Source: a bacterium | GTDB lineage: Bacteria > Electryoneota > Electryoneia > Electryoneales > Electryoneaceae | DNA length: 64,000 bases | Direction of reading: 5' to 3' | NCBI GenBank assembly: GCA_963669175.1 | Contig: OY769902.1 | Span: 2,720,001 to 2,784,000 of the forward strand | In this document: positions 1-64,000 of the stretch, one piece after another | Layout of the letters: each line of letters opens with the position of its first letter | Position numbering within the stretch: position 1 is the stretch's first letter | Made by a program: the position numbers and the translations under genes | The notes under the pieces: generated by a model | What the model saw: only the letters and a program-made list of their open reading frames with translations | The model's database searches: none | Told to the model about the DNA's origin: nothing

Positions 1-1152
1 ATTAATCGTCATGTCCATGTTGTCGCCGGTATGATCGCCCAACAGACGTCCCTCATCTTTCATACGGTGATACAGGCGTGTGCCTTTGGGAGCGTTCAAC
101 AGGCCGACCATGGCGGTTACGATTCCGCTTTCCTGGATAAAGGCGCTGAGCCGTTTGAAGATGGTCTCCTGGTCACTGTCAAAGCCGAGGATAAAACCGC
201 CCTTGACCATGAGCCCCGCTTGGTGAATCCTGCGTACCGCTGCGACCAGATCACGGTTCTGATTCTGGACCTTGTTGCACTCGGCAAGGCTGCTCTCCTC
301 AACAGTTTCGATGCCCACGAATACAGACCCGAATCCCGCATCCACCATGGCTTTCATCAACTCAGGATCGTCCGCAAGATTGATACTGGATTCTGTGGAG
401 AAGGTGAAGGGAAAATCACGCTTCCGGTTCCAGGCATGGATAGCGGGAAGGATACTGCGTTTCAGCTTGTTTTTGTTGCCGATAAAGTTGTCATCTACAA
501 AGAAAACACTTCCATGCCAACCGAGCTTGTACAATGTATCCAGTTCATCCAGTAGCTGGTACTCGGATTTCGTTCGCACCTTTCGGCCATACAGGTTGGA
601 AATATCACAGAAATCACAGTCGTAGGGGCAACCACGCGAATACTGAATATCCATCACGGCATACTTGTTCAAGCGTAACAATTCCCAGGATGGAATCGGT
701 GAATCTGCCAGGACAACAGGAGCATCCGCTTTGTAAATATGGTTCGGTGTACCATTCTTAAGATCACGCAGGAATGCAGGGAAAACCGTTTCCGCTTCAC
801 TCAGGAAAAGATAGTCTACATCATCAAACTCATCATAATCACTCATGAACAGGGGACCGCCTGCAACAATTTTCCTGTCAAGGCTGTGAATTCGTTCAAT
901 GACCTGCCGTACCGAGTCTTTCTGAATGGACATGGCGCTGATAAACACCAGGTCCGCCCATTCGATATCCTTGTTGCGCAAAGGGCTGACCTTCATGTCA
1001 ACCAGCTTCTTCTCCCAGTGTTTCGGGAGCATGGCGGCAACAGTCAGCAGCCCGAGAGGAGGTTCATTTGCTTTCTTGGCAATGAAACGCAGGGCATGCT
1101 TGAAACTCCAGAAAGTGTCCGGGTGCTCAGGGTAGACAAGCAGAATATTCAT
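1..1152 (-). CDS. B12-binding radical SAM protein (DUF4070-type), truncated at window edge
   Basis: Not in the ORF track because it runs off the edge. Manual reverse translation from ATG at 1152 gives MNILLVYPEHPDTFWSFKHALRFIAKKANEPPLGLLTVAAMLP, and the CxxxCxxC motif SRGCPYDCDFCDI lies near 600-640. Confidence 0.9.
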   Translation of the reverse strand, partial: MNILLVYPEHPDTFWSFKHALRFIAKKANEPPLGLLTVAAMLPKHWEKKLVDMKVSPLRNKDIEWADLVFISAMSIQKDSVRQVIERIHSLDRKIVAGGPLFMSDYDEFDDVDYLFLSEAETVFPAFLRDLKNGTPNHIYKADAPVVLADSPIPSWELLRLNKYAVMDIQYSRGCPYDCDFCDISNLYGRKVRTKSEYQLLDELDTLYKLGWHGSVFFVDDNFIGNKNKLKRSILPAIHAWNRKRDFPFTFSTESSINLADDPELMKAMVDAGFGSVFVGIETVEESSLAECNKVQNQNRDLVAAVRRIHQAGLMVKGGFILGFDSDQETIFKRLSAFIQESGIVTAMVGLLNAPKGTRLYHRMKDEGRLLGDHTGDNMDMTIN

Positions 1153-1162
1153 AGCGCAATCC

Positions 1163-1759
1163 TCACAGCGATGTATTCCCGTTCAGGTTGTAAACACCCT
1201 TGGTGAAAGTATCTACCATCAGGCCAACAATTTCTTCAGTAGCAATGGTGAAGTCTTCCAGCGCCCAGGAAAACTCGACCGGTTTCAGGGAAATCATCAG
1301 CACATGCGCCAGTAATGCCGTATTCTCGATGCTGGTTTCACCTGTTTTATTCCCATGTTTCAGGATTTTTTCGATGATGGCGCGCTCCTCCAGCATCATA
1401 CGGTCACGCGCTTCCTTGATGAAAGGCCAGTGATAATCCCAGCTATCACGTGTTACTTTATAAAAATTGGTCAAATGCTGAATATTATTTATTTTGGTTA
1501 GTAGGAAAGCATAGAACATGTCCCGAACTGTTGAAGCGGCGGCGATGGATTCATTGATTCGCGCTATCATGGTATCGGTTTCCAGATCGACAATCGAAAT
1601 GAAGATGGCCTCCTTGTTTCTATATGATTTATAGATCGTTGTTTTCGATACCTGCGCTTCCCGGGCGATGTCATCAACCGTAACCCGCTTTAATCCGAAC
1701 TGACTGAACAGCTTCTGCGATATTGCCAGTATTTTTTTTTCTGCTGAAGGGGTATCCAT
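1163..1759 (-). CDS. TetR/AcrR family transcriptional regulator
   Basis: N-terminal HTH LFSQFGLKRVTVDDIAREAQVSKTTIYKSY. Start placed at MDTPS (1759) behind an AGGAG RBS. Lies 10 bp upstream of the radical SAM gene. Confidence 0.9.
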   Translation of the reverse strand: MDTPSAEKKILAISQKLFSQFGLKRVTVDDIAREAQVSKTTIYKSYRNKEAIFISIVDLETDTMIARINESIAAASTVRDMFYAFLLTKINNIQHLTNFYKVTRDSWDYHWPFIKEARDRMMLEERAIIEKILKHGNKTGETSIENTALLAHVLMISLKPVEFSWALEDFTIATEEIVGLMVDTFTKGVYNLNGNTSL

Positions 1760-1896
1760 CCTGATTCTCCTGAACATAGTACGATATGGTTAAATTACGT
1801 ACTGCCGTATCGAAACGCAACAGGTAGACTCGTTTGACTCTCAGAAAGAATACCGCAATATGTAATCCCTGCCTGCATTGGCGAATTGCGAGGAAC

Positions 1897-1932
1897 AAAA
1901 AAAGCGGTCCGAATCATTTGATCCGAACCGCT
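1897..1932 (-). terminator. Probable intrinsic terminator of the FKBP operon
   Basis: Imperfect hairpin AGCGGT...ACCGCT preceded by A7 on the + strand (U-tract on -). Confidence 0.6.
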
Positions 1933-1954
1933 GAATATGACTTTGCTAAGGAAA

Positions 1955-2470
1955 CTATTTAAAATCCACCAGCTCCACGTAGAAAATCAGGGTAGCGTTC
2001 TGGGGGATTACGGGCGGATAGCCGCGCTGGCCGTAACCGAGTTCCGGTGGGATACGGAGGACGCGTTTTTCGCCGCGTTTCATGCCTTCGATGCCCATGT
2101 CCCAGCCACGGATGACCTGGCCTGCGCCAAGCTTGAAGACCAGGGCTTCACCACGGGGGATGGAGCTGTCGAAACGGTTGCCGTCAACCAGCCAGCCGGT
2201 ATAGTGCATGCTGGTCATGGCGCCTGCGGCTACGGGATCGCCTGTTCCTTCTTTCAATACTGTGTATTCTGGTCCATTCTGGATTTGTTGCCAGGTAAAT
2301 GAATCGAGATCCGGCATCACCAGGGGATCGTTCTGCGTCATGGTTGTTTCCTCGTTTTGTGTCTTGGCCTGCGCTTCAACTTCCTTAGTGCCTGCGTCGG
2401 TTTTTGCCTTGCAACCGACCAGCAACAGACCGACCAGCAACAAGGGGATGACCACAAATGTGGTACGCAT
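1955..2470 (-). CDS. FKBP-type peptidyl-prolyl isomerase, lipoprotein
   Basis: Lipobox LLVGC; FKBP motifs HYTGWL, FDSS, QVIRGWDMG, IPPELGYG, IPQNATLIFYVEL. Confidence 0.95.
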   Translation of the reverse strand: MRTTFVVIPLLLVGLLLVGCKAKTDAGTKEVEAQAKTQNEETTMTQNDPLVMPDLDSFTWQQIQNGPEYTVLKEGTGDPVAAGAMTSMHYTGWLVDGNRFDSSIPRGEALVFKLGAGQVIRGWDMGIEGMKRGEKRVLRIPPELGYGQRGYPPVIPQNATLIFYVELVDFK

Positions 2471-2480
2471 AGTATACTCC

Positions 2481-2972
2481 TTACTTGATCTGTTTCACTT
2501 CAATGAAGAAATAAAGAGAGGCATTTGGTGGCACTTTTCCTCTTCCGCCTGAGCCATAGCCGAGTTCTGCCGGAATCATCATGAAGCGTTTGTCGCCGAC
2601 ACGCATGCCCGTAATTCCTTCATGCCAGCCCTGGATAACCGAAGATTTTCCAATGGTGAACTCGAAAGGTTCATTGCGTTCATAACTGTTGTCAATGCGT
2701 CTCGAATTGGAAAGCCAGAGGACGTAGTTTACGACAACCGCATCTCCTTCACGGGCGGCTGGGCCATCCCCTTCATCCAGATCAACATACTGGATTCCGT
2801 TCAACATCGTATGTTCGAAATAGAGGGAATCCAGGCTGGGCATCCGTTGAATTTCAAAGATGCGTTTCAGAAACATCTCTTTGTTTTCTTCAGTGTTGAC
2901 TTTTTTCCCGCCACCACAACCAATCGCAAGCAGCAGTATAATACCTGTCAGCAGTACAAGACTCTTACGCAT
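2481..2972 (-). CDS. FKBP-type peptidyl-prolyl isomerase, lipoprotein (second paralogue)
   Basis: Lipobox LAIGC; motifs VIQGWHEG, IPAELGYG, VPPNASLYFFIEV. Confidence 0.92.
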   Translation of the reverse strand: MRKSLVLLTGIILLLAIGCGGGKKVNTEENKEMFLKRIFEIQRMPSLDSLYFEHTMLNGIQYVDLDEGDGPAAREGDAVVVNYVLWLSNSRRIDNSYERNEPFEFTIGKSSVIQGWHEGITGMRVGDKRFMMIPAELGYGSGGRGKVPPNASLYFFIEVKQIK

Positions 2973-2995
2973 GGCAACTCCTCCCCAATGCTATC

Positions 2996-4216
2996 TTATG
3001 GATTATCGCGCCAGTTTGTCGGCAGCAATCCTTCTTCTTCAGCCAATCGGATAATGCGCACAGCACGCTTTACTACAGGCGGATCAATCATTTTACTGCC
3101 AAGACTGACCACGCCAAGTCCTTCCGCTTCCGCCTTTTCAAAGGCAATAGTGATTTTCTTCGCTTTTTCAATCTCATCGGCTGAAGGGGCAAAGCCTTCA
3201 TGCACGACCTGGATCTGGCGTGGATGAATACAGCCTTTGCCTTCGAAACCGAGCGATTTCGCTTCGAGTACAGATTCGCGCAGGGCGTCCATATCGGATA
3301 CATCTGAAAATACCGTATCAATCGGTTGGACACCGGCTGCACGAGCGCCGTTTAATACCTGGGCGCGTGCCCAGAAGCTTTCTGTTCCTGCATTGGTACG
3401 TTGTGCCCCGATATCGGCGGTATAGTCTTCAAGTCCGATTGCCAGGGATACGACAGTCTCATGCGCCGAAGCGATTTCATAGGCGAACCAGGCGCCTTTC
3501 GCAGATTCAATAATCGGCATCAGCCAGATCTGATAGTCCTTCTCTTCACGTTTCAGGATATCAGCAATGGCATCGGCAACTACCTGAACCTGCTGTGGTG
3601 ATTCCACTTTTGGTAACAGGACAAGCTGCACACCGTGTGTTACGATCCAGTTAAGATCTTCGAGGCCACGTTCCCCCTGGTTGATCCGCACCATACGTTC
3701 GCAATTCATGAAATCCAGGGCACGCAAGCCGTTACGCACCATCACCCGTGCGGCATCTTTTTCCGAAGGCGCTACCGAATCCTCGAGATCCAGGATCACA
3801 CCATCTGGATTGTGCAAAGGAGCATTGAGCATGAACTTCGGGCTGTTACCCGGCAGGTAGAGACGGGATCTACGGTTCTGTTTCGGCAGGGAAGGGGCGG
3901 GTGTTGTAAACAGAACCGGCAGCCACGGGGTCATATTCTGATCCGGTAGCGCCCTGCGTATTGCCGTTTCAATACGTGCCATGAGGACAAAGGGCACTGC
4001 GCCCTGATCTTCAACCACGACATGGGCGTGTTCAATACCGAAATGTTTCAGGCCTGCTTCAACCAGTTCACGGTTCTGTTTGCCATATTGCACATCTACT
4101 TTGCTTGTCAGATCCAAGGTAATGCCGCCCTGATCCTTTATCGTAATCTCAACCCAGGCGTCGGACCGGACACTGCTGCCACGCTGTCCTGCCTGGCCAA
4201 TTCCTGCGCTCATCAT
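2996..4216 (-). CDS. citE: Citrate lyase ACP (CitD-like) fused to citryl-CoA lyase (CitE; HpcH/HpaI family)
   Basis: N-terminal ~90 aa CitD-like (RSD..., SKVDVQYG, DQGA...ARIETA), then CitE motifs RRSRLYLPG, LDLEDSV, VRIN, LPKVE, IIESA, GKGCIHPRQI, MIDPP. Confidence 0.88.
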   Translation of the reverse strand: MMSAGIGQAGQRGSSVRSDAWVEITIKDQGGITLDLTSKVDVQYGKQNRELVEAGLKHFGIEHAHVVVEDQGAVPFVLMARIETAIRRALPDQNMTPWLPVLFTTPAPSLPKQNRRSRLYLPGNSPKFMLNAPLHNPDGVILDLEDSVAPSEKDAARVMVRNGLRALDFMNCERMVRINQGERGLEDLNWIVTHGVQLVLLPKVESPQQVQVVADAIADILKREEKDYQIWLMPIIESAKGAWFAYEIASAHETVVSLAIGLEDYTADIGAQRTNAGTESFWARAQVLNGARAAGVQPIDTVFSDVSDMDALRESVLEAKSLGFEGKGCIHPRQIQVVHEGFAPSADEIEKAKKITIAFEKAEAEGLGVVSLGSKMIDPPVVKRAVRIIRLAEEEGLLPTNWRDNP

Positions 4217-4235
4217 CTATCCTGTAGGTTTTTTC

Positions 4236-4253
4236 TCGTGAATCATTCCACAG
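4236..4253. promoter_or_regulatory. Candidate Rex operator upstream of citDE
   Basis: TCGTGAATCATTCCACAG against consensus TTGTGAAN4TTCACAA, 3 mismatches. Confidence 0.3.
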
Positions 4254-4399
4254 TGGAAGATACAACGAGCAATGCAGGGGATAAAGGGAGAGGCATGGGT
4301 TCAATCAGGATTGGTTGGGAATGACTCTTGTCCCCGGAGTCAGAAGCAGCTAGATTCATTTCGTAATGTTATCCAGCTTTGTGAAAGGAAAACCTCGTC

Positions 4400-4609
4400 A
4401 TGAGATGGCCGTGGTCGAAAAAGCCTGAGAGGATGGGTATTATAGCACTGATCTTTGCCTCGCTGGCCGTGCTGGTGGGGGTATATCGTGCGGAACGAAC
4501 AGTCCCCATGATGACCTCGGGCATTACGGTAAAAAACCTGACTCGTTTCGGGAAATGGGCCAAAGCGACTGCGGAACGTCTGCAGCGTGATGGTATCAAG
4601 GTGAATTGA
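4400..4609 (+). CDS. Small membrane-anchored hypothetical protein
   Basis: AAAGGA RBS, one hydrophobic segment, ends 6 bp before the next gene. Confidence 0.55.
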   Translation: MRWPWSKKPERMGIIALIFASLAVLVGVYRAERTVPMMTSGITVKNLTRFGKWAKATAERLQRDGIKVN

Positions 4610-4615
4610 TCCCCA

Positions 4616-5413
4616 ATGTCTGTTCTCGCCTGGATTTTACTGGTTGATACTCTCCTGGTTGTTATCCTCATGTTGTCTGACCGGATTCTTCAAGCGGTCA
4701 ATCGTCCACCCGGACTTCTGTTTGATGCGGTTCAACTTTGGGCGGCGTTGCTGGGTGTGATACTTCACGCCGGCTGGCAATGGGGATGGTTGTGGTTGCT
4801 GAAATTTTCTGTTATAAGCATTGTATTACCCTATGTTTGTGAATTTCTCGGTCAGAAGACAGGTTTTCCATTCGGGAGATATCAGTATACGGAGAAAGCT
4901 GGTCCAAAGCTTCCGGGCAGTATTCCTGTTGCCGTGGTATTGATGTGGTGGGGCTTGTTGTATGTGACATTTTCTTCCGGTCTGCTCTGCTCGAGCCTGA
5001 TACCGGTTTTTAATGTGGATGTTGTGACAATATTTTTCGCGTCCATTCTGCTTGTGGGATGGGATTTAACCGGTGATCCGGTTGCGGTTCATGCCGGGAT
5101 GTGGGTGTGGGAGAAACCGCGAGGCTGGTACGGGATTCCATGGAGCAACTTTGCCGGCTGGTTCGGTGTCAGTGTGTTTACCATGATGATATTCCGACTG
5201 GTAAATGGTCCCTTTGCGCTTTCTATTGAAAATACAAGGCATAACGCGGATTTCTATCTGTCGCTGGTGCCGTTGATTTTGCTGGGCGTATTGTATTTCA
5301 ACTACATGGGCGCTGCTTGCAGACGTAGGCTGAGAGGTCCGGGAGTCACGGCCCTGATTTTCGGTTTCGGAATAGTTACAGCATGTGTTGCACTGAAGCT
5401 GAACTTATTGTAG
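4616..5413 (+). CDS. CruF/DUF422-like membrane protein (carotenoid 1,2-hydratase family)
   Basis: Motifs E..G..TGFPFGRYQYT...GP, WDL..DPVAV..GMWVW, YGIPWSNFAGW. Confidence 0.8.
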   Translation: MSVLAWILLVDTLLVVILMLSDRILQAVNRPPGLLFDAVQLWAALLGVILHAGWQWGWLWLLKFSVISIVLPYVCEFLGQKTGFPFGRYQYTEKAGPKLPGSIPVAVVLMWWGLLYVTFSSGLLCSSLIPVFNVDVVTIFFASILLVGWDLTGDPVAVHAGMWVWEKPRGWYGIPWSNFAGWFGVSVFTMMIFRLVNGPFALSIENTRHNADFYLSLVPLILLGVLYFNYMGAACRRRLRGPGVTALIFGFGIVTACVALKLNLL

Positions 5414-5637
5414 AAATGCAATAACTGATACTAAAAGACCTACAGATTAAGCGTTATTGACATTTCAGCGAACTTCGCAGTTTCAGGATTCCAAGCTCCT
5501 TTTCTTTCAACGGGATAAGTTCATTCTATAATACAATGAAAAAGAGCATCACAAGCATTTGGAATTTGTGAAAAAAAGTGATAAATTGGCCTATCTCAAG
5601 AAGACCGTACAAGGAACATAGGAACCCTGATCCACCC

Positions 5638-8223
5638 ATGAACTTGAACTCCATTGGTGAACGGATAAAAGAAGTCCCCCTCGAGGAGGAAATGAAGCAT
5701 TCCTACCTCGATTACTCGATGTCAGTAATCGTGTCTCGAGCGCTCCCGGATGTACGCGACGGAATGAAACCGGTCCATCGCCGTATTCTGTTCGGGATGC
5801 ATGAAATGGGCATGCTTCACAACCGGGCTTATAAGAAATCCGCACGTATTGTCGGTGATGTCATGGGTAAGTATCACCCCCATGGCGACTCGGCGATTTA
5901 TGATGCCGTTGTGCGTATGGCGCAGGATTTCAGCCTGCGCTACCCGTTGGTTGACGGCCAGGGGAACTTCGGCAGCATTGACGGTGACGGCGCAGCGGCC
6001 ATGCGTTATACAGAAGCCCGTCTTGCCAAGATCGCTGAAGAAGCGCTTGAAGATATTGGCAAAGAGACTGTCGATTTCGTAAGCAATTACGATGATAGTA
6101 TGCAGGAACCTTCCGTACTGCCTTCCAAGCTGCCGAACCTGCTGATCAATGGTGTTGGCGGTATTGCTGTCGGCATGGCGACAAACATTCCCCCGCATAA
6201 CCTGGGGGAAGTGATTGACGCCTGTTGTCACCTGATTGACAATCCGGAATGTGAGATTGACGACCTGATGAGGTTTGTGGTCGCCCCGGATTTCCCGACA
6301 GGCGGTATCATTTACGGTATCACAGGTGTACGGGAAGGGTATCGCACCGGTCGCGGACGTGTCATCATCCGTGCAAAAGCGCATATCGAAGAAGACAAGC
6401 GCGGCAAAGAGAAAATTGTTGTCACGGAGATTCCATACCAGGTCAACAAAGCTGTCCTGGCCGAGAAAATTGCCGCCCTGGTCAATGAAAAGAAGATCGA
6501 AGGCATCAGCGATATTCGTGACGAGTCGGACCGTGATGGTATCCGCCTGGTTATCGAGCTGAAGAAGGATGCTTACGGCGCGGTCATACTGAACCAGTTG
6601 TACAAGATGACCAGCCTGCAATCCAGTTTCGGTATCAACATGATCGCGTTGGATCATGGTGCTCCGAAGCTGATGAACCTGAAGACCATTCTTCAGAAGT
6701 TTGTCGAGCATCGTCATGAAGTGGTGCTGCGCCGGACGAATTTCGACCTGCGTAAAGCCAAAGAGCGTGAACATATTCTCGAAGGTTTGAAAATTGCGGT
6801 CGACAATATTGACCGTGTCATTCAGATTATTCGACAATCCAGTGGTCCAGAGACAGCGCGCATTGCGTTAATGGAAGAATTTGCTCTTTCAGATCTCCAG
6901 GCCAAGGCGATTCTGGACATGCGTCTGGCCAAACTGACCGGACTGGAAATTCAGAAACTGGAAGAAGAGCTGAAAGCCATTCGTGAATTGATCTCAGAGT
7001 TGGAACGGATTCTGGCATCACGTGATTTGCGGATGGAAATCATCAAAGATGAGCTGAAGGATCTGGAAGAACGCTACGGCGATGAGCGTCGCACGGAAGT
7101 CGTGAAGCATTACGAAGAATTCACCGTGGAAGACATGATCGCCGAAGAAGATATGGTCGTAACCATCAGCCATGCCGGTTACATCAAACGTCAGCCTGTG
7201 ACCAGCTATCGTAAGCAGGGACGGGGAGGACGTGGCAAGACAGGCGCTACGATCAAAGATGAAGATTTCATCGAGCACCTGCTGGTGGCCAGTACTCACG
7301 AGTACATGCTGTTCTTCACGGACAAGGGCCAGATACACTGGTTGAAGGTGTACGACATTCCGCAGTTGGGACGATTGAGCAAGGGCAAAGCGTTGGTAAA
7401 CCTGCTCGAGCTTGGTCCTGACCAGAAACTTGCGGCGTTCGTGTCGGTGAAAGAGTTTGTTGAGGGGCAGTATATCCTGTTGTGTTCACGGCAGGGCATT
7501 GTCAAGAAGACAGAGCTGACCGCTTACTCCAACCCGCGTCGTGGTGGCATTATCGCCATGAATATTCGTGACGACGACGAGTTGCTGGGCGCTTCCATCA
7601 CGGACGGTGATTGCGAGGTTATCCTCGGTACCAGTGGTGGCAAGGCGGTTCGTTTCCGTGAAACCGATGTGCGTGCCATGGGGCGTACAGCGGCTGGTGT
7701 TATCGGTGTGAACCTGCCAAAGGGCCAGGAAGTGGTAGGCATGGTCGTCGTCAGGCGCGCCGGTACACTCCTGGTAGTCACGGATAGAGGCTTCGGCAAG
7801 CGTTCCGATATCGCGGATTATCGCTTGACCAAACGTGGCGCTGGCGGTGTGCTGACATTGAAGACTTCTCCGAAGGTTGGCAACATGATGTCAATTATGG
7901 AGGTGGTCGATGATGATGACCTGATGATTATCACCCAGAAGGGCGTGATGATCAGGTTGTCGATGAAGGATGTCCGAGTCATTGGTCGTGCGACGCAGGG
8001 TGTAAGGTTGATCCGCTTGGATGAAAACGACCAGATATCCTCGATTGCGCGTGTCATGAAGCAGGATGATTCGAACAAGAAACTGGATGAAAACGATAAC
8101 GACGATATCCTCGACACCATCGAAGAGCCGTTGGAAGAAGATGGCGAGAATCAGGATGAGGGCGAGGATTCAGGGCCGGAAGAGGAAGAAGATGCCGGTC
8201 CGGAGGAGGACGAGAACTCCTAA
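5638..8223 (+). CDS. gyrA: DNA gyrase subunit A
   Basis: [39 protein letters not shown], GyrA-box QGRGGRG, acidic tail. ATG 5638 taken as start. Confidence 0.98.
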
Positions 8224-8239
8224 GCATTGAGGTGAAGCT

Positions 8240-8917
8240 ATGGCCAAGTCGCAGAAAAAAGAGGTTGCTGAAAGCAAGATCAGCGACGCCACTGTCCGGC
8301 GACTCAGCTTGTATTACAGATCGTTAAAGTACGCCTATGACCGTGGGATGCGTACCATCAGCAGCCAGGAACTTGCAGACATGAACAACCTGACGGCTGC
8401 ACAGGTTCGCAAAGATTTATCCTTCTTCGGCGCTTTTGGACGACGGGGATTGGGATACTACGTTGCCGATTTGCAGCGAAACATCGCACGGATTCTCGGT
8501 GTCAACAAAACCTGGAATGTGGCCCTGATCGGCGCCGGCAATATCGGTCGTGCACTCGTCGATTATGACCAGTTCCGGCAGCAGGGATTCCTGATCAAGC
8601 TGATCTGTGATAATGACCCGCAAAAGATCGGTAAGATCGTTCACGGTCTGGAAGTAAAAGACTTTGCCAATATTGACGAAGAGGTGAAGTCGAACAAGAT
8701 TAAAGTCGCGATTGTTGCTGTTCCGGCGGGAGTGGCGCAACCGGTTGTTGATCGCCTGGTAGAATGCAAGGTGCGTGCGATTATGAACTTTGCGCCGATT
8801 ACCTTGCAGGTTCCGGATACGGTCTTTATCCGAAATGAGAACATGGCGATTGAAATTGAGTCGCTTAGTTTCGCCCTGACCAACCGGAAAGAGCCGCTGC
8901 GGACAATGGGTGGTTGA
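8240..8917 (+). CDS. rex: Redox-sensing transcriptional repressor Rex
   Basis: TVRRLSLYYR, ISSQELA, QVRKDLSFFG.FG..G.GY, IGAGNIG, IMNFAP. Confidence 0.97.
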   Translation: MAKSQKKEVAESKISDATVRRLSLYYRSLKYAYDRGMRTISSQELADMNNLTAAQVRKDLSFFGAFGRRGLGYYVADLQRNIARILGVNKTWNVALIGAGNIGRALVDYDQFRQQGFLIKLICDNDPQKIGKIVHGLEVKDFANIDEEVKSNKIKVAIVAVPAGVAQPVVDRLVECKVRAIMNFAPITLQVPDTVFIRNENMAIEIESLSFALTNRKEPLRTMGG

Positions 8918-9138
8918 GCTGAGTTACGATTCCGAGAGTATTCGATTCCCCTGTGTCAAAGCAGGGGAATTGTTGTTCTGGGGGAAATGATTGGAACATG
9001 TCAGTAGTAAATGGGAGTGTCAAGAGGGGTTTAATTGCACGTATGTCGAGCAGCATCCAGATTAAAATCGAGGGAAAAAAGACATCATACAAGACTTTGG
9101 GATTGAACAGTAAACCGGTTTCGAGCGCAAGTGTCGTC

Positions 9139-10866
9139 ATGAACCTTCAACGGTCTATACTTCTCCCCATTCTGTTTTTGATCCTTTCCGGCTGCCTGCA
9201 TGCCCGGCCGGCGCGTGAGCTACGCCTGAAACGTATCGATGTCAATGCCGATGTAGCAGTATCACAAAGCGAAGTTGAAGACTATTGCGGACTTAAAGCA
9301 GGGAACATGTATACACCGGATGAACTTGAGCTTGCTAAAGATTCTCTATTTACCGGTTTGAATGCCGCTGGCTGGTTCCTCGCTGAAATAACTGATTATG
9401 AAATACAAATAGCGGAAGATGTATCCGAGGCAACCCTGCACATCCTGCTTGACCCCGGTCCACCTGCGATTGTTGATACAGTCATTCTTTCCGGCCCACT
9501 GGGAGGACGTGGCAGTGAAATTCAGTCACGGTTCCGCACGAAGCAGGGAAGAAGGTTTAATCCTGTGGTTTGGGCAGCGGATATGGAAAGAGCGGTTACC
9601 TGGCTGGAGAACCGTGGCTTTCCCTTTGCCAAGGCAGAGACGGCAAGATTAACGCCTGAATTCTCTGGTGATTCCATCCTGGTCACTGCAGAAATGAGAA
9701 TAACTCCCGGCCTTGCAGTCACCATTGATGAGCTGGAGGTTGCAGGATTAACGCGCACCAAACAAAAGGTAGCGCGGAGGATTCTTTCGATCAGACCGGG
9801 GCGCCTGTACAATCCTTCCCGGGCAGAACGCGCTAAACGAAGATTGCTCCGTACCGGGTGGTTTTCAGAAGTGCAGACGGCGGAGATATTTCGTAACCAG
9901 GAAGGCCGGTTCGGCCTGGTCTACAAAGCCCAGGAACAGCCTACCAGCAGCGTTTCAGGTGCGTTGGGCTATGCGCCCCAGGGGGAGGATACAAAGGGTG
10001 TGACGGGGCAGATTGACGCATCCTTTGGAAACCTTTTCGGAACAGGAAGGCGATTGGATTTCAACTGGCAACGTGTCAGCGATGACGAACGCTCGTTTGC
10101 TGTATTGTATCGTGAACCTTATCTCTTCGGAGCGCCGCTGAACCTGGATATTCAGCTTTCGCAGGAGAATATCGATTCAGTATACCTCGCACGGGTTTAC
10201 GGACTGGAAGCGACCTACATGGCTGGAATGACCTGGGAGGTGTTGGGCGGTATCAAACGTCGTGAGATTCATGCAGACAGTACGATTGCCGACAATGACA
10301 GTCTGTCCTACAATTTGATCGGCTTTACCGCCGGCATTCGTATTGATACACGGGATCGCGCCACAAACCCGAGTATCGGCGGGTACTACGAAGTTCGTAC
10401 AGAGCGCTATCTCCCGACAGGCGAATCAAGCGACCAGTATCAGGATCAGTTTGTTAACAGCATTTCAGTACGACACAATTTGCCTGTTGGACGAGGTTTT
10501 ATCATTCATGGTGGTGTATCCTACAAAGAGATCACTGTTGATAGCGGACAGCCTCCGTACGCCGAATGGGTGCGCATCGGGGGAGGGAGTACGGTTCGGG
10601 GATACCTGGAAAACTCGCTTACGGCTCCCCGTGCCGGATGGAGCACGATAGAACTTAGAAGGTTGCTTGGGCCGGAATCACGAGTGTTCCTGTTTGCCGA
10701 TGCTGCTGTGTTGTCGCGGGTAGATGATACAAGCTGGAAAAGCTCATTGGGAGCCGGGTTGCAGCTTGATGCCGGGGGCGGAATCATGAACATTGCCATC
10801 GCATTGCCTTCAGGACAGGGGCTAAACCAGTCAGTGGTCCATGCGTCAGTGTCAACGAGATTCTGA
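9139..10866 (+). CDS. Omp85/BamA-TamA family outer-membrane protein (POTRA domains + barrel), lipoprotein
   Basis: Lipobox LSGC, POTRA-like segments, NLFGTGR, RIGGGSTVRGY, C-terminal F. Start moved to MNLQRS (9139). Confidence 0.88.
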   Translation: MNLQRSILLPILFLILSGCLHARPARELRLKRIDVNADVAVSQSEVEDYCGLKAGNMYTPDELELAKDSLFTGLNAAGWFLAEITDYEIQIAEDVSEATLHILLDPGPPAIVDTVILSGPLGGRGSEIQSRFRTKQGRRFNPVVWAADMERAVTWLENRGFPFAKAETARLTPEFSGDSILVTAEMRITPGLAVTIDELEVAGLTRTKQKVARRILSIRPGRLYNPSRAERAKRRLLRTGWFSEVQTAEIFRNQEGRFGLVYKAQEQPTSSVSGALGYAPQGEDTKGVTGQIDASFGNLFGTGRRLDFNWQRVSDDERSFAVLYREPYLFGAPLNLDIQLSQENIDSVYLARVYGLEATYMAGMTWEVLGGIKRREIHADSTIADNDSLSYNLIGFTAGIRIDTRDRATNPSIGGYYEVRTERYLPTGESSDQYQDQFVNSISVRHNLPVGRGFIIHGGVSYKEITVDSGQPPYAEWVRIGGGSTVRGYLENSLTAPRAGWSTIELRRLLGPESRVFLFADAAVLSRVDDTSWKSSLGAGLQLDAGGGIMNIAIALPSGQGLNQSVVHASVSTRF

Positions 10867-11046
10867 AATTGCAAACGTCTCTCTTCTGCCAGTCGTGAGT
10901 GATATTACAAACATCCTTATTGCATGCCTTTCTCGTATATTGCACTTTGTCTTTACGCTCTGCTCTCCCAGGGGAGCAAATAAACAGCGGGATCAATACA
11001 GTTCTTTTGCGGGTATAACCTGACAGGTTAAACCTACGAGTACAGC

Positions 11047-14000
11047 ATGATGATGCTACAGTTGCGGCAACACTTTTCGATTCGTTCAACCAGCACAAGA
11101 CCACTCCCTCTATTTGTTTTTCTTGTACTTGCCATGTTGTTTGTACTGCCTTTGGGAGCATTCGGCCAATATTTCGGTCAGAACAAAGTCAACTATAATA
11201 TGCACGAATGGTACTATCTAAGGACTGAACATTTCGATATTTACCACCCGAAAGACGAGTATGAACTGGCCAAGTTCACTGCATGGACGGCTGAACGCTC
11301 GCTTCAGGATATTCAGGAATCCTTTAACTGGCAACTGACATCACGGGTAATATTCATTGTTTACCCGAATCATAACGAGTTTCAGCAGACAAACGTAGGC
11401 GGCTTTATCGGTGAATCCACAGGTGGTTTTACCGAGTTTATGAAGAATCGCGTCGTTATTCCATTTGAAGGGAATTACGAGAAGTTCCGGCATGTGATCC
11501 ACCATGAGTTGACTCATGCTGTCATGCTGCGAATGTTGTATGGAGAAGGTTTGCAGAGCATCATCACCGGCATCAGCCGGATGCCGATCCCGTTATGGTT
11601 CATTGAAGGTCTGGCTGAATATGAATCAAACTATGGCTGGGATACAGAATCAGACATGTATATACGTGATGCCATCATCAATGATTACCTGATGCCGATT
11701 GAACATTTGCAAGGGTATTTCATTTATAAGGGCGGACAATCTGTATTGTGGTATATCGCACAACGATATGGCGACGAGAAAATTGGAGAGCTTCTGCATA
11801 AAATTCGTTCAAGCCGTGATCCACTCCGAGCATTCAAGAATACACTCGGGGTTGATTTGGAGGAATTGAGCAAACGCTGGCAACGTCATCTGAAACGCGA
11901 AATCTGGCCGACATCTGCCGAATATGAAAATCCGGATGATTTTGCCGAACGTATAACAGATCACGAAGAATGGTACAATTTTGTGAATACGTCACCGGCT
12001 TTATCACCCAAGGGTGACAAACTGGTATTTCTCTCCGACAAGGATGATTATTACAGTATTTACCTGATGTCAACGGTGACAGGTAACATTGAGCGCAGGC
12101 TGGTTCGTGGTTCAAAGTTTGACCTGTTTGAAAAGCTGTTATGGATACGTCCCTGGATTGACTGGTCGCCGGATGGACGTCAAATCGTATTTGTTGCGGA
12201 ATCCGGCGCAGAAGATGCACTCTATACAATAAACGTAAAATCCGGGAAGGTGACTGAAGAAATCAAACTGGGCATGGATGGAGTGTATAGTCCGAAATGG
12301 TCACCGGATGGAAAGAAGATTCTCTTTGCCGGGTTTACCGGTGGTCAGAGTGATATCTATACCTACGATCTGACCGACGGCACCACGACGCAATTAACCG
12401 ATGATATTTTCAGTGATTTTGATCCGGCCTGGTCGATGGATGGACAAAAAGTGTTGTTCATTTCAGATCGTCTTGAATTTGTGACTCAGCCTGAAGACGG
12501 TTTTGAGATGTATAACCATGCCTATCATTACAGCAATGTGTACATGCTTGATGCTAAAAGCGGTGTAGTTGAACGTATCACTGAAGGCTTTTTCAATGAC
12601 CGTACACCGTCGTTCACCCCTGCGCAGGATACCATCAGTTTCGTATCGGACCGGAACGGTATTCAGAATCTGTATTTGATGGACCTGAACACACGCGAAT
12701 ACTGGGCTGTGAGTGATATTCTTACCGGCATCACGCAACCAAGCTGGTCACGGGAGGGGACAGTTGCGTTTTCCTGTTTCTTCAATGCCGGCTATGATGT
12801 ATACCTGTACAAGAATCCGTTTGCTCCTGAAAGACGCAAAGATCTGAAGCCGACGGCCTACATGCACATGATGGCAGATCGTTATCAGGAACGTACTGGT
12901 GATTCCCTGCGAGCAGATGTGTCCATGTCATTCCCGCTAGAATGGCTGCAAGTCGATCCTGCATTTCAGGGTGGTGATCCCAGTGTTGCCGATTCCATTG
13001 AAAACATCACGACTTTAAAAGTTCCGGTAGAATATTTCGATATTCTGGGACAAGTAGCAGGTGACAGTATAACCGTAGAAAACGATGACGATTCTACCAC
13101 CATCATCATCAAACGTCCAGAAAGAGTTGATCTGGAGAATGGCGTATTGGCCCTGAAGGATACGCTGGATGCTGATGTTATTCAGCGATTGGAAACCACG
13201 ACCAGATACATAGTGACTGAAATTGATACTGCCACAGTATCTTTGAACGATCATGATTCCACGGACACCGGTGAAGAAATTACGGAGAATCGTGGCGCTG
13301 GCGGGGTGAGACTGGTGCCGGATAATCGTCCTGGTGAAGTGAAAGCCATGGAAAGTTCACCGTTTACACATTATGTCTTCCGTCCCTACTACGATGATAA
13401 TAATGATGAGCCCGTTGACAGCCTGCAAGAGAAGGAAGAAGAAACCGGGCCCATGATGACGGAAGATGGAGAATTTGTTCAGAATAAATATAAACTCAAA
13501 TTCTCCCCCGATGTTGTCAATGCGACTGCCGGTTATGATACATACTTCGGTTTGCAGGGGATGGGGCAGATCATGTTCAGTGACGTGCTGGGCAACCACA
13601 TCATGTACCTTGTAACTGACATGTATTACAGCTTCGAGAATTCCAACTTTGCTTTCTACTACTATTACCTGCCAAACCGTTGGGATATCGGCGGCGGTGT
13701 TTTCCACAATGTCTATTTCTTCAACTATGGGGATATTCGCGACCGGAACTATGGTTTCTCCCTTGATGCGATCTATCCTTTTGATAAATATAGACGTGTC
13801 GATTTCTCCATGTCGTATGTCAACATTGAACGCGATTTGTGGAACTGGGATCTTTACGACTACGAGCATACACAATCCCAGCATTTTATCCTTCCATCGA
13901 TTGCCTATGTTTCAGATAATACCCTGTGGGGGTGGACCGGTCCGATGAACGGGCATCGTTATCGAGTCGGTTTCTCCTATAGTCCGAAACTGGCTGAGGA

Positions 14001-14616
14001 TACCAAGTGGGGACTGGATTTTAAAACGATTTCCTTTGATGCACGAAAATACTGGCACCTTGGCCTGGATTACGTTCTCACGACACGCATAGCCGGCGCT
14101 GCAAGCTACGGCCAGAATCCGCAACGGTTCTTCCTTGGTGGTGTGCCGAACTGGATCAACCGTCGGTTTGAGGGGGGGGATATCCGGGTAGACCTGAATG
14201 ATGTCTATTTCTCGTCATTCGCAACCCCACTCAGAGGCGCTGATTATTATGAAAAGGATGGGAACCGTTACCTGTTGCTTAACCAGGAATTCCGCTTCCC
14301 GCTTATTCGGCAAATGCTGTTTGGTTGGCCACTTCCATTATTCTTCTACAACATTCGAGGCGCGGTTTTCTTTGACGCCGGAGCGGCATGGTATGGCCCC
14401 GGCTCGGCGCCCGATGGACAACCGGAAGGGTTCAAGATGTTCCACAAACCTTATCCCTATCAAGGTGATTATTTCCGGGATGTTGCCGTAGGGTATGGTT
14501 GGGGGGCACGTGTCGATCTTGGGATATTCCTGCTAAAGTGGGATATGGCTTGGGAAAATACCTGGCATTCAGTATCGAAACCCAAGTTCTACGTTTCCCT
14601 GGGAACAGACCTGTAA
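11047..14616 (+). CDS. Peptidase MA-like domain + PD40/TolB beta-propeller + Omp85 barrel protein
   Basis: FGQNKVNY, HELTH (HExxH), WFIEGLAEY, repeated WSPDG, PLRG, aromatic C-terminal strand FYVSLGTDL. Confidence 0.85.
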   Translation: MMMLQLRQHFSIRSTSTRPLPLFVFLVLAMLFVLPLGAFGQYFGQNKVNYNMHEWYYLRTEHFDIYHPKDEYELAKFTAWTAERSLQDIQESFNWQLTSRVIFIVYPNHNEFQQTNVGGFIGESTGGFTEFMKNRVVIPFEGNYEKFRHVIHHELTHAVMLRMLYGEGLQSIITGISRMPIPLWFIEGLAEYESNYGWDTESDMYIRDAIINDYLMPIEHLQGYFIYKGGQSVLWYIAQRYGDEKIGELLHKIRSSRDPLRAFKNTLGVDLEELSKRWQRHLKREIWPTSAEYENPDDFAERITDHEEWYNFVNTSPALSPKGDKLVFLSDKDDYYSIYLMSTVTGNIERRLVRGSKFDLFEKLLWIRPWIDWSPDGRQIVFVAESGAEDALYTINVKSGKVTEEIKLGMDGVYSPKWSPDGKKILFAGFTGGQSDIYTYDLTDGTTTQLTDDIFSDFDPAWSMDGQKVLFISDRLEFVTQPEDGFEMYNHAYHYSNVYMLDAKSGVVERITEGFFNDRTPSFTPAQDTISFVSDRNGIQNLYLMDLNTREYWAVSDILTGITQPSWSREGTVAFSCFFNAGYDVYLYKNPFAPERRKDLKPTAYMHMMADRYQERTGDSLRADVSMSFPLEWLQVDPAFQGGDPSVADSIENITTLKVPVEYFDILGQVAGDSITVENDDDSTTIIIKRPERVDLENGVLALKDTLDADVIQRLETTTRYIVTEIDTATVSLNDHDSTDTGEEITENRGAGGVRLVPDNRPGEVKAMESSPFTHYVFRPYYDDNNDEPVDSLQEKEEETGPMMTEDGEFVQNKYKLKFSPDVVNATAGYDTYFGLQGMGQIMFSDVLGNHIMYLVTDMYYSFENSNFAFYYYYLPNRWDIGGGVFHNVYFFNYGDIRDRNYGFSLDAIYPFDKYRRVDFSMSYVNIERDLWNWDLYDYEHTQSQHFILPSIAYVSDNTLWGWTGPMNGHRYRVGFSYSPKLAEDTKWGLDFKTISFDARKYWHLGLDYVLTTRIAGAASYGQNPQRFFLGGVPNWINRRFEGGDIRVDLNDVYFSSFATPLRGADYYEKDGNRYLLLNQEFRFPLIRQMLFGWPLPLFFYNIRGAVFFDAGAAWYGPGSAPDGQPEGFKMFHKPYPYQGDYFRDVAVGYGWGARVDLGIFLLKWDMAWENTWHSVSKPKFYVSLGTDL

Positions 14617-14640
14617 AAACTGAATTCGAGCATGCAATGC

Positions 14641-14670
14641 GGCCGATTCATGTGAGAATCGGCCTTTTTT
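14641..14670 (+). terminator. Intrinsic terminator
   Basis: GGCCGATTC-atgtga-GAATCGGCC followed by T6. Confidence 0.85.
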
Positions 14671-14733
14671 ATCTCTTCGTCTACAATTGTACAATGAATG
14701 TCTTCCATATCTCCTGTCATACTTGTATTTTTA

Positions 14734-14751
14734 ATGTAAAATCTTTCACAA
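14734..14751. promoter_or_regulatory. Candidate Rex operator
   Basis: ATGTAAAATCTTTCACAA, 2 mismatches to TTGTGAAN4TTCACAA, ~75 bp upstream of 14828. Confidence 0.4.
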
Positions 14752-14827
14752 GCTTGCACCAAATAAAATTTAAGTGTACACTAATGGATCAGGGAAGTGG
14801 ACAACCTATTCAACAAGGAGATAGACC

Positions 14828-16573
14828 ATGAAGATGGGAAAGTGGTTAACACTTTTGTTGGCATTTTTGATGCTTTTTACACTGGGCACATTCGTCGGGT
14901 GTGAGGATTCGGAAGATGACGATGATGACGATGGCAGCAATTCAGTCCTGGTTGGCTCCTGGTATCGTTATTCGTTTATGGCAGGATCCACAAATGTCTT
15001 TTTTCAAGCCAAGACAGTAATTAATTCCAATGGCTCAGGAACTACATATACTTATGATCTTGTAGATGGTGACGTCATACCATCTACTGATTATTTCACA
15101 TGGACGGACAATGATAATGTAATGACCATCTATAATGAGGACGGGGATGTTGAATTCTCCGGCAGCTTTACTTCCACTTCAGGCGGCACGGTCATTACGA
15201 CTACGTATCAGGAAGATGGCATTTCCATGGCTGAAACGTCTGTTCGGGAATGTACTGGTCATGAAGCGGGAATGGTCGGAACCTGGCAGGGAGTGACGTA
15301 CACCCTCAACGGACAGGCAGAGTCGATTGCCAACTGGGAATTCACGTTTAACGAGGATGGCACCTACACATTTACAGGATGGGGCGAAACGGATGCTGGC
15401 GAGTGGGCAACCGATGGCGCCTATTTCCTGGGTGTAAGCGATGATGATCCGATGGGACGTGGCTATGGGCTTTACCAGTACACCCTTTCCAATAATGATA
15501 GCACAGTAACCCTGACAGGATATGAGGGTGAGATAGATGAAGATTCCGGCTATCCCGAATCCTATGCTGTTCAACTTGTTTTTACAAAGGGAACCGGCGG
15601 TGGTGTTGTCGTGGATACGGATCTGGTCGGAACCTGGCATACATACTCATATGATCTGTATGATGGAAGCACGAACACGCGCCTTAACATACCCACAAAG
15701 GAAGTCCTTAGTGATGATGGCACGGGTGTTCGCGTGACTATTGATGACGGGAATCTGGAAACTGAGAATTTCACCTGGACCGCGAATAATAATTCCATTA
15801 CGGTTTATGATTCAGATGGGAATGTAGAATTCTCCGGCACTTACCAGATCAGTAACAACGTCGTTACAACTTCCTTTGAAGATGAGTGGACAGACGGTGA
15901 AACGTACACGATTACCGTTACGAGTGTTAAGGAAACTGGTGATATCGACGTAAATGTACCGGGTGATTATGTACCGAGCACCTACAAAATCGATGATGTG
16001 CTATACTACTATGAAGAATACGTTGTGTTTAATGATGACGGGACCGGTTCTTCGACCTATATCGATGGTGATACCGGCGTTAGTCAGGATGTGACCTGGT
16101 CCACCAACGGTTTGTACATGATTCTGTATACGGAAGACCTGCAAGGTTTGGCGTATGTGCTTCAATACGACTGGTATACGGATGGCTTGCTGGACATTAA
16201 CTACTATTATGAGGATGCACGGGTAACGTCGCAGTACGTTGAGAACACTGGCGAACTCGATACTAGACTGGTAGGATCATGGTATCTTACAGCTCGCACG
16301 ATCAATAATGAGGATGATCCGGATATGCCGGATGATGCAACTTTTATACTGGATGCAGATGGAAATGCAACCGGTGAATGGGATGGCGAAACCTACGCCT
16401 TCACCATGACGACCAACGAAGGCTGGATGCTGCAGTTCCCAACCGAGTATGATGTGACTGTTGGTACAGCATACAGCTATACCGTCAGTGGGGACGCCTT
16501 GGTCGTGCACTACAGAGAAGAAGACGGCGCTGATGGATCGTATATTGTCGAAAGTTGGGCCAGGCTGCAATAG
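14828..16573 (+). CDS. Acidic lipoprotein with repeated lipocalin-like modules
   Basis: AAGGAG RBS, lipobox FVGC, recurring LVG(S/T)W and DG(T/S)G...FTW modules of ~100 aa. Confidence 0.8.
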   Translation: MKMGKWLTLLLAFLMLFTLGTFVGCEDSEDDDDDDGSNSVLVGSWYRYSFMAGSTNVFFQAKTVINSNGSGTTYTYDLVDGDVIPSTDYFTWTDNDNVMTIYNEDGDVEFSGSFTSTSGGTVITTTYQEDGISMAETSVRECTGHEAGMVGTWQGVTYTLNGQAESIANWEFTFNEDGTYTFTGWGETDAGEWATDGAYFLGVSDDDPMGRGYGLYQYTLSNNDSTVTLTGYEGEIDEDSGYPESYAVQLVFTKGTGGGVVVDTDLVGTWHTYSYDLYDGSTNTRLNIPTKEVLSDDGTGVRVTIDDGNLETENFTWTANNNSITVYDSDGNVEFSGTYQISNNVVTTSFEDEWTDGETYTITVTSVKETGDIDVNVPGDYVPSTYKIDDVLYYYEEYVVFNDDGTGSSTYIDGDTGVSQDVTWSTNGLYMILYTEDLQGLAYVLQYDWYTDGLLDINYYYEDARVTSQYVENTGELDTRLVGSWYLTARTINNEDDPDMPDDATFILDADGNATGEWDGETYAFTMTTNEGWMLQFPTEYDVTVGTAYSYTVSGDALVVHYREEDGADGSYIVESWARLQ

Positions 16574-16594
16574 CAGGAATATCGTCAACATTTC

Positions 16595-16627
16595 AACCGG
16601 ATCTCGGCAACGGGATCCGGTTTTTTC
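16595..16627 (+). terminator. Intrinsic terminator
   Basis: AACCGGATCTCG-gcaa-CGGGATCCGGTT followed by T run. Confidence 0.85.
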
Positions 16628-16895
16628 ATGAGTCCGGACCTGTTCATTTTTATACAGTTGTAAGAAATGGACCGATAGAAGAATTGAGCCGGATTAGAAT
16701 GGGCATCAGCACAACGACGTATCGAGTAGATAAACTCGATATGCTTTTTACTGGCTGCTTCCGATATTGTGCAGCACGGTCTCCATTTACGGAATGATGA
16801 TTATACAGTATTGTTTCTGTAGCAATTGTGTTGCAATCGGGGTAAGATAGCGGTAAAATATACTACATTACGTGAGACTAGTCAGGGAAATAGAC

Positions 16896-18626
16896 ATGAA
16901 GACGACGTGTTTCGCAGGACTGCTGGCGCTGTTAATGATATTCGCAATGTGTGCATTCATCGGATGCGATAATTCAGAGCAAAAGGAAGAAAACGCTTCC
17001 ATTTTGATTGGCACCTGGTATCGTTATTCGCTGAAGGCAGGACCGACCGACCTTTTTGTACCTTCCAAAGTTGTGATGCATGTAGATGGAACCGGCATCA
17101 ATTACACAACAGAAGTACAGGACGGGTTGCCTGTTGACGCTACCAACGAATTTACCTGGGCAGATGATAATGGTACCATGAGTATCTATGGGACCAATGG
17201 AGAACTGCAATATTCTGGCCCCTATTCTTTAAACGAGGATAGTACTTTAATTACAACAATTTATGAGGTAGACAGTTTGGATGTAACGGAAGTGTCCGTA
17301 AAATACTATATCGAGCATGATGAGGCATTGGTGGGGGACTGGTACGGTCTTTCCATTTCACGTGATGGGCAGGAAAATCCAATTCATGGTTGGGAATTTT
17401 CTTTTTCCATCGGCGGTAGCTACTCCTTTGCCGGATGGGGAACTGAGGATACCGGTATATGGGGAACCAATGGTACCCATTTCATGACGATAAGCAACTC
17501 AGATATCAAGGGACGGGATTACTGTCTGTATCGCTATTATCTATCCAACCATGACAGCCTTCTGACGTTTTACGGGTTTGAAGCGGATTGGGATACCGAT
17601 AGCGAAGATCCGACTGTTTACCAGGTGGCGATGGTTTTAACCAAGGGAGCGGGCACGGAGATTGAAATTGATCCGAACCTGGTAGGCGTCTGGTATACGT
17701 TGCATTATGACCTGTTTGACGGTAACACTACAAAGAGATTAAATATCCCAACCAGGCAGATGATGTACAATGATGGCACCGGGATTCGGGAATATTATGA
17801 AGGAGGGACTCTGATTTCGGAAATGTTTGCCTGGGAAGCAGCCAACAACGCCTTGACAGAATATGATACCGATGGACAGATCAGTTATTCTGCGCCGTAT
17901 TACATTGTCGATAATTCGTTTTCCCTGACTTATAATCGGGAGTGGATGGATGGTGAAGACTACACCATGACAATTCTGAGTATTCGAGAATCTGAAGAGA
18001 CTGATGCTTCGCTTGCCGGAGAGTATCTACCGCTTGCTAAAACAGTCAATGGAGTTATTATAGACAGCCAGGAAATAACCCTTATTCATGAGGATGGATC
18101 CGGTTCTTCCGCAAGATTGGAAGGTGGCGCAGTAACAACCGAAGAGTTTACCTGGACCACTGGTGGGGACTATCTGTTCCTGTACAGGGAAGAGATGAAC
18201 GGTCTTGCATGCGTTATGGGATATAATTTTGACGATACTGATGTACTCGACTTCTTCTATTATGATGATATTGATCATATAAACCTGCGCTATATCAGGA
18301 ATACAGGATCATTTGATTCCAGCCTTATCGGTGAATGGAGCCTGACTAACCGGTTGTTGAATGGCGATGAAGATCCTGACGTGCCTGATAGTGCAACACT
18401 TTCTATTTATGGAGACGCAACCGGTTCAAAACTTTGGGGCAGTGCAGAAACTGCATTTTCCCTGAATACGAATTTGCACTGGTTGCTTCAATACGTTGAA
18501 ATCGATGGTGTTCTTGTGGGCAGAGTTTGCGATTACACGGTGAATGAGAACATCCTGGTTCTGGATTATCTGCAGGAAGATGGTACGGCCGGTACAGAAG
18601 TGAGTGAGACTTGGACCAGGCAGTGA
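16896..18626 (+). CDS. Paralogue of the preceding repeat lipoprotein
   Basis: Lipobox FIGC; colinear with 14828 protein (GTWYRYS, RLNIPT, DEDPDVPD, ETWTRQ). Confidence 0.8.
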   Translation: MKTTCFAGLLALLMIFAMCAFIGCDNSEQKEENASILIGTWYRYSLKAGPTDLFVPSKVVMHVDGTGINYTTEVQDGLPVDATNEFTWADDNGTMSIYGTNGELQYSGPYSLNEDSTLITTIYEVDSLDVTEVSVKYYIEHDEALVGDWYGLSISRDGQENPIHGWEFSFSIGGSYSFAGWGTEDTGIWGTNGTHFMTISNSDIKGRDYCLYRYYLSNHDSLLTFYGFEADWDTDSEDPTVYQVAMVLTKGAGTEIEIDPNLVGVWYTLHYDLFDGNTTKRLNIPTRQMMYNDGTGIREYYEGGTLISEMFAWEAANNALTEYDTDGQISYSAPYYIVDNSFSLTYNREWMDGEDYTMTILSIRESEETDASLAGEYLPLAKTVNGVIIDSQEITLIHEDGSGSSARLEGGAVTTEEFTWTTGGDYLFLYREEMNGLACVMGYNFDDTDVLDFFYYDDIDHINLRYIRNTGSFDSSLIGEWSLTNRLLNGDEDPDVPDSATLSIYGDATGSKLWGSAETAFSLNTNLHWLLQYVEIDGVLVGRVCDYTVNENILVLDYLQEDGTAGTEVSETWTRQ

Positions 18627-18655
18627 CAGATTTTTAAGTCAGGTGTCTGCATTTT

Positions 18656-18904
18656 AATCCCGACAGGGATTTTCGAACACAGCACTGGGTCGTGCCGTCT
18701 TTTTGGCGACTACCTTGGGGGATGAGTCACGCCACATATTTACTCCGGTAGGAGTAACCTGACTATTATTAAGGGTATAAAGCACGAGTGTTTAGGCAAC
18801 CCGCTGCCGGGGTTGTGTAACGGGAGGGCGTTCAATTCCCACCGTGAGCGCCAAACAGACGGCGCTGGACGGTGGGCTAAAACAGGGAACCACTACCGTG
18901 GTTC
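18656..18904. repeat. Inverted doublet of three-hairpin REP-like elements (AAACAGAC-loop family)
   Basis: + copy 18796-18904: CAACCC..GGGTTG, CCCACCGT.AGCGCC-AAACAGAC-GGCGCT..ACGGTGGG, CTAAAACAGG, GAACCAC..GTGGTTC. Degenerate - copy 18656-18757 with loop AAAAAGAC. Confidence 0.75.
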
Positions 18905-19020
18905 TCCGATTTCGGCAATTTCTGCCCTTGTGATGATGTTGCTGATACTCCCTCGCCAAACGATTCTGGCACTTTTCAGCTCACTTCAGATCGAAACATC
19001 CTTTCCAACCATCGAAGACG

Positions 19021-19048
19021 AAAAAAGGGGACAACCGAAGTTGTCCCC
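19021..19048 (-). terminator. Intrinsic terminator of citrate synthase
   Basis: A6 then GGGGACAAC-cgaa-GTTGTCCCC. Confidence 0.85.
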
Positions 19049-19073
19049 CTGGAAGAAGCTGTTACTTTGTGTC

Positions 19074-20378
19074 TTACTTGCCGAAGGTATCCTTGATATA
19101 CTTGGAGCCAATGGATTTCGGACGGGTAATGGCTGTGCCGACGGCACGGTTCCAGATGAGCTGGGACAACATACCCATGGAACGGGACACGCTGAACAGC
19201 ACCGTGTAATACTGGAACTCACGCAAGCCGTAGTGATACAGCAGCGCGCCGGAACCGGCATCCACGTTCGGCCAGAAGTTCGCGATCGGGTTCTTGCCCT
19301 CGGCGACGCGTTCTGCGCTGAAGGCCTCGAGGACTTTCGGGACCACGGTGAAGACACGGTCGACAGTCATGAAGACCGGATCGTCAGCCATCATCTTCTT
19401 ACCGAAGATGTTGAAGCCGGTGAAGCGCGGGTCAGTGACACGCAGTACGGCGTGACCGTAACCCGGGACTACCTTGCCGCCACGCAGGGTGTCGAACGCG
19501 AACTTTTCGATGTCTTCTTCTGTCGGGGTGCCGCCGAAGATGTCCATCAGTTCGAGAATCCAGTTCAGGCATTCCTGGTTGGCGAGGCCGTGCAACGGAC
19601 CGGCAAGACCGTTCAGACCGGCAGATACGGAATAATAGGGATCGGACAGGGCCGAGCCTACGGTATGGCAAGTGTTGGCGCTTACATTGCCACCTTCATG
19701 GTCGCAGTGGAAGTGCAGGTACAGACGCATCAGTTCCGCAAAGCCACCATCGGGATCCTTGAGGCCCAGCATGTTGGCGTAGTTGGCGCCCCAGTCGAGA
19801 CCCGGGGTCCAGGGAATGATGTCACCCTTCTTGTAGCGGATACGATAGACACCGGCTGCAATGGACGGCAACTTGGCCAGAATCTGGAGTGAATCTTCAA
19901 GGGTCGGCTTCCAATACTCGGTCTTGGCAGCGCCCTTGTTGTACCATTCCACAAATGCAGATTCTTTCTGCATGACGAGAATGGCGGTGTCAAGCATGGC
20001 CATCGGGTGGCTGTCTTCCGGCATGGCATACAGCACATCCCAGACATAACCCGGCACTTCGGCACGCTTGTCGTATTCCCGCATCAGGTCGAGCTTCGCT
20101 GCTTCATCCGGCTTTTCACCGGTCAGCAACAGGTAAAATGTTTCTTCAGGCCATAAATCCATAATGTCCAGCAGGGGATAGCCCTGAATAATCAATCCCT
20201 TGTCAGGTTCCACCAGGCTGGTTTCACAAATCATGCCTTTTACACCACGCATGCCGCCATAAGCTTGTGCTACGGTGCAATCAGACAATTTTTCCGATCC
20301 ATAGTTCTTGATCATGTCGGCACGATTCTGACGCCACTGGGGGATGAGCTCTTCTAACTTACTGTACAGCTTGGACAT
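19074..20378 (-). CDS. gltA: Citrate (Si)-synthase, eukaryote-like type
   Basis: AYGGMRG, SHPM, DHEGGNVSA, LAGPLHGLANQE, VPGYGHAVLR.TDPR, WPNVDA.SG, RPKS. Confidence 0.95.
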   Translation of the reverse strand: MSKLYSKLEELIPQWRQNRADMIKNYGSEKLSDCTVAQAYGGMRGVKGMICETSLVEPDKGLIIQGYPLLDIMDLWPEETFYLLLTGEKPDEAAKLDLMREYDKRAEVPGYVWDVLYAMPEDSHPMAMLDTAILVMQKESAFVEWYNKGAAKTEYWKPTLEDSLQILAKLPSIAAGVYRIRYKKGDIIPWTPGLDWGANYANMLGLKDPDGGFAELMRLYLHFHCDHEGGNVSANTCHTVGSALSDPYYSVSAGLNGLAGPLHGLANQECLNWILELMDIFGGTPTEEDIEKFAFDTLRGGKVVPGYGHAVLRVTDPRFTGFNIFGKKMMADDPVFMTVDRVFTVVPKVLEAFSAERVAEGKNPIANFWPNVDAGSGALLYHYGLREFQYYTVLFSVSRSMGMLSQLIWNRAVGTAITRPKSIGSKYIKDTFGK

Positions 20379-20605
20379 GTTGTCCTCCCATGTTGTAAGG
20401 GATCCCGTTTTGGTATAAGACTACAACTACCCGTTTGCATCATATCGATAACCGCCAAAAAGACGGAGTATCGTGTATATCAAGTATTACCGATTATGTT
20501 CAACCTGTGTGTGGAACAGCGGTCCTCCTGAAGTTATGCCGGTAGCCAGTGCACGGGACCGTACCGCCCGCGCGGAAAGCTGCTGTGTGGGATTACACAA
20601 GCGAC

Positions 20606-20623
20606 TCGTAAAATATTTCACAT
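20606..20623. promoter_or_regulatory. Candidate Rex operator in the gltA/recR divergent region
   Basis: TCGTAAAATATTTCACAT, 3 mismatches to the Rex consensus. Confidence 0.35.
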
Positions 20624-20933
20624 ACCAGTCAGAGTCAAGTTCACCCTCCTCGCTGAGAAAATCAAGGAAAAGTGTGCTACTGATTGATATTTTTGATGAT
20701 AGGAATTTTACCAAATCGTGAATCTCATTTTTTTATTGAGAAAACAATCCCCGGGAGAAACGAGCCAGTTAGTGGATGTGAAAAAAAACATGCCTTTTCT
20801 ATTCCTGTCGCAGCCTGTTTCATGGGAAAGAATAGCACGGCTATTTTGCTACAGCCCGCTTTACTGTGTACCTTATATTTTCTGGTTGTTCGAACGTATC
20901 CCTGATGAGCACACGTCTACAAGGAAGCATACC

Positions 20934-21542
20934 ATGTCCGCAGGATTACCCCCAGCAGTAGTTGAATTGCAGAATGAACTGTCACGGTTGCCGTCAATCG
21001 GGAAAAAGTCGGCGCTGAGAATGGCTTTGCACCTGTTGAAGTCAGACAGAGAAGCAGCGGAACGTCTGGCACGCGCAATCATCGACGTCAAAGATAAAGT
21101 GCAGGTCTGCTCAATCTGCGGGTTCCTGTCTGATCGTGATCCCTGCCCGATTTGCACCGATGTTAAACGGGACAGTTCCCTTGTCTGTGTTGTGGAAGCG
21201 CCGGGGGATATCATCGCGCTTGAGAAAGGGTCCATTTTCCATGGCAAATACCATGTCCTGGGGGGAGCGCTGGCCCCGCTGGATGGGGTCGGCCCGGATG
21301 ACCTGCGTATCGAAGAATTGAAAGAACGTGTGGAGCAGGAAGGAATCACCGAAGCGATCATCGCCACCAATCCCACCCCGGAAGGTGAACAGACCGCGAT
21401 GTACCTGGCACGTGAGCTTCGTCCGATGGGAGTGAAGGTGTCACGTATCGCGCGTGGTATCCCGGTTGGCAGTGATCTGGAAAACGCTGATGACCTGACG
21501 CTGACTCGAGCCCTGGAGGGACGAATTCAATTTGATGATTGA
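20934..21542 (+). CDS. recR: Recombination mediator RecR
   Basis: LPSIGKKSALR, C4 zinc finger CSIC...CPIC, YHVLGG, ATNPTPEGE.TA, RIARGIPVG. ATG 20934 behind AAGGA. Confidence 0.97.
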   Translation: MSAGLPPAVVELQNELSRLPSIGKKSALRMALHLLKSDREAAERLARAIIDVKDKVQVCSICGFLSDRDPCPICTDVKRDSSLVCVVEAPGDIIALEKGSIFHGKYHVLGGALAPLDGVGPDDLRIEELKERVEQEGITEAIIATNPTPEGEQTAMYLARELRPMGVKVSRIARGIPVGSDLENADDLTLTRALEGRIQFDD

Positions 21543-21834
21543 TGTGTGGTTCAAAGAGGGGAAAGAGTGGAGGCCTGTACGCTTTTAGCAAAGTGCATGG
21601 CCCGATTTGCCGGAAGTGTGACAAAATACTCTTGAAATGATGACAACCTTTATGAGTCGTCGTCCTGTGATGCGAATAATGAGCAAGTCGGGTTTTGGCG
21701 AGCTGGGGTGGCCCGATGCCCAAGTGAGTCATTTTTCGCTCTTGTTGCAGCAGAAATACTCTCACTGTGGCTTTCATTCCATCCGGTACGTATGAGAATA
21801 TCGGGATAACGAATACAACTATAGATGGGATTCA

Positions 21835-22743
21835 ATGTTGATCATCTTGACACACGTGCTTCAGCCTGTTATCAGGTTACTCCTGCTGATCGGAACCATG
21901 CTTCTGACGCCAACCGGGGAGGGAATGCCAGGGAGCGCGGACGGAGGCGGCATTCGTCAACCGCCTGATTTTTGGTATGTCTGGCCGCGAGAAACGACTC
22001 CGTATACTGCCTTGCAACAACGCTTCCCGCCGCCAGCAGGTTTTGAACGTGTCGATGTGGACAGCGGCTCGTTCGGTGCGTGGTTGCGTGGGCTTCCCTT
22101 GAAGGAGCGCGGCGCACGTGTGAAATACTATAACGGTATCTGGAAGCCGTTTCAGCAGCATCATGCGGCGGTAATCGACATTGATTGCGGCAACCGTGAC
22201 CTTCAGCAATGTGCCGATGCCGCCATCCGTCTGCACGCCGAGTATCTCCACGACACCGGGCACGACACAGCCATCCAGTACAACTTCACCAGCGGCGACC
22301 GTTGCGCCTGGAAAGACTGGAAACAGGGCATCCGTCCCCGGGTAAAAGGCAATACGGTTACCTTCGAGAAAACCAGCGCCTCCGATTCCAGCTACGCCGC
22401 TTTCCGTGCCTACCTCAACATGGTCTTCCGTTATGCCGGCACTTTATCGCTGAGCCGTGATCTGGAAACCGTGGATGCCGATGAAGTGCGTCCGGGTGAT
22501 GTTTTCGTCCAGGGCGGATCGCCAGGACACGCTGTGCTGGTGGTGGACGTCGCGGTAAATCTGTCAACAGGCCAAAAAGCAATGCTGCTGGCCCAGGGAT
22601 ACACGCCCGCCCAGGATATCCACGTCCTGAAGAATCATGGCAATCGTTCCCTTAGCCCGTGGTACATCGTCGGGGACGGCCCCGAACTGACTACCCCGGA
22701 ATGGACCTTCTCCTGGCAGGATGCAAAGCGGTTTCCAGGTTGA
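21835..22743 (+). CDS. DUF4846-like exported protein
   Basis: PPPAGFERV, DLQQCADA.IRL.AEYL, YAGTLSL, PGDVFVQGGSPGHA, AQ.Y.PAQDIHVL. Confidence 0.8.
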   Translation: MLIILTHVLQPVIRLLLLIGTMLLTPTGEGMPGSADGGGIRQPPDFWYVWPRETTPYTALQQRFPPPAGFERVDVDSGSFGAWLRGLPLKERGARVKYYNGIWKPFQQHHAAVIDIDCGNRDLQQCADAAIRLHAEYLHDTGHDTAIQYNFTSGDRCAWKDWKQGIRPRVKGNTVTFEKTSASDSSYAAFRAYLNMVFRYAGTLSLSRDLETVDADEVRPGDVFVQGGSPGHAVLVVDVAVNLSTGQKAMLLAQGYTPAQDIHVLKNHGNRSLSPWYIVGDGPELTTPEWTFSWQDAKRFPG

Positions 22744-22819
22744 AATACTTTGTAATAGAGCGAAGTCGACGACTGTTATGTTGGATCAAAGATATTTCTG
22801 GGAAAACGCAATTTGCATA

Positions 22820-23425
22820 TTAGGATTCTTTTCTGTCTCGCTTGGCAATTGCTTCTTTTTTCGATTCTGGTAACTTTGCGTAAAGTGCATCAATTTCTTT
22901 TGGTACAGTAATCATCTGGTGGGCAATTTGGTTGACAAGGCTAAATAGCCCGAGAGCTGTTTCACGATCATCATCCAAGTCTATTACACCAGGATGAACA
23001 GCGTCATTACCTACAACCCGAACAACATCCAATGCTTTCTGGATATTATGGTGAAGACCATCTTGCACTAGGTTGGCAATCATGTCATTCAAGTTCCCTC
23101 GCTGGCCTAAGTAAATACAGAGATGTTGAATTGCTAAGCGTAGCAACGCAGCAGCACCTTTTGGGGACAAACGAACAATATCACGAGCTTCAGAATAGCA
23201 TTGAAGCACTTGATTTGGGAGATCCTTATTCGGCAAGGGTGCAGAACTTTCAGTTGGATATACCATCGTCTTATTTACCCAAAGTGCAAAATCACCACAC
23301 CGTTGACAGCTTGATACCCAATATCTTCCATAATTATTCCAACTTTGATGTGCAAAGGCATTGCAATGTGGACAATTGAAGGCATCAATTCTAAATGCAG
23401 GAAAAACGAATTCTGCCGCTACCAT
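22820..23425 (-). CDS. DUF4145 (HEPN-like) protein with N-terminal zinc ribbon
   Basis: CPHC...CQRC; YSEAR, AAALLRLAIQ.L, VRVVGNDAVH (RxxxNxxxH). AT-richer than neighbours. Confidence 0.85.
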   Translation of the reverse strand: MVAAEFVFPAFRIDAFNCPHCNAFAHQSWNNYGRYWVSSCQRCGDFALWVNKTMVYPTESSAPLPNKDLPNQVLQCYSEARDIVRLSPKGAAALLRLAIQHLCIYLGQRGNLNDMIANLVQDGLHHNIQKALDVVRVVGNDAVHPGVIDLDDDRETALGLFSLVNQIAHQMITVPKEIDALYAKLPESKKEAIAKRDRKES

Positions 23426-23671
23426 AAATTATCCTTTCTGAGTTTCCTAGTTCATCCCTCCATACCGTATGTCCATCCAACCAGTCCAACCTAGATCGGG
23501 GACGTGGGTAGTCAAGAGCGGTAGAAGGTTTTCTGTATGGGCACCTTGTCACAGTATCCAAGCAGTGATGAAAGCGTTTGAACTCTCAATGGCAAATAAG
23601 ATCTTCATTCCTTAGGATTATTTAAGCTTACCTTCGTTTGTCTACCTCAAGATCATAGTTTTTTTATATAA

Positions 23672-24688
23672 TTACATTGAATCGACGCCTGATGAGGAAC
23701 CTGATCTTGTCAACATCTCTATCACCGATTTTGCCACTGGTGATCCCTGCTCACCTGCCCCCGAAGTGAAGCCAGTAGGCTGAGGTGCATAGATGCAGGA
23801 TGCAGCGTGACTCAATACAATATCCCGATCTGATTGTTTGCCTGCAGCCTCTACCATTGCACGGTGGGTTAGTAATGCATTCTGGCGGTGGCGATTAATA
23901 ACGGCATTGTGGTTATTCGCGAGAAAATTGCGGCCTGCCATGTATAAAAGGTAAAATAGGGTACTAAAAGCAATCAGTTTGCCTGCTGCAAGCTGTATGG
24001 CATCATATAGATTATCTGGACCAGGAATCCAACCGGAAATGAACACAATACTCAATGCGAGCAAAGCCAGAGCAATCCCGATGGTTATGTTTCTCCATCG
24101 TCCTGCTGACTTATCATATTCTTCAGCTGCACCCTTAAAATGCTCTGAAAGTTGAGTCACACCTTGTTCGTGAAGCGCTTTTTTCAGTTCGCTCAGAAGA
24201 TTATTTGCTTCGTCTGATTTTTCAATTAACTGACCAATTATATCATCAGATTTCTTATCTATATTTCCGAGCACAACATCCGCTTTTCTTTCCAATTCTT
24301 GAAAATCTGTTGTAGATGCAGCACTATAAGAAATTAGATCATGTGTAAAATCATAAATATTAATGGCAAAATTAGTTATAGGAGTCATAATATTGGATTT
24401 ATTCTGCGATGGATTGCCTGTTGTAGGATCAAATTTTAATGCAGAATCAATATGAGATACAAGTTCTGTTAAATGTGAATGTAAATTATTAAGTTTCTGG
24501 TTTGATAGATTTTCTACAATACTGATAGGTATTTTCTTAAAACTATTAACTATTATTTGCATAGATGGAAGTGCATCCTCAAATGATAGCACTCCTAATT
24601 CATCTTTACGAACAATAGTGTTTGGATCAAAATTATGAATTCTCTCCAAATTGCTTGTAATACTGTTTATTAGCTGCTTTCTATTCAT
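23672..24688 (-). CDS. Hypothetical coiled-coil protein with two C-terminal TM helices
   Basis: GGAGG RBS, 338-aa AT-rich ORF, two hydrophobic segments followed by HNAVINRHRQNAL. Confidence 0.8.
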   Translation of the reverse strand: MNRKQLINSITSNLERIHNFDPNTIVRKDELGVLSFEDALPSMQIIVNSFKKIPISIVENLSNQKLNNLHSHLTELVSHIDSALKFDPTTGNPSQNKSNIMTPITNFAINIYDFTHDLISYSAASTTDFQELERKADVVLGNIDKKSDDIIGQLIEKSDEANNLLSELKKALHEQGVTQLSEHFKGAAEEYDKSAGRWRNITIGIALALLALSIVFISGWIPGPDNLYDAIQLAAGKLIAFSTLFYLLYMAGRNFLANNHNAVINRHRQNALLTHRAMVEAAGKQSDRDIVLSHAASCIYAPQPTGFTSGAGEQGSPVAKSVIEMLTRSGSSSGVDSM

Positions 24689-24689
24689 G

Positions 24690-24899
24690 CTAGCCTCCTT
24701 TCAAACTGAGATATACTCCTCGCCTGATTCGAATCCTCTTCAGCTCGTTCGCAATTGCTCTGACTTGATCTAAGGCATCTTTAAAGTCATCGAATACTCA
24801 GTCGTACGAACAGGCTATAAATGCTTGATTGAATAGATCAGGCAAAGAGTCGATAGTTGCGCTTCAAACTTCAGTGGCAATGGTATTCCACAGTTCAAT
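24690..24899 (-). pseudogene. Possible decayed ORF fragment
   Basis: Reads IELWNTIATEV*SATIDSLPDLFNQAFIACSYD*VFDDFKDALDQVRAIANELKRIRIRRGVYLSLKGG*, ending just before the next ATG. Confidence 0.3.
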
Positions 24900-25138
24900 T
24901 GGTTAGAAGTTAGGCTGCCGCCAGATTGGTGTCAACAGCTTTAATCACAAATACGTATTTCATTTTGTTGTATGATACCTCTTTCATGTCTACACGTAAC
25001 TACTTTTACATCTGTCTCCGCACCATTCCATGTGTTCATTTTTAAGAGTTGCGGTAGTTATTATGAGAAACTATGACAGACTGTAGTAATTGAGACTTTA
25101 TTCTGATTTGCTTTAAAACAGTAGTCACTCAAATACTC

Positions 25139-25212
25139 GGGACAGACTAGAGGAAAACTAGAGAGGAAAACTGGGGACAGACGGTAGTGGAAAACTGGGG
25201 ACAGACGGTAGT
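25139..25212. repeat. GGGACAGAC repeats including a perfect 24-bp tandem duplication
   Basis: GGAAAACTGGGGACAGACGGTAGT at 25165-25188 and 25189-25212; third GGGACAGAC at 25139. Confidence 0.85.
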
Positions 25213-25731
25213 TATTGGGTGATTGGGCCAGACTGCTGGACAGTCTGGTTCACACACAGGACAGCACAACCACCCTAGTGCGAGTACGCCGGGCCACGCG
25301 ATCCGGTTTCATCAACAGGCTGATGAAGTGTGCTGCAAGAACAGGTTTCCCAGGACTCGTATTCTTGCCAACAAAGCCCCTGCCCCTAAGAGCCAGTTTC
25401 TCTTGCAATTCGCTGCTAAAGCGTCTAAGTTTGAAAATCCATTGCGAGAGAGGCGAGAGAGGCGTTTGATGTTTACTTACGTTACCCACATTCCCACAAC
25501 CCTGACCTGCTGACCCACGGCAGACGGCCGCACGCCTGTCACCGTGGCGGCCGAACACTCGCAAGGGATTCCCAAGAAGTTTTCGATTTCATTTCTACCT
25601 TTTACCCCGTGTTCATGTCCGCCGGAACAGACGTCGGTATTCTCCGTCGGTCAGAATGGTGCGAGTGAGTTTTTTTTGAAAGGAGTTGGTACCACGTGAC
25701 GTAAACCAGCGTCACAACGAGTGAGAGAACA

Positions 25732-27090
25732 ATGAGTACGAACACGGTGAGATTGCTACCTAAACGAGAATTGTCACGAGAAGTCTGGAAACTTTCCGGA
25801 CCGGTTGTGATCGGAATGATCAGCCAGACGCTGATGAATACGGTTGATACGGCCATGGTGGGCCGTCTCGGCGCTGCCCAGCTTGCAGCGACCGGGATGG
25901 GCGGGATCATGTGCTGGACCTTCATCGCCGGATTGGGCGCCCTGCACGTCGGCGTTCAGGCGATTGCGGCACGGCGTTTTGGCGAAAAGAAAATGCACGA
26001 AGCAGGCAAAGTGCTGGATAATGCGATCCTGCTGGCTGTCCTGCTTGGTTTCGGAGGAGCTGCGATTGTCATCCCGCTCCTGCATTTCCTGATGCCGTTC
26101 CTGGTAAACGATCAGGTCGTCGCAGGCTACACATCCGATTACATCGATTACCGTCTGATGGGACTGGTTTCCGTACTGCTGATCCGTGCCTTCATGGGCT
26201 TTTTCGATGGAGTCGGTCAGACCAATATGCACATGCGGGTAGCTATCCTGGCTAATGCGCTGAACCTGTTCTTCAACTGGATATTCATCTACGGCAACCT
26301 TGGGATGCCACGGATGGAAACCGGCGGTGCGGGAATCGCGTCCACGCTTGGGTCTACGTTTGGGGCGCTGTATTTCTTCCTGATGGCGTTGAAGAAGGAG
26401 CGGCGTGAACCCTTGCAGTATTTCCAGCCCGGAAACCTGAGCGGGTATGTCCGCAAACGGATCCTCCGGCTTGCTATCCCCTCAAGCATTCACGCGTTTC
26501 TCGTGATGCTCGGGTTCAGTGTATTCGTCACGCTGATGGCGCAACTGGGCACGATTGAAATGGCGGCGACAAACGTGGCGCATACCATTTCCTCATTGTC
26601 ATGGTTGCCCGGCGCGGGGATTGGGATTGGTGTCGCCACGCTCATCGGCCAGAAACTGGGCGAGAAGAATGCGCGGATGGCTGAAGAATATGGCTGGGAA
26701 GCGGTTCGCCTGGGCGTACTGATCATGGGAACCATGGGCGCGATTTATGTGATCTTCGCGCGGCCGGTCCTGGGATTGTTCTCCGATGACAGCATGGTTA
26801 TTGAGGCTGCTATTGTACCGTTACGGATTATCGGGATGTTGCAGATGTTCGATGCTGTCGGGATGGTGTTGAGCTTCGCGTTGGACGGCGCCGGCATGAA
26901 CAAATGGATCATGTGGACAGAAATTTCCATAAACTGGCTCCTGTTCCTGCCCTTGACCTGGGTACTCTCGTTCGTCTTTCCCTTCGGGGTCAATGGCGGA
27001 TTCGTGGCGATGGGATTGTATATCCTCGCCTTCGCCTTTATGTGCTTCCTGAAGTTCAAAGGGGGGAGCTGGAAACTGGCTGAAGTGTAA
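25732..27090 (+). CDS. MATE family efflux transporter
   Basis: VDTAMVGRLG...LAA, N.FFNWIFIYGNLGMP.M...GAGIAS, LIGQKLG, ~12 TM segments. Confidence 0.95.
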   Translation: MSTNTVRLLPKRELSREVWKLSGPVVIGMISQTLMNTVDTAMVGRLGAAQLAATGMGGIMCWTFIAGLGALHVGVQAIAARRFGEKKMHEAGKVLDNAILLAVLLGFGGAAIVIPLLHFLMPFLVNDQVVAGYTSDYIDYRLMGLVSVLLIRAFMGFFDGVGQTNMHMRVAILANALNLFFNWIFIYGNLGMPRMETGGAGIASTLGSTFGALYFFLMALKKERREPLQYFQPGNLSGYVRKRILRLAIPSSIHAFLVMLGFSVFVTLMAQLGTIEMAATNVAHTISSLSWLPGAGIGIGVATLIGQKLGEKNARMAEEYGWEAVRLGVLIMGTMGAIYVIFARPVLGLFSDDSMVIEAAIVPLRIIGMLQMFDAVGMVLSFALDGAGMNKWIMWTEISINWLLFLPLTWVLSFVFPFGVNGGFVAMGLYILAFAFMCFLKFKGGSWKLAEV

Positions 27091-27168
27091 ACGCTTGTGG
27101 ATTGCAGAATACTGGTTGAACAATTGATGAGGGATTGGCTGAAAGGTCAATCCCTTGCTTATGTTATG

Positions 27169-27211
27169 GAAAAACAAGGGACTGCCCCGTAGTGGTCTGT
27201 CCCTGTTTTTC
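27169..27211. repeat. GGGAC...GTCCC palindrome, possibly also the MATE terminator
   Basis: GAAAAACAaGGGAC...GTCCCTGTTTTTC. Confidence 0.6.
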
Positions 27212-27218
27212 AGGCTTG

Positions 27219-27349
27219 ACAGAGGATGACAGGATAGTAAGATGTCAAGGATAAAGACTCGATTGAATGTACAGGATGGTTAAGGATGGGAAGCTCACTT
27301 GAATGTACAGGATAGCAAGGATGGTAAAGATAGTAAGGATATAAAGATG
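27219..27349. repeat. Degenerate 9-mer (A/C)AGGAT repeats
   Basis: acaggatag caaggatgg taaagatag taaggatat; TTGAATGTACAGGAT occurs twice. Confidence 0.7.
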
Positions 27350-27523
27350 AAAATTATTGTACAGTCCGAAAGTCTTTACCGTTTCAGGTTAGCGGCAGCT
27401 TCTTTCTGGCACTGAACATCTTTCTTGTATAAGGGCCGGTTCTCCCCGATTGCACTCTTTTGAAAATATATTTACTTGTGTTAGCAGGCTTTAGCCTGCT
27501 CCTCTTAGCCCCCGGCTTTAGCC

Positions 27524-27919
27524 CTGTCTCTTGCTCACATCTTCGTGTTTCTGCCACCCCAGAGGGGGTGGTATATTTTAGCGTAGGGTTGACGCTGTCT
27601 GTTTAGCGTCTACCCTACGAAAAAGATCAAACCTTATCTCAACCCTGGAAGGGTTGCATAACGTATAATTTACACCCAATTGGTTTGTATAGAATATAAA
27701 ATGCGTTATTTCCTGTATTTATTGAACGTACTAATATGAATCGCGTATTATGCAACCCTTCCAGGGTTGATTATTCGTTAGAATACCTGACATAGTGTAC
27801 AGGCCAAACAGACGGCCTGTACACTATGCTAAAATAGGGAATCCCGCCGGGATTCTAAAAATGCTATGTCCACAACTCTTTTACTGATACAGCTTTCAGA
27901 AGATGTGGGTAAGAGACAG
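27524..27919. mobile_element. 396-bp non-autonomous MITE with IS50/Tn5-like ends
   Basis: TIRs CTGTCTCTTGCTCACATCT (27524-42) and AGATGTGGGTAAGAGACAG (27901-19); direct repeat GGCTTTAGCC at 27514-23 and 27920-29. Confidence 0.85.
27554..27855. repeat. Inverted doublet of AAACAGAC-loop three-hairpin elements inside the MITE
   Basis: - copy 27554-27657 (CGTAGGGTaGACGCT-AAACAGAC-AGCGTCaACCCTACG); + copy 27752-27855 (CATAGTGTACAGGCC-AAACAGAC-GGCCTGTACACTATG). Confidence 0.85.
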
Positions 27920-28261
27920 GGCTTTAGCCGGGGGAACAAGGACAACAACGGTTCGAGCGCCCTTCAGGGTGCTTTCTTGATTCGTATTGATTCTATAACG
28001 CAAAAGCACGCTAAAGCGCGCTCATAGCTTTTGTTATATCCATCCACCCGGCTAAAGCCGGGTGCTAAGAGGAGCCTGCTGAAGCAGGCTAGATACTGTC
28101 GAATCAGCAACAACTTTTGGGAATCCCTATAGTTCCCGAAAATCTTTACCGTTTCAGGTTGGCAGCAGTCTCTTTCAGCCTGCCTATGCGTCTTTTCTTT
28201 GCGCCTTTGTTGCCTGCTCACGAATTGTGTTGTCGGGGGGCTTTGCGTGAAATAATCAGGT

Positions 28262-28510
28262 TCAGATATACTGCATGAGTTGAATGGTCGTCTGCGCCTG
28301 GTTGTTCTGGGCGAAATGGGACGCAACCTGGTTAAAGAACTGGCCGACATGGACCAGAACATCCAGTAGGGTCAGATCATAATAGATGAACACGAATACC
28401 ATCAACCAGAATGAAATCGCCAGTGTCATCCCGGTCACGCCAAGCAGGGACACACGTCTTCCGGATCCTTGTTCGTCTTCCTGTGGTCTTCTGTTTGTTT
28501 TCAGATTCAT
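28262..28510 (-). CDS. Small membrane hypothetical protein
   Basis: GGGAGG RBS 5 nt before the ATG, single TM segment. Confidence 0.55.
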   Translation of the reverse strand: MNLKTNRRPQEDEQGSGRRVSLLGVTGMTLAISFWLMVFVFIYYDLTLLDVLVHVGQFFNQVASHFAQNNQAQTTIQLMQYI

Positions 28511-28749
28511 GGTTGCCTCCCAACACCTAATAAAAGAGAAAGCACATAGTGTGCCAGAGTGAGAAATTTGTGTAAATGCAGTAAGAGAAGCAAGAAAGGG
28601 GTGGTGGTGTGCGGTGCGGCTGTTCGCCTTCGAACGTCAGGTGTACGAAATCGGACATGAGAATCATCGTACTCAAGCATCTCTGGCAAAGAAGAACCAA
28701 TTCTGCTATATCAAGTTTTAATCTCAAAGAGGGGAAGCCTAAACTAGCC

Positions 28750-28779
28750 TTGACTTTCAGTGTTAGAAAACCCTAACTT
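28750..28779 (+). promoter_or_regulatory. Sigma70-like promoter overlapped by a DtxR/MntR-type palindrome
   Basis: TTGACT-18 bp-TAACTT; GTTAG-aaaacc-CTAAC at 28762-28777, upstream of the metal ABC operon. Confidence 0.55.
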
Positions 28780-28892
28780 TACTCCTGAAATTTTGATCAA
28801 TTCAGTCTTTTTCATGTTTCAGAATTCTGTATCGCCTACATTCAGGCACATGACGAGGCTGACAAATTCAGGCAGAAATCGGAGATTTACTC

Positions 28893-29840
28893 ATGTCTAA
28901 AAAGATACTGCTGTTCATATCCCTCGTTGCCAGCATCATTTTCGCGATATCATGCACCGGGGCAGGCAAAGGTGATATTGCATTGAGAAAAGTGCAGGTG
29001 GTGGCGACTACCGGCATGATCGGGGACGCCGCAATCAACATAGGTGGGGAACGTGCAGATGTTACCGTTCTCATGGGGCCGGGAGTTGATCCTCATTTGT
29101 ACAAGGCCACGGCTGGTGATGTCAGTCGCCTGTCTTCTGCTGATTTAATCCTGTATAACGGGCTTCATCTGGAAGGCAAAATGACCGAAGTCTTCGAAAA
29201 GATGGAGGAGCAGGTCACCACTGTCCCGGTGGGCGAGAACATCCCGGATGACAGGTTATTAACCCCGGCAGCGTTTGAAGGTTTTCACGATCCTCATGTC
29301 TGGTTTGATGTGGAGATGTGGAAATTTGCCGCTGAAGCGGTCCGTGACGGGTACAAGCAGGTAGACCCGACCCATGCGGAAATCTACGACCGTAACGCGG
29401 AAGAATACCTCGCCGGTTTAGATGCGTTGAATACCTATGTCCGTGAACAAGCTGAAAGTATTCCGCAGGATAAACGTGTTCTGATCACCGCGCATGATGC
29501 TTTCAACTACTTCGGTCGTGCATACGGTTTTGAAGTACGCGGATTGCAGGGTATCAGCACTGCCACCGAAGCGGGAACCGGGGATGTGCAGCAGTTATCA
29601 CAGTTCATTGCAGACCGTAAAATCCCTGCAATTTTTGTGGAATCATCTATTCCTGTCCGTAATGTGGAAGCGGTGCGGGAGGCAGTGAAAGCCAGGGGAT
29701 TCGGTGTTCAAATCGGTGGGGAATTATTCAGTGATGCCATGGGAGATGCGGGCACGGAAGAAGGAACCTATATCGGCATGGTGCATCATAACATCGATAC
29801 CATCGTACACGCCTTTAACAACAAAACGATTGTGGAATAG
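28893..29840 (+). CDS. troA: Mn/Zn ABC transporter substrate-binding lipoprotein (TroA/MntA)
   Basis: [55 protein letters not shown]. Confidence 0.93.
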
Positions 29841-29842
29841 AT

Positions 29843-30676
29843 ATGGAATCGCATGCTAACACAAGTATCTCGGGGAATGTGCCGGCAGTCGAGGTCAACG
29901 ACCTGACAGTTGCTTATCACGAAAAGCCGGTATTGTGGGATATTGATTTGGTTGTGCCGCAGGGTGTCTTGATGGCGGTAGTCGGACCAAACGGAGCCGG
30001 TAAGACGACCATGATGAAGTCAATTCTCGGCCTCATCAAAGCTGCTGCGGGTGATGTACGTATTCTTGGCGAACCTTACGACCAGGTGCGTCGCCGGGTT
30101 GGTTATGTACCGCAACGTGGTAGCGTGGACTGGGATTTCCCCACGACTGTGCTAGATGTGGTCATGATGGGATCGTATGGCAGCCTGGGTTGGTTCAAAC
30201 GTCCGGGACGTCAGCAGCGTGAAAAGGCGTCGGCGGCGTTGGAACGTGTCGGTATGGAGAAATTCGCCCATCGTCAGATCAGCCAGTTGTCCGGCGGACA
30301 GCAGCAGCGAGTGTTCCTTGCACGTGCTTTGCTGCAGGAAGCGGAAGTTTATTTCATGGATGAGCCATTCCAGGGAGTCGATGCCACTACGGAACGCGCA
30401 ATTATCGCCATCTTGAAAGATCTCAGGAAGGCGAATAAAACCGTTATCGTAGTTCATCATGATCTTCAAACAGTGCCGGAGTATTTTGACTGGGTGACGC
30501 TTTTGAATGTTCGCCGGATTGCAAGCGGTCCGGTTGAAGAAGTGTTTACCGATGAGAATCTGCGGGCTGCATTCGGCGGCAAGGTCGGGTTCCTGACCAA
30601 GCACGGGCACGATGAGCACCATGATGCGTCACATCCGGTGTCCCCGGAAGCCAATGTCCCGGAGGCAGGATCATGA
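29843..30676 (+). CDS. troB: Mn/Zn ABC transporter ATPase (TroB)
   Basis: [39 protein letters not shown]. Confidence 0.93.
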
Positions 30677-31788
30677 ACCCCCTGGATATTTTCACCGATT
30701 ACACGCTGAGGACGGTATCGCTTGGCGCGGCATTGCTGGGGATTGTCAGTGGAGGCCTGGGCAGTTTTGCCCTGCTTCGCAAGCAGAGCCTGATGGGGGA
30801 TGCCATGAGCCATGCAGCTTTGCCTGGAATCGCACTGGCGTTTCTCTTCACAGGCAGCAAAGCGCCATTGGTGCTGTTGTTGGGAGCAGCGATAGCTGGA
30901 TGGTTGGGCACCTGGTTTGTCATGCAGGTTATTCGCAAGACACGTGTCAGCCAGGACAGCGCCATGGGGATTGTACTGAGTGTCTTTTTCGGGCTTGGGC
31001 TGGTTCTGTTGACCTTTATTCAGAAATTACCTACCGCGTCCCAGGCCGGGCTGGACAAGTTCCTGTTCGGTCAGGCGGCCACGTTAATGGAGAAAGATGT
31101 CATCACAATGGCGGTCCTGGGACTTCCTGCATTGTTGCTTATGGGCGTGTTCTGGAAAGAGCTGAAATTGCTGAGTTTTGACCGTGAATACGGCGACACG
31201 CTTGGTTTCGCCATGCAGAAGATGGACTTGCTGCTGACGGCGATGCTTGTTGTGGCAATTGTTATCGGGCTTCAGACGGTTGGTGTTGTGCTGATGAGCG
31301 CGATGGTGGTTGCACCGGCTGCTGCCGCGCGTCAATGGACAGACCGGATGGGGGGGATGGTTGTACTGGCCAGCCTGTTTGGCGCGATCAGTGGCGTGAG
31401 CGGGGCTGTGTTGTCTGCAACGATGGAGAATCTCCCGACCGGGCCAACGATTGTGGTTGTTCTGAGTGTTGTTGTATTTGGCTCCATGATATTCGCTCCC
31501 CGGCGCGGGCTGCTTTTTAACTACGTGCGATCACGGCGTAACAGTCAGAGGCTTCAAGTGCGAGCTGTGCTGGAAGACTTGTATATGCTGAGTCTACAGC
31601 ATGCGGGGGAAAAACGTCCTCACCCGGTGCAGACTCTGCGGGCGATGAGTTGGGGGCATGGTGGGGTGGAGCGTTCGCTAAGGGAACTGGAAGAACGAAA
31701 ATGGGTGACGCAGCTTCCCGGCGGGTGGGTACTGACTACTGCCGGTGAGCTTCAGGCGCAGCAGCATGCCGGGGAGGAAAAATCATGA
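30673..31788 (+). CDS. troC: Mn/Zn ABC permease (TroC) with C-terminal winged-helix-like tail
   Basis: [35 protein letters not shown]; ATGA overlap with troB. Confidence 0.92.
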
Positions 31789-32897
31789 CTCCTCAGCAGT
31801 TTGATATTCAGCTGATTGCCTCGTTATCCGCTGTGGCTTGTGCGTTGCCCGGAGTATTCCTGGTGTTGCGTCGCATGGCCATGATGAGTGATGCGATCAG
31901 TCACGCTATCCTTGTAGGTATTGTTCTGGCTTTCTTTGCCGTGAAGGATTTATCCTCGCCGATCCTGCTTATCGCTGCTGCAGCAACGGGCGTTTTAACA
32001 GTCGCTTTGGTGGAAATGGTCAGTCGCACAAAGTTGTTGAAAGAAGACGCTTCAATGGGAATTGTATTCCCGGTTCTTTTCAGCATCGGTGTTATCCTGA
32101 TCAGCAGATACAGCGGCAATATTCACCTGGATACGGATTCGGTACTGCTTGGCGAGCTGGCGCTGGCTCCTTTTGATCGTCTGGTCATCGGCGGCCATGA
32201 TATCGGTCCACTGGGGGCGTATACCATGGGCGGGGCAGTCCTGTTGAACCTGGCATTTATCATCCTTTTCTACAAGGAACTGAAGCTCTCAACATTTGAT
32301 CCGGGGTTGGCCGCAGCCATTGGCTTTTCTCCGGCGTTGTTACATTATAGTCATATGGCGCTGGTTTCGGTTACAGCGGTTGGGGCGTTTGACGTAGTCG
32401 GTTCCATTCTGGTTGTGGCACTAATGGTTGCGCCACCGGCATCGGCTTACCTGTTGACAGATCGATTGCCGGTCATGATTCTGCTGGCTTCGCTTTTTGG
32501 AATCGCTTCAGCAATTCTTGGTTTCTGGACGGCGGTAGTACTGGATGCCTCGATTGCGGGCACAATGGCAAGCTGGACAGGGATAATCTTCCTGCTGGTT
32601 TTCCTGTTTGCACCGGATCGTGGGATTGTTGCCATGGTTCTGAGACGACACAGACAGCGTGGCGATTTCGCACTCAGGATGCTGGTTGTACACCTGTTGC
32701 AGCACGAGAACGAACCCAATGCGTTGGATGAATGCCGTATCGATCACCTTCAGGATCATTTCCGCTGGGACCAGGTTTTTGCCGGACGGATTATTAAACT
32801 GGGGAAACGGCGCGGCGTGCTGAGTACGGCTGGCGACAAACTGGTTCTGCAACAGGATGGAAGAGTGCTGGCACAACGGGCGGTTTCGGAGAGTTAA
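31785..32897 (+). CDS. troD: Mn/Zn ABC permease (TroD)
   Basis: MMSDAISHAILVG, HLDTD.VLLGEL, YKELKLSTFDP, AFDVVGSILVVA. Confidence 0.92.
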   Translation: MTPQQFDIQLIASLSAVACALPGVFLVLRRMAMMSDAISHAILVGIVLAFFAVKDLSSPILLIAAAATGVLTVALVEMVSRTKLLKEDASMGIVFPVLFSIGVILISRYSGNIHLDTDSVLLGELALAPFDRLVIGGHDIGPLGAYTMGGAVLLNLAFIILFYKELKLSTFDPGLAAAIGFSPALLHYSHMALVSVTAVGAFDVVGSILVVALMVAPPASAYLLTDRLPVMILLASLFGIASAILGFWTAVVLDASIAGTMASWTGIIFLLVFLFAPDRGIVAMVLRRHRQRGDFALRMLVVHLLQHENEPNALDECRIDHLQDHFRWDQVFAGRIIKLGKRRGVLSTAGDKLVLQQDGRVLAQRAVSES

Positions 32898-32979
32898 TGA
32901 CTCTGATAGTGGTTATCAATGCTTAAAAGATGTATTTTGCCATTTGAAAAATTTTCATCATACAACGAGCGGGTAACAG

Positions 32980-33486
32980 ATGGGTTCACCGTTTGATGAT
33001 GGCAAAACACGGTATCTCGGGATAGGGGATTTCGCTGCATCCAATACCCCTGAAGAGGTGCTGCGGACCATGGGACTTGGGTCTTGTGTTGGCATTGTGC
33101 TGCTTGCGCCAAATCACAAGGCGATTGGCTTGGCGCATATAGCTTTGCCTTCATCCAGGACAAATCCGACCAGGGCCAGGACAAAACCAGGCGCATACGC
33201 GGATACCGCAATTCCCGCGCTGATTCGTGAGATGCAGAAGATAGGTGTGGTGTCTTCAACCCAGGTTGTGGCGAAGATTGCCGGGGGAGCAGCCGTGGTT
33301 GACCCGCACAATGTGTTCAATATCGGATCACGAAACCAGGAAATGGTCAAGCGTGTGCTGAATCATTACAACATTCGTATCGTTGCTACGGAATTGGGCG
33401 GATCGATCAGTAGAAATATTTCGGTTTTTGTTCACAATGGGAGGGTGATTATTTCATCAGCAGGCAAAGGAGAGTGGGATTTATGA
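32980..33486 (+). CDS. cheD: Chemoreceptor glutamine deamidase CheD family
   Basis: T.GLGSCVG, GLAHIALP, YADTA, AKIAGGA, IGSRN, GG...R. Confidence 0.9.
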   Translation: MGSPFDDGKTRYLGIGDFAASNTPEEVLRTMGLGSCVGIVLLAPNHKAIGLAHIALPSSRTNPTRARTKPGAYADTAIPALIREMQKIGVVSSTQVVAKIAGGAAVVDPHNVFNIGSRNQEMVKRVLNHYNIRIVATELGGSISRNISVFVHNGRVIISSAGKGEWDL

Positions 33487-34322
33487 AGTTGCCGGAAAAC
33501 TTGCTGAAAAAGGTGGAAAGTCTGCCTGTGCTGTCCAGCGTGGCCGGAAGGCTGATAGCGCTGGTGAACAGTTCGGACTATTCGCTGGAAGAAGTCGCCA
33601 AGCTGGTGTCGCAGGACGCTTTCTTGACCGGTAAGGTACTCAGACTGGCGAATTCTGCCGCGTATGCTCGTGGCAATACCTTTACCACAGTGCAGCGTGC
33701 TGTACCCCATATCGGTGGACGTGCTGTGATGGGGCTGGTTCTGGGCGACAGCGCCAAGGGATTGTACAATGATGGCCTGAATGGGTACGCTGCAGAACAT
33801 ATCGGGTTGTGGGAGCACTCTCTGCATACAGCGCTGGCAGCCAAGGAAATCGCTCAGTTCACCAAGGGCAAGGTTGTCCCGGATGAAGCGTTTACCGCTG
33901 GTCTGCTGCACGATATAGGAAAAGCGGTGCTGTCGGAGTTCCTGGCCATCGATGCCAAAACCGAAGATCGAAGGAATTACCTCAATACAGAACGAAAGCG
34001 TTCCGGATCGGACCATGCCACAGTCAGCCATGCTATTGTGCAGCATTGGGGACTGCCGCAGGCGATTGAACAGGTTACCCTCTTCCATCATGCGCCACAG
34101 AATGCAGATGAAGAGTACAAGGCGCTGGTTTTTACCGTTCATCTTGCCGACTTCGTTTCCATGATGCACGGCAAAGGGACAGGTGTGGATGCGCTTGCCT
34201 ATACCCTGGATGGATCCTATACAGAATATGTCACTATAACGGACATCCAGCTGGAAAACATTGTTCTAGTAATTGAGGACGAATTTCAGGCAATCTTTCA
34301 GGATATGAAACCAGGCACATGA
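33483..34322 (+). CDS. HDOD domain protein
   Basis: LP.L, D..LT.KVLRLANS, LWEHS, FTAGLLHDIGK, HW.LP, FHH.P; overlaps cheD stop. Confidence 0.92.
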   Translation: MKLPENLLKKVESLPVLSSVAGRLIALVNSSDYSLEEVAKLVSQDAFLTGKVLRLANSAAYARGNTFTTVQRAVPHIGGRAVMGLVLGDSAKGLYNDGLNGYAAEHIGLWEHSLHTALAAKEIAQFTKGKVVPDEAFTAGLLHDIGKAVLSEFLAIDAKTEDRRNYLNTERKRSGSDHATVSHAIVQHWGLPQAIEQVTLFHHAPQNADEEYKALVFTVHLADFVSMMHGKGTGVDALAYTLDGSYTEYVTITDIQLENIVLVIEDEFQAIFQDMKPGT

Positions 34323-34327
34323 TACTC

Positions 34328-34570
34328 AATTAAGAATTAAAAATTAAGAATTAATGCGAGAGAATCAAGAATGGAGGATTGATAACTAGAAATTAGGAAT
34401 TAGGAATTAGAAATTAGGAATTATTATATGATGTAAGCATTTGTTATGAGGTCGTGATTATTTTTAATTCAACAACTTTAAAACTTTAAAACTTTAAAAC
34501 TTTAAAACTTTACAACTTTGAAACTTTCAAACCTTTTTCACTTTCTTTACTTTTTCACTTTTTTCACTTC
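34328..34570. repeat. Consecutive 7-mer, 8-mer and ~9-mer short tandem repeats
   Basis: 14 in-phase AATTA(A/G)(G/A)-type heptamers 34328-34425; 7 AACTTTAA-type octamers 34474-34529; ACTTTTTTC-like units to ~34570. Confidence 0.85.
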
Positions 34571-34585
34571 CAAACGAGATCCAAC

Positions 34586-36031
34586 ATGAGCAAAGATCTA
34601 CAAAAAGACATAGAAGTATCAGCACCTCCTCTTGGACGTGGTATCTACTGCAACAGAACTTTAAACCTGAATGCCATTCGTGCGATCGGGTATGACATGG
34701 ACTATACGCTGGTTCATTACAATTCCGACGACTGGGAGCGAATTGCATACTATTACCTGAAACTGAAATTGCAGGAACAGGGCTTTCCGGTTGATGATCT
34801 TGAGTTCGATACAAGCCTGATCATGCGTGGCCTGTCGCTTGACATGGAGCTGGGCAACCTTGTAAAAGCCAATCGTTTCAATTTCATCAAGCAGGCCATG
34901 CACGGCACTCGTCCATTAAGCTTCGAAGAACAGAAGACAACCTATGCTCGAGTTCCGGCTGAATTGGGGAACTCCCGTTTTCGCTTCCTGAATACCCTGT
35001 TTTCGCTTTCTGAAGCATGTATGTATGCCCAGTTGGTGGGCAAGATGGATGCCGGGGAATTTCCTGAGGGAATGGGCTATACGGACCTGGCGCATATTAT
35101 ATCACGCAGCCTGGATGAAGCGCATACCGAGGGACAACTAAAAGCGGAAATCCTGGCTAATCCGGAGAAGTACATCGTTCTTGATCCGGAGATGCCGTTG
35201 GCATTGCTGGATCAACGTGCTGCCGGGAAAAAACTGCTCCTGATCACCAATTCGGATTGGGCCTATACTCTGAAGATCATGACCTATGCGATGGATCCCT
35301 TCCTTCCCGGGGGGATGACCTGGCGTGATCTGTTCCATATCATCATCGTCTCGGCCCGTAAACCGGCCTTTTTTGAACGTAATGAACCGGCCTTTGAGAT
35401 TATTAACGATGAAGGCCACATGAAGCCTGTCATCGGGACGCTCGAAGAAGGGAAATGTTATGTTGGCGCATGCGCGTCCCTGGTCGAGCGTTCGCTTGGC
35501 TGTTCCGGGGAAGAGCTGCTATATGTTGGCGATCATCTGTTCTCCGATGTTCATGTTACCAAAAGCCTGATGCGGTGGAGAACCGGATTGGTGGTGCGTG
35601 AAATCGAAGAAGAGCTGGCCGCGTTGGAAACATTCAGGGGCAACCAGTGTGAACTGGTGAAGCTGATGCAGGAGAAGGAAAAGCTTGAACATCAACTGAA
35701 CCAGGTGCGATTGTATCAGCAGAGAAAACGCGAGAAGTATGGCGCTGGAAGAGAAATAAAAGGCGATGTGTTGCGTGCTGCAAAGAATGAATTGTGGACC
35801 AAACTTAAAGCTCTGGATGAGAAAATCAGTCCATTAGCGCATGAATCCTCGCATCTGATGCACCCACGGTGGGGGCTGCTTATGCGTGCCGGGAATGATA
35901 AATCCCAGTTTGCCCGTCAACTGGAACAATATTCGGACATTTACCTGTCACGTGTTTCGAATTTCCTGTATGCATCGCCCTTTGCATATATCCGTTCGAC
36001 CTACAGCAGCTTGCCGCATGATAGAGGATAG
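34586..36031 (+). CDS. HAD-IG family 5'-nucleotidase (cN-II-like)
   Basis: GIYCNRTLNL, GYDMDYTLVHY, LITNS, ARKP.FF, LYVGDH..SD. Confidence 0.92.
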   Translation: MSKDLQKDIEVSAPPLGRGIYCNRTLNLNAIRAIGYDMDYTLVHYNSDDWERIAYYYLKLKLQEQGFPVDDLEFDTSLIMRGLSLDMELGNLVKANRFNFIKQAMHGTRPLSFEEQKTTYARVPAELGNSRFRFLNTLFSLSEACMYAQLVGKMDAGEFPEGMGYTDLAHIISRSLDEAHTEGQLKAEILANPEKYIVLDPEMPLALLDQRAAGKKLLLITNSDWAYTLKIMTYAMDPFLPGGMTWRDLFHIIIVSARKPAFFERNEPAFEIINDEGHMKPVIGTLEEGKCYVGACASLVERSLGCSGEELLYVGDHLFSDVHVTKSLMRWRTGLVVREIEEELAALETFRGNQCELVKLMQEKEKLEHQLNQVRLYQQRKREKYGAGREIKGDVLRAAKNELWTKLKALDEKISPLAHESSHLMHPRWGLLMRAGNDKSQFARQLEQYSDIYLSRVSNFLYASPFAYIRSTYSSLPHDRG

Positions 36032-36070
36032 CTACAGGGAAAAGGCAAGAGGTACTTGAAAGTCAGATAA

Positions 36071-36100
36071 ACACAAAAGCCCCGAAAGGGGCTTTTGTGT
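36071..36100. terminator. Bidirectional intrinsic terminator
   Basis: ACACAAAAGCCCC-gaaa-GGGGCTTTTGTGT between convergent genes. Confidence 0.9.
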
Positions 36101-36124
36101 CATACAGAAAACGGGATGCCGTCT

Positions 36125-36733
36125 CTAGTCTTCTTCGTACTCCTGACCAAGGATATCCGTAACCTTGCGCATCAGGTCATCGAGATCCGGTGGTTTGTCG
36201 ATATAAAAATCGACCCGGAGATCCTTGGTTGCATCCTTCACCAGCTCATCAATAAAGCCGGAAAGAATAATGATATGAGTGCCCTGCAGGTTGTTTTCCT
36301 GACGCAGCATGGAGGCGATACGAACGCCGTCGGTGCCGGGCAGGTGCAGATCGAGAATCACCAGGTCTGGCTGATGCTTGATCAATAACAATCCAGCTTT
36401 TGCAATGTCATGTGTCCCAAGCACAACACGATCATCACGTTTCAGAGTCTCAACCAGGGTATCTACAATCGCAGGCTCATCATCAATAATCAACACTGTG
36501 GGAGGACGTGAAGCCTTTTCCCACTGCGCTGGAACATCAAAACCGTGCTCACGACAAAAACGAACCATCTCATCAGCAGAAATCCGGTAGTGCCCACCGG
36601 GAGTAGATCCGGACTTCAACTGCCCCCGTTTGATCCAGTTTGCAACTGTTTCCGGGGTAACATGACAATGCCGGGCTATCTCGCCAGTCGTGAACCACAA
36701 TTTGCGTGGCTTTTTCTTTGAGGTTGACGCCAT
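36125..36733 (-). CDS. Response regulator with N-terminal excisionase-like HTH and C-terminal receiver
   Basis: FTTGEIA..C.V...TV.NW..G.L....TPGGHYRI; IIDDE, PDLVILDL.LPG.DG, KP. Confidence 0.9.
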   Translation of the reverse strand: MASTSKKKPRKLWFTTGEIARHCHVTPETVANWIKRGQLKSGSTPGGHYRISADEMVRFCREHGFDVPAQWEKASRPPTVLIIDDEPAIVDTLVETLKRDDRVVLGTHDIAKAGLLLIKHQPDLVILDLHLPGTDGVRIASMLRQENNLQGTHIIILSGFIDELVKDATKDLRVDFYIDKPPDLDDLMRKVTDILGQEYEED

Positions 36734-36987
36734 CTGGTCACCTTTCTACGCATGAGCGGTGAAACAACAGATCCGGGTAATAGGGTCACAATCCACCGAA
36801 ATCACATCAAAAGGTTAGAATTTCACAACCCACCTTCAGTAGCATCCCAATATACACTACTGGAGCGGGATTGGCAAAGTAGTAATTGCTAGAAAGCAAA
36901 GTAATACTGCCATTGATGATTTAGCTGATTATCAAGAATTTATCCCTGATGTGAAAACTATACGCCGAGACGTACTCGTAACTTTTT

Positions 36988-38541
36988 CTATGCGTTCATA
37001 TCTGACCATCTCTTTGCCATCTGTGCAAAAATGATCAGCGCGACGACTGCGACTGCACCGATAACGGCAAAAGGTGTCCAGACATTGTATTGTGGATTAT
37101 ACATATCCCACAGAAGACGAGTGGCGCCAAGCGCGTCCATTCCGGTGACTTCCTGCAACTTCAGGAAGGCTTCGGTTCTGGACACATTCAGCAAGTCAGT
37201 AAGTGCATTCGGATTGCCATTCCAGACCTTCCCAGCGCCCAGTGATGTGTACTCAAACAGGTATTTCTGAGCGAGGACTGCCTTTTCACCGAAGTTTCCG
37301 TAAAAGTATCCAGCCATCACAGAACCGGTATAACCGCCGATACCGACCGGAATATTAACATAACCAAGGTAGAGTCCCTTTTTCCCCGGCGGGGCAATCA
37401 GGCCCAGGTATTCATTCTTTTTCGGGCCGGTAAGCATTTCACCCGTGGAGAAAAAGATAACACCCAGCAGGAACATCCAGCCAACAGAAGTAAATCCTGC
37501 GACGATAATACCGCCCATGGCGATCATCATACCCAAGACCATGGCTTCCAGGGTACGCAGCTTACGTACTGCCCAGGAAATCGGGATCATGAAAGCAATA
37601 ATAAAACCGGCGTTCAGGTTCAACAGGTATTCCTGCGGAACTTGCGGCCCTCGATCCGTCATCACAACCCAGCTCTCGGGCAGGAAGGGGATGGAGGAGA
37701 TAAACGATGCCACTCCGCCACTGTTATTCCAGTCGGTCAGGAAGTTTGGATGCAGATCCCAAAGCTGGTACATCATCAGCCAGAAACAGCTCATGATCAG
37801 CAGCCAGGTAATCAGACGCGGTTCGAAGATATTCTTCAGGGTGCGTGCAAACACTTGCAACGGGTTTTCCGTCTTGTCCGCACCGGATGCATAGTCCTTA
37901 AAGGTGAACAGCATCAGGTAGTTCAACGATGTAATGATGGCCGATGCGATGAAAAGGTGACGCCAGGAATACTCGTGACGCAGGTGACCGGCAAGGAATG
38001 GACCGGCGAACGCGCCAATGTTGACGACCCAGTAAAAGATACCCCAGCCGACAGAACTGTTTTTCTTGGACAGGTTCTGTGCCAGTGAACCCTGCAACGA
38101 GGGTTTGAAAAACGCTGTACCTGTTGCGAGAATGATAATCCCGGCGAAGAATCCCCAATAGGTGCGCATATAGGCCATCATGACATAGCCAATGATGTTC
38201 AGCGTCACCGAAAAACCAAGGGTTTTCTTATATCCGTAACGATCAGCATAACCACCGGTGAACATGGGCAGGATTGACTGGAAAATGAACCACCAGCCGT
38301 AAATCTGTCCCTTCTGCATGGCGGTGAAATGCAGACCACCCGGATCATCTGCCTGCATGATGTAAATGGCTACGACACTTCGGACAGCAAAATAGGCCAT
38401 CCGTTCCCACATCTCGATTCCGTTCAGCATCCAGTAGCCGAAGGGGAAGCCAAATAAGCGAAATCCCTGCTTCTCTTCAGTTTTTGTGACGTCTGCCAAT
38501 GCACCATCCTCGTTCGTTGGGACCCTGATTTGAGAAACCAT
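36988..38541 (-). CDS. MFS transporter (POT/PTR-like)
   Basis: E.WER.AY (ExxER), G.YADRYG, FKPS, FYWVVNIG, GEM..GP. Confidence 0.88.
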   Translation of the reverse strand: MVSQIRVPTNEDGALADVTKTEEKQGFRLFGFPFGYWMLNGIEMWERMAYFAVRSVVAIYIMQADDPGGLHFTAMQKGQIYGWWFIFQSILPMFTGGYADRYGYKKTLGFSVTLNIIGYVMMAYMRTYWGFFAGIIILATGTAFFKPSLQGSLAQNLSKKNSSVGWGIFYWVVNIGAFAGPFLAGHLRHEYSWRHLFIASAIITSLNYLMLFTFKDYASGADKTENPLQVFARTLKNIFEPRLITWLLIMSCFWLMMYQLWDLHPNFLTDWNNSGGVASFISSIPFLPESWVVMTDRGPQVPQEYLLNLNAGFIIAFMIPISWAVRKLRTLEAMVLGMMIAMGGIIVAGFTSVGWMFLLGVIFFSTGEMLTGPKKNEYLGLIAPPGKKGLYLGYVNIPVGIGGYTGSVMAGYFYGNFGEKAVLAQKYLFEYTSLGAGKVWNGNPNALTDLLNVSRTEAFLKLQEVTGMDALGATRLLWDMYNPQYNVWTPFAVIGAVAVVALIIFAQMAKRWSDMNA

Positions 38542-38692
38542 AAGGTAACGAAAGGGAGGCCATATCGCCAGTAATCATTCTGCAACACACCATCTTTCCT
38601 TCAAGGAGTCAATACTCTTGTCTCAACGCATGGCAACTGGCGATCATGTTTGTTATTTTTTGCTCATCATTCATCCAGGACAAAGGTCGAAT

Positions 38693-39754
38693 ATGCGCAT
38701 CAAACCTGTGCTGCATAGTGCTGTTGTTTTCACATTTCTTGTTCTTGCCCTGCTTGGCATCGCACAGGAAGGGGAACAGGGAAACGCCCAAAGGGTTCGT
38801 ATCGGATTTGTCGGCGACACATTCTTGGGTAACTGGGCAGTCGCTTATCTCGATACGCATGGAGTCAGTTATCCTTACCAGGGAACACGGCACCTGTTCG
38901 AAGAAATGGATCTTGTTGTAGCGAACCTTGAAAGTCCTATCACAACAAGCGATTCAGCGTTTGTCGAGAAAACATATTTACTGAAGTCGCCTCCGGGGAT
39001 TGAAAAAGGATTGTATGAGGCGAATATCCGTGCCGTAAACCTTGCCAACAATCACATTCTGGATCGTGGTGTTCATGCACTGCAGGAGACGATGAACTAT
39101 TTGGATCGTGCCAATGTGAAACATTTCGGCGGCGGGATGAACAAGGAAGAGGCTATCCGTGAAGCAGTCATGGATATTAACGGCGTAAAAGTGGCGCTCC
39201 TTGGTTTCGCTGCCATTTTTCCCGAAGAGTTCTGGGCGGGTATTGATCGTCCTGGAGTGCCGTTTCCTTACCGTGAGGACGTGATAGAAGCGGTGGAGAG
39301 ATGCGTCCGTGAAAATGACCTGGTGATTGTGTCATTTCACTGGAGCGCTGAACTGCGTCCGGACCCCAAGGACTACCAGGTTGAGCTTGCGGAGTTGTGT
39401 ATCGATCTGGGGGTGGATGCGGTTATCGGGCATCACCCGCATATTCCCCAAAGTGTGGCGGTTTACAAAGGGAAACCCATCTTTTACAGCGTAGGGAATT
39501 TTGCGTTTGCTTCCTACAGCACATCTGCGAAAGTGGGCTTGCTGGCTGATATCGTTTTTGAGGGTGAAGAAGTCATAAGCGCACGTGTTATTCCACTCAA
39601 TGTTTTTAACGAGGAAGTCAATTTTAATCCATATCCGCTGCCACAAGAAAAGGCGGCCAAGTTTTTCACGTACCTCGACAGCCTGTCGGTACCGTTTAAT
39701 GATAGTCTGAGTATTATCGACCAGAACGGTAATCTGGATCTGACAAAGCGCTGA
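38693..39754 (+). CDS. CapA family metallophosphatase (PGA_cap)
   Basis: FVGD, NLE, LANNH..D.G, HW..E, IGHHPH, YS.GNF; signal peptide from ATG 38693. Confidence 0.9.
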   Translation: MRIKPVLHSAVVFTFLVLALLGIAQEGEQGNAQRVRIGFVGDTFLGNWAVAYLDTHGVSYPYQGTRHLFEEMDLVVANLESPITTSDSAFVEKTYLLKSPPGIEKGLYEANIRAVNLANNHILDRGVHALQETMNYLDRANVKHFGGGMNKEEAIREAVMDINGVKVALLGFAAIFPEEFWAGIDRPGVPFPYREDVIEAVERCVRENDLVIVSFHWSAELRPDPKDYQVELAELCIDLGVDAVIGHHPHIPQSVAVYKGKPIFYSVGNFAFASYSTSAKVGLLADIVFEGEEVISARVIPLNVFNEEVNFNPYPLPQEKAAKFFTYLDSLSVPFNDSLSIIDQNGNLDLTKR

Positions 39755-39810
39755 CTGCAGCCCGGACATGCTTGTCCGGGAATTCAGATGTTCAATATTT
39801 CTGCAATCCG

Positions 39811-40839
39811 CTATTCTTCTGTTTTCAATCCCCAGAACCGGATCGTATTATCCCGAGCGCAACTGATTACCCATTGATTATCAGGCGTAACGATCACATT
39901 TGTAACCTGGTCCTGGTGTCCGATCAATGAGCCGGCGATCCGGCTGGTGAGCATATCCCACATCATGATAACCCGATCATCGCCGGCGCTGAACAGGATG
40001 TTGCCATCGCTTGAGAAGCAGACTGTTTTAACCCAACCGCTTGTATGGTCAAACCTGTTTCGAATAGTCCCTGTCTCAGCATTCCAGACCCACAGATCCG
40101 CGCCATCGGTTCCCGAGGCGATCTGTTTTCCGTTCGGATTATAAGCCAACGCTTTTGGCGCCAGGTTATCCTGGCTGAACGCGGAAATCTCTTCCCCGGT
40201 TTGCGCATCCCATATGACGATGCGGGAGTCATTGCCGCCGCTGGCCAGCCATTTCCCATCCGGACTGAATGCGAGGCCGTTCACATGACCAATCTGGTGT
40301 CCACGCAACATGTGATTCAGCGTAAACGATTCCGTTTCCCTGATATTGACTGTGGCGTCCCAGCTCCCCGTAGCCAGTAAAGTCCCATCCGGACTGAATT
40401 CCAGGGCTACCACATCATCAGTATGGTCACGCAACGTAGCGACAACGGAATGTTTCTTCATGTTATAGATAATTACTGTGTTGTCATCAGAGGCCGTAGC
40501 CAGCAGCGATCCATCATGATTGAACGCCAGTGACCTGACCCAATCCTTATGCGCCTGCCATATCCACTGTCGTTTGCCTTCCGGGAAAGAATAGAAGAGG
40601 ATGGAACCATCCGAACAACCTGCGGCAAGCAGTTTCCCGTCAGGACTGATTGCCAGGGACAGGGCAAACTTGGGGCTGAGATCAATCGTTTGTTCCCAAG
40701 CCAGATCTTTGGGATTGGTGGATATAGTCGGCTGTACCGAGCTGCATCCGACCAGAAGCAGCGCAGAAAACAATATGGTCAATGAATACCGTATCACGTA
40801 ATCCTCTTCTCTATCTTGGAGTTGCGTCAGATTCTTCAC
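39811..40839 (-). CDS. WD40-repeat lipoprotein
   Basis: About 7 repeats H...V..LAFSPDG..LA.G..D..I..W; LLVGC lipobox. True start is probably slightly downstream. Confidence 0.88.
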   Translation of the reverse strand: MKNLTQLQDREEDYVIRYSLTILFSALLLVGCSSVQPTISTNPKDLAWEQTIDLSPKFALSLAISPDGKLLAAGCSDGSILFYSFPEGKRQWIWQAHKDWVRSLAFNHDGSLLATASDDNTVIIYNMKKHSVVATLRDHTDDVVALEFSPDGTLLATGSWDATVNIRETESFTLNHMLRGHQIGHVNGLAFSPDGKWLASGGNDSRIVIWDAQTGEEISAFSQDNLAPKALAYNPNGKQIASGTDGADLWVWNAETGTIRNRFDHTSGWVKTVCFSSDGNILFSAGDDRVIMMWDMLTSRIAGSLIGHQDQVTNVIVTPDNQWVISCARDNTIRFWGLKTEE

Positions 40840-40854
40840 GAAAAATCAGAATAT

Positions 40855-41547
40855 TCAGGTCTTTTGATAAACGTTTTTCGCACGAAAAAGGTGATGTTGC
40901 CAGTCCGCAATGGTACAAATGTCATATTTGATATCCATCAGGTCAACCTGAAGATTCACAGCTTTGAGGGATTTTACAATCGCTTCGAGAGGACTCATTT
41001 GATCAGGATCAATTTCAGGGAAAAAGGCAGGATGAAATCGACGAGCGCCGAGCAGATACCAATTGCCGGAGATTGCCGGTCCGATCACAGCATCAGAAGA
41101 ATCAAGCCGCTTGAACGCATCAACAATAATTGCTGAAGTGACGGATGGCGTATGAACATCCAGAACAACAACATGGGATGCGCCGCGAAGAAATGCCCGC
41201 TCCAGCAGGCGTCCTGTTCTGGAAGAGAAATTATCACCCGATTGTATCCACGATTTCCGGCCGGGGAAAAAGGAGTTCTGCTCCGGTTGACTGGACCACG
41301 CAATGACTGTTTTTATCTCTTTTGGAATTTGCCAGAGCACTTCTGATATATTGGATAGCAGACCCTGATATACAGCGAGTGTCTGTTCCCACCCGGATTC
41401 TTCAGGGGGAAAATGGCTCAGCTTTCCAATGTCCGGAGGATCAGCCGTGACGATCAAATGGTAGTTTGGCATGATGTTACAGTTGGTTTGGAGAATGATG
41501 AAAAAAAAGCTCAGCCAAGATAACGTCAAATGATGGTACATGTCCAT
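40855..41547 (-). CDS. DUF2064/CofC-like glycosyltransferase-fold protein
   Basis: QSG..F..R, D..P, VIGPA..G.WYLLG, DI.TIAD. Start may be MPNYHL (41472). Confidence 0.7.
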   Translation of the reverse strand: MDMYHHLTLSWLSFFFIILQTNCNIMPNYHLIVTADPPDIGKLSHFPPEESGWEQTLAVYQGLLSNISEVLWQIPKEIKTVIAWSSQPEQNSFFPGRKSWIQSGDNFSSRTGRLLERAFLRGASHVVVLDVHTPSVTSAIIVDAFKRLDSSDAVIGPAISGNWYLLGARRFHPAFFPEIDPDQMSPLEAIVKSLKAVNLQVDLMDIKYDICTIADWQHHLFRAKNVYQKT

Positions 41548-41591
41548 GATAGTGGACCATACCTGGGAGGATGCAGAAGAAACAGGTTTCT

Positions 41592-44500
41592 TTATAAGTC
41601 TGATTTGCGCTTTCTGATCTTTGGATTTTCCGGCAGATAGACATCTACCCTGGTTCCTTCACCGGGTTTGCTTGCTATGGTAATATCACCATCATGATTT
41701 CGAATAATCCCGTATACAGCGGCCATTCCCATGCCACGTCCGGCAAACTTGGTGGAAAACATGGGCTCAAAGATTCGTTTCAGAACTTCAGGAGGCATGC
41801 CGCAACCGTCATCCATCACGGTCAGATGAACATAGCTGCCCGGATCAACATCTATTGTATCCACCAGGTCACTTGAACTGAAGGATTGGTTGGTGGTTGA
41901 CAATGTAATTGTGCCTGCAGAAGAGATCGCTTCAATGCTGTTTCGGATAATATGCATGAACGCCATATGGATTTGTGATGAATCAGCAATAATTTCGTGC
42001 AGCTTTGGATCCAGCTCCAGATCAAACCGGATGTCATTGGAAGTGGCTTTTGCCAGCGAACGGTAAACATTTTCTACAACATTGTTTACATTTACATTAT
42101 TCAGCATGTACTTGCCCTGACGGGAGAAGGCAAGCATTTCCTGTGCAAGTATTCCGGCACGTTCTGCGGATTCAACAATCTCTACCAATAATTCTGTATC
42201 TTCCGATGAGCCTCGTAAATCCATTCGTAGTAGTTCAGCATTGCCCATGACACCTACCATCAGGTTGTTGATATCATGAGCCACACCACCGGCCAGAGTT
42301 GCGGTTGCTTCCAGCCTGTTTCTTTCCAGCGCTTCCTGTTGGGCGCGTCGCTGGTCCGTTATTTCCATGGCAACTTCAACAACATTTTTTACTACCCCTC
42401 GTGTATCTTTCAAAGGGTATGCGGTAAGAAACCAGATACGGTTTTCCGATGTAGTAACCTCAGAAGTCTCAATAGCGCCCGTCCTGAAGGATTTCGCAAC
42501 AGGGCAGTCAGTACATGGCTTTTCCGTGTGATACCACATCTCATAACAGTGCTTTCCACCAAGATCTTCTACCGACACGTCCACAGAGTCCGCCGCTGCA
42601 CGATTGGCCCAAAGAATCTCCATGTCCGGATTATAGAGAGCAACCAGTTCAGAAAGTGAATCAAGTATTGCAGTCTTTTCACGCTCGCTCTGGTGAAGCG
42701 CCCGCTGGGCTTCTTTCAGATCTGTCACATCCTGAACGAAGATGATACCCCCGTAAATGTCCTTATCTCTACCATACAATGGGGAGCTGACCAGCATATA
42801 GTCTTTTGACTGGATGGATCCTTCCAGAACTTTCTGATTTCCCAGAAGAGCTTCTTCACACAGCGGGAAAACACGTTCCAGGATATCATCAGGCAAGATG
42901 TCCTGAATATTCTGGTTCTGTAAAGTGGTTTTATCGAAACCTGCAACCTCGATTCCAGGGCCTTCCGCCAGCAGAATTTCAAAATCATGATTGAACAGGA
43001 ATGCGGCCGAACCGGGAATATTTGCCGCGAGGGTTCTGTATTTCTGCTCACTTTGCTGCAATTCACTGGCAACCTGGTCTCGCAACAAAGCGGCGCCTAT
43101 GGCAGCGGCTGAAGCTTTCAGAGCATCCAATTCAGGCGCGGACCAGATATACTCGTTGTGGATCGTAACAAAGCTGATAAATCCCCACCACTCATTGGCC
43201 TTGAAAACAGGCACAATGGCAAGGGATTTCGCCCTTGTCGTTTCCAAGATTTTCCGCTGTTCGCCAGGAAAATCTGATATTGCTCCATGAATAGCTTTGC
43301 CTGAAGACAATCTTCCAATCCAATCCATGAAGTGTTCGGCATTTTTCTCCATTATTGCGGAATCAAAAAGATCAGATTCTGACAATTCGGGATGTGACCA
43401 TACGTGTACTATTTCCGACATATGCCCCGTTAGTAGCGGGTCTGTCATTCTAACAATATGTACTTGAGAAGCGTTTGTCGCTTTCCCCATGTTTTCGAGT
43501 ACATCACCTACACAAGCATCAAAAGCTCCATGGCGCAGGAAGCATGTCGTCGTGAAACTGACAGCTTCTAGAATGGCATCCTTTCTTTCCAGCGCTTCCC
43601 TGTTTCTTTTCTGTTCCGTAATGTCTACAGAAACGGACAGTATGCCACGTTGCCCAAGCTGAAGCAGGATGGGAGTCTTTGTTGTCTGATACCATTGAAT
43701 GGTTCCTGGCTCAACGACATAGGATTCCTCTAACGTCGTTGTCTGCCCGGAATGGTATACTTTATCGTATATCTCATCTTCCTGTTCCAGTCGTGCCTGG
43801 TCTGTGAACAAATCACTTATATGTTGTCCAATAATCTGCCTGGGAGTCTGATTAAACAAATTGGCAAACGCCTTGTTTGCCATCATGATGCGTCCACCGG
43901 CATTCTTTACGAAAATGAGATTGGGATCTGTGTCAATCGTGTCAAGAATGAAACGACGTTCTTTTTCGAGCTGTTCTTCAACAAGCACCTGCTCGGTGAT
44001 TTCACGTGCAATTGTGCCAATTCGAAAACCTGCATCGGTTTTGATCAGGTAGGATCTTTGCTCAATATAACGGTGAGTGCCGTCAGGGTGAACAATGTGC
44101 AGTTTTAGCGCTTCACGATCCCAATCCGCTTCACCAGTCTTCAGACTTCTCAGTATCCTCTTGTGAATAATCTCTGTTGGCATCCGTTGGCTTCCGGGAG
44201 TGTTCAACATTGCGTGCATTTCCCAGACAGGCTTGCCAATGACCTCGTGATAAGGAATCCCAGTAATCCTTTCCTGGGCGGTATTCCATTCGAAGATGAT
44301 TCCATTCTCATCGGCCATGACCACACCTTCGGCCGTATGGGCGATCAGATCTCGATATTTCTTTTCGCTGTCACGTATTTTTTCTTCGTAGGCTTTCCTC
44401 TCAGAAGTGTCCCTTGTTACGCCAATGATATATTTCAGATTGCCATTGTGGTCAAAGAATGATGTTGCACGAATTTCTGCTGGAATGATATAACCATCTT

Positions 44501-45707
44501 TGTGAATGAGCTCTGTTTCCTGTGTAGCGTCCGGTCTCTCAGGTGTGAGAGCAGCAATATTCCGTCTTGTTAAAAGCGCAGACTCTTCGGTCATGGTGTC
44601 AATAATTGATATGTTTAATCCCTCTTCAACAGAATATCCCATCATTCTCTTTATCGAAGGACTAACGTACGAGAAACGACCATCCGCTTCCATCTGCCAG
44701 ACAACATCAAGCACGTTGTCAGTAATCAGACGATATCGGCTTTCGCTCTCTTCCAAAGACTGCTGTGCCAGTTTGTGTTCTGTAATATCTTCGGCAGTTC
44801 CTTCATAATACAGGATGTTTCCGTCTTCATCATAAACACAATGGGCGTTTTCCCGTACATAGATAGTTTTACCATTTTCATGCCGCCAGGCAGATTCAAG
44901 TCCCTTTATCTCGCCTTCAGCTTCGAGTTTCTTCTTGAATTCTTCGCGTGAATAGTCAGGATGATAAAATTTGGGGTTGGAAAGATCACGGCCTTTCATC
45001 GCCTCCTCAGACTTAAAGCCAAGAATCTTCCTTAGTGCAGGATTCTGTAATAGTATTTTCCCGTCAGGCGAAGTTCTGTACAGACCAATCGAAACATTTT
45101 CATAAAGCGTCCTCATTTTTTCTTCATTTTCCTGCAATTGTTGCTGGAGACGTGTTGATTGAGTCACATCCTGGATTACGCCTACGATTTTTACTACAGT
45201 ATCATTCTGGTCACAAAGCACCTTGGCGCTTACCTCAACGAAGTACTCCTCGCCATTTTTACTGATTCGTATTACATGAACGAATGATTCGCGCGTCTCC
45301 AGAAGATGCAATACTGCTTTTTTGATGTCTGGCCAATCGGCAGGGTGGACCAGTTGTTGGAAATCTTCAAGCTTCTCTGGTGGGTGGCCAAACTCTTCGC
45401 CATATACCCTGGAAAGTCCTTTTGACCAGATTCTCTCACCTGAAGTTAAATCAAAACAAAAAGTTCCAACCTTTGCAACATGTAGGGCGTCTTCAAGCCA
45501 GCTCGGCGGAAGGGCGTTAAAGGAGGTAGGTGACGACGGAGTACGAACCGTACTGGTATCTAGTCTGGATTCCAGTTGCCTGATTCTATCCCTGGCAGCA
45601 AGAAGCTCTGCTTTCAGCTCCTGCTTGCTTTTTTTATCTGTGTTCAACCGCAACCTCTCCACAAAGGTTGTGGAATTGGCATCGCTTAATGAGTCCAGGA
45701 TCTGCAA
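41592..45707 (-). CDS. Multi-PAS/GAF sensor histidine kinase (NtrB-like), soluble
   Basis: Repeated PAS/PAC motifs, GAF (PVF..NEWWGFI), H-box GVAHDINN, D.G.GM, F.TK..GRGMGM, G.G. Confidence 0.93.
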   Translation of the reverse strand: MQILDSLSDANSTTFVERLRLNTDKKSKQELKAELLAARDRIRQLESRLDTSTVRTPSSPTSFNALPPSWLEDALHVAKVGTFCFDLTSGERIWSKGLSRVYGEEFGHPPEKLEDFQQLVHPADWPDIKKAVLHLLETRESFVHVIRISKNGEEYFVEVSAKVLCDQNDTVVKIVGVIQDVTQSTRLQQQLQENEEKMRTLYENVSIGLYRTSPDGKILLQNPALRKILGFKSEEAMKGRDLSNPKFYHPDYSREEFKKKLEAEGEIKGLESAWRHENGKTIYVRENAHCVYDEDGNILYYEGTAEDITEHKLAQQSLEESESRYRLITDNVLDVVWQMEADGRFSYVSPSIKRMMGYSVEEGLNISIIDTMTEESALLTRRNIAALTPERPDATQETELIHKDGYIIPAEIRATSFFDHNGNLKYIIGVTRDTSERKAYEEKIRDSEKKYRDLIAHTAEGVVMADENGIIFEWNTAQERITGIPYHEVIGKPVWEMHAMLNTPGSQRMPTEIIHKRILRSLKTGEADWDREALKLHIVHPDGTHRYIEQRSYLIKTDAGFRIGTIAREITEQVLVEEQLEKERRFILDTIDTDPNLIFVKNAGGRIMMANKAFANLFNQTPRQIIGQHISDLFTDQARLEQEDEIYDKVYHSGQTTTLEESYVVEPGTIQWYQTTKTPILLQLGQRGILSVSVDITEQKRNREALERKDAILEAVSFTTTCFLRHGAFDACVGDVLENMGKATNASQVHIVRMTDPLLTGHMSEIVHVWSHPELSESDLFDSAIMEKNAEHFMDWIGRLSSGKAIHGAISDFPGEQRKILETTRAKSLAIVPVFKANEWWGFISFVTIHNEYIWSAPELDALKASAAAIGAALLRDQVASELQQSEQKYRTLAANIPGSAAFLFNHDFEILLAEGPGIEVAGFDKTTLQNQNIQDILPDDILERVFPLCEEALLGNQKVLEGSIQSKDYMLVSSPLYGRDKDIYGGIIFVQDVTDLKEAQRALHQSEREKTAILDSLSELVALYNPDMEILWANRAAADSVDVSVEDLGGKHCYEMWYHTEKPCTDCPVAKSFRTGAIETSEVTTSENRIWFLTAYPLKDTRGVVKNVVEVAMEITDQRRAQQEALERNRLEATATLAGGVAHDINNLMVGVMGNAELLRMDLRGSSEDTELLVEIVESAERAGILAQEMLAFSRQGKYMLNNVNVNNVVENVYRSLAKATSNDIRFDLELDPKLHEIIADSSQIHMAFMHIIRNSIEAISSAGTITLSTTNQSFSSSDLVDTIDVDPGSYVHLTVMDDGCGMPPEVLKRIFEPMFSTKFAGRGMGMAAVYGIIRNHDGDITIASKPGEGTRVDVYLPENPKIRKRKSDL

Positions 45708-45981
45708 AGAAAAAACGAAGAGTGACCTGGATCACACATATTTTAACCCTACCTACTAAACATAGATATAATTGCCGATAAATACAACATGTTGTCAGCG
45801 TAAAAAATTGGCATGAGTGGTATTAAAAATTGCAATTGTCATACTCGAATATCGTGCCTGTCTTCCTATTCTTTTGTTAGTCAAACTGCTGCTGGATAGT
45901 ACATGTCAAATTTTAATATTACAAAAAGACACACAACAAAATATGCCGTGTGTCTTTGAAATTACTCTTTTCGAGCAAGCG

Positions 45982-48621
45982 TCACATTCCGCCCATCCCA
46001 CGCATCATTCCGCCGGGCATCCCGCGAGAGGGTTGTTCACCCGGTTCTGGTTTCCCGAGTACCGTGACCCGGCTATTTGCAGACGCGAGGTATTGCCGGG
46101 CAACTTTGCGCACATCTTCAAGAGTGAGTTGTTGTGTTTGTTCATAGACGTTCCAGGTGTCCAACGGATTATTCCAGTAAAAAGCATCAACACCCAGCGC
46201 CATCGCCAGGTTTATACGGCTGGAATAGCGACGCAAGGTTTTCCCCAGGACTGACTGACGAGCGACTTCAAAGCGGTTCTCATCGAAATCACCGTCAGCG
46301 ATACGTTTCAGGTGTTCATACACAGCCGTTTCCGATTCTTGCAGATGTTCTTCCGGAAGTCCCATGGACACTGTCCAGGCGCCCCAGCCGGGACGCAGAT
46401 ACAGGCTGCTTCCGGCGCCATAGGCCCAACCTTTCTTCTCTCCAAGGTCACGATAGATCAGGTCTGAAACCATTGCGTTGGCAACAATCAGCGCGGCTCT
46501 GTCTTCTTCACGAATCTTGGGGATGAGAAATCCAGAGGCGAGATAACCCTGTCTTCCTGAACCGGTCACTTCGTACTGGCCGGGTTCAGATACCGGTGCA
46601 ACCTGATTCACGGCAACATCCGCTTCAGGCAGGTTTTTAAATGCTTTCGCTGTTGCTTCAAATACTTCTTCCGGGGACGCCGGGCTGACAACGCTTACGA
46701 TGAGGTTATTGCCGGCAAAATAGCGTTTGGCGAAAGTTTTAACCGATTTGGGAGACGCGCCTTCGAGTGCGGAAGTGTCGCCACCATAGACACCTGCCGC
46801 TAGTGGGGCAGGGCCGAACAGTTTATCCTTAAATAGCTGACCTGCTTCTGAGGAAAGCTTGCCTTTGCCTTGTTGGATAATGCCTTCGATTTCTGTAACC
46901 GTCGCAGTAATTGTATCCTCTGAAGGATCAAGTCGGGCAAACAATTTGCCCATCATTTCCAGCGCAGAACGCCATCGTTCGGCTACTACTTCTACACGAA
47001 TAAAGCTGTATTCCGGGGTTGTCCGGTAATTGTCGAACGGCACCCGTGGATCATCTACGGTTGAAACATCCATTCCAATATCATCGAACAGTTTTTTCAA
47101 GCTGTCAGCGCTGATATCATCATAGCTGTTCAACAGGAGACGATGCAGCAGGTCGGCCCAGCCCCTGTGTGAATCTTCAAGCAAGGCGCGATTTCGCGCA
47201 ACGATGTGAATCCCGGCTACCGGAGCGCCTTTCACCTGCCTGGCATAAACCGCGAGTCCATTGGACGGGAGGATGGAAGCTTCAACCGAGCCCATCATAA
47301 TCCCGGCGCTTTCCGACTCCTCGCTTCGAGGCAGGTAAACACTGGCAACAAAAAGCGGATCGGTAAACCAGCGCATGGCGATTGTACCGGCTTCATCGGG
47401 AGTGACATCTCCACGATGTGAGTCGATGATTTCCCAGTAAGGATAAGGCGCTACCGCAAGTTTGGGAACCAGCAGGAAAGAGCCATATTGTACCTGTTCT
47501 GAGAAGAACAACTCTTCACGCAACATGCTCTCATGAGTGCGGATCAGTTCCGCTTCACTGTAGTCAAGCTGGGATAATTCTTTTACCGCAGCGATGATAT
47601 CGTCAACAACGCTTTGCGCATCCGCACCCTGCATCAGGCCAGCCTGTATATCCAGTACGCTGAAACCGGGATCTACGGTTGTGGAAGAATAGACATAGGT
47701 GATACGGGGCATGCCCGGTCCGCGAAGTTTTTCTTCCAGGAGATTATCCAGGTAATTGCTGATGAGTTGGAATGCAGGATAGTCCGGCGATTCATAGGAG
47801 GGGGCAGGTATGGAGACAAAGACCGTACCACTGTTCACATCGCCATACGTATAGAATGTTCTGCCTGCGCGCCAGTTTTCAAAACCGACCGGCCAGCTTT
47901 CCGGACGTGCCGGGAGTTTTCGTGCCGGTTCACTTCCATAAATCTCACGGGCCAGGTTTTCCATTTCCGAATAGGTCAGGTCACCTTTCAGAACCAGCGT
48001 CATGTTGTTGGTAGTATACCAGTCATCATGGAATTGTTTTACAGCATCACGGGAAAGTGCGGTAATGCCACTGACAGAGCCGAGGGTCGGGAATCCGTAG
48101 GGAGTGTCACCGTAAACATGCTGAATATGCGCAATTTCTGCCGGATATGTTGCCCGGTTATGGCTTTGCTGGATTTCTGCGATCACACGTCCCTTTTCTA
48201 CAAGGTATGTATCTGCCGGAACGGTGGAATGGAGGATCATATCGGCCTGTATTGCCATGGCATTGGCAGCGTGTTCCTTTGGGACGACCAGGATGTAATT
48301 TGTGTAAGTCTTGCTGGTTTGGGCGTTGTAATACGCTCCCATCAGATCCATGCCATCATAGATTTCGCCCTGGGTGCGTGTTTCCGTACCGCGAAACATC
48401 ATATGCTCCAGCATATGAGTCGCACCGGCGGTCGATAAATCTTCGTAAGATGAACCGGTTTTTACGATCACCAGGCTGGAAAGCAGGGGGGAAGACGCAT
48501 CCGGCATCATAACGACATCCAGGCCGTTTTCAAGAGTGATGGTGCGTACTTCACCGGCCGACGCCAGAGAGAAGCTCAGAATCAGGATGGCCAGAACGAG
48601 CATGAATGAACGGGATTGCAT
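45982..48621 (-). CDS. M16 (pitrilysin/insulinase) zinc peptidase, exported
   Basis: HMLEH (HxxEH), NAQT, two-lobed length; signal peptide from MQSRSF behind GGAG. Confidence 0.92.
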   Translation of the reverse strand: MQSRSFMLVLAILILSFSLASAGEVRTITLENGLDVVMMPDASSPLLSSLVIVKTGSSYEDLSTAGATHMLEHMMFRGTETRTQGEIYDGMDLMGAYYNAQTSKTYTNYILVVPKEHAANAMAIQADMILHSTVPADTYLVEKGRVIAEIQQSHNRATYPAEIAHIQHVYGDTPYGFPTLGSVSGITALSRDAVKQFHDDWYTTNNMTLVLKGDLTYSEMENLAREIYGSEPARKLPARPESWPVGFENWRAGRTFYTYGDVNSGTVFVSIPAPSYESPDYPAFQLISNYLDNLLEEKLRGPGMPRITYVYSSTTVDPGFSVLDIQAGLMQGADAQSVVDDIIAAVKELSQLDYSEAELIRTHESMLREELFFSEQVQYGSFLLVPKLAVAPYPYWEIIDSHRGDVTPDEAGTIAMRWFTDPLFVASVYLPRSEESESAGIMMGSVEASILPSNGLAVYARQVKGAPVAGIHIVARNRALLEDSHRGWADLLHRLLLNSYDDISADSLKKLFDDIGMDVSTVDDPRVPFDNYRTTPEYSFIRVEVVAERWRSALEMMGKLFARLDPSEDTITATVTEIEGIIQQGKGKLSSEAGQLFKDKLFGPAPLAAGVYGGDTSALEGASPKSVKTFAKRYFAGNNLIVSVVSPASPEEVFEATAKAFKNLPEADVAVNQVAPVSEPGQYEVTGSGRQGYLASGFLIPKIREEDRAALIVANAMVSDLIYRDLGEKKGWAYGAGSSLYLRPGWGAWTVSMGLPEEHLQESETAVYEHLKRIADGDFDENRFEVARQSVLGKTLRRYSSRINLAMALGVDAFYWNNPLDTWNVYEQTQQLTLEDVRKVARQYLASANSRVTVLGKPEPGEQPSRGMPGGMMRGMGGM

Positions 48622-48695
48622 GATGTTCTCCGTGTTTCTCGCTGTTGACATACAGGATAAATTAGATGCTGAATAAATTGTTTTGATGCTGCTTG

Positions 48696-49766
48696 TCAAT
48701 CGCTCATAATGTGGCGAATCAGGTTGTCGATATCATCACTGTTTCCCAGCAACAACACCCGATCATTTTCTTCAAACACAGAAGTGCCATCGGGTTGCAT
48801 GACAATGTCCCCATTTTCACGTTTGATTGCCATAATCTGCACCTTGGCCAGGTCTCTTCGCAGGTCGGCTTGCCGGATCGTTTGCCCGATCAAGCGTGCG
48901 TTTGGCGGGAGGTGCAGTTCCTGCATCTCATATTTGTTGCCAAAATGATTCATGAAGAGGTCGAAAAATTCAACCAGGCTCGGTTTCAAAGCGAGCGATA
49001 CCATGCGTTGAGCGCCCATGGAGAAGGGAAGCTCCACACGGTCGGCGCCAGCGCGTTTTAATCGGTCTTTACTCCTGGAATCAACACCTCGGGCAATAAT
49101 CGTGATGTTCGGATTCAGGCTGCGAGCTGTAATTGTGACCATGACATTTCCCGACTCACCGGTAAGGGCGGTAATCAGGGCGGCAGCTCGGTGAATCCCG
49201 GCTTCCTCGAGGGTCTCATCTTCTGCTGCATCTCCGCTCAGAATGAGGTAGTCCTTTGCCAGGGCGTGTTCCACCTGCGCGGGGTCACGTTCGATGATGC
49301 AAAAGTCAACATTGGATCTGGCCAGTTCTTCTGCCGCTTCGCTTCCAAGTTTACCGTACCCGGCCAGGATAACATGATCACGAAGTTTTTCGAGACGTTT
49401 CTGCATGCGTCGGCCCCGTAGTCTGGCTAAAAGTTCACCGCTGACAATATAGGAAGTGATCGTTGTTAGTGACATACCGCCAATTGTAATGCCTGAAATA
49501 ATAAGGAATACAGTCAGGATTCGACCACTGTCGTCCAGGGGGATAACTTCACCGTACCCAACCGTACTCAGGGTGATAATGGTCATGTAGAAGGAAGGGA
49601 GGAATTCGGCATCTTCAAAGTACATGTACCCGGCTGTTCCGATGACCATAACCATCGCAAGGGCGGATAGATGCGGGACAAGCTTACGGCGCAGGCTTCC
49701 GCCGGCGCCGGGCACATGCCGAAAATTCCTGGTTGAAAAGGTAAGGTAGTCCAGATGTAATTTCAT
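48696..49766 (-). CDS. Potassium channel with RCK (TrkA-N/C) domains
   Basis: Selectivity filter TVGYG; G.GKLG, GDA, GAD.V..P. Confidence 0.93.
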   Translation of the reverse strand: MKLHLDYLTFSTRNFRHVPGAGGSLRRKLVPHLSALAMVMVIGTAGYMYFEDAEFLPSFYMTIITLSTVGYGEVIPLDDSGRILTVFLIISGITIGGMSLTTITSYIVSGELLARLRGRRMQKRLEKLRDHVILAGYGKLGSEAAEELARSNVDFCIIERDPAQVEHALAKDYLILSGDAAEDETLEEAGIHRAAALITALTGESGNVMVTITARSLNPNITIIARGVDSRSKDRLKRAGADRVELPFSMGAQRMVSLALKPSLVEFFDLFMNHFGNKYEMQELHLPPNARLIGQTIRQADLRRDLAKVQIMAIKRENGDIVMQPDGTSVFEENDRVLLLGNSDDIDNLIRHIMSD

Positions 49767-49873
49767 GGATAACCACCACCCCGTGGCTGTTCAGTTTGAA
49801 TGCCGCATGTTTGCGTCAAATATAGAACAGCCCCGGGTTGGAATCCACCAAACAGAATAAAAAAGCGTGCAAA

Positions 49874-51787
49874 CTAGGCGAGCGCTTTCATCACGCGTTC
49901 GTGAACCACATGTCCATACTCACGCCCTGCCAGCTTGTCCATAGCATAACTCATGGACAGGATTTCGTGCAATTCCGGTTTCTGGGGCCGTTCTGTACGT
50001 GCATATTTTACTGCTTCTTCAACGATGGCGTCTATTTCCGGATCGGATATTTCGATCCAGCCATTGTTCGTCAACAAGGTATCAAAAGGCACTTCAGGGG
50101 CTTCACACCAGGCGCTGACAAGATCAAACCAGATTTCACGTTTGGCTGTCCCGTTTGCAACTGCCTGCAGGAGTTGTTCCCAGTGCGCTTCGGTCATCAG
50201 GTTGACATCGACATCTTCACGCTTCAGATATGTACGAAGCCGGGTCAACACTTCCGCAGCGCGCATGGGTGGCACCTTGTACTCGTTGACAGCTTTCTCG
50301 AACATCCCGGCAAAGGGACTGATCGACAGGGTGCGCGCCATGTCTTCTGCGATTTCCAGCTCGAGGTATCGCGCTTCACGATCCCACGGTAATTCAGGAA
50401 CACGTTTCGCGGCCCGCTCGATACGGTCAGGTGTGACTTCCTTGGGGGCAGAGTCGGTATCGGGATACATACGATCTGCGCCGGGTAGCACACGTTCAAA
50501 GTCAGTCGTATTATCGCGCATCGCCTGACGGGTTTCGTTCGGTACGCCGGAGATGGCTTCATCCCAACGGATGAGAATTTCATTTGCGGCAGTAATCGTA
50601 TCCTCGTCCGGTCCCCAGACTGCCAGCACACTGTCATCCGCTGTGCAACCGGTGAAGTTGCAGAGGGCGTCCATATCATGCTGGTCGAGACCGCCGGTTT
50701 CGCCATCGGTATGCAGGATGTTCGGAACCTGGTCCAGGCATGCAATCACGCGCACACGACCACCGAGATCGTCCACGAAACGACGATTGCCGGTCAATGT
50801 ATGAGAAACGAGATCCTTTGATTTTGGGAGCTTGATCAGGCGGACAGTGTCGCCTGCTGCCAGCGCGGCCTGGAGCATGGGATGGTTCAGGGAAGAACTG
50901 TCGCCCTGCCAGACAAATACATCACCGGGACGGTCGCCCGGTTGGAAGCCACGCTTCTGTAATTCTGCGGCTATCTTCAGCAGGGATTCCTGTCTGCGGG
51001 CTTCGTGAGCGGTCATTTCCGGGATGCGCGGGAAACGCGGGACACCCTTGATTTCTACACGGGTGGAGCCTTCGATGCTGACATTCACATCCTGACGTCC
51101 GGCGCCGATACCACGGCGAACCAGTCCGGTTGCACGAAGCAGGCGACTGATGCGTTCAACACCTTCGGCCGCTTCTTCGGGAGTCTCGAACTGCTTTTCG
51201 GTCACCACTTCGATAAGCGGCATGCCAAGACGGTCAGCGGCGAATATGATACGGTGGCCGACATCGGCGATTTCACGGCAGGCATCTTCTTCCAGACCGA
51301 TCTGGATAACACGAACTTCCTTGCCATTCGCGAGCGGCAGGACACCATCGACACCGATGATGCAGGTACGCTGGAAACCGGTCGGAATGGAACCATCCAG
51401 ATACTGCTTACGGATAATGTGAATTTCGCCGACGATCTTGCACTTGAAAGCGAGCGCGATGGTCAGGGCAATATCAACCGCTTCATCATCAATCGGGAAC
51501 GGCGGGTTATCATCCATCTCATAGGTGCAGACTACGTCGCGATGGAGACGGTAGATGATTTCCTTTTTGGTCTTGAACTCCATGAGCGCAGTACCGTCAT
51601 ACACCCCCAGTTCGCTCATGGTCGGGCGCATGTGACGCAATACTTCGGAATGCCAGGTGTCGTGGTATTGCCCAGCAGGACATCGGCAAAAGAGTTTTCT
51701 CTTGGTGTCGATCTGATGGTGAATTTCAACGCCGCACTTGAATCCAAGCGCTTTCCAGTCTTCTGCAGTGCCCAGGATGTTGCTCAT
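49874..51787 (-). CDS. gatE: Glu-tRNA(Gln) amidotransferase subunit GatE (archaeal-type)
   Basis: CGVEIH.Q.DT..KLFCRCP, RPTMSELG, RK..LDGS..GFQRT, LEEDACR, DRLG.PL.EV.T, RRG.G..RQDVNVS, VPNETR, R.LPGADRMYPDTD; 637 aa with central insertion. Confidence 0.9.
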   Translation of the reverse strand: MSNILGTAEDWKALGFKCGVEIHHQIDTKRKLFCRCPAGQYHDTWHSEVLRHMRPTMSELGVYDGTALMEFKTKKEIIYRLHRDVVCTYEMDDNPPFPIDDEAVDIALTIALAFKCKIVGEIHIIRKQYLDGSIPTGFQRTCIIGVDGVLPLANGKEVRVIQIGLEEDACREIADVGHRIIFAADRLGMPLIEVVTEKQFETPEEAAEGVERISRLLRATGLVRRGIGAGRQDVNVSIEGSTRVEIKGVPRFPRIPEMTAHEARRQESLLKIAAELQKRGFQPGDRPGDVFVWQGDSSSLNHPMLQAALAAGDTVRLIKLPKSKDLVSHTLTGNRRFVDDLGGRVRVIACLDQVPNILHTDGETGGLDQHDMDALCNFTGCTADDSVLAVWGPDEDTITAANEILIRWDEAISGVPNETRQAMRDNTTDFERVLPGADRMYPDTDSAPKEVTPDRIERAAKRVPELPWDREARYLELEIAEDMARTLSISPFAGMFEKAVNEYKVPPMRAAEVLTRLRTYLKREDVDVNLMTEAHWEQLLQAVANGTAKREIWFDLVSAWCEAPEVPFDTLLTNNGWIEISDPEIDAIVEEAVKYARTERPQKPELHEILSMSYAMDKLAGREYGHVVHERVMKALA

Positions 51788-51992
51788 GTTCGTTACCCAC
51801 TCGTTTTACTGCCAAACCTCAATAATAGAGGTTTTTGACCATTTAGGATTGGTAGACCGGAAGATATCGAAAAAAGGTAGCGGGACAACATAGTTAGTCT
51901 CGGTTACTCCCGGAGAGCGCAAAGGCATTTTTGTTTTATTGCAATTGGGTATCACGCTTGCTGTCCGGGAAAAGCTGGACTACTTTAATAAC

Positions 51993-52934
51993 ATGCGATG
52001 CGAAAAAGCGATTATCCTCACAATTATTCTGGTGGGCATTCTACTGATCATGAGCCCCGCTCATGCCCAACTGGAATCTCCGTCTTCTCCGGCCGGTTTT
52101 ATTCGTTATTCCTTTGAGGAAGGTTGGAACGCGATTTCCCTGCCATTCCTGCAAGAAGATGAAGACCTGGAAGATGTCTTCACGGATGACTTGAGCCTGG
52201 AATGTTTCCTGACCGGAGGCGCTACAGAAGAAGAGTCGGATCGTGTGCTGGTATTCGATCCTGAATTCGGTCAATGGATTTCAGCATGGATTGATGAGGA
52301 TGGCGATTGGCAGGGATCCCTGACGTCACGTGATCCACGATATGACTGGGTGTATTGGGTACAGATCCGTGAGGGCCATCAGAGGAACGATGAACTGCTG
52401 GTGCGTGGACTCGGATGTAATGAACCTATGATAGATCGTGGCGTATATCAGCCGGGTATGCATTTCATCAGCCCGATCTGGGCGGGAGAGTTTGAATTAA
52501 GGTTTTCTGGTCTTGAAGAGGCCGGTTATTCTTTTGACAGCATTTTGCCCCAGGATCCAGACGAATATACAGGCGAAGTTTCCAACTATATCCTTGAATT
52601 TGACGGGAATGGTTGGCACAGGGTGGCTTACTCCACAAGTTTGTTGAGGATCGATAAATGGGATGGAAATCTTAATGCCTTTACGCCAGGGAAAGCTTAT
52701 ATACTTGTTATTCATGAGCCAATCGACTGGTATTATTACCGGCGTCCCGATTTAGCAGGACCTACTGCAACGAACGCTACCCAATCGAACTCTGAAAGGC
52801 CAGTCAGGAAAGCAGTCAGCGTAACTTCATACCGTGTGTCTGATTTGCCGCCCTTGCCCGAAGTCCAGCGTCACCAGACAAGGAATGAATCTTCTTCACC
52901 AGCACAATCAATACGGGAGAGGAAGGAACAATGA
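51993..52934 (+). CDS. Exported hypothetical protein (GWN.ISLP-type repeat domain)
   Basis: Signal peptide ending AHA; two related halves (W.G.L...; G..Y/W..); ATGA overlap with the next gene. Confidence 0.7.
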   Translation: MRCEKAIILTIILVGILLIMSPAHAQLESPSSPAGFIRYSFEEGWNAISLPFLQEDEDLEDVFTDDLSLECFLTGGATEEESDRVLVFDPEFGQWISAWIDEDGDWQGSLTSRDPRYDWVYWVQIREGHQRNDELLVRGLGCNEPMIDRGVYQPGMHFISPIWAGEFELRFSGLEEAGYSFDSILPQDPDEYTGEVSNYILEFDGNGWHRVAYSTSLLRIDKWDGNLNAFTPGKAYILVIHEPIDWYYYRRPDLAGPTATNATQSNSERPVRKAVSVTSYRVSDLPPLPEVQRHQTRNESSSPAQSIRERKEQ

Positions 52935-54223
52935 GACGCTTTGTAAGGCTACTCCTGGTACTGGTGCTGTTATCTTTCTGCACATCGGTTAATGCGCAGC
53001 CGGACATCATTCCCCATTTCATCGCTGCGTATGATACGATTGACTTGGGGTATCTTTACGCCCCGGACCTGACGAACAGAGAGTGGCTGGAGGAGGAAAG
53101 CTGCTGGCAGATAATTGTATCCACGGAAGATGACCAATTAAACCCGGTCAGCGTTGATTCAGCAACCCTTGGACAGCCGACAGGGGACGATAAGGTTATC
53201 TATCAAAGTGTAGTAGGGTATACAGGTTCGAATGGATGCTCACTTATCGGAGCGGTGATATTAGATACTGACTACATTGGCAGACCTGTGTTTATTCGTG
53301 TTTTCAAGCAACTACACCCCACTTTTAATGGAGTTTTCACAGAAAGCTACAAACCGGGGTATCTGGAGAATCCTGAAGAATCCCACTTCAGTTTTGTACC
53401 GATTCTATCCAGAGGTCATGGTGGCTTCATGGATATGTGGCTTGATTCGACCGGGATTGCCCCGCGCGTCTATGTTGATTCGCTTGACCTTTCGCAAACT
53501 GAATATTCCCGAATATTTGGTGACACGGGTACCATTACGCTGTCAGCTTCTAATCCCTTATCCATACGTACAGTCTTGGTGCGAGTATTTGATGGAGCCC
53601 CCTCGGACTGGAATATGTCCGAACCACCCCTTGAACGAACAGTCGCAGTTTCGATGGAAAAGATAGAGTATGAAACGGGCAATGGTGAGTTTGCCCTGAA
53701 TTTAAAGTTCACTGAGGAAGAATTGGCTGCTCGCTATGGTGGTGAATATGAACCTGAAGATATGATTTTATACGAGTTCAATCCTCGAACAAGTCATGGG
53801 ATAACCTACAATTGGCATGAGTTGACTTCTTCCGTGAGTCAGGGGGAAGGAAGCACATGGATTGTTACAAGAACAAGATCCTCTTTGCCTATTGGAGGCC
53901 GGTTTACCATCGCTCCACGCAATCTGGTTGGCGTGGAAGAAGAGCCGGTCGCTACAATCACATCCTATCAACTGCATTCCGCGTACCCGAACCCGTTCAA
54001 TCCTACCACACGCTTGACACTGGACTTACCTCAACGTCAAACTGCCGTGCTCGAGGTGTACAACATGCTGGGCCGACGAGTCGCAACAGTTTACCAGGGT
54101 GACTTGCCAATGGGGCGTCATGAGTTTACGTTTGACGCTACAAGATTGGCCAGCGGAGTTTACTTTGCGGTTGCCCAGGCAGGGTCGTATCATGCCGTGA
54201 AGAAACTCGTGGTCCTCAAGTAA
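52931..54223 (+). CDS. Secreted protein with T9SS type-A C-terminal sorting domain
   Basis: Signal peptide; C-terminus AYPNPFNPTT...VYNMLGR.V...LASGVYF...KKLVVLK. Confidence 0.88.
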   Translation: MRRFVRLLLVLVLLSFCTSVNAQPDIIPHFIAAYDTIDLGYLYAPDLTNREWLEEESCWQIIVSTEDDQLNPVSVDSATLGQPTGDDKVIYQSVVGYTGSNGCSLIGAVILDTDYIGRPVFIRVFKQLHPTFNGVFTESYKPGYLENPEESHFSFVPILSRGHGGFMDMWLDSTGIAPRVYVDSLDLSQTEYSRIFGDTGTITLSASNPLSIRTVLVRVFDGAPSDWNMSEPPLERTVAVSMEKIEYETGNGEFALNLKFTEEELAARYGGEYEPEDMILYEFNPRTSHGITYNWHELTSSVSQGEGSTWIVTRTRSSLPIGGRFTIAPRNLVGVEEEPVATITSYQLHSAYPNPFNPTTRLTLDLPQRQTAVLEVYNMLGRRVATVYQGDLPMGRHEFTFDATRLASGVYFAVAQAGSYHAVKKLVVLK

Positions 54224-54249
54224 TTCGATTTTTTCCTGGAGCGTAACCT

Positions 54250-55197
54250 ATGCGCAACTGGTTCATGGTGATCAGTCTTGCCCTGTTGATGTTGCTTCCT
54301 GTATTTGGCTGCAACCGTGGACTGGCAGAGGAACCGATTGAGATCGTCTATTCGGGGAATCTGATCGGATCTATCGGACCATGTAATTGCCCCAACAACA
54401 AGGCTGGCGGGCTCCCTCGCCGGGCATATACACAAGCGCGATTAAACAGTTCCATTACCCATCGCCTGGTCATCGATGCCGGGAACTTCACCGCGATTCA
54501 CCCGGATTACGGGCCTGCGAAAACCGAGCTGTTGCTGGCGGGGATGGTGCAGCTCGGGATTGATGCGATCAACATCGGCTACCGTGATCTCCGCAGTGGG
54601 CATGAATTCCTCGAGGAAATCCAGCAGGAATACCTGGTTCCCTTTGTTTCGGCAAATGTCTACGATATGAAAACCAAAACAAGACCTTTCGCGGGACATC
54701 GCATGATCCGCCTGGGCGCCAGCGTGTTCGATCCCGGTTTTCTTGTAGCGGTTATAGGCATAACAGATCAGAAACGACGCACTTTCCCAGGCCAGAATTA
54801 TCGTATCGAAGACCCAGCCGAATCGCTTCAGGCCGAACTTGACGAAATTGCTGGACAGGCGCAGCTTGTCATCCTGATGACAGATGCCGAGCGTGCGGAT
54901 ATCATCAACTGGACTCGCAACCTTGAAGGACGGCTGGACCTGATCGTATCCAGTAACAACCGTCTCGGTCATGGTCGCATGTTGAATGAGAACGGGTATC
55001 CGCTGGTCAGTACCGGAAGGCAGGGGAAATACTTCGATCGTCTGGTTGCTGCGCACGTGGGCTCGCATCAGTGGCAGTTTGAACGTCATTCCATTATGCT
55101 CGATTCCGAGGTGCCTTCCGATCCGGATCTGGTGAAGTATATCCGAAAACTCCAGAAAGAACTGAACCTGACGACCAGCCAGGTGGGGGATATTTAA
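54250..55197 (+). CDS. UshA/5'-nucleotidase-like metallophosphoesterase-fold lipoprotein with CxC motif
   Basis: Lipobox VFGC; G...PCNC....GGL.RR, IDAGN, DA.N.G..D, FVSAN, V.VIG.T, G..GK. Confidence 0.7.
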   Translation: MRNWFMVISLALLMLLPVFGCNRGLAEEPIEIVYSGNLIGSIGPCNCPNNKAGGLPRRAYTQARLNSSITHRLVIDAGNFTAIHPDYGPAKTELLLAGMVQLGIDAINIGYRDLRSGHEFLEEIQQEYLVPFVSANVYDMKTKTRPFAGHRMIRLGASVFDPGFLVAVIGITDQKRRTFPGQNYRIEDPAESLQAELDEIAGQAQLVILMTDAERADIINWTRNLEGRLDLIVSSNNRLGHGRMLNENGYPLVSTGRQGKYFDRLVAAHVGSHQWQFERHSIMLDSEVPSDPDLVKYIRKLQKELNLTTSQVGDI

Positions 55198-55628
55198 TGG
55201 CAGCAGAAACAACCCTGAAGAAGTTGATTGATGCCGCTACTGAAGTACGCCTGCATGCACGCGCTGACTATTCCGGCTTTAAGGTTGGCGCAGCGCTGGA
55301 GGACAGCGAGGGACGCATCTGGACCGGGTGCAATGTGGAGTCCTCCAGTTACAGTATGACCATTTGCGCGGAACGGGTTGCTCTGGTAAAGGCAATCTCT
55401 GAAGGCGCTTCCGGGTTTACTCGTCTGGTTATCACCGCATCAGGAAAGTTGGGAGATGAACCCGTTACCCCTTGCGGAGCATGCCGGCAGTTATTATATG
55501 ACTATGCGAGAAATGTGGAGGTCTGGCTGATCAACCCGGAAACCGGGCAGCAGCGTTCATACCCGTTGAAAGACCTGTATCCATATCCGTTTGGTGGGGA
55601 GATGCTCAAGGAAGGGGAGAGTGCATGA
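55197..55628 (+). CDS. cdd: Cytidine deaminase
   Basis: YS.FKVGAAL, GCNVE, CAER, PCGACRQ. Confidence 0.96.
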   Translation: MAAETTLKKLIDAATEVRLHARADYSGFKVGAALEDSEGRIWTGCNVESSSYSMTICAERVALVKAISEGASGFTRLVITASGKLGDEPVTPCGACRQLLYDYARNVEVWLINPETGQQRSYPLKDLYPYPFGGEMLKEGESA

Positions 55629-56239
55629 AACCGAAGGCTTTTGTTGGCATTGCCGGAGGAACGTGCAGCGGGAAAACACTGGTAAGTAAACGGATTGCCG
55701 AGAATGTTGGATGCAAGCATGTCCTGATATGTAACCAGGACAGTTATTACGTGGACCTGAGAGATGTTCCTGCCGCAAAACGGGCGTCATGGAATTTTGA
55801 TCGCCCCACTGCGTTTGATTACAAGCTCCTGTTGAAGAATATGCGTGACCTGATGGACGGCAAATCCGTTGAGGAACCCGTCTATTCTTTTGTCGAACAT
55901 ATTCGTACCGGAGAATTTCACACGCTTGAACCCGCCCCGGTTGTGATTCTTGAGGGCATTCTGGCCTATGATGATCCCAAGCTCCGGGAGATGATGCAAT
56001 TCAAGATCTTCGTCGATGAAGATGCCGATATTCGTCTGGCCCGCAGATTAAAGCGGGATGTGGCGGAACGAGGACGCAGCAGCGAAAGTGTGATCGATCA
56101 ATATGTGAACACGGTTCGGCCTGCGCATCTTGCCTTCATTGCGCCGCTTAAACGGTTTGCGGATATCATCATCCCACGGGGTGGCGAGAATGTCGCGGCG
56201 ATAGAAATCCTGTCCAACCACATAAAAGCCCTGCTGTAG
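55625..56239 (+). CDS. udk: Uridine kinase
   Basis: GIAGG..SGKT, QDSYY, NFD.P.AFD, RRL.RD..ERGR, ADIIIP.GG.N. Confidence 0.95.
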   Translation: MKPKAFVGIAGGTCSGKTLVSKRIAENVGCKHVLICNQDSYYVDLRDVPAAKRASWNFDRPTAFDYKLLLKNMRDLMDGKSVEEPVYSFVEHIRTGEFHTLEPAPVVILEGILAYDDPKLREMMQFKIFVDEDADIRLARRLKRDVAERGRSSESVIDQYVNTVRPAHLAFIAPLKRFADIIIPRGGENVAAIEILSNHIKALL

Positions 56240-56250
56240 GAGTCCGATTC

Positions 56251-56874
56251 ATGTTGCACGTTGTCCGCGGTGAAAGCGGATGGGTGGAAGTTGTCTGCGG
56301 TTGCATGTTTGCCGGAAAAACGGAAGAATTGATCCGACGCCTGGTGCGTGCGAAAATCGCACGGCTGGATACGGTTGTTTTCAAACCCCTGATCGATGAT
56401 CGCTATGACAAGGAAGATGTTGTTTCCCATAGCGAAATGCGAATCCCGTCGATCCCGGCACGGAATTCGCGTGAGATCGAAGAACTGGCCGGAAATGCGC
56501 AGGTGCTGGGCATAGATGAAGCTCAGTTCTTCGATGAGGGCCTGGTGCAGGTGGTGCGACGGCTGGCGAACAAGGGCAAACGTGTAATCGTCGCCGGATT
56601 GGACACAGACTATCGTGGTATTCCCTTTGATCCCATGCCGCAGATCATGTGCGAAGCGGAATATGTGACCAAGGTGATGGCAGTCTGCCACCGCTGCGGA
56701 GCGCCGGCGCATCGGACGCAACGCTTAGGCGGCGGCAAGGAGAGAATCGTTGTCGGCGGTGGAGCGATTTACGAGGCAAGGTGCCGGAATTGCTGGGAAC
56801 CGCCCTTGGAAGATGGTGAACCTACCGGACAGGCAAGACTGTTTAACGGAAATTCAAGCGACGAACAGGGATAA
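56251..56874 (+). CDS. tdk: Thymidine kinase
   Basis: GCMFAGKTEELIRR, FKP.ID.RY, IDEAQFF, AGLD.D, YEARCR.C. Confidence 0.97.
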   Translation: MLHVVRGESGWVEVVCGCMFAGKTEELIRRLVRAKIARLDTVVFKPLIDDRYDKEDVVSHSEMRIPSIPARNSREIEELAGNAQVLGIDEAQFFDEGLVQVVRRLANKGKRVIVAGLDTDYRGIPFDPMPQIMCEAEYVTKVMAVCHRCGAPAHRTQRLGGGKERIVVGGGAIYEARCRNCWEPPLEDGEPTGQARLFNGNSSDEQG

Positions 56875-56883
56875 GGGAGTTCT

Positions 56884-58437
56884 ATGCAACGTCAACGACC
56901 ATTAACCTGGATAATCGTTACCGGACTTCTGCTTTTGTTCTCCGGTCTTGGCTTCGCGCAGGAAGAACCCGCTGCCGAGCAGGGATTGTCGCTTGAAGCC
57001 ATTGACAGCATTGCGACTGCCGCTGAAACAGGCGACGAGATCGAAGCGGGGGAAGCGGCTATTGCGGAAGTTGCAGAAGAGACCGAACACCTGATTCAGA
57101 CTCATGATCTGGATACAAGCACTTCCTTTCTGCAACGTCTGACCGGGATTATCGGCGTCTTTGTCCTGATGGGGCTCGCCTTCCTGATGTCCCGCAACAA
57201 AAAGTCAATCAACTGGCGAACGATCCTGGTCGGTGTGGGGCTTCAATTCATTTTCGCGTTACTCGTACTGAAAACCCCGCCGGGACGCTGGATATTTGAG
57301 CAATCCCGTGAAGTCATAGTCCGGTTGCTGTCCTATGCGGATTATGGCGCTAAATTCATGTTCGGTGATTTTTATCTCAGTCATCCCGGTGTCGCCGCTT
57401 CGGTCGCGGATGACATCGCGCCGGGTGGTCTGATTCATGGTTTCCAGGTCTGGGATCCGGCCGGGCAATCCTTTGTCAGCCTCGGAACGATCTTCGCATT
57501 TCATGTATTGCCTACGATCATTTTCTTCGCCTCTCTGTTGGGAGTGTTGTATTACCTGGGAATCATGCAGCGTATTGTGCAGGTCTTTGCCTGGGTGATG
57601 AAACGGGCCATGGGGATCAGCGGTGCGGAATCCCTGTCGGCAGCGAGTAACATCTTTGTCGGGCAGACCGAAGCGCCGTTTGTGGTGAAGCCTTACCTGG
57701 GCAAGATGACCCTGAGCGAGATCATGGCGGTGATGACCGGCGGGTTCGCTACGGTCGCCGGGGGGGTGATGGCGGCGTATACACGCTTCGGCATGGACCC
57801 CGCTCACCTCATGGCGGCATCGGTTATGAGCGCGCCCGCAGCGATGGTCATGGCGAAAATGATTATCCCGGAAACGGAAACACCGGTCACTCGTGACGGC
57901 GCGAAAATTCATACCGAGAAAACGGCCTCGAATGTCATCGACGCTGCCGCATCAGGCGCTACGGACGGGCTCAAGCTGGCGGTGAATGTGGCGGCCATGC
58001 TGATTGCATTTATCGCTATCATCGCCCTGTTAAACGGTATCCTCGGCTGGGTGGGCGGCCTGTTCGGTTTCCCGCAGTTGTCGCTGAAGATGATCCTCGG
58101 CGTCGTCTTTTCACCAATCGCCTTGTCCATCGGCGTATCACCGAAGGATATGCTTGAAGTCGGTTACCTGTTGGGGACCAAAATCAGTTTAAACGAGTTT
58201 GTCGCGTTTATTGACCTGGCCGCACTGAAAGGCCAGATCAGCGACCGTAGCTTTGTCATCGCAACCTACGCCTTGTGCGGCTTCGCCAACCTGTCGTCCA
58301 TCGCAATCCAGATCGGAGGTATCGCCGCCCTGGTGCCGGAACGACGGAAAGACCTGGCCAAACTGGGCATGCGCGCCATGATCGCCGGCGCCCTGGCAAG
58401 CTGGCAAACCGCCGCTATCGCAGGGATTCTGCTCTGA
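56884..58437 (+). CDS. nupC: Concentrative nucleoside transporter (CNT/NupC family)
   Basis: VLPTIIFF, NIFVGQTEAP, MTGGFATVAG, NEFVA, YALCGFAN.SSIAIQIGG. Confidence 0.95.
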   Translation: MQRQRPLTWIIVTGLLLLFSGLGFAQEEPAAEQGLSLEAIDSIATAAETGDEIEAGEAAIAEVAEETEHLIQTHDLDTSTSFLQRLTGIIGVFVLMGLAFLMSRNKKSINWRTILVGVGLQFIFALLVLKTPPGRWIFEQSREVIVRLLSYADYGAKFMFGDFYLSHPGVAASVADDIAPGGLIHGFQVWDPAGQSFVSLGTIFAFHVLPTIIFFASLLGVLYYLGIMQRIVQVFAWVMKRAMGISGAESLSAASNIFVGQTEAPFVVKPYLGKMTLSEIMAVMTGGFATVAGGVMAAYTRFGMDPAHLMAASVMSAPAAMVMAKMIIPETETPVTRDGAKIHTEKTASNVIDAAASGATDGLKLAVNVAAMLIAFIAIIALLNGILGWVGGLFGFPQLSLKMILGVVFSPIALSIGVSPKDMLEVGYLLGTKISLNEFVAFIDLAALKGQISDRSFVIATYALCGFANLSSIAIQIGGIAALVPERRKDLAKLGMRAMIAGALASWQTAAIAGILL

Positions 58438-58590
58438 TTCACAAGATTCACAGGTATGATTCACAAGATGGACAGGATGAATTGATCAAGATGGACAGGA
58501 TGGGACGGATTGCTTGACTGGATGGGGGGATTTCTTAACAGGATAGGAATTTCCTGACAGGATGATAGGATAGAAGGATATCAAGGATAT
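58437..58590. repeat. Degenerate CA(A/G)GAT short repeats
   Basis: gattcacaagattcacagg...caagatggacaggatg (twice)...caggatgataggatagaaggatatcaaggat. Confidence 0.7.
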
Positions 58591-58754
58591 TCTTTCAGAT
58601 AGAACCGGAACTGACCGAAAGAGGTGGTTCCGGTTTATTATGGATGTAGAAAATGGGGACTGGCTCGCTTTTCCGTTGTGAAGGTTTAAGGCAAGCATTG
58701 AGGTCTACCTTCAAAACCAATAGCACTTGTTCTGACGAAAGCCCACGGGAAAAG

Positions 58755-58900
58755 GTGCCTGTCCCGCATTTTCGGGTGAGAATGTCATGTGTACCGGCCT
58801 CACCACACAGAAAAGGGTACAGCTTCCTTTTCCACTACCATCTTTACCAGTGTCATGCGTTAGCACGAGGAAAAGGATTCCGTCCCCTTTTCTTGATCCC
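58755..58900 (+). repeat. 146-bp direct repeat, copy 1
   Basis: Matches 60840-60985 with ~11 mismatches by manual alignment; contains CTGTCCC and CGTCCCC cores. Confidence 0.9.
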
Positions 58901-58947
58901 CCAGAGGTGTCATCCCCGTGTCACAGACTTTCGCAGAATGGAAAACA

Positions 58948-59099
58948 CTCTCATCCCAGCGAAGCAAACTGTCTCAGAATCACTGATGCTCTCATCCCAG
59001 CGAAGCAAACTGTCTCAGATTAGAAAACACTCTCATCCCAGCGAAGCAGACTGTCTCAGAATCACTGATGCTCTCATCCCAGCGAAGGCTGGGATCCAG
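58948..59099 (+). repeat. 41-bp-period tandem of CTCTCATCCCAGCGAAG ending in a complete REP hairpin
   Basis: Units at 58948, 58989, 59030, 59071; the last reads ATCCCAGC-gaag-GCTGGGAT-CCAG. Confidence 0.9.
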
Positions 59100-59151
59100 G
59101 CAAGTGTCGACATAATAATAAGTTGGACTTTATTACGACTCTCAATGAACA

Positions 59152-60614
59152 CTCGGTTTTGTTGAATTACTCAGGTCTTGCAAAAAGTAAAAGGCATGGT
59201 TCATTTTACAACCAAGAAGATGTCCAAGTCTTTCAGGGTTGTAAAGGAGATAACCATGCCTGCCATAACATCGTCATTTTTTGAGTTACTTGCAAGTTTT
59301 CGTCCGGTGTTTCGGAAACCTGTTTATGAGAATTTTGTACTGTTGGCTATCGGCGCTGTATTGAATTTCGGTCGTCAGACAGTCTGTCAGTTATTACGTG
59401 TATTTCCCGGACCGGTTGAAAAGAGTTGGTCTTGTTATCACCATTTTCTTTCGTCTGCCAACTGGTCCGCCCTGAAACTGGCAAAGATTCTCTGCTCTTT
59501 GATACTTGATCAGATTGCCGAACGTGATCCGATCCTTCTGATCGTGGATGATACCCTGATCCGTCGTTGGGGAAAGCATGTTTACCAGATATCCGTTCAC
59601 CGCGATCCCGTCCGTTCGGGCAAAGCAGGGACAAAAGTCGTTTATGCTCGCGGTCTTCAATGGATGGTGATTTCGATTGGTTTGCGCACCCGTTATCGTT
59701 CGCAGATCTGGGCGCTTCCTGTATTCGTGTTTCCGGAGATCGCCAAAAAGCGTGTTCCGGAATCGAAGTACCGCAGTCCTGTACACCTGATCATTCTCGG
59801 GGCGCGTCTGCTGCTTCGATGGTTCCCGGACCGCCGTTTCCTTATCCTTGCCGACGGTACGTTGAACTCCCACGAACTTCACCGTTTCGTGGCGAAAGAG
59901 AACCGTCTTGCTATCATCGGGCATTCGCGTATGGATACGGTGCTGCATGATCCGCCGCCTCCACCGAACGGGAAACGTGGACGTCCGCGCAAAGTCGGTG
60001 ACCGTTTGCCCGCACCGGGACAAGAGGCGAAAAAGCCGGATGCTGCCTGGGAAAAAGCGTCTTGCCTCTGGTATGGGAACAAGACAAAAGACCTGTTGCT
60101 GCTTTCCGGTGTTGGCTGCTGGTACCGTTCCGGGGAAGATGTTGTCCTGATACGCTGGGTGGTGGCGCGTGATCCCGACGGCAAAAACAAGGACATTGTC
60201 TTATCTACATCCAAAACAGACTTAACCCCGGCCCAGGTTGTCAGCTCATATGTACGACGATGGGCGTTGGAAACCACGTTTGAAGAGTCACGGAAACATC
60301 TGCGTATCGAAACGACAGAAAACTGGTCAAAAAAATCGATTCAAAGAACAGTGCCCCTGCTGTTTGGCTTGTTCAGTCTGATGGTTGTTTGGTATAGTCA
60401 GCAGCCAGAGCAGAAAGCTGTTGCGCAAACAGAGTGGTACACAAAACTGGAACCCAGTTTCTCAGACGTGCATCAGGCATTGCGTGCTGAATTGTGGATG
60501 CAGGCGATTTTTCCCGAATGCAAGCAGCCACGCGGATTCTTAAAAAAGAAAAGCAATATCCTTAAATTCCTTATTCACAAAGCCGCTTGATCCGCTAAAA
60601 TGAGCAAAACCGAG
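59152..60614 (+). mobile_element. Insertion sequence (IS701-like/DDE_5), 1463 bp
   Basis: TIR CTCGGTTTTG / CAAAACCGAG; 8-bp direct repeat AATGAACA at 59144-51 and 60615-22. Confidence 0.9.
59256..60590 (+). CDS. DDE transposase
   Basis: IVDDT, ILADG, Y.RRW..E..F.E, KRGRPRK.G; AAGGAG RBS. Confidence 0.93.
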   Translation: MPAITSSFFELLASFRPVFRKPVYENFVLLAIGAVLNFGRQTVCQLLRVFPGPVEKSWSCYHHFLSSANWSALKLAKILCSLILDQIAERDPILLIVDDTLIRRWGKHVYQISVHRDPVRSGKAGTKVVYARGLQWMVISIGLRTRYRSQIWALPVFVFPEIAKKRVPESKYRSPVHLIILGARLLLRWFPDRRFLILADGTLNSHELHRFVAKENRLAIIGHSRMDTVLHDPPPPPNGKRGRPRKVGDRLPAPGQEAKKPDAAWEKASCLWYGNKTKDLLLLSGVGCWYRSGEDVVLIRWVVARDPDGKNKDIVLSTSKTDLTPAQVVSSYVRRWALETTFEESRKHLRIETTENWSKKSIQRTVPLLFGLFSLMVVWYSQQPEQKAVAQTEWYTKLEPSFSDVHQALRAELWMQAIFPECKQPRGFLKKKSNILKFLIHKAA

Positions 60615-60666
60615 AATGAACAGCGTTTCTTGAGAATACTTAACCTCTTGTAATATCGCAATATGA

Positions 60667-60737
60667 CTGGATCCCAGCCTTCGCTGGGATGAGAGTATGC
60701 CTATTTTACGACAGTCTGGAAGGCTGGGATCCAGGCA
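60667..60737 (-). repeat. Inverted partner REP hairpin plus a half copy
   Basis: CTGGATCCCAGCCTTCGCTGGGATGAGAG (60667-95) is the reverse complement of 59071-99; GAAGGCTGGGATCCAGGCA near 60720. Confidence 0.88.
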
Positions 60738-60839
60738 GGTAGCAACAAAATAACCAGTTGGATACTCATTGCGACTCTTCATTTACCGTGCCTCTTGAAA
60801 GCACTCAAATGGTTATATTATCATAATATAACAGGTTTT

Positions 60840-60985
60840 GTGCCTGTCCCTCATTTTCGGGTGAGAATGCCATGTGTAACGGCCTCACCACACAGAAAAG
60901 GGTACAGCTTCCTTTTCCAATACCATCTTTTACAGTGTGAAACGTGAGCGCGAGGAAAAGGATTCCGTCCCCTTTTCTTGATCCC
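60840..60985 (+). repeat. 146-bp direct repeat, copy 2
   Basis: See 58755-58900. Confidence 0.9.
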
Positions 60986-61131
60986 TTTTTCGCAGAAGAT
61001 GAGTCGCATTCACAAACACCGAATCACATGAAATTCGTGCTTTTACTACCACATGCTTATTGATCTGAGCCGTTACGATTTTATACCTTACCCAATCAGC
61101 TATCCTCCAACCCCAAATCGTGAGGAATCTT

Positions 61132-63951
61132 ATGGCAAGCGCCACCCTCATAGCGAAGAAGCCCATTTCCGCACTGAATCGTAAAGTGAACTTTGCTTAC
61201 GGAAAACTTTTTGCTGGTTTAACCGGTGCAATAGCAGGTTCAGCAACACAGAATTGGACTACTGCTGCTAAATCAACTATCGATGCCATTTTTTCGGTTT
61301 CTTTGGAAAAACTGAAGCTGGATGAAGTGGCGTGGTTGCTGATCCAACGTTCTATGGTACGCGCCACCTTTGACCTGCTCGAAGACAGCCGTCTGACTCT
61401 GGAAAAACAGAAACCGGAAAACGCGGAAAAAGAACTGGCGAAACTGGATTTCTCCTTTCAAGAAACAGAAATAGAATTGAATTCGGACTTCTTTGACTAC
61501 CCCGCACGTTTGCCTTACCTGAAAACCTTCCAGGATGTCCTGCTGCAATGGTTGGAACCCTACGGTGTGTCTGTTCCCGATAAAAAGGCGATTGTGGCAC
61601 GTTTGGGCAGCTATTTCGCCTTTGCTTTGGTTCGGGAATGGCGTGATAAACCAGATGTATATAATATCCTGAAGAGAATTGAGACACCTTTCACCAAGGC
61701 GGAAAACCGTGAGTTGGCATGGCGGTCGCACCGGGCCTACCTGCAACGCCAAGTCCAGGAAAACATGATGGATGAAGCCTTCGGGTTGGAGAAAGTCTAT
61801 ATCGATTTGCGTGCTTATTATTTCAAGAAAGAAAAACAATCGGAATACGATGAAGAAATGGAAGAAAGACACGTTAAAGATGCCGAGAAGCATGTGGTCA
61901 TGTTGCAGGATGAGCTTGAAAAATGGATGCGGAAATCAGATCGAAAAGATGCCTTGCGCGTGATCAGTGGCGGACCGGGCAGTGGTAAATCATCCTTCTG
62001 CAAAATGTTTGCCGCAACCATGTCAGGAAAACACCCGGACATCAACTTCCTTTACATCCCTTTGCACCATTTTAAATGCGAAGGCGAACTGATGTCATCT
62101 ATAGAGGAATATGCTCAGACACACAAATTCAGCCGTTTTGAACAGAATCCAGCAGACAAGCTCAAAGAAGATGAAAGAGTTTTTATCCTGTTTGATGGGT
62201 TGGATGAATTATCCGAAGCTGGTAAAGGTTCGCGAGAAGTTGCGCAACAATTTATGCAACAACTAGTCAATCAATTGTCAGATTGGAATGAATCCTACAT
62301 TAATGTGCAAGTGCTTGTATCTGGACGTGAAGTGGCAGTACAAGGTCAAGAGCAATTCTTCAAGAAAACCAGACAACTGTTTTTCCTGTTGCCCTATAAC
62401 TTGACAGAAAATGAGCAAAATGAATATCAAGGCAGAAAGGCTTTGATTACCAGGGACTTTCGCGATGATTGGTGGAAGAAGTATGGAGACGCCTTGGGAA
62501 AAGAGTATTCAACATGTCCGGATCGATTGAAGGAAAAAGATTTCGAAGAGATCACAACTCAACCTTTGCTAAATTACCTGGTCGCTGTTGCTTATGATCG
62601 TGGGCATCTGAAACTGGACGGTGATATCAATATCAACGATGTTTACCGTAGTCTGTTGGAATCAGTTCATAAGAGAGGTTACGAAGATTCACCTCATAAA
62701 GTGCTACAGGATATAGAGTTGAAAGACTTCAAAATCATCTTAGAAGAAATCGGACTTGCAACATGGTATGGTGATGGGCGAAAAACAACTGTGAAAGCTA
62801 TTGAACAAGTTTGTGAGCGCAATAACAGAAAACGCCTGTTGGATAAATTTAAAACTGGATCAGAATCAGGAGCATCGCGTTTGCTACTGGCATTTTTCTT
62901 CAGGAAAGAAGGGAATCAAGGTGGTGATGATGCCACTTTCGAATTTACGCACAAGAGCTTCGGGGAATACCTGGCTGCCAAACGTATAGTGCGAAATGTT
63001 ATCCAGATTGATCGTGATAGGACTAAAAAGCGGGATGACTATGACGATCTATACAACATCAAGGATAAACTGATCGAATGGACGAGGCTTTGCGGACCTG
63101 CCGAATTGGATATCTATATCCATGCATACGTATGCAATGAAATGAAGATTATCGGAAAGGAGAATTTGGAAATAGTCCAGTCGTTCCAAAACACTCTGCT
63201 GGAATTATTCAATGCAACGCTGCAAATGGGTGGAATGCCAATTGAGAAGGTCGTTGACGATAGACTGAAGACGCACCTGGAAGCACAAAAGTGGGTATGC
63301 CGTGCGGAAACAGCCTTGTTGGGTGTGTTAAATGCATGCGCAAGAACCACTGGAAATCCGGTTGAAATCCAGTGGCCCAAAAGAAACTCGATGAAAAATT
63401 GGTTGCATAAACTATCCTGTTTGAACGATAAAGAAGAGGATGAATCTCTGGTTGTTCATCAATACTTTTCCTATTGCCATATGGGAGATCACATCTTGAT
63501 AACAAGATGTGATCTCCCATATGGCAATTTCTACAAATCGGACCTTCGTGGCGCGTACCTTGTTGGCGCGGACCTTGTTGGCGCGGACCTTGTTGGCGCG
63601 GACCTTCGTGGCGCGCACCTTCGTGGCGCGCACCTTGAGCGCGCGTACCTTCGTGGCGCGTACCTTGAGCGCGCGGACCTTGTTGGCGCGTACCTTCGTG
63701 GCGCGTACCTTGAGCGCGCGTACCTTCGTGGCGCGTACCTTGAGCGCGCGAACCTTTATGGCGCGAACCTTCGTGGCGCGTACCTTGAGCGCGCGAACCT
63801 TTATGGCGCGAACCTTCGTGGCGCGAACCTTGAAGGCACTGATCTAACTGATGTTAAAAACTTCACCCAGGAACAATTCGATTCTGTCAAATCCTACGAT
63901 GAGAATACCAAAACTCCCCCCCACATTAAGCGCAAGAAACACAAGCCGTAG
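61132..63951 (+). CDS. NACHT-type STAND NTPase with C-terminal pentapeptide repeats
   Basis: Walker A GGPGSGKS, Walker B LFDGLDE, PLL, FEFTHKSFGEYLAA, A(D/Y/H/N)LxG/RA pentapeptides. Confidence 0.92.
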   Translation: MASATLIAKKPISALNRKVNFAYGKLFAGLTGAIAGSATQNWTTAAKSTIDAIFSVSLEKLKLDEVAWLLIQRSMVRATFDLLEDSRLTLEKQKPENAEKELAKLDFSFQETEIELNSDFFDYPARLPYLKTFQDVLLQWLEPYGVSVPDKKAIVARLGSYFAFALVREWRDKPDVYNILKRIETPFTKAENRELAWRSHRAYLQRQVQENMMDEAFGLEKVYIDLRAYYFKKEKQSEYDEEMEERHVKDAEKHVVMLQDELEKWMRKSDRKDALRVISGGPGSGKSSFCKMFAATMSGKHPDINFLYIPLHHFKCEGELMSSIEEYAQTHKFSRFEQNPADKLKEDERVFILFDGLDELSEAGKGSREVAQQFMQQLVNQLSDWNESYINVQVLVSGREVAVQGQEQFFKKTRQLFFLLPYNLTENEQNEYQGRKALITRDFRDDWWKKYGDALGKEYSTCPDRLKEKDFEEITTQPLLNYLVAVAYDRGHLKLDGDININDVYRSLLESVHKRGYEDSPHKVLQDIELKDFKIILEEIGLATWYGDGRKTTVKAIEQVCERNNRKRLLDKFKTGSESGASRLLLAFFFRKEGNQGGDDATFEFTHKSFGEYLAAKRIVRNVIQIDRDRTKKRDDYDDLYNIKDKLIEWTRLCGPAELDIYIHAYVCNEMKIIGKENLEIVQSFQNTLLELFNATLQMGGMPIEKVVDDRLKTHLEAQKWVCRAETALLGVLNACARTTGNPVEIQWPKRNSMKNWLHKLSCLNDKEEDESLVVHQYFSYCHMGDHILITRCDLPYGNFYKSDLRGAYLVGADLVGADLVGADLRGAHLRGAHLERAYLRGAYLERADLVGAYLRGAYLERAYLRGAYLERANLYGANLRGAYLERANLYGANLRGANLEGTDLTDVKNFTQEQFDSVKSYDENTKTPPHIKRKKHKP
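63473..63528. repeat. Perfect 26-bp inverted repeat within the coding sequence
   Basis: ATTGCCATATGGGAGATCACATCTTG-ataa-CAAGATGTGATCTCCCATATGGCAAT. Confidence 0.97.
63541..63840 (+). repeat. 15-bp VNTR encoding pentapeptide repeats
   Basis: 19 units NACCTTNNNNGCGCG plus one degenerate unit. Confidence 0.97.
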
Positions 63952-64000
63952 AACTGAGAAGTCCTTGTCCCCGTCCCCTCCGGCAAGGCTTACCGGGGGG

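Follow-up and report, generated by a model that had tools for sequence, protein, structure and literature searches.

What kind of element keeps three hairpins paired while the sequence of its stems changes from copy to copy? The question is raised by two inverted doublets of hairpin-forming repeats in the 64-kb stretch of bacterial DNA analysed here (the window), which an initial annotation had taken for a structure-defined element, possibly an undescribed REPIN class or ncRNA motif. Our overall explanation, which we hold with a probability of roughly 0.7, is that the four repeats represent paired arms, belonging to a Tn5-like miniature transposon and to one relative that lacks the transposon ends.

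Four arms whose stems stay paired

All four proposed copies were confirmed: A (18656-18757, minus strand), B (18796-18904, plus), C (27554-27657, minus) and D (27752-27855, plus). The three-hairpin architecture ascribed to all of them holds for B, C and D, each of which folds accordingly, with z-scores of -3.7, -5.6 and -8.9, respectively (relative to 200 shuffles). Hairpin 1 of these arms has a stem of 7 bp, hairpin 2 a stem of 14-15 bp closed by the 8-nt loop AAACAGAC, and hairpin 3 a stem of 7-9 bp. Folding and a covariance model place arm B at 18796-18906 on the plus strand (hairpin 1, 18797-18815; hairpin 2, 18838-18876, loop 18853-18860; hairpin 3, 18885-18906) and arm D at 27752-27857 on the plus strand (hairpin 1, 27753-27769; hairpin 2, 27791-27805/27814-27828, loop 27806-27813; hairpin 3, 27839-27855). 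Arm C, detected by a repeat search as well, occupies 27552-27657 on the minus strand (in plus-strand coordinates, hairpin 3, 27554-27571; hairpin 2, 27582-27596/27605-27619, loop 27597-27604; hairpin 1, 27640-27656). Arm A (18653-18758, minus strand) is degenerate: fold and model show that it keeps hairpin 1 (18740-18757) and hairpin 3 (18656-18671), whereas its hairpin 2 is broken and the loop reads AAAAAGAC (18697-18704). The doublets do surround AT-rich spacers, with a GC content of 0.35 (37 nt) in doublet 1 (18653-18906) and 0.27 (94 nt; 27658-27751) in doublet 2, compared with 0.49 in the window.

A covariance model trained on B, C and D only recovered the held-out arm A at 40.6 bits (E 2.6e-8). 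With filters off, this model found no fifth copy in the 64-kb window, which thus holds two loci with four arms; next in rank came C and D read on their reverse strands, followed by matches with E of at least 0.23. Sequence-level alignment was significant for C-D (z 16) and B-D (z 11) and the repeat search reported arms, such that the prediction that sequence-based repeat finders would miss the family is only partly borne out. The octamer AAACAGAC is not significant by itself, with 4 matches in the window compared with 2.1 expected and at least 4 in 16 of 100 shuffles; the fourth match, at 60214 inside a DDE_5 transposase gene, was set aside as chance.

In an alignment of the four copies that was fitted to the structure, and hence favours the pairing figures, standard pairs fill 106 of 110 cells (96.4%), and both sides have changed in 15 of the 28 base pairs, confirming that the stems stay paired despite sequence change. 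Variation on one side only affects 1/28 pairs, G-U cells account for 2/110 with all other standard pairs being Watson-Crick, and all 4 unpaired cells belong to copy A. None of five pairing measures was reached in any of 500 shuffles, and pairing fell to 31-43% when the 3' partners were shifted by 1-3 columns. The stems do not, as had been described, differ almost completely: in the paired columns, any two copies are 58-71% identical (32/55 to 39/55), and the differences are compensated. Each arm carries three hairpins that compensated changes have kept paired. The most conserved parts are the unpaired loop of hairpin 2, within an invariant apex (GCY-AAACAGAC-RGC), and the linker between hairpins 2 and 3 (TTTTAG read inward), whereas the spacer between hairpins 1 and 2 varies freely, a pattern that points to a sequence-specific constraint.

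A complete miniature transposon around doublet 2

Doublet 2 forms the inner part of a non-autonomous element (MITE) that is complete, with 396 bp at 27524-27919; the element lacks a transposase gene and is inserted in the hairpin loop of an older palindrome. Its 21-nt terminal inverted repeats read CTGTCTCTTGCTCACATCTTC on the left (27524-27544, plus strand) and CTGTCTCTTACCCACATCTTC on the right (27899-27919, minus strand), and are identical to each other at 19/21 bases by hand count. They are flanked by an identical 10-mer, the target-site duplication GGCTTTAGCC (27514-27523 and 27920-27929, both plus strand). The 21-nt pattern, written from these two ends, has 2 matches in the window and 0 in 100 shuffles, and no further 21-mer of the window exceeds 15/21 against it. 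Terminal inverted repeats and target-site duplication are both those of a MITE, as are the size of 396 bp, within a range of about 50-1000 bp for bacterial MITEs, and the coding content, the longest overlapping stop-to-stop frame having 72 aa and running into the flank; small size, lack of a transposase gene and an AT-rich interior agree with MITE definitions given in PMC10969869 and PMC4596501. When the element is folded (z -15.5), its ends pair and its arms form local hairpins. The arms do not fold onto each other, and their hairpins 2 and 3 lack complementarity between the arms.

The surrounding palindrome (27478-28096) is about 215 bp long without the insert, and its arms of 42 nt are 86% complementary. 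The intact partner arm at 28045-28064 carries the same hairpin with a single GGCTTTAGCC core, and so stands in for the empty site. When 27524-27929 (the element and one copy of the repeat) was removed in silico, the palindrome arms paired over their whole extent and through the joint (z -11), with a 16-bp helix spanning the joint and a long continuous hairpin restored. Kinship between the palindrome and arms A-D, which resemble each other in having a comparable linker and more than one hairpin per arm, was considered and rejected (sequence similarity not significant, z -0.6 to 1.0; model scores of only 7-13 bits), and we treat the palindrome as a separate family.

Both ends of the element begin with CTGTCTCTT and, by a hand check against the table in PMC2266710, satisfy all 7 fixed positions (C1, T2, T9, C13, A14, A16 and T19) of the IS50-subgroup end consensus CW------Y---CA-A--W- given there. 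By hand count the two ends match the Tn5 mosaic end, a string that occurs in PMC3347997 and PMC2566895, at 16 and 17 of 19 positions. At 10 bp as read, the duplication differs from the direct repeats of 8-9 bp listed for the IS50 subgroup, and falls in the length class of the IS4 family, for which PMC2266710 gives "about 10 bp"; the palindromic target would allow 9 bp if one end of the element is placed a base farther outward, and 8 bp if both are. In a further difference from IS50/Tn5, none of the 52 ORFs in the window encodes a cognate, IS50/Tn5-type transposase; the sole transposase in the window is the DDE_5 protein, whose ends are unrelated to those of the element. Inverted 21-nt ends and a 10-bp duplication are marks of DDE cut-and-paste movement and not of HUH/RAYT single-strand transposition; the view that the repeats are mobile thus stands for doublet 2, and the mechanism proposed for them does not. 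We suggest that an IS50-type DDE transposase, the product of a gene at another place in the genome, would have mobilised the element in trans by cut-and-paste.

Around doublet 1 we found no remnant of the terminal repeats by alignment, inverted-repeat search or 21-mer scan, and the repeat search found no target duplication; the sole 21-mer there that matches at 13/21 or better is a chance-level 13/21 at 19014-19034, inside the citrate synthase terminator. Terminal repeats and duplication are seen on one copy only, and doublet 1 would be a diverged relative whose terminal repeats were lost or never present. Partial copies without terminal or direct repeats, nesting in other repeats and terminator-like MITEs are among the properties of bacterial MITEs described in PMC10969869.

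What the arms may do, and competing readings

Both loci sit between convergent genes. The two flanking genes with clear 3' ends already carry terminator-like hairpins of their own (19050-19025 and 27128-27157), which counts against our explanation. A terminator consensus scan flagged the GC-rich stem of hairpin 3 with its T-rich tail, reading inward, in three of the four copies (C, 27552-27573, plus strand; D, 27855-27839, minus; B, 18904-18887, minus; not in A). These matches suggest that the outer hairpin and the TTTTAG linker, read from outside to inside, form a predicted intrinsic terminator on each side, which may insulate the interior, or the transposase gene of the parent IS, from transcription entering either flank. 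Between convergent genes, the element would act as a portable two-way terminator. The weakest step in this scheme concerns hairpin 2, whose apex is a putative recognition site for a protein or nuclease. A complementarity between its loop and the terminal repeats was dropped, as it covers only 4 nt by eye.

In a stronger form of this idea, the arm with its three hairpins would itself be a structured module with a function, and a protein would recognise its apex and linker in RNA or in extruded DNA. An IS50-type transposon would then either need the arm for its movement or use it to control that movement, or else the module would spread and persist independently of Tn5-like ends, a possibility suggested by copy B, which is intact but end-less. 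We consider this form improbable at present. To our knowledge, structured subterminal arms have not been described for an IS50-subgroup element, no such case appears among the papers listed by a literature search, and we know of no subterminal structural requirement in the IS4 family.

A reading compatible with the miniature transposon is that divergent small RNAs or leaders are transcribed outward from the AT-rich centre, such that the covariation would reflect selection on RNA folding. This is consistent with the strong compensated changes and with sigma-70-like matches that stop right at hairpin 1 of the outward-reading arms, namely the weak match at 27722-27751 (plus strand) facing arm D and that at 18794-18765 (minus strand) facing arm A; moreover, promoters and small RNAs borne by MITEs are reported in PMC10969869. 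Both matches, however, reach only 9/12, a level no commoner in the sequence than in shuffles (4 found and 2.8 expected for the former, 1 and 0.6 for the latter), and hairpin 3 read outward has no U-tract, so that no terminator closes such an RNA. With almost only Watson-Crick pairs and G-U in 2/110 cells, there is also no strand signal, and nothing points to RNA over DNA. The ncRNA motif proposed initially found no Rfam counterpart either, even at E up to 5: the whole window gave 0 matches at the gathering threshold, and the best hits in E-value mode scored 22 bits where the threshold is 42, and 16 where it is 37. Taken together, we judge outward transcripts of this kind unlikely.

Pairing can also be maintained without any function, since template switching during replication can correct quasi-palindromes at the DNA level. 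Compensated pairing would then be a by-product of such correction, with an apex and linker that mutate more slowly or are young. Pairs that are Watson-Crick on both strands, the near lack of one-sided intermediates and the hairpin 2 of D, a perfect 15-bp palindrome, are what correction would leave behind. On the other hand, it is the unpaired loop and linker that are most conserved, next to a variable spacer, and pairing does decay in copy A. Functionless hairpins thus seem to us a doubtful account, on a par with outward transcripts.

Least probable is the REPIN-like reading, in which a RAYT (Y1 HUH) transposase acts on the three-hairpin units as ssDNA and the Tn5-like ends of doublet 2 are incidental: inverted doublets of hairpin-forming units, extragenic and between convergent genes, are typical of REPs (PMC3733652), doublet 1 lacks terminal repeats and almost purely Watson-Crick pairs are expected of DNA hairpins, but the same source defines a REP as a 20-40-bp palindromic unit, one end of which bears an unpaired tag, GTAG or CGTC, whereas the units here span about 105 nt with three hairpins, fold locally, carry no such tag at any hairpin end (GTAG occurs only within the stem of C, and CGTC is confined to the opposite strand of A, B and D, where stem and loop join) and, in doublet 2, lie within DDE-type ends and a target duplication. 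The window also contains no RAYT gene, with no Y1 transposase domain found among its 52 ORFs.

Relation to other mobile repeats

The Tn5-like miniature transposon resembles several known families in its habits. The Correia elements of Neisseria and SPRITE and BOX of pneumococcus are likewise small, intergenic mobile repeats with stable stem-loops in their transcripts and promoter- or terminator-like modules, often nested (PMC10969869), yet none is related to the element in sequence; in Correia, furthermore, the terminal repeats form the hairpin, whereas here each arm has three local hairpins. Chunjie, a MITE found in Geobacter uraniireducens, occurs as full copies with terminal and direct repeats beside many partial ones (PMC10969869), comparable to doublet 2 and doublet 1, although Chunjie copies are alike in sequence, having been found by BLAST, while the stems described here differ by compensated changes.

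A scan of 185,579 species genomes with a narrow pattern (hairpin 2 apex and linker), in a collection that does not include the host genome, of an Electryonea-like lineage, returned 28 loci, none of them a family member; the three arms of the window that fit the pattern were not among them. These loci look like chance, with motif-adjacent stems mostly of 2-7 bp (maximum 10) and a best model score of 16.3 bits (E 0.054). BLAST searches of 18400-19100 against phages and of 27300-28100 against plasmids gave no match, and a protein search for further copies by way of spurious ORFs, using a frame with its start within the right arm, gave no candidate but is uninformative, since the collection lacks the window's own frame as well.

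These results provide a clean, internally documented transposition of a Tn5-type miniature element, with its ends, its duplication and a paralogous empty site, in a barely studied lineage related to Candidatus Electryonea, and a known class of mobile DNA accounts for what appeared to be a repeat family defined by structure alone. It is unusual for a MITE to have compensated stems, an invariant apex in both arms, and these same features in a copy without ends. With four arms, the idea of a structural signal is a lead and not a result; if these features are upheld in many copies, they would point to a signal in the structure that serves the element or its host, for example as a portable two-way terminator.

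Paired architecture of the four arms

The three-hairpin unit is present as four arms, forming doublet 1 (A and B) and doublet 2 (C and D), and all four copies were located where the initial annotation had placed them. Arms B (18796-18906, plus strand), C (27552-27657, minus strand) and D (27752-27857, plus strand) each fold alone into three hairpins, with fold energies 3.7 to 8.9 SD lower than those of shuffled sequence. The architecture proposed for all copies stands for these three but is incomplete in arm A (18653-18758, minus strand), which keeps hairpins 1 and 3 around a broken middle stem. In B, C and D, hairpin 1, nearest the doublet centre, has 7 bp (CAACCC..GGGTTG), hairpin 2 has a 14-15-bp stem closing the loop AAACAGAC, and hairpin 3 has 7-9 bp and is preceded by the linker GCTAAAAYA.

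A covariance model trained on B, C and D only recovered the held-out arm A (40.6 bits, E 2.6e-8) and, with filters off, found no fifth arm in the 64 kb. Both the model score and sequence similarity (z of 11 for B-D and 4.7 for A-D) place A and B in the same family as C and D. In a four-row alignment fitted to the model, standard pairs occupied 106 of 110 cells, all 4 unpaired cells belonging to arm A, and both sides had changed in 15 of the 28 pairs; none of 500 shuffles matched these values, and pairing fell to 31-43% once partners were shifted by 1-3 columns. The stems do stay paired despite their differences, as the initial annotation held, but its description of stems that differ almost completely was overstated, identity between copies being 58-71% with the differences compensated. 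An architecture with maintained pairing is common to both arms at both loci. Only 2 of the 110 cells are G-U, so pairing is equally good on either strand and does not point to RNA over DNA.

The apex of hairpin 2, GCY-AAACAGAC-RGC, is invariant in B, C and D and carries one change in A, with the stem below it free to vary. This pattern is that of a hairpin recognised by a protein or nuclease, here a hypothetical partner. The same loop on a 10-11-bp stem, followed by CTAAAA, occurs in an Ascidiaceihabitans genome (L027:1993-2022); similarity to the model at this locus is confined to hairpin 2 (16.1 bits, E 0.06), so it is probably a chance match. A scan across species genomes with a narrow pattern returned chance matches only and no further copies of the family.

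The element enclosing doublet 2

Doublet 2 lies within a 396-bp miniature element (MITE; 27524-27919) bounded by 21-mers that are inverted copies of one another (27524-27544, plus strand; 27899-27919, minus strand), both starting CTGTCTCTT. A degenerate pattern written from the two ends had 2 matches in the window, the ends themselves, and 0 in 100 shuffles, and every other 21-mer in the window reached at most 15/21. Directly outside both ends, the 10-mer GGCTTTAGCC is duplicated (27514-27523 and 27920-27929). The element sits in a palindromic repeat that is separate and older (27478-28096), with 42-nt arms showing 86% complementarity. The right arm of this host palindrome is intact, with the hairpin CACCCGGC-TAAA-GCCGGGTG (28045-28064) holding the 10-mer core once; in the left arm the same hairpin is split by the 396-bp insert and the core is present twice. 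With 27524-27929 deleted in silico, the host palindrome folded without a break into one long hairpin, in which a 16-bp helix spans the joint (z -11). This paralogous empty site and the target-site duplication together argue strongly for the arrival of 27524-27919 by transposition.

Both ends agree with the IS50-subgroup (IS4 family) end consensus of De Palmenaer et al. (PMC2266710), CW------Y---CA-A--W-, at each of its seven fixed positions. Counted by hand, their agreement with the Tn5 mosaic end, a string that occurs in PMC3347997 and PMC2566895, is 16/19 and 17/19 positions. Sequencing-adapter contamination was rejected: the two ends are identical neither to the adapter nor to one another, and a target duplication adjoins them. 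The duplication reads 10 bp; De Palmenaer et al. list 8-9 bp in the IS50 subgroup and "about 10 bp" across the IS4 family. The target being palindromic, moving both ends outward by one base would give 8 bp, and moving one end would give 9 bp. A transposase gene does not fit inside 396 bp, and comparison of the window's 52 ORFs with Pfam found no IS50-type transposase; the sole transposase among them, a DDE_5 protein (59178-60590), has inverted repeats of its own that are unrelated to the MITE ends. The element is non-autonomous, of IS50 type, and inserted into another repeat.

Around A and B we found no terminal repeat or duplication. The outer flanks of A and D show some similarity for ~40 nt past hairpin 3, after which it ends, and arm B keeps three intact hairpins and compensated stems though its ends are gone, with arm A decayed. 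A MITE review (PMC10969869) describes families in which many copies are partial and have no terminal or direct repeats, so that a decayed or truncated copy would be the simplest reading of doublet 1.

Other repeats and genes

The host palindrome (27478-27523 and 27930-28096, ~215 bp) forms one long hairpin without its insert. Small hairpins within it have GGCTTTAGCC or GGCTAAAGCC as their core, the 13-mer occurring four times in the region, and its linker, TCCTCTTAG, resembles that of the MITE; it has no terminal CTGTCTCTT ends and looks REPIN-like or MITE-like. The whole repeat nest is enclosed by a 41-nt direct repeat (88% identical; 27366-27406 and 28136-28176) and lies in the 1.2-kb gap that separates the MatE gene from a small ORF on the minus strand (28262-28510). 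Two intergenic regions, 27210-27345 and 58440-58590, hold clusters of short ACAGGAT(A/G)-type repeats (for example ACAGGATAGTAAG and ACAGGATAGCAAG), which could be protein-binding-site arrays or remnants of another repeat.

The DDE_5 transposase (470 aa) belongs to an insertion sequence (59068-60698) whose 57-nt inverted repeats are 81% complementary. The insertion sequence follows a series of 41-nt tandem repeats (58910-59073) in which its end motif, CTCATCCCAGCGAAG, recurs, and it is flanked by a 146-nt direct repeat (92% identical; 58755-58900 and 60840-60985) that could represent another repeat family or duplication of the target region. A large NACHT-type NTPase gene (61120-63951) has a C-terminal pentapeptide-repeat region with 15-nt periodicity (63494-63882) and a perfect 26-nt inverted repeat (63473-63528). 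GyrA (5578-8223) shares 78% identity with its counterpart in Candidatus Electryonea clarkiae and 88% with another protein, and a T9SS sorting domain (52931-54223) fits an FCB-group bacterium.

Alternative readings and possible role

The arms may have an undescribed RNA role; a known RNA family was rejected, Rfam giving no match, either at gathering scores or at E up to 5. Correction of quasi-palindromes at the DNA level, instead of selection, could also have produced the compensated pairs, but the conserved unpaired apex and linker, together with the decay of arm A, argue against a purely neutral account. The REPIN/RAYT system, raised as a possibility by the initial annotation, fails the tests run: the units lack the GTAG or CGTC tag included in the REP definition of PMC3733652 and greatly exceed the size of a REP, folding is local within each arm and not between the arms, the window's 52 ORFs include no RAYT/Y1 gene by Pfam, and both a DDE-type end and a duplication mark the complete copy.

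An IS50-type transposase made elsewhere would move the MITE by cut-and-paste. Read inward, hairpin 3 and its conserved linker (TATATTTTAG, CCTATTTTAG, CCTGTTTTAG) were flagged as terminator-like in three of the four copies, and a terminator role would plausibly account for the conservation of the linker. With such an inward-facing terminator just within each end, transcription from outside would be kept out of the interior, or out of the transposase gene in the parent, and the element would terminate transcription in both directions where it lies between convergent genes. Both loci do sit between convergent genes, but the citrate synthase and MatE genes each already own a terminator-like hairpin, which counts against the need for one in the MITE. 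Weak outward promoter-like matches adjoin hairpin 1 in arms D and A, at a frequency equal to chance.

The three-hairpin feature is real: a MITE with Tn5-type ends, from a poorly studied lineage, that adds a new family to a known kind of element. Its hairpin arms are unusually well maintained and merit a genome-wide look.

Follow-up and report, generated by a model that had tools for sequence, protein, structure and literature searches.

A probable IS50-type miniature element at the tip of a GC-rich hairpin in an Electryoneota genome

The locus and its features

The window (the whole 64-kb stretch of DNA that was analysed, ~1% of the genome) contains a 396-bp element with inverted ends and no transposase gene. 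It is flanked on one side by a MatE gene and on the other by a possible minus-strand small ORF, and lies upstream of an operon for a ZnuA-type transporter. The element is single-copy here; no further copy of its ends or of any part of the 1.8-kb intergenic region was found in the 64-kb window, and blastn of the element against a plasmid collection returned no match. The features of the locus are collected in Table 1.

No known RNA family reaches its gathering score in the window, and the tRNA and tmRNA scan of the window was likewise empty. A match to the whalefall-1 RNA, obtained in E-value mode (E = 0.93), was treated as noise. Between 27000 and 28950 there are 10 terminator-like hairpins where 1.9 are expected. 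This excess arises because the region is rich in hairpins, and no functional claim is drawn from it.

Table 1. Coordinates of the features at the locus, in window positions
Feature	Position	Strand	Basis
Probable IS50-type non-autonomous element (MITE), 396 bp, imperfect palindrome overall	27524..27919		Ends, flanking repeat, ORF and tblastn checks
Left terminal inverted repeat, CTGTCTCTTGCTCACATCTTC	27524..27544	+	Pattern scan
Right terminal inverted repeat, CTGTCTCTTACCCACATCTTC in minus-strand reading	27899..27919	-	Pattern scan
Target-site duplication, left copy, GGCTTTAGCC	27514..27523		Direct-repeat search
Target-site duplication, right copy, GGCTTTAGCC	27920..27929		Direct-repeat search
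Split target hairpin, left part (CCCCC stem side and duplicated 10-mer)	27509..27523		Inverted repeat, empty-site model
Split target hairpin, right part (duplicated 10-mer and GGGGG stem side)	27920..27934		Inverted repeat, empty-site model
Left member of the 'AAACAGAC' doublet, a long hairpin inside the MITE	27577..27624		Inverted-repeat search
Right member of the doublet, a long hairpin inside the MITE, 15-bp perfect stem	27791..27828		Inverted-repeat search
Innermost 23-nt inverted repeat of the MITE, 100%, AT-rich centre (27639-27661 and 27748-27770)	27639..27770		Inverted-repeat search
Outer palindromic array, left arm (hairpin 27483-27500 and split hairpin)	27482..27523		42 nt, 86%
Outer array, right arm (hairpins 28045-28064 and 28073-28090)	28050..28091		42-nt inverted repeat
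Outer array, central imperfect inverted pair (27955-27975 and 28003-28023), 86%	27955..28023		Inverted-repeat search

The interior of the element is strongly structured. When the left half is aligned with the reverse complement of the right half, 126 of 236 aligned columns are identical, and the alignment score is 28.5 compared to -10.4 (sd 5.2) for shuffled sequences. Folded as DNA, the element reaches -91.5 kcal/mol (z = -12.35). The loops of the two long internal hairpins consist of AAACAGAC or its complement; this sequence is not enriched in the window as a whole (4 matches versus 2.09 expected). The longest ORF that falls entirely within the element encodes 38 aa. The two hairpins and the shortness of this ORF agree with an earlier note on this DNA, which had described the cargo as a doublet lacking any ORF. 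A tblastn search with five transposases revealed no similarity in the element or in the 64-kb window, where the best E-value was 0.40. In its small size, 21-nt ends, 10-bp flanking repeat and lack of a transposase, the element has the traits of a MITE.

Ends of the element

The left end (27524-27542) reads CTGTCTCTTGCTCACATCT, and the right end (27901-27919), in its minus-strand reading, is CTGTCTCTTACCCACATCT. The two are identical at 17 of 19 positions, and TTC continues both of them inward to give inverted ends of 21 nt. Compared to the 19-mer of the Tn5 mosaic end, the left end is identical at 16 positions and the right end at 17, exactly as previously counted. The end pattern CTGTCTCTTNNNCACATCT has 16 fixed positions and, with up to 3 mismatches allowed, is expected 0.47 times in the window. 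It was found twice, and both matches are free of mismatches, inverted and 396 bp apart. Both ends also fit the IS50-subgroup end consensus CW------Y---CA-A--W-, with its 5'-CT ends, at 7 of 7 fixed positions (PMC2266710, Table 1). The description of the locus as IS50-type ends on an element without a transposase therefore stands.

As an IS50-type reference we used an element from an E. coli plasmid (L045; 1539 bp, 9-bp duplication), whose transposase matches the PDB Tn5 transposase with E = 6e-300 and whose inside end is CTGTCTCTTGATCAGATCT. The left window end is identical to the reference at 17/19 positions of the inside end and 13/19 of the outside end; for the right window end the corresponding values are 15/19 and 14/19. 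By this comparison of sequences, both ends appear to be of the inside-end type. The inside end of IS50 carries or overlaps the stop codon of the transposase. The complement of the left window end reads AAG ATG TGA, or K-M-stop, as does the end of a transposase remnant from another genome (L004, described below). The two window ends are not identical (2 of 19 positions differ), so the element may have lost the capacity to be mobilised.

Likeness to the mosaic end (16/19 for one end, 17/19 for the other) could also reflect a Nextera/Tn5 mosaic-end adapter or an assembly artefact in the contig, which the earlier note had named as a result that would count against it. Adapter debris of this kind is the likely source of six of the 44 loci recovered in the scan of other genomes described below (L007, L024, L025, L030, L035 and L041). 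All six are in high-GC actinomycete assemblies, five lie within ~90 nt of a contig end, and the matches are tailed, for example by ...CGAGCCCACGAGAC in L007, a tail that we take to be Illumina adapter read-through. Nextera contamination would show the complete 19-nt mosaic end and then adapter sequence, usually at the ends of contigs. The window ends, however, differ from the mosaic end and from one another, are internal to a 5.4-Mb contig, and lead into 354 bp of structured sequence that is not adapter. They are also bordered by a 10-bp duplication, perfect in both copies, from which a hairpin is restored, and the same end occurs beside natural transposase remnants and in MITEs of unrelated assemblies. 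An artefact is consequently very improbable.

Target site

The perfect 10-bp direct repeat that adjoins the element on both sides is the duplication already recognized in the earlier note. When the flanks are joined by their coordinates, the result is a perfect 20-nt hairpin (8-bp stem, TTTA loop; -10 kcal/mol, DNA parameters). Removal of the element thus restores a palindrome, as had been proposed, and the element interrupts this GC-rich hairpin exactly at the loop. That the duplication is still perfect suggests an insertion of no great age. Duplications in the IS50 subgroup are listed as 8-9 bp (PMC2266710, Table 1), and those of the two IS50-type elements for which they are measurable, L045 and a Legionella-type IS, are 9 bp long. 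In the window, as in two copies of a MITE from a second genome (L040 and L034, below), the direct repeat measures 10 bp, or 8 bp if the flanking C/G is counted as part of the element. On a palindromic target the 10-bp and 8-bp readings are indistinguishable.

Outer hairpin array

The interrupted hairpin is part of a larger structure, in which 27482-27523 and 28050-28091 form an outer inverted repeat of 42 nt with 86% complementarity. Of the hairpins in its left arm, the split one is the inner, and not the middle hairpin of an outer doublet as first described. The hairpins had been called REPs, and one part of that reading holds: as in REP/BIME arrays, GC-rich intergenic palindromes are clustered in mirror order (27483-27500, the restored 20-mer, 28045-28064 and 28073-28090). 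The dispersed family that the name implies does not emerge from these 64 kb. REP families are described as high-copy, with >100 copies per genome (PMC2817692). GGCTTTAGCC has 4 exact copies in the 64-kb window, all within 27487-28059, and no similar GC-rich hairpins with 4-nt loops were found elsewhere in it. Within the window, the motif and the hairpin type are thus confined to one locus, so that a dispersed REP family is not demonstrated within the 64 kb.

The suggestion that the element may disperse the hairpins fares no better, as the hairpins of the cargo differ in type from those of the target and neither is duplicated in the window. A REP-type tyrosine transposase (RAYT) was considered as a mobiliser. 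None was detected in Pfam scans of the 53 ORFs of the window, and this candidate was rejected because the ends are of IS50 type and a target duplication is present.

The outer structure could alternatively be an older palindromic MITE of ~204 bp without the insert. The IS50-type MITE would then be nested within another MITE and would target the sequence of that element. The 42-nt terminal inverted arms and the folding of the structure as one long palindrome are compatible with this origin, as are the TA that borders it on both sides and the absence of its hairpin motif from the rest of the window. However, TA is palindromic by itself and may belong to the arms, and no target duplication is visible beyond it. 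There is also no second copy of the outer structure available to show mobility, and the surroundings of the target hairpins in the second genome differ. An older MITE thus seems possible but rather doubtful.

Occurrence of the ends in other genomes

Contigs from genomes other than the window's own were scanned with the pattern CTGTCTCTTNNBCACATCTTC, which yielded 44 loci. At 12 of these, a Tn5-like transposase coding sequence adjoins the match. The ORF at L006 encodes 472 aa with the Pfam domains Tnp_DNA_bind and DDE_Tnp_1, and matches the PDB Tn5 transposase with E = 3.7e-104. The end at L004, from an uncultured bacterium, is identical to each of the window ends at 18/19 positions. It directly adjoins the frame-broken C-terminus of a Tn5-like transposase, which ends in K-M-stop within the repeat. 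The flank at L004, GACTTCAGAC, is palindromic at only two of three positions. Intact protein relatives of the L004 remnant, of 459-464 aa, were found without their DNA context. The protein P0137 matches the Tn5 transposase with E = 3.9e-95 and has the C-terminus ..KKM, while P0141 is recorded as a transposase of the IS4 family from Ca. Electryonea clarkiae. This is the nearest named relative of the window organism, with a GyrA identity of 78%; other GyrA relatives reach 79-88%. The kinship to Tn5/IS50 first read from the window alone is therefore supported by loci (L004, L006) in which ends of this type adjoin genes for Tn5-like transposases.

Sixteen of the 44 loci have neither an inverted partner end nor similarity to transposases (L005, L008, L009, L010, L013, L015, L016, L019, L020, L022, L026, L028, L032, L038, L042 and L043), and are probably chance or in-gene matches. 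Three loci (L002, L023 and L027) carry a GAT-type end, with no transposase in the DNA examined.

The earlier note had also inferred that a transposase acts in trans; for this genome such an enzyme is not demonstrated. There is no Tn5-like transposase in the 64-kb window, and none of the best 120 of 641 relatives of P0121 (E <= 1e-20) was identified in the window genome. These two results would suit a dead fossil, that is, a single-copy IS50-type element whose interior was lost long ago, in a genome with no matching transposase and at a hairpin site that is a one-off. The single copy in the window and the drift of the ends to 17/19 mutual identity are in keeping with such a history, and decay in place of an element of this kind is seen at L004. 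However, the 10-bp duplication remains perfect. The interior holds no trace of transposase coding sequence, and the element as a whole is a foldback-like palindrome, with the look of a MITE and not that of a recent deletion derivative. In addition, its sister elements in a Calditrichaeota MAG are multi-copy and 96% alike, and the target geometry is the same at 4/4 sites. A dead fossil is an unlikely description of the locus.

Target choice in a second genome

In the DNA examined, the Calditrichaeota MAG contains three copies (L033, L034 and L040) of a ~366-bp MITE with the same end, and the end in L040 is identical to the right window end at all 19 of 19 positions. The MAG copies are identical to each other at 352/366 positions, which indicates that this family moved recently. 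Comparison of the interior of the window element with the MAG MITE gives scores of 14 and 13, which are not significant relative to shuffled sequences (1.6 +/- 6.7 and 8.2 +/- 5.7, respectively). As judged from sequence comparison, the two elements appear to be linked by their ends alone.

The 10-bp repeat of L040 is GACTGAAGTC, with both flanks alike. The flanks of L034 are GGCTGAAGCC and GGCTGAGGCC, and the left flank of L033 is GTCTTCAGAC, its right flank lying outside the available DNA. All three copies for which both flanks are present (the window element, L040 and L034) have 10-bp direct repeats abutting CTG...CAG. In each of the four MITE copies from the two genomes, positions 1-3 of the 10-mer are complementary to positions 8-10, and the 10-mer lies inside a CCC..GGG stem. 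By our own arithmetic, the chance that a 10-mer is palindromic in this way is 1/64 per site. The targeting of hairpin loops that had been proposed for the window hence recurs in an independent genome. All four copies, in both genomes, occupy the same position in the palindrome, the arrangement that Tobes and Pareja (PMC1525189) term a 'type 1 association' and that allows a target consensus to be reconstructed. A related end, CTGTCTCTTGATCACATCTTC, is found in the Legionella-type IS (~1.5 kb). At 8 of 10 loci this IS occupies the same position in a recurrent ~21-nt motif, in either orientation, as judged by eye.

A bias in retention could mimic such a preference, if the transposase had no taste for hairpins and only those insertions that fell in neutral extragenic hairpin arrays survived. 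All copies are indeed intergenic, the sample comprises only four sites, and the target choice of Tn5 is described as a preference, not a strict requirement (PMC1525189). However, while retention accounts for the intergenic location, it does not account for the base-precise centring on the loop or for a palindromic 10-mer at 4/4 sites in two genomes, and it fails on the same-position insertions of the Legionella-type IS. Retention bias seems quite unlikely to explain the pattern.

Proposed origin and mechanism

It seems likely that the sequence at 27524-27919 derives, in miniature and with the loss of the transposase, from an IS of the IS4 family, IS50 subgroup (Tn5-type), and that it was mobilised in trans with a preference for hairpin tips. 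It is a genuine transposon relic of a fairly ordinary sort, apart from the unusual precision of its target site. In the proposed mechanism, a Tn5-like DDE transposase produced elsewhere would bind the two ~21-bp ends and excise the element by cut-and-paste. The element would then be pasted into a GNC-N4-GNC palindrome at the tip of a CCC...GGG hairpin. The target strands would be cut 10 bp apart, symmetrically about the centre of the loop, or with an 8-bp stagger if the flanking C/G is part of the element, and repair of the gaps would produce the 10-bp duplication. The choice of target would presumably belong to the transposase, and the insertion would probably bring no benefit to the host.

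A broader and more tentative reading is that, in one branch of Tn5-type transposases, a loose preference for palindromic G...C sites may have sharpened into an almost site-specific capture of hairpin tips (GNC-N4-GNC at a CCC...GGG apex) with a 10-bp stagger. The even-numbered centre of such a target would force a stagger of 10 bp in place of the usual 9 bp. Enzymes of this branch and their MITEs could occur across the FCB group (Electryoneota, Calditrichota), and the Legionella-type IS would represent a parallel site-specific branch. We regard this extension as possible, although short of probable.

Molecular biology uses Tn5 as its standard 'random' transposase. Natural relatives with a defined short palindrome or DNA hairpin as their target would show how target choice can tighten within this fold. 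Through them, the IS50 subgroup would also join the IS groups for which REP-like palindromes serve as safe landing sites. For annotation, the locus is a reminder that a sequence close to the Nextera mosaic end within an assembly need not be contamination but can belong to a real mobile element. The consequence for this genome alone is probably small, namely one neutral insertion.

Comparison with known systems

The window element resembles IS50/Tn5 in its 5'-CTG ends, which match the subgroup consensus at 7/7 positions and the inside end of L045 at up to 17/19, and in the association of this end type with transposases that match solved Tn5 structures. For Tn5, a preferred target sequence of 9 bp is reported, located at palindromic sites and having G-C pairs where the repeat ends (PMC1525189); the target duplication in the window is likewise a palindrome whose outermost bases are G and C. 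Unlike IS50, the window element has no transposase gene and carries two inside-type ends in place of one inside and one outside end, and its direct repeat is 10 bp (or 8 bp) and not 9 bp. Insertion of the window type is precise at hairpin tips, whereas the target preference of Tn5 is loose.

IS elements that target REPs are already known, and one of them is of the IS4 family. This is ISRm22 of Sinorhizobium meliloti, which is classified in the IS4Sa subgroup (PMC2266710). All of its copies are reported to lie in REP elements, on the axis of the palindrome and mostly in REP clusters (PMC1525189). The window element shares with ISRm22 the IS4-family affiliation and insertion on a palindrome axis. 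However, ISRm22 is autonomous and produces 6-bp repeats, while the window element is non-autonomous, of IS50 type and flanked by a 10-bp repeat. Specific insertion into REP/BIME palindromes is also described for IS1397 and ISKpn1 (IS3 family) and for ISPpu9, ISPpu10, ISPa11 and IS621 (IS110 family) (PMC1525189, PMC12288879). These elements differ from the window element in that their transposase families are unrelated and they have no Tn5-type ends; the IS110 group is described as using an RNA-guided DEDD recombinase.

In the titles and abstract openings of the papers that literature searches listed, no MITE derived from the IS50 subgroup or aimed at hairpin loops is described. Bacterial MITEs such as QMITE2 of Coxiella and Chunjie of Geobacter are characterized as small, intergenic and structured, with inverted repeats, a duplication and no transposase (PMC10969869). 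The window element is like them in all of these respects, being small and intergenic, with terminal inverted repeats, a target duplication, strong secondary structure and no transposase.

A transposase-less element inserted in a hairpin

The element is a MITE-like sequence lying in a 1.8-kb intergenic region between a MatE gene and a ZnuA-type ABC transporter operon (see table). The left end reads CTGTCTCTTGCTCACATCT and the right end, on the opposite strand, CTGTCTCTTACCCACATCT. As 19-mers these match the Tn5 mosaic end at 16/19 and 17/19 positions, respectively, and each other at 17/19, and both continue inward with TTC. The direct repeat GGCTTTAGCC abuts the element on either side, and joining the flanks by coordinates gives a perfect hairpin of 20 nt, its 8-bp stem closed by the loop TTTA (-10 kcal/mol, DNA). 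The IS50-type ends, flanking duplication and restored palindrome reported in the earlier note are thus confirmed. The end pattern, with 16 fixed positions and up to three mismatches allowed, is expected 0.47 times in the window and was found twice, both times with 0 mismatches, in inverted orientation and 396 bp apart. It is very unlikely that the element is an adapter artefact.

Features of the element, its surroundings and other parts of the window
Feature	Position	Strand	Remark
MatE gene	25732-27090	+	one side of element
ACAGGAT-rich intergenic stretch	27200-27350		just past gene end
ACAGGAT cluster	27229-27313
41-nt direct repeat	27366-27406 and 28136-28176		88% identical; brackets whole hairpin array
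Array arms	27482-27523 and 28050-28091		42 nt, 86%
Direct repeat GGCTTTAGCC	27514-27523 and 27920-27929		abuts element
MITE-like element	27524-27919		396 bp
44-nt inverted pair	27574-27617 and 27793-27836		77%; inside element
Two long hairpins ('AAACAGAC doublet')	27577-27624 and 27791-27828		inside element
23-nt perfect inverted pair	27639-27661 and 27748-27770		around AT-rich centre
Array central imperfect pair	27955-27975 and 28003-28023
Possible 82-aa ORF	28262-28510	-	between element and ZnuA-type operon
ZnuA-type ABC transporter operon	28893 onward	+	other side of element
GatB-like ORF	49874-51787		637 aa
ACAGGAT-rich intergenic stretch	58430-58600		just past gene end
ACAGGAT cluster	58472-58563
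Region of DDE_5 element	58990-60740
Inverted hairpin copies	59076-59095 and 60671-60690		around DDE_5 gene
DDE_5 transposase gene	59178-60590		IS701-like
NACHT/pentapeptide-repeat ORF	61120-63951
Perfect palindrome	63473-63528		26-bp arms, ATAA centre; in frame within NACHT ORF

The split hairpin had been described as the middle one of an outer doublet; it is instead the inner hairpin of the left arm in a larger array with mirror symmetry. The window contains 15 perfect hairpins that have a 4-nt loop and a stem of 7 bp or more, compared with 1-7 in shuffles. All four GC-rich hairpins of the target type in the window fall at the element locus, as do all four exact copies of GGCTTTAGCC in the 64 kb. 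Because of this clustering the hairpins are regarded as a local array, a dispersed REP family being undemonstrated within 64 kb. Both the name 'REP' for the target hairpins and the suggested dispersal of hairpins by the element are unproven. The 41-nt direct repeat lies at unequal distances from the array ends (76 and 45 nt) and does not represent a target duplication of either element.

In agreement with the earlier description of a cargo with no ORF, none longer than 38 aa lies wholly within the element, and tblastn with five Tn5-like transposases against the element and the window gave no match (best window E-value 0.40). The element as a whole is a nested palindrome, in which the 21-nt ends enclose a 44-nt pair, a 23-nt pair and an AT-rich centre. 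When the right half is reverse-complemented and aligned with the left, 126/236 columns are identical (score 28.5, shuffles -10.4 +/- 5.2), and the predicted single-stranded DNA fold reaches -91.5 kcal/mol (z = -12.35). The 'AAACAGAC doublet' corresponds to two long hairpins, and the window shows no enrichment of the 8-mer (4 matches vs 2.09 expected).

Kinship of the ends with IS50

De Palmenaer et al. (PMC2266710) put members of the IS50 subgroup (IS4 family) at 1350-1550 bp, and their Table 1 lists the end consensus CW------Y---CA-A--W- and direct repeats of 8-9 bp. Either window end agrees with the consensus at all seven fixed positions. The IS50 reference for comparison of the ends was L045, an IS50-type element of an E. 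coli plasmid with a length of 1539 bp and a 9-bp duplication, GTTCCGAAT, whose transposase matches the solved Tn5 transposase at E = 6e-300. L045 has CTGACTCTTATACACAAAT as its outside end; the inside end, CTGTCTCTTGATCAGATCT, includes the transposase stop codon. With the inside end, the left window end shares 17/19 positions and the right one 15/19; the figures for the outside end are 13/19 and 14/19. Both window ends are therefore classed as inside-end type. Read as its complement, the left end retains AAG ATG TGA (K-M-stop), where the right end has TGG.

A scan of genome_contigs with the pattern CTGTCTCTTNNBCACATCTTC, in which B was set to leave out the mosaic end itself, returned 44 loci, all from genomes other than that of the window. 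A Tn5-like transposase coding sequence adjoins the match in 12 of these (L001, L003, L004, L006, L011, L012, L014, L017, L018, L036, L039 and L044), so that this end type is physically linked to such genes. Complete transposase-bearing copies are ~1.5 kb long with 9-bp duplications, and the 472-aa ORF of L006 carries Tnp_DNA_bind and DDE_Tnp_1 domains (E = 3.7e-104 to Tn5 transposase). Of seven MITE-like loci that lack a transposase, a Calditrichaeota MAG contributes three (L033, L034, L040) and a Gammaproteobacteria MAG four. Three others show a GAT-type end alone (L002, L023, L027), and 16 are without explanation.

The Gammaproteobacteria elements (L021, L029, L031, L037) are ~150-360 bp long; each opens with CTGTCTCTTGGTCACATCTTCCCC, the partner end being degenerate, and L031 is flanked by a 9-bp duplication that contains a single mismatch. 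They are a further transposase-less family with IS50-type ends. Over 472 aa, the transposases of L006 (Legionella pneumophila subsp. fraseri) and L012 (Candidatus Babeliales MAG) share 99.8% identity, which points to recent transfer among amoeba-associated bacteria or a binning error. In high-GC actinomycete assemblies, error-laden mosaic-end-like sequence occurs mostly at or near contig ends (L007, L024, L025, L030, L035, L041), in L041 as an internal palindromic junction; these six of the 44 loci probably represent unremoved library adapter.

Two relatives are especially informative. The L004 end, from an uncultured bacterium (GC 0.51, with an adjacent T9SS-tail protein), is identical to each window end at 18/19 positions. 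Immediately adjoining this end are the final ~115 residues of a Tn5-like transposase, a remnant with a broken frame that terminates as ...TTAMKM-stop inside the repeat. The 64 in-frame residues of this remnant retrieve full-length proteins of 459-464 aa with Tn5 domains, such as P0137 (E = 3.9e-95 to Tn5 transposase), which ends in ..KKM. The Calditrichaeota MITE is ~366 bp long, its copies being identical to one another at 352/366 positions, and its end equals the right window end at 19/19. It is an overall palindrome like the window element, with no significant similarity between the two interiors.

Target sites

The 10-bp repeats are present in all three copies with both flanks. The window copy has GGCTTTAGCC on both sides within CCCCC...GGGGG, L040 has GACTGAAGTC on both sides within CCC...GGGGG, and L034 has GGCTGAAGCC and GGCTGAGGCC, with one mismatch. 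L033 ends with its contig, and its sole flank, the left one, is GTCTTCAGAC after CCCCGG. In all four copies, positions 1-3 of the 10-mer pair with positions 8-10 around a 4-nt loop, for which we calculate a chance of 1/64 per site. The point of insertion is the centre of symmetry of a hairpin, and the geometry is the same in a second genome. In the L004 flank GACTTCAGAC, 2/3 positions pair.

An 8-bp duplication with a one-base-longer terminal repeat is possible, since C precedes CTG and G follows CAG in every copy. By homology, 10 bp seems the better reading, because duplications of the Legionella-type and IS50-type elements place the element start at CTG.

The ~1.5-kb Legionella-type element of the IS50 subgroup is apparently a Tn5 relative with site-specific insertion. 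Judged by eye, it occupies the same position of one recurrent ~21-nt motif, in either orientation, at 8/10 loci (L001, L003, L006, L011, L014, L036, L039, L044), the exceptions being L012, with mixed flanks, and the divergent L017. The target pattern, also by eye, is a GCCCCC stretch, then the 9-bp duplication, then AAAGAG.

Host lineage and possible mobilization

The GyrA of Ca. Electryonea clarkiae, a member of Ca. Electryoneota in the FCB group, shares 78% identity with that of the window, compared with 72% for a Calditrichota MAG and 64% for KSB1; the T9SS sorting domains in the window are consistent with the FCB group. Ca. Electryonea clarkiae has an IS4 family transposase (P0141) 52% identical to the Tn5-like P0121, so Tn5-type IS elements are present in the lineage. 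The window holds no Tn5-like partner, its sole transposase being the unrelated DDE_5 protein, and none of the best 120 of 641 relatives of P0121 was placed in the window's genome. A transposase acting in trans in this genome is unproven, and the interpretation in the earlier note is partly supported overall.

Cut-and-paste excision is the established route of the Tn5 family. A Tn5-like transposase supplied in trans would pair the two element ends, and by analogy the element may be excised in this way. Joining would then take place at a GNC-N4-GNC site, each end being linked to one strand with an offset of 10 bp, and the enzyme may read the target either as duplex sequence or as an extruded hairpin. 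An even-numbered stagger fits a symmetric dimer acting on a palindrome whose centre is of even length.

Other features of the window

The DDE_5 element is a second mobile element of the window associated with a hairpin motif. The hairpin ATCCCAGC-GAAG-GCTGGGAT occurs on both sides of its gene, as inverted copies, and CTCATCCCAGCGAAG is present three times ahead of it. ACAGGAT occurs 23 times in the window (8.0 expected; 23 reached in 0/100 shuffles), and the two ACAGGAT-rich regions share a 31-nt stretch with 87% similarity. Part of the perfect palindrome, GATCACATCTT, looks like an IS50-type end, probably by chance. A large insertion in the catalytic domain is suggested for the GatB-like ORF, where the GatB_N match covers residues 17-456 and the profile has 277 positions.

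Comparison with known systems

Five families of REP-targeted IS elements are documented in PMC1525189. There, all copies of ISRm22 (IS4 family; subgroup IS4Sa in PMC2266710) lie on the REP palindrome axis with 6-bp repeats, and Tn5 targets are described as having a palindromic tendency with G-C pairs at the repeat ends. Titles and abstract openings of the papers retrieved in literature searches, in which subscription journals are sparsely covered, mention no IS50-subgroup MITE and no Tn5-type targeting of hairpin loops. The element belongs among the known palindrome-targeting IS derivatives, from which it differs in its two inside-type ends, its 10-bp repeat and the precision of its insertion at the hairpin tip.
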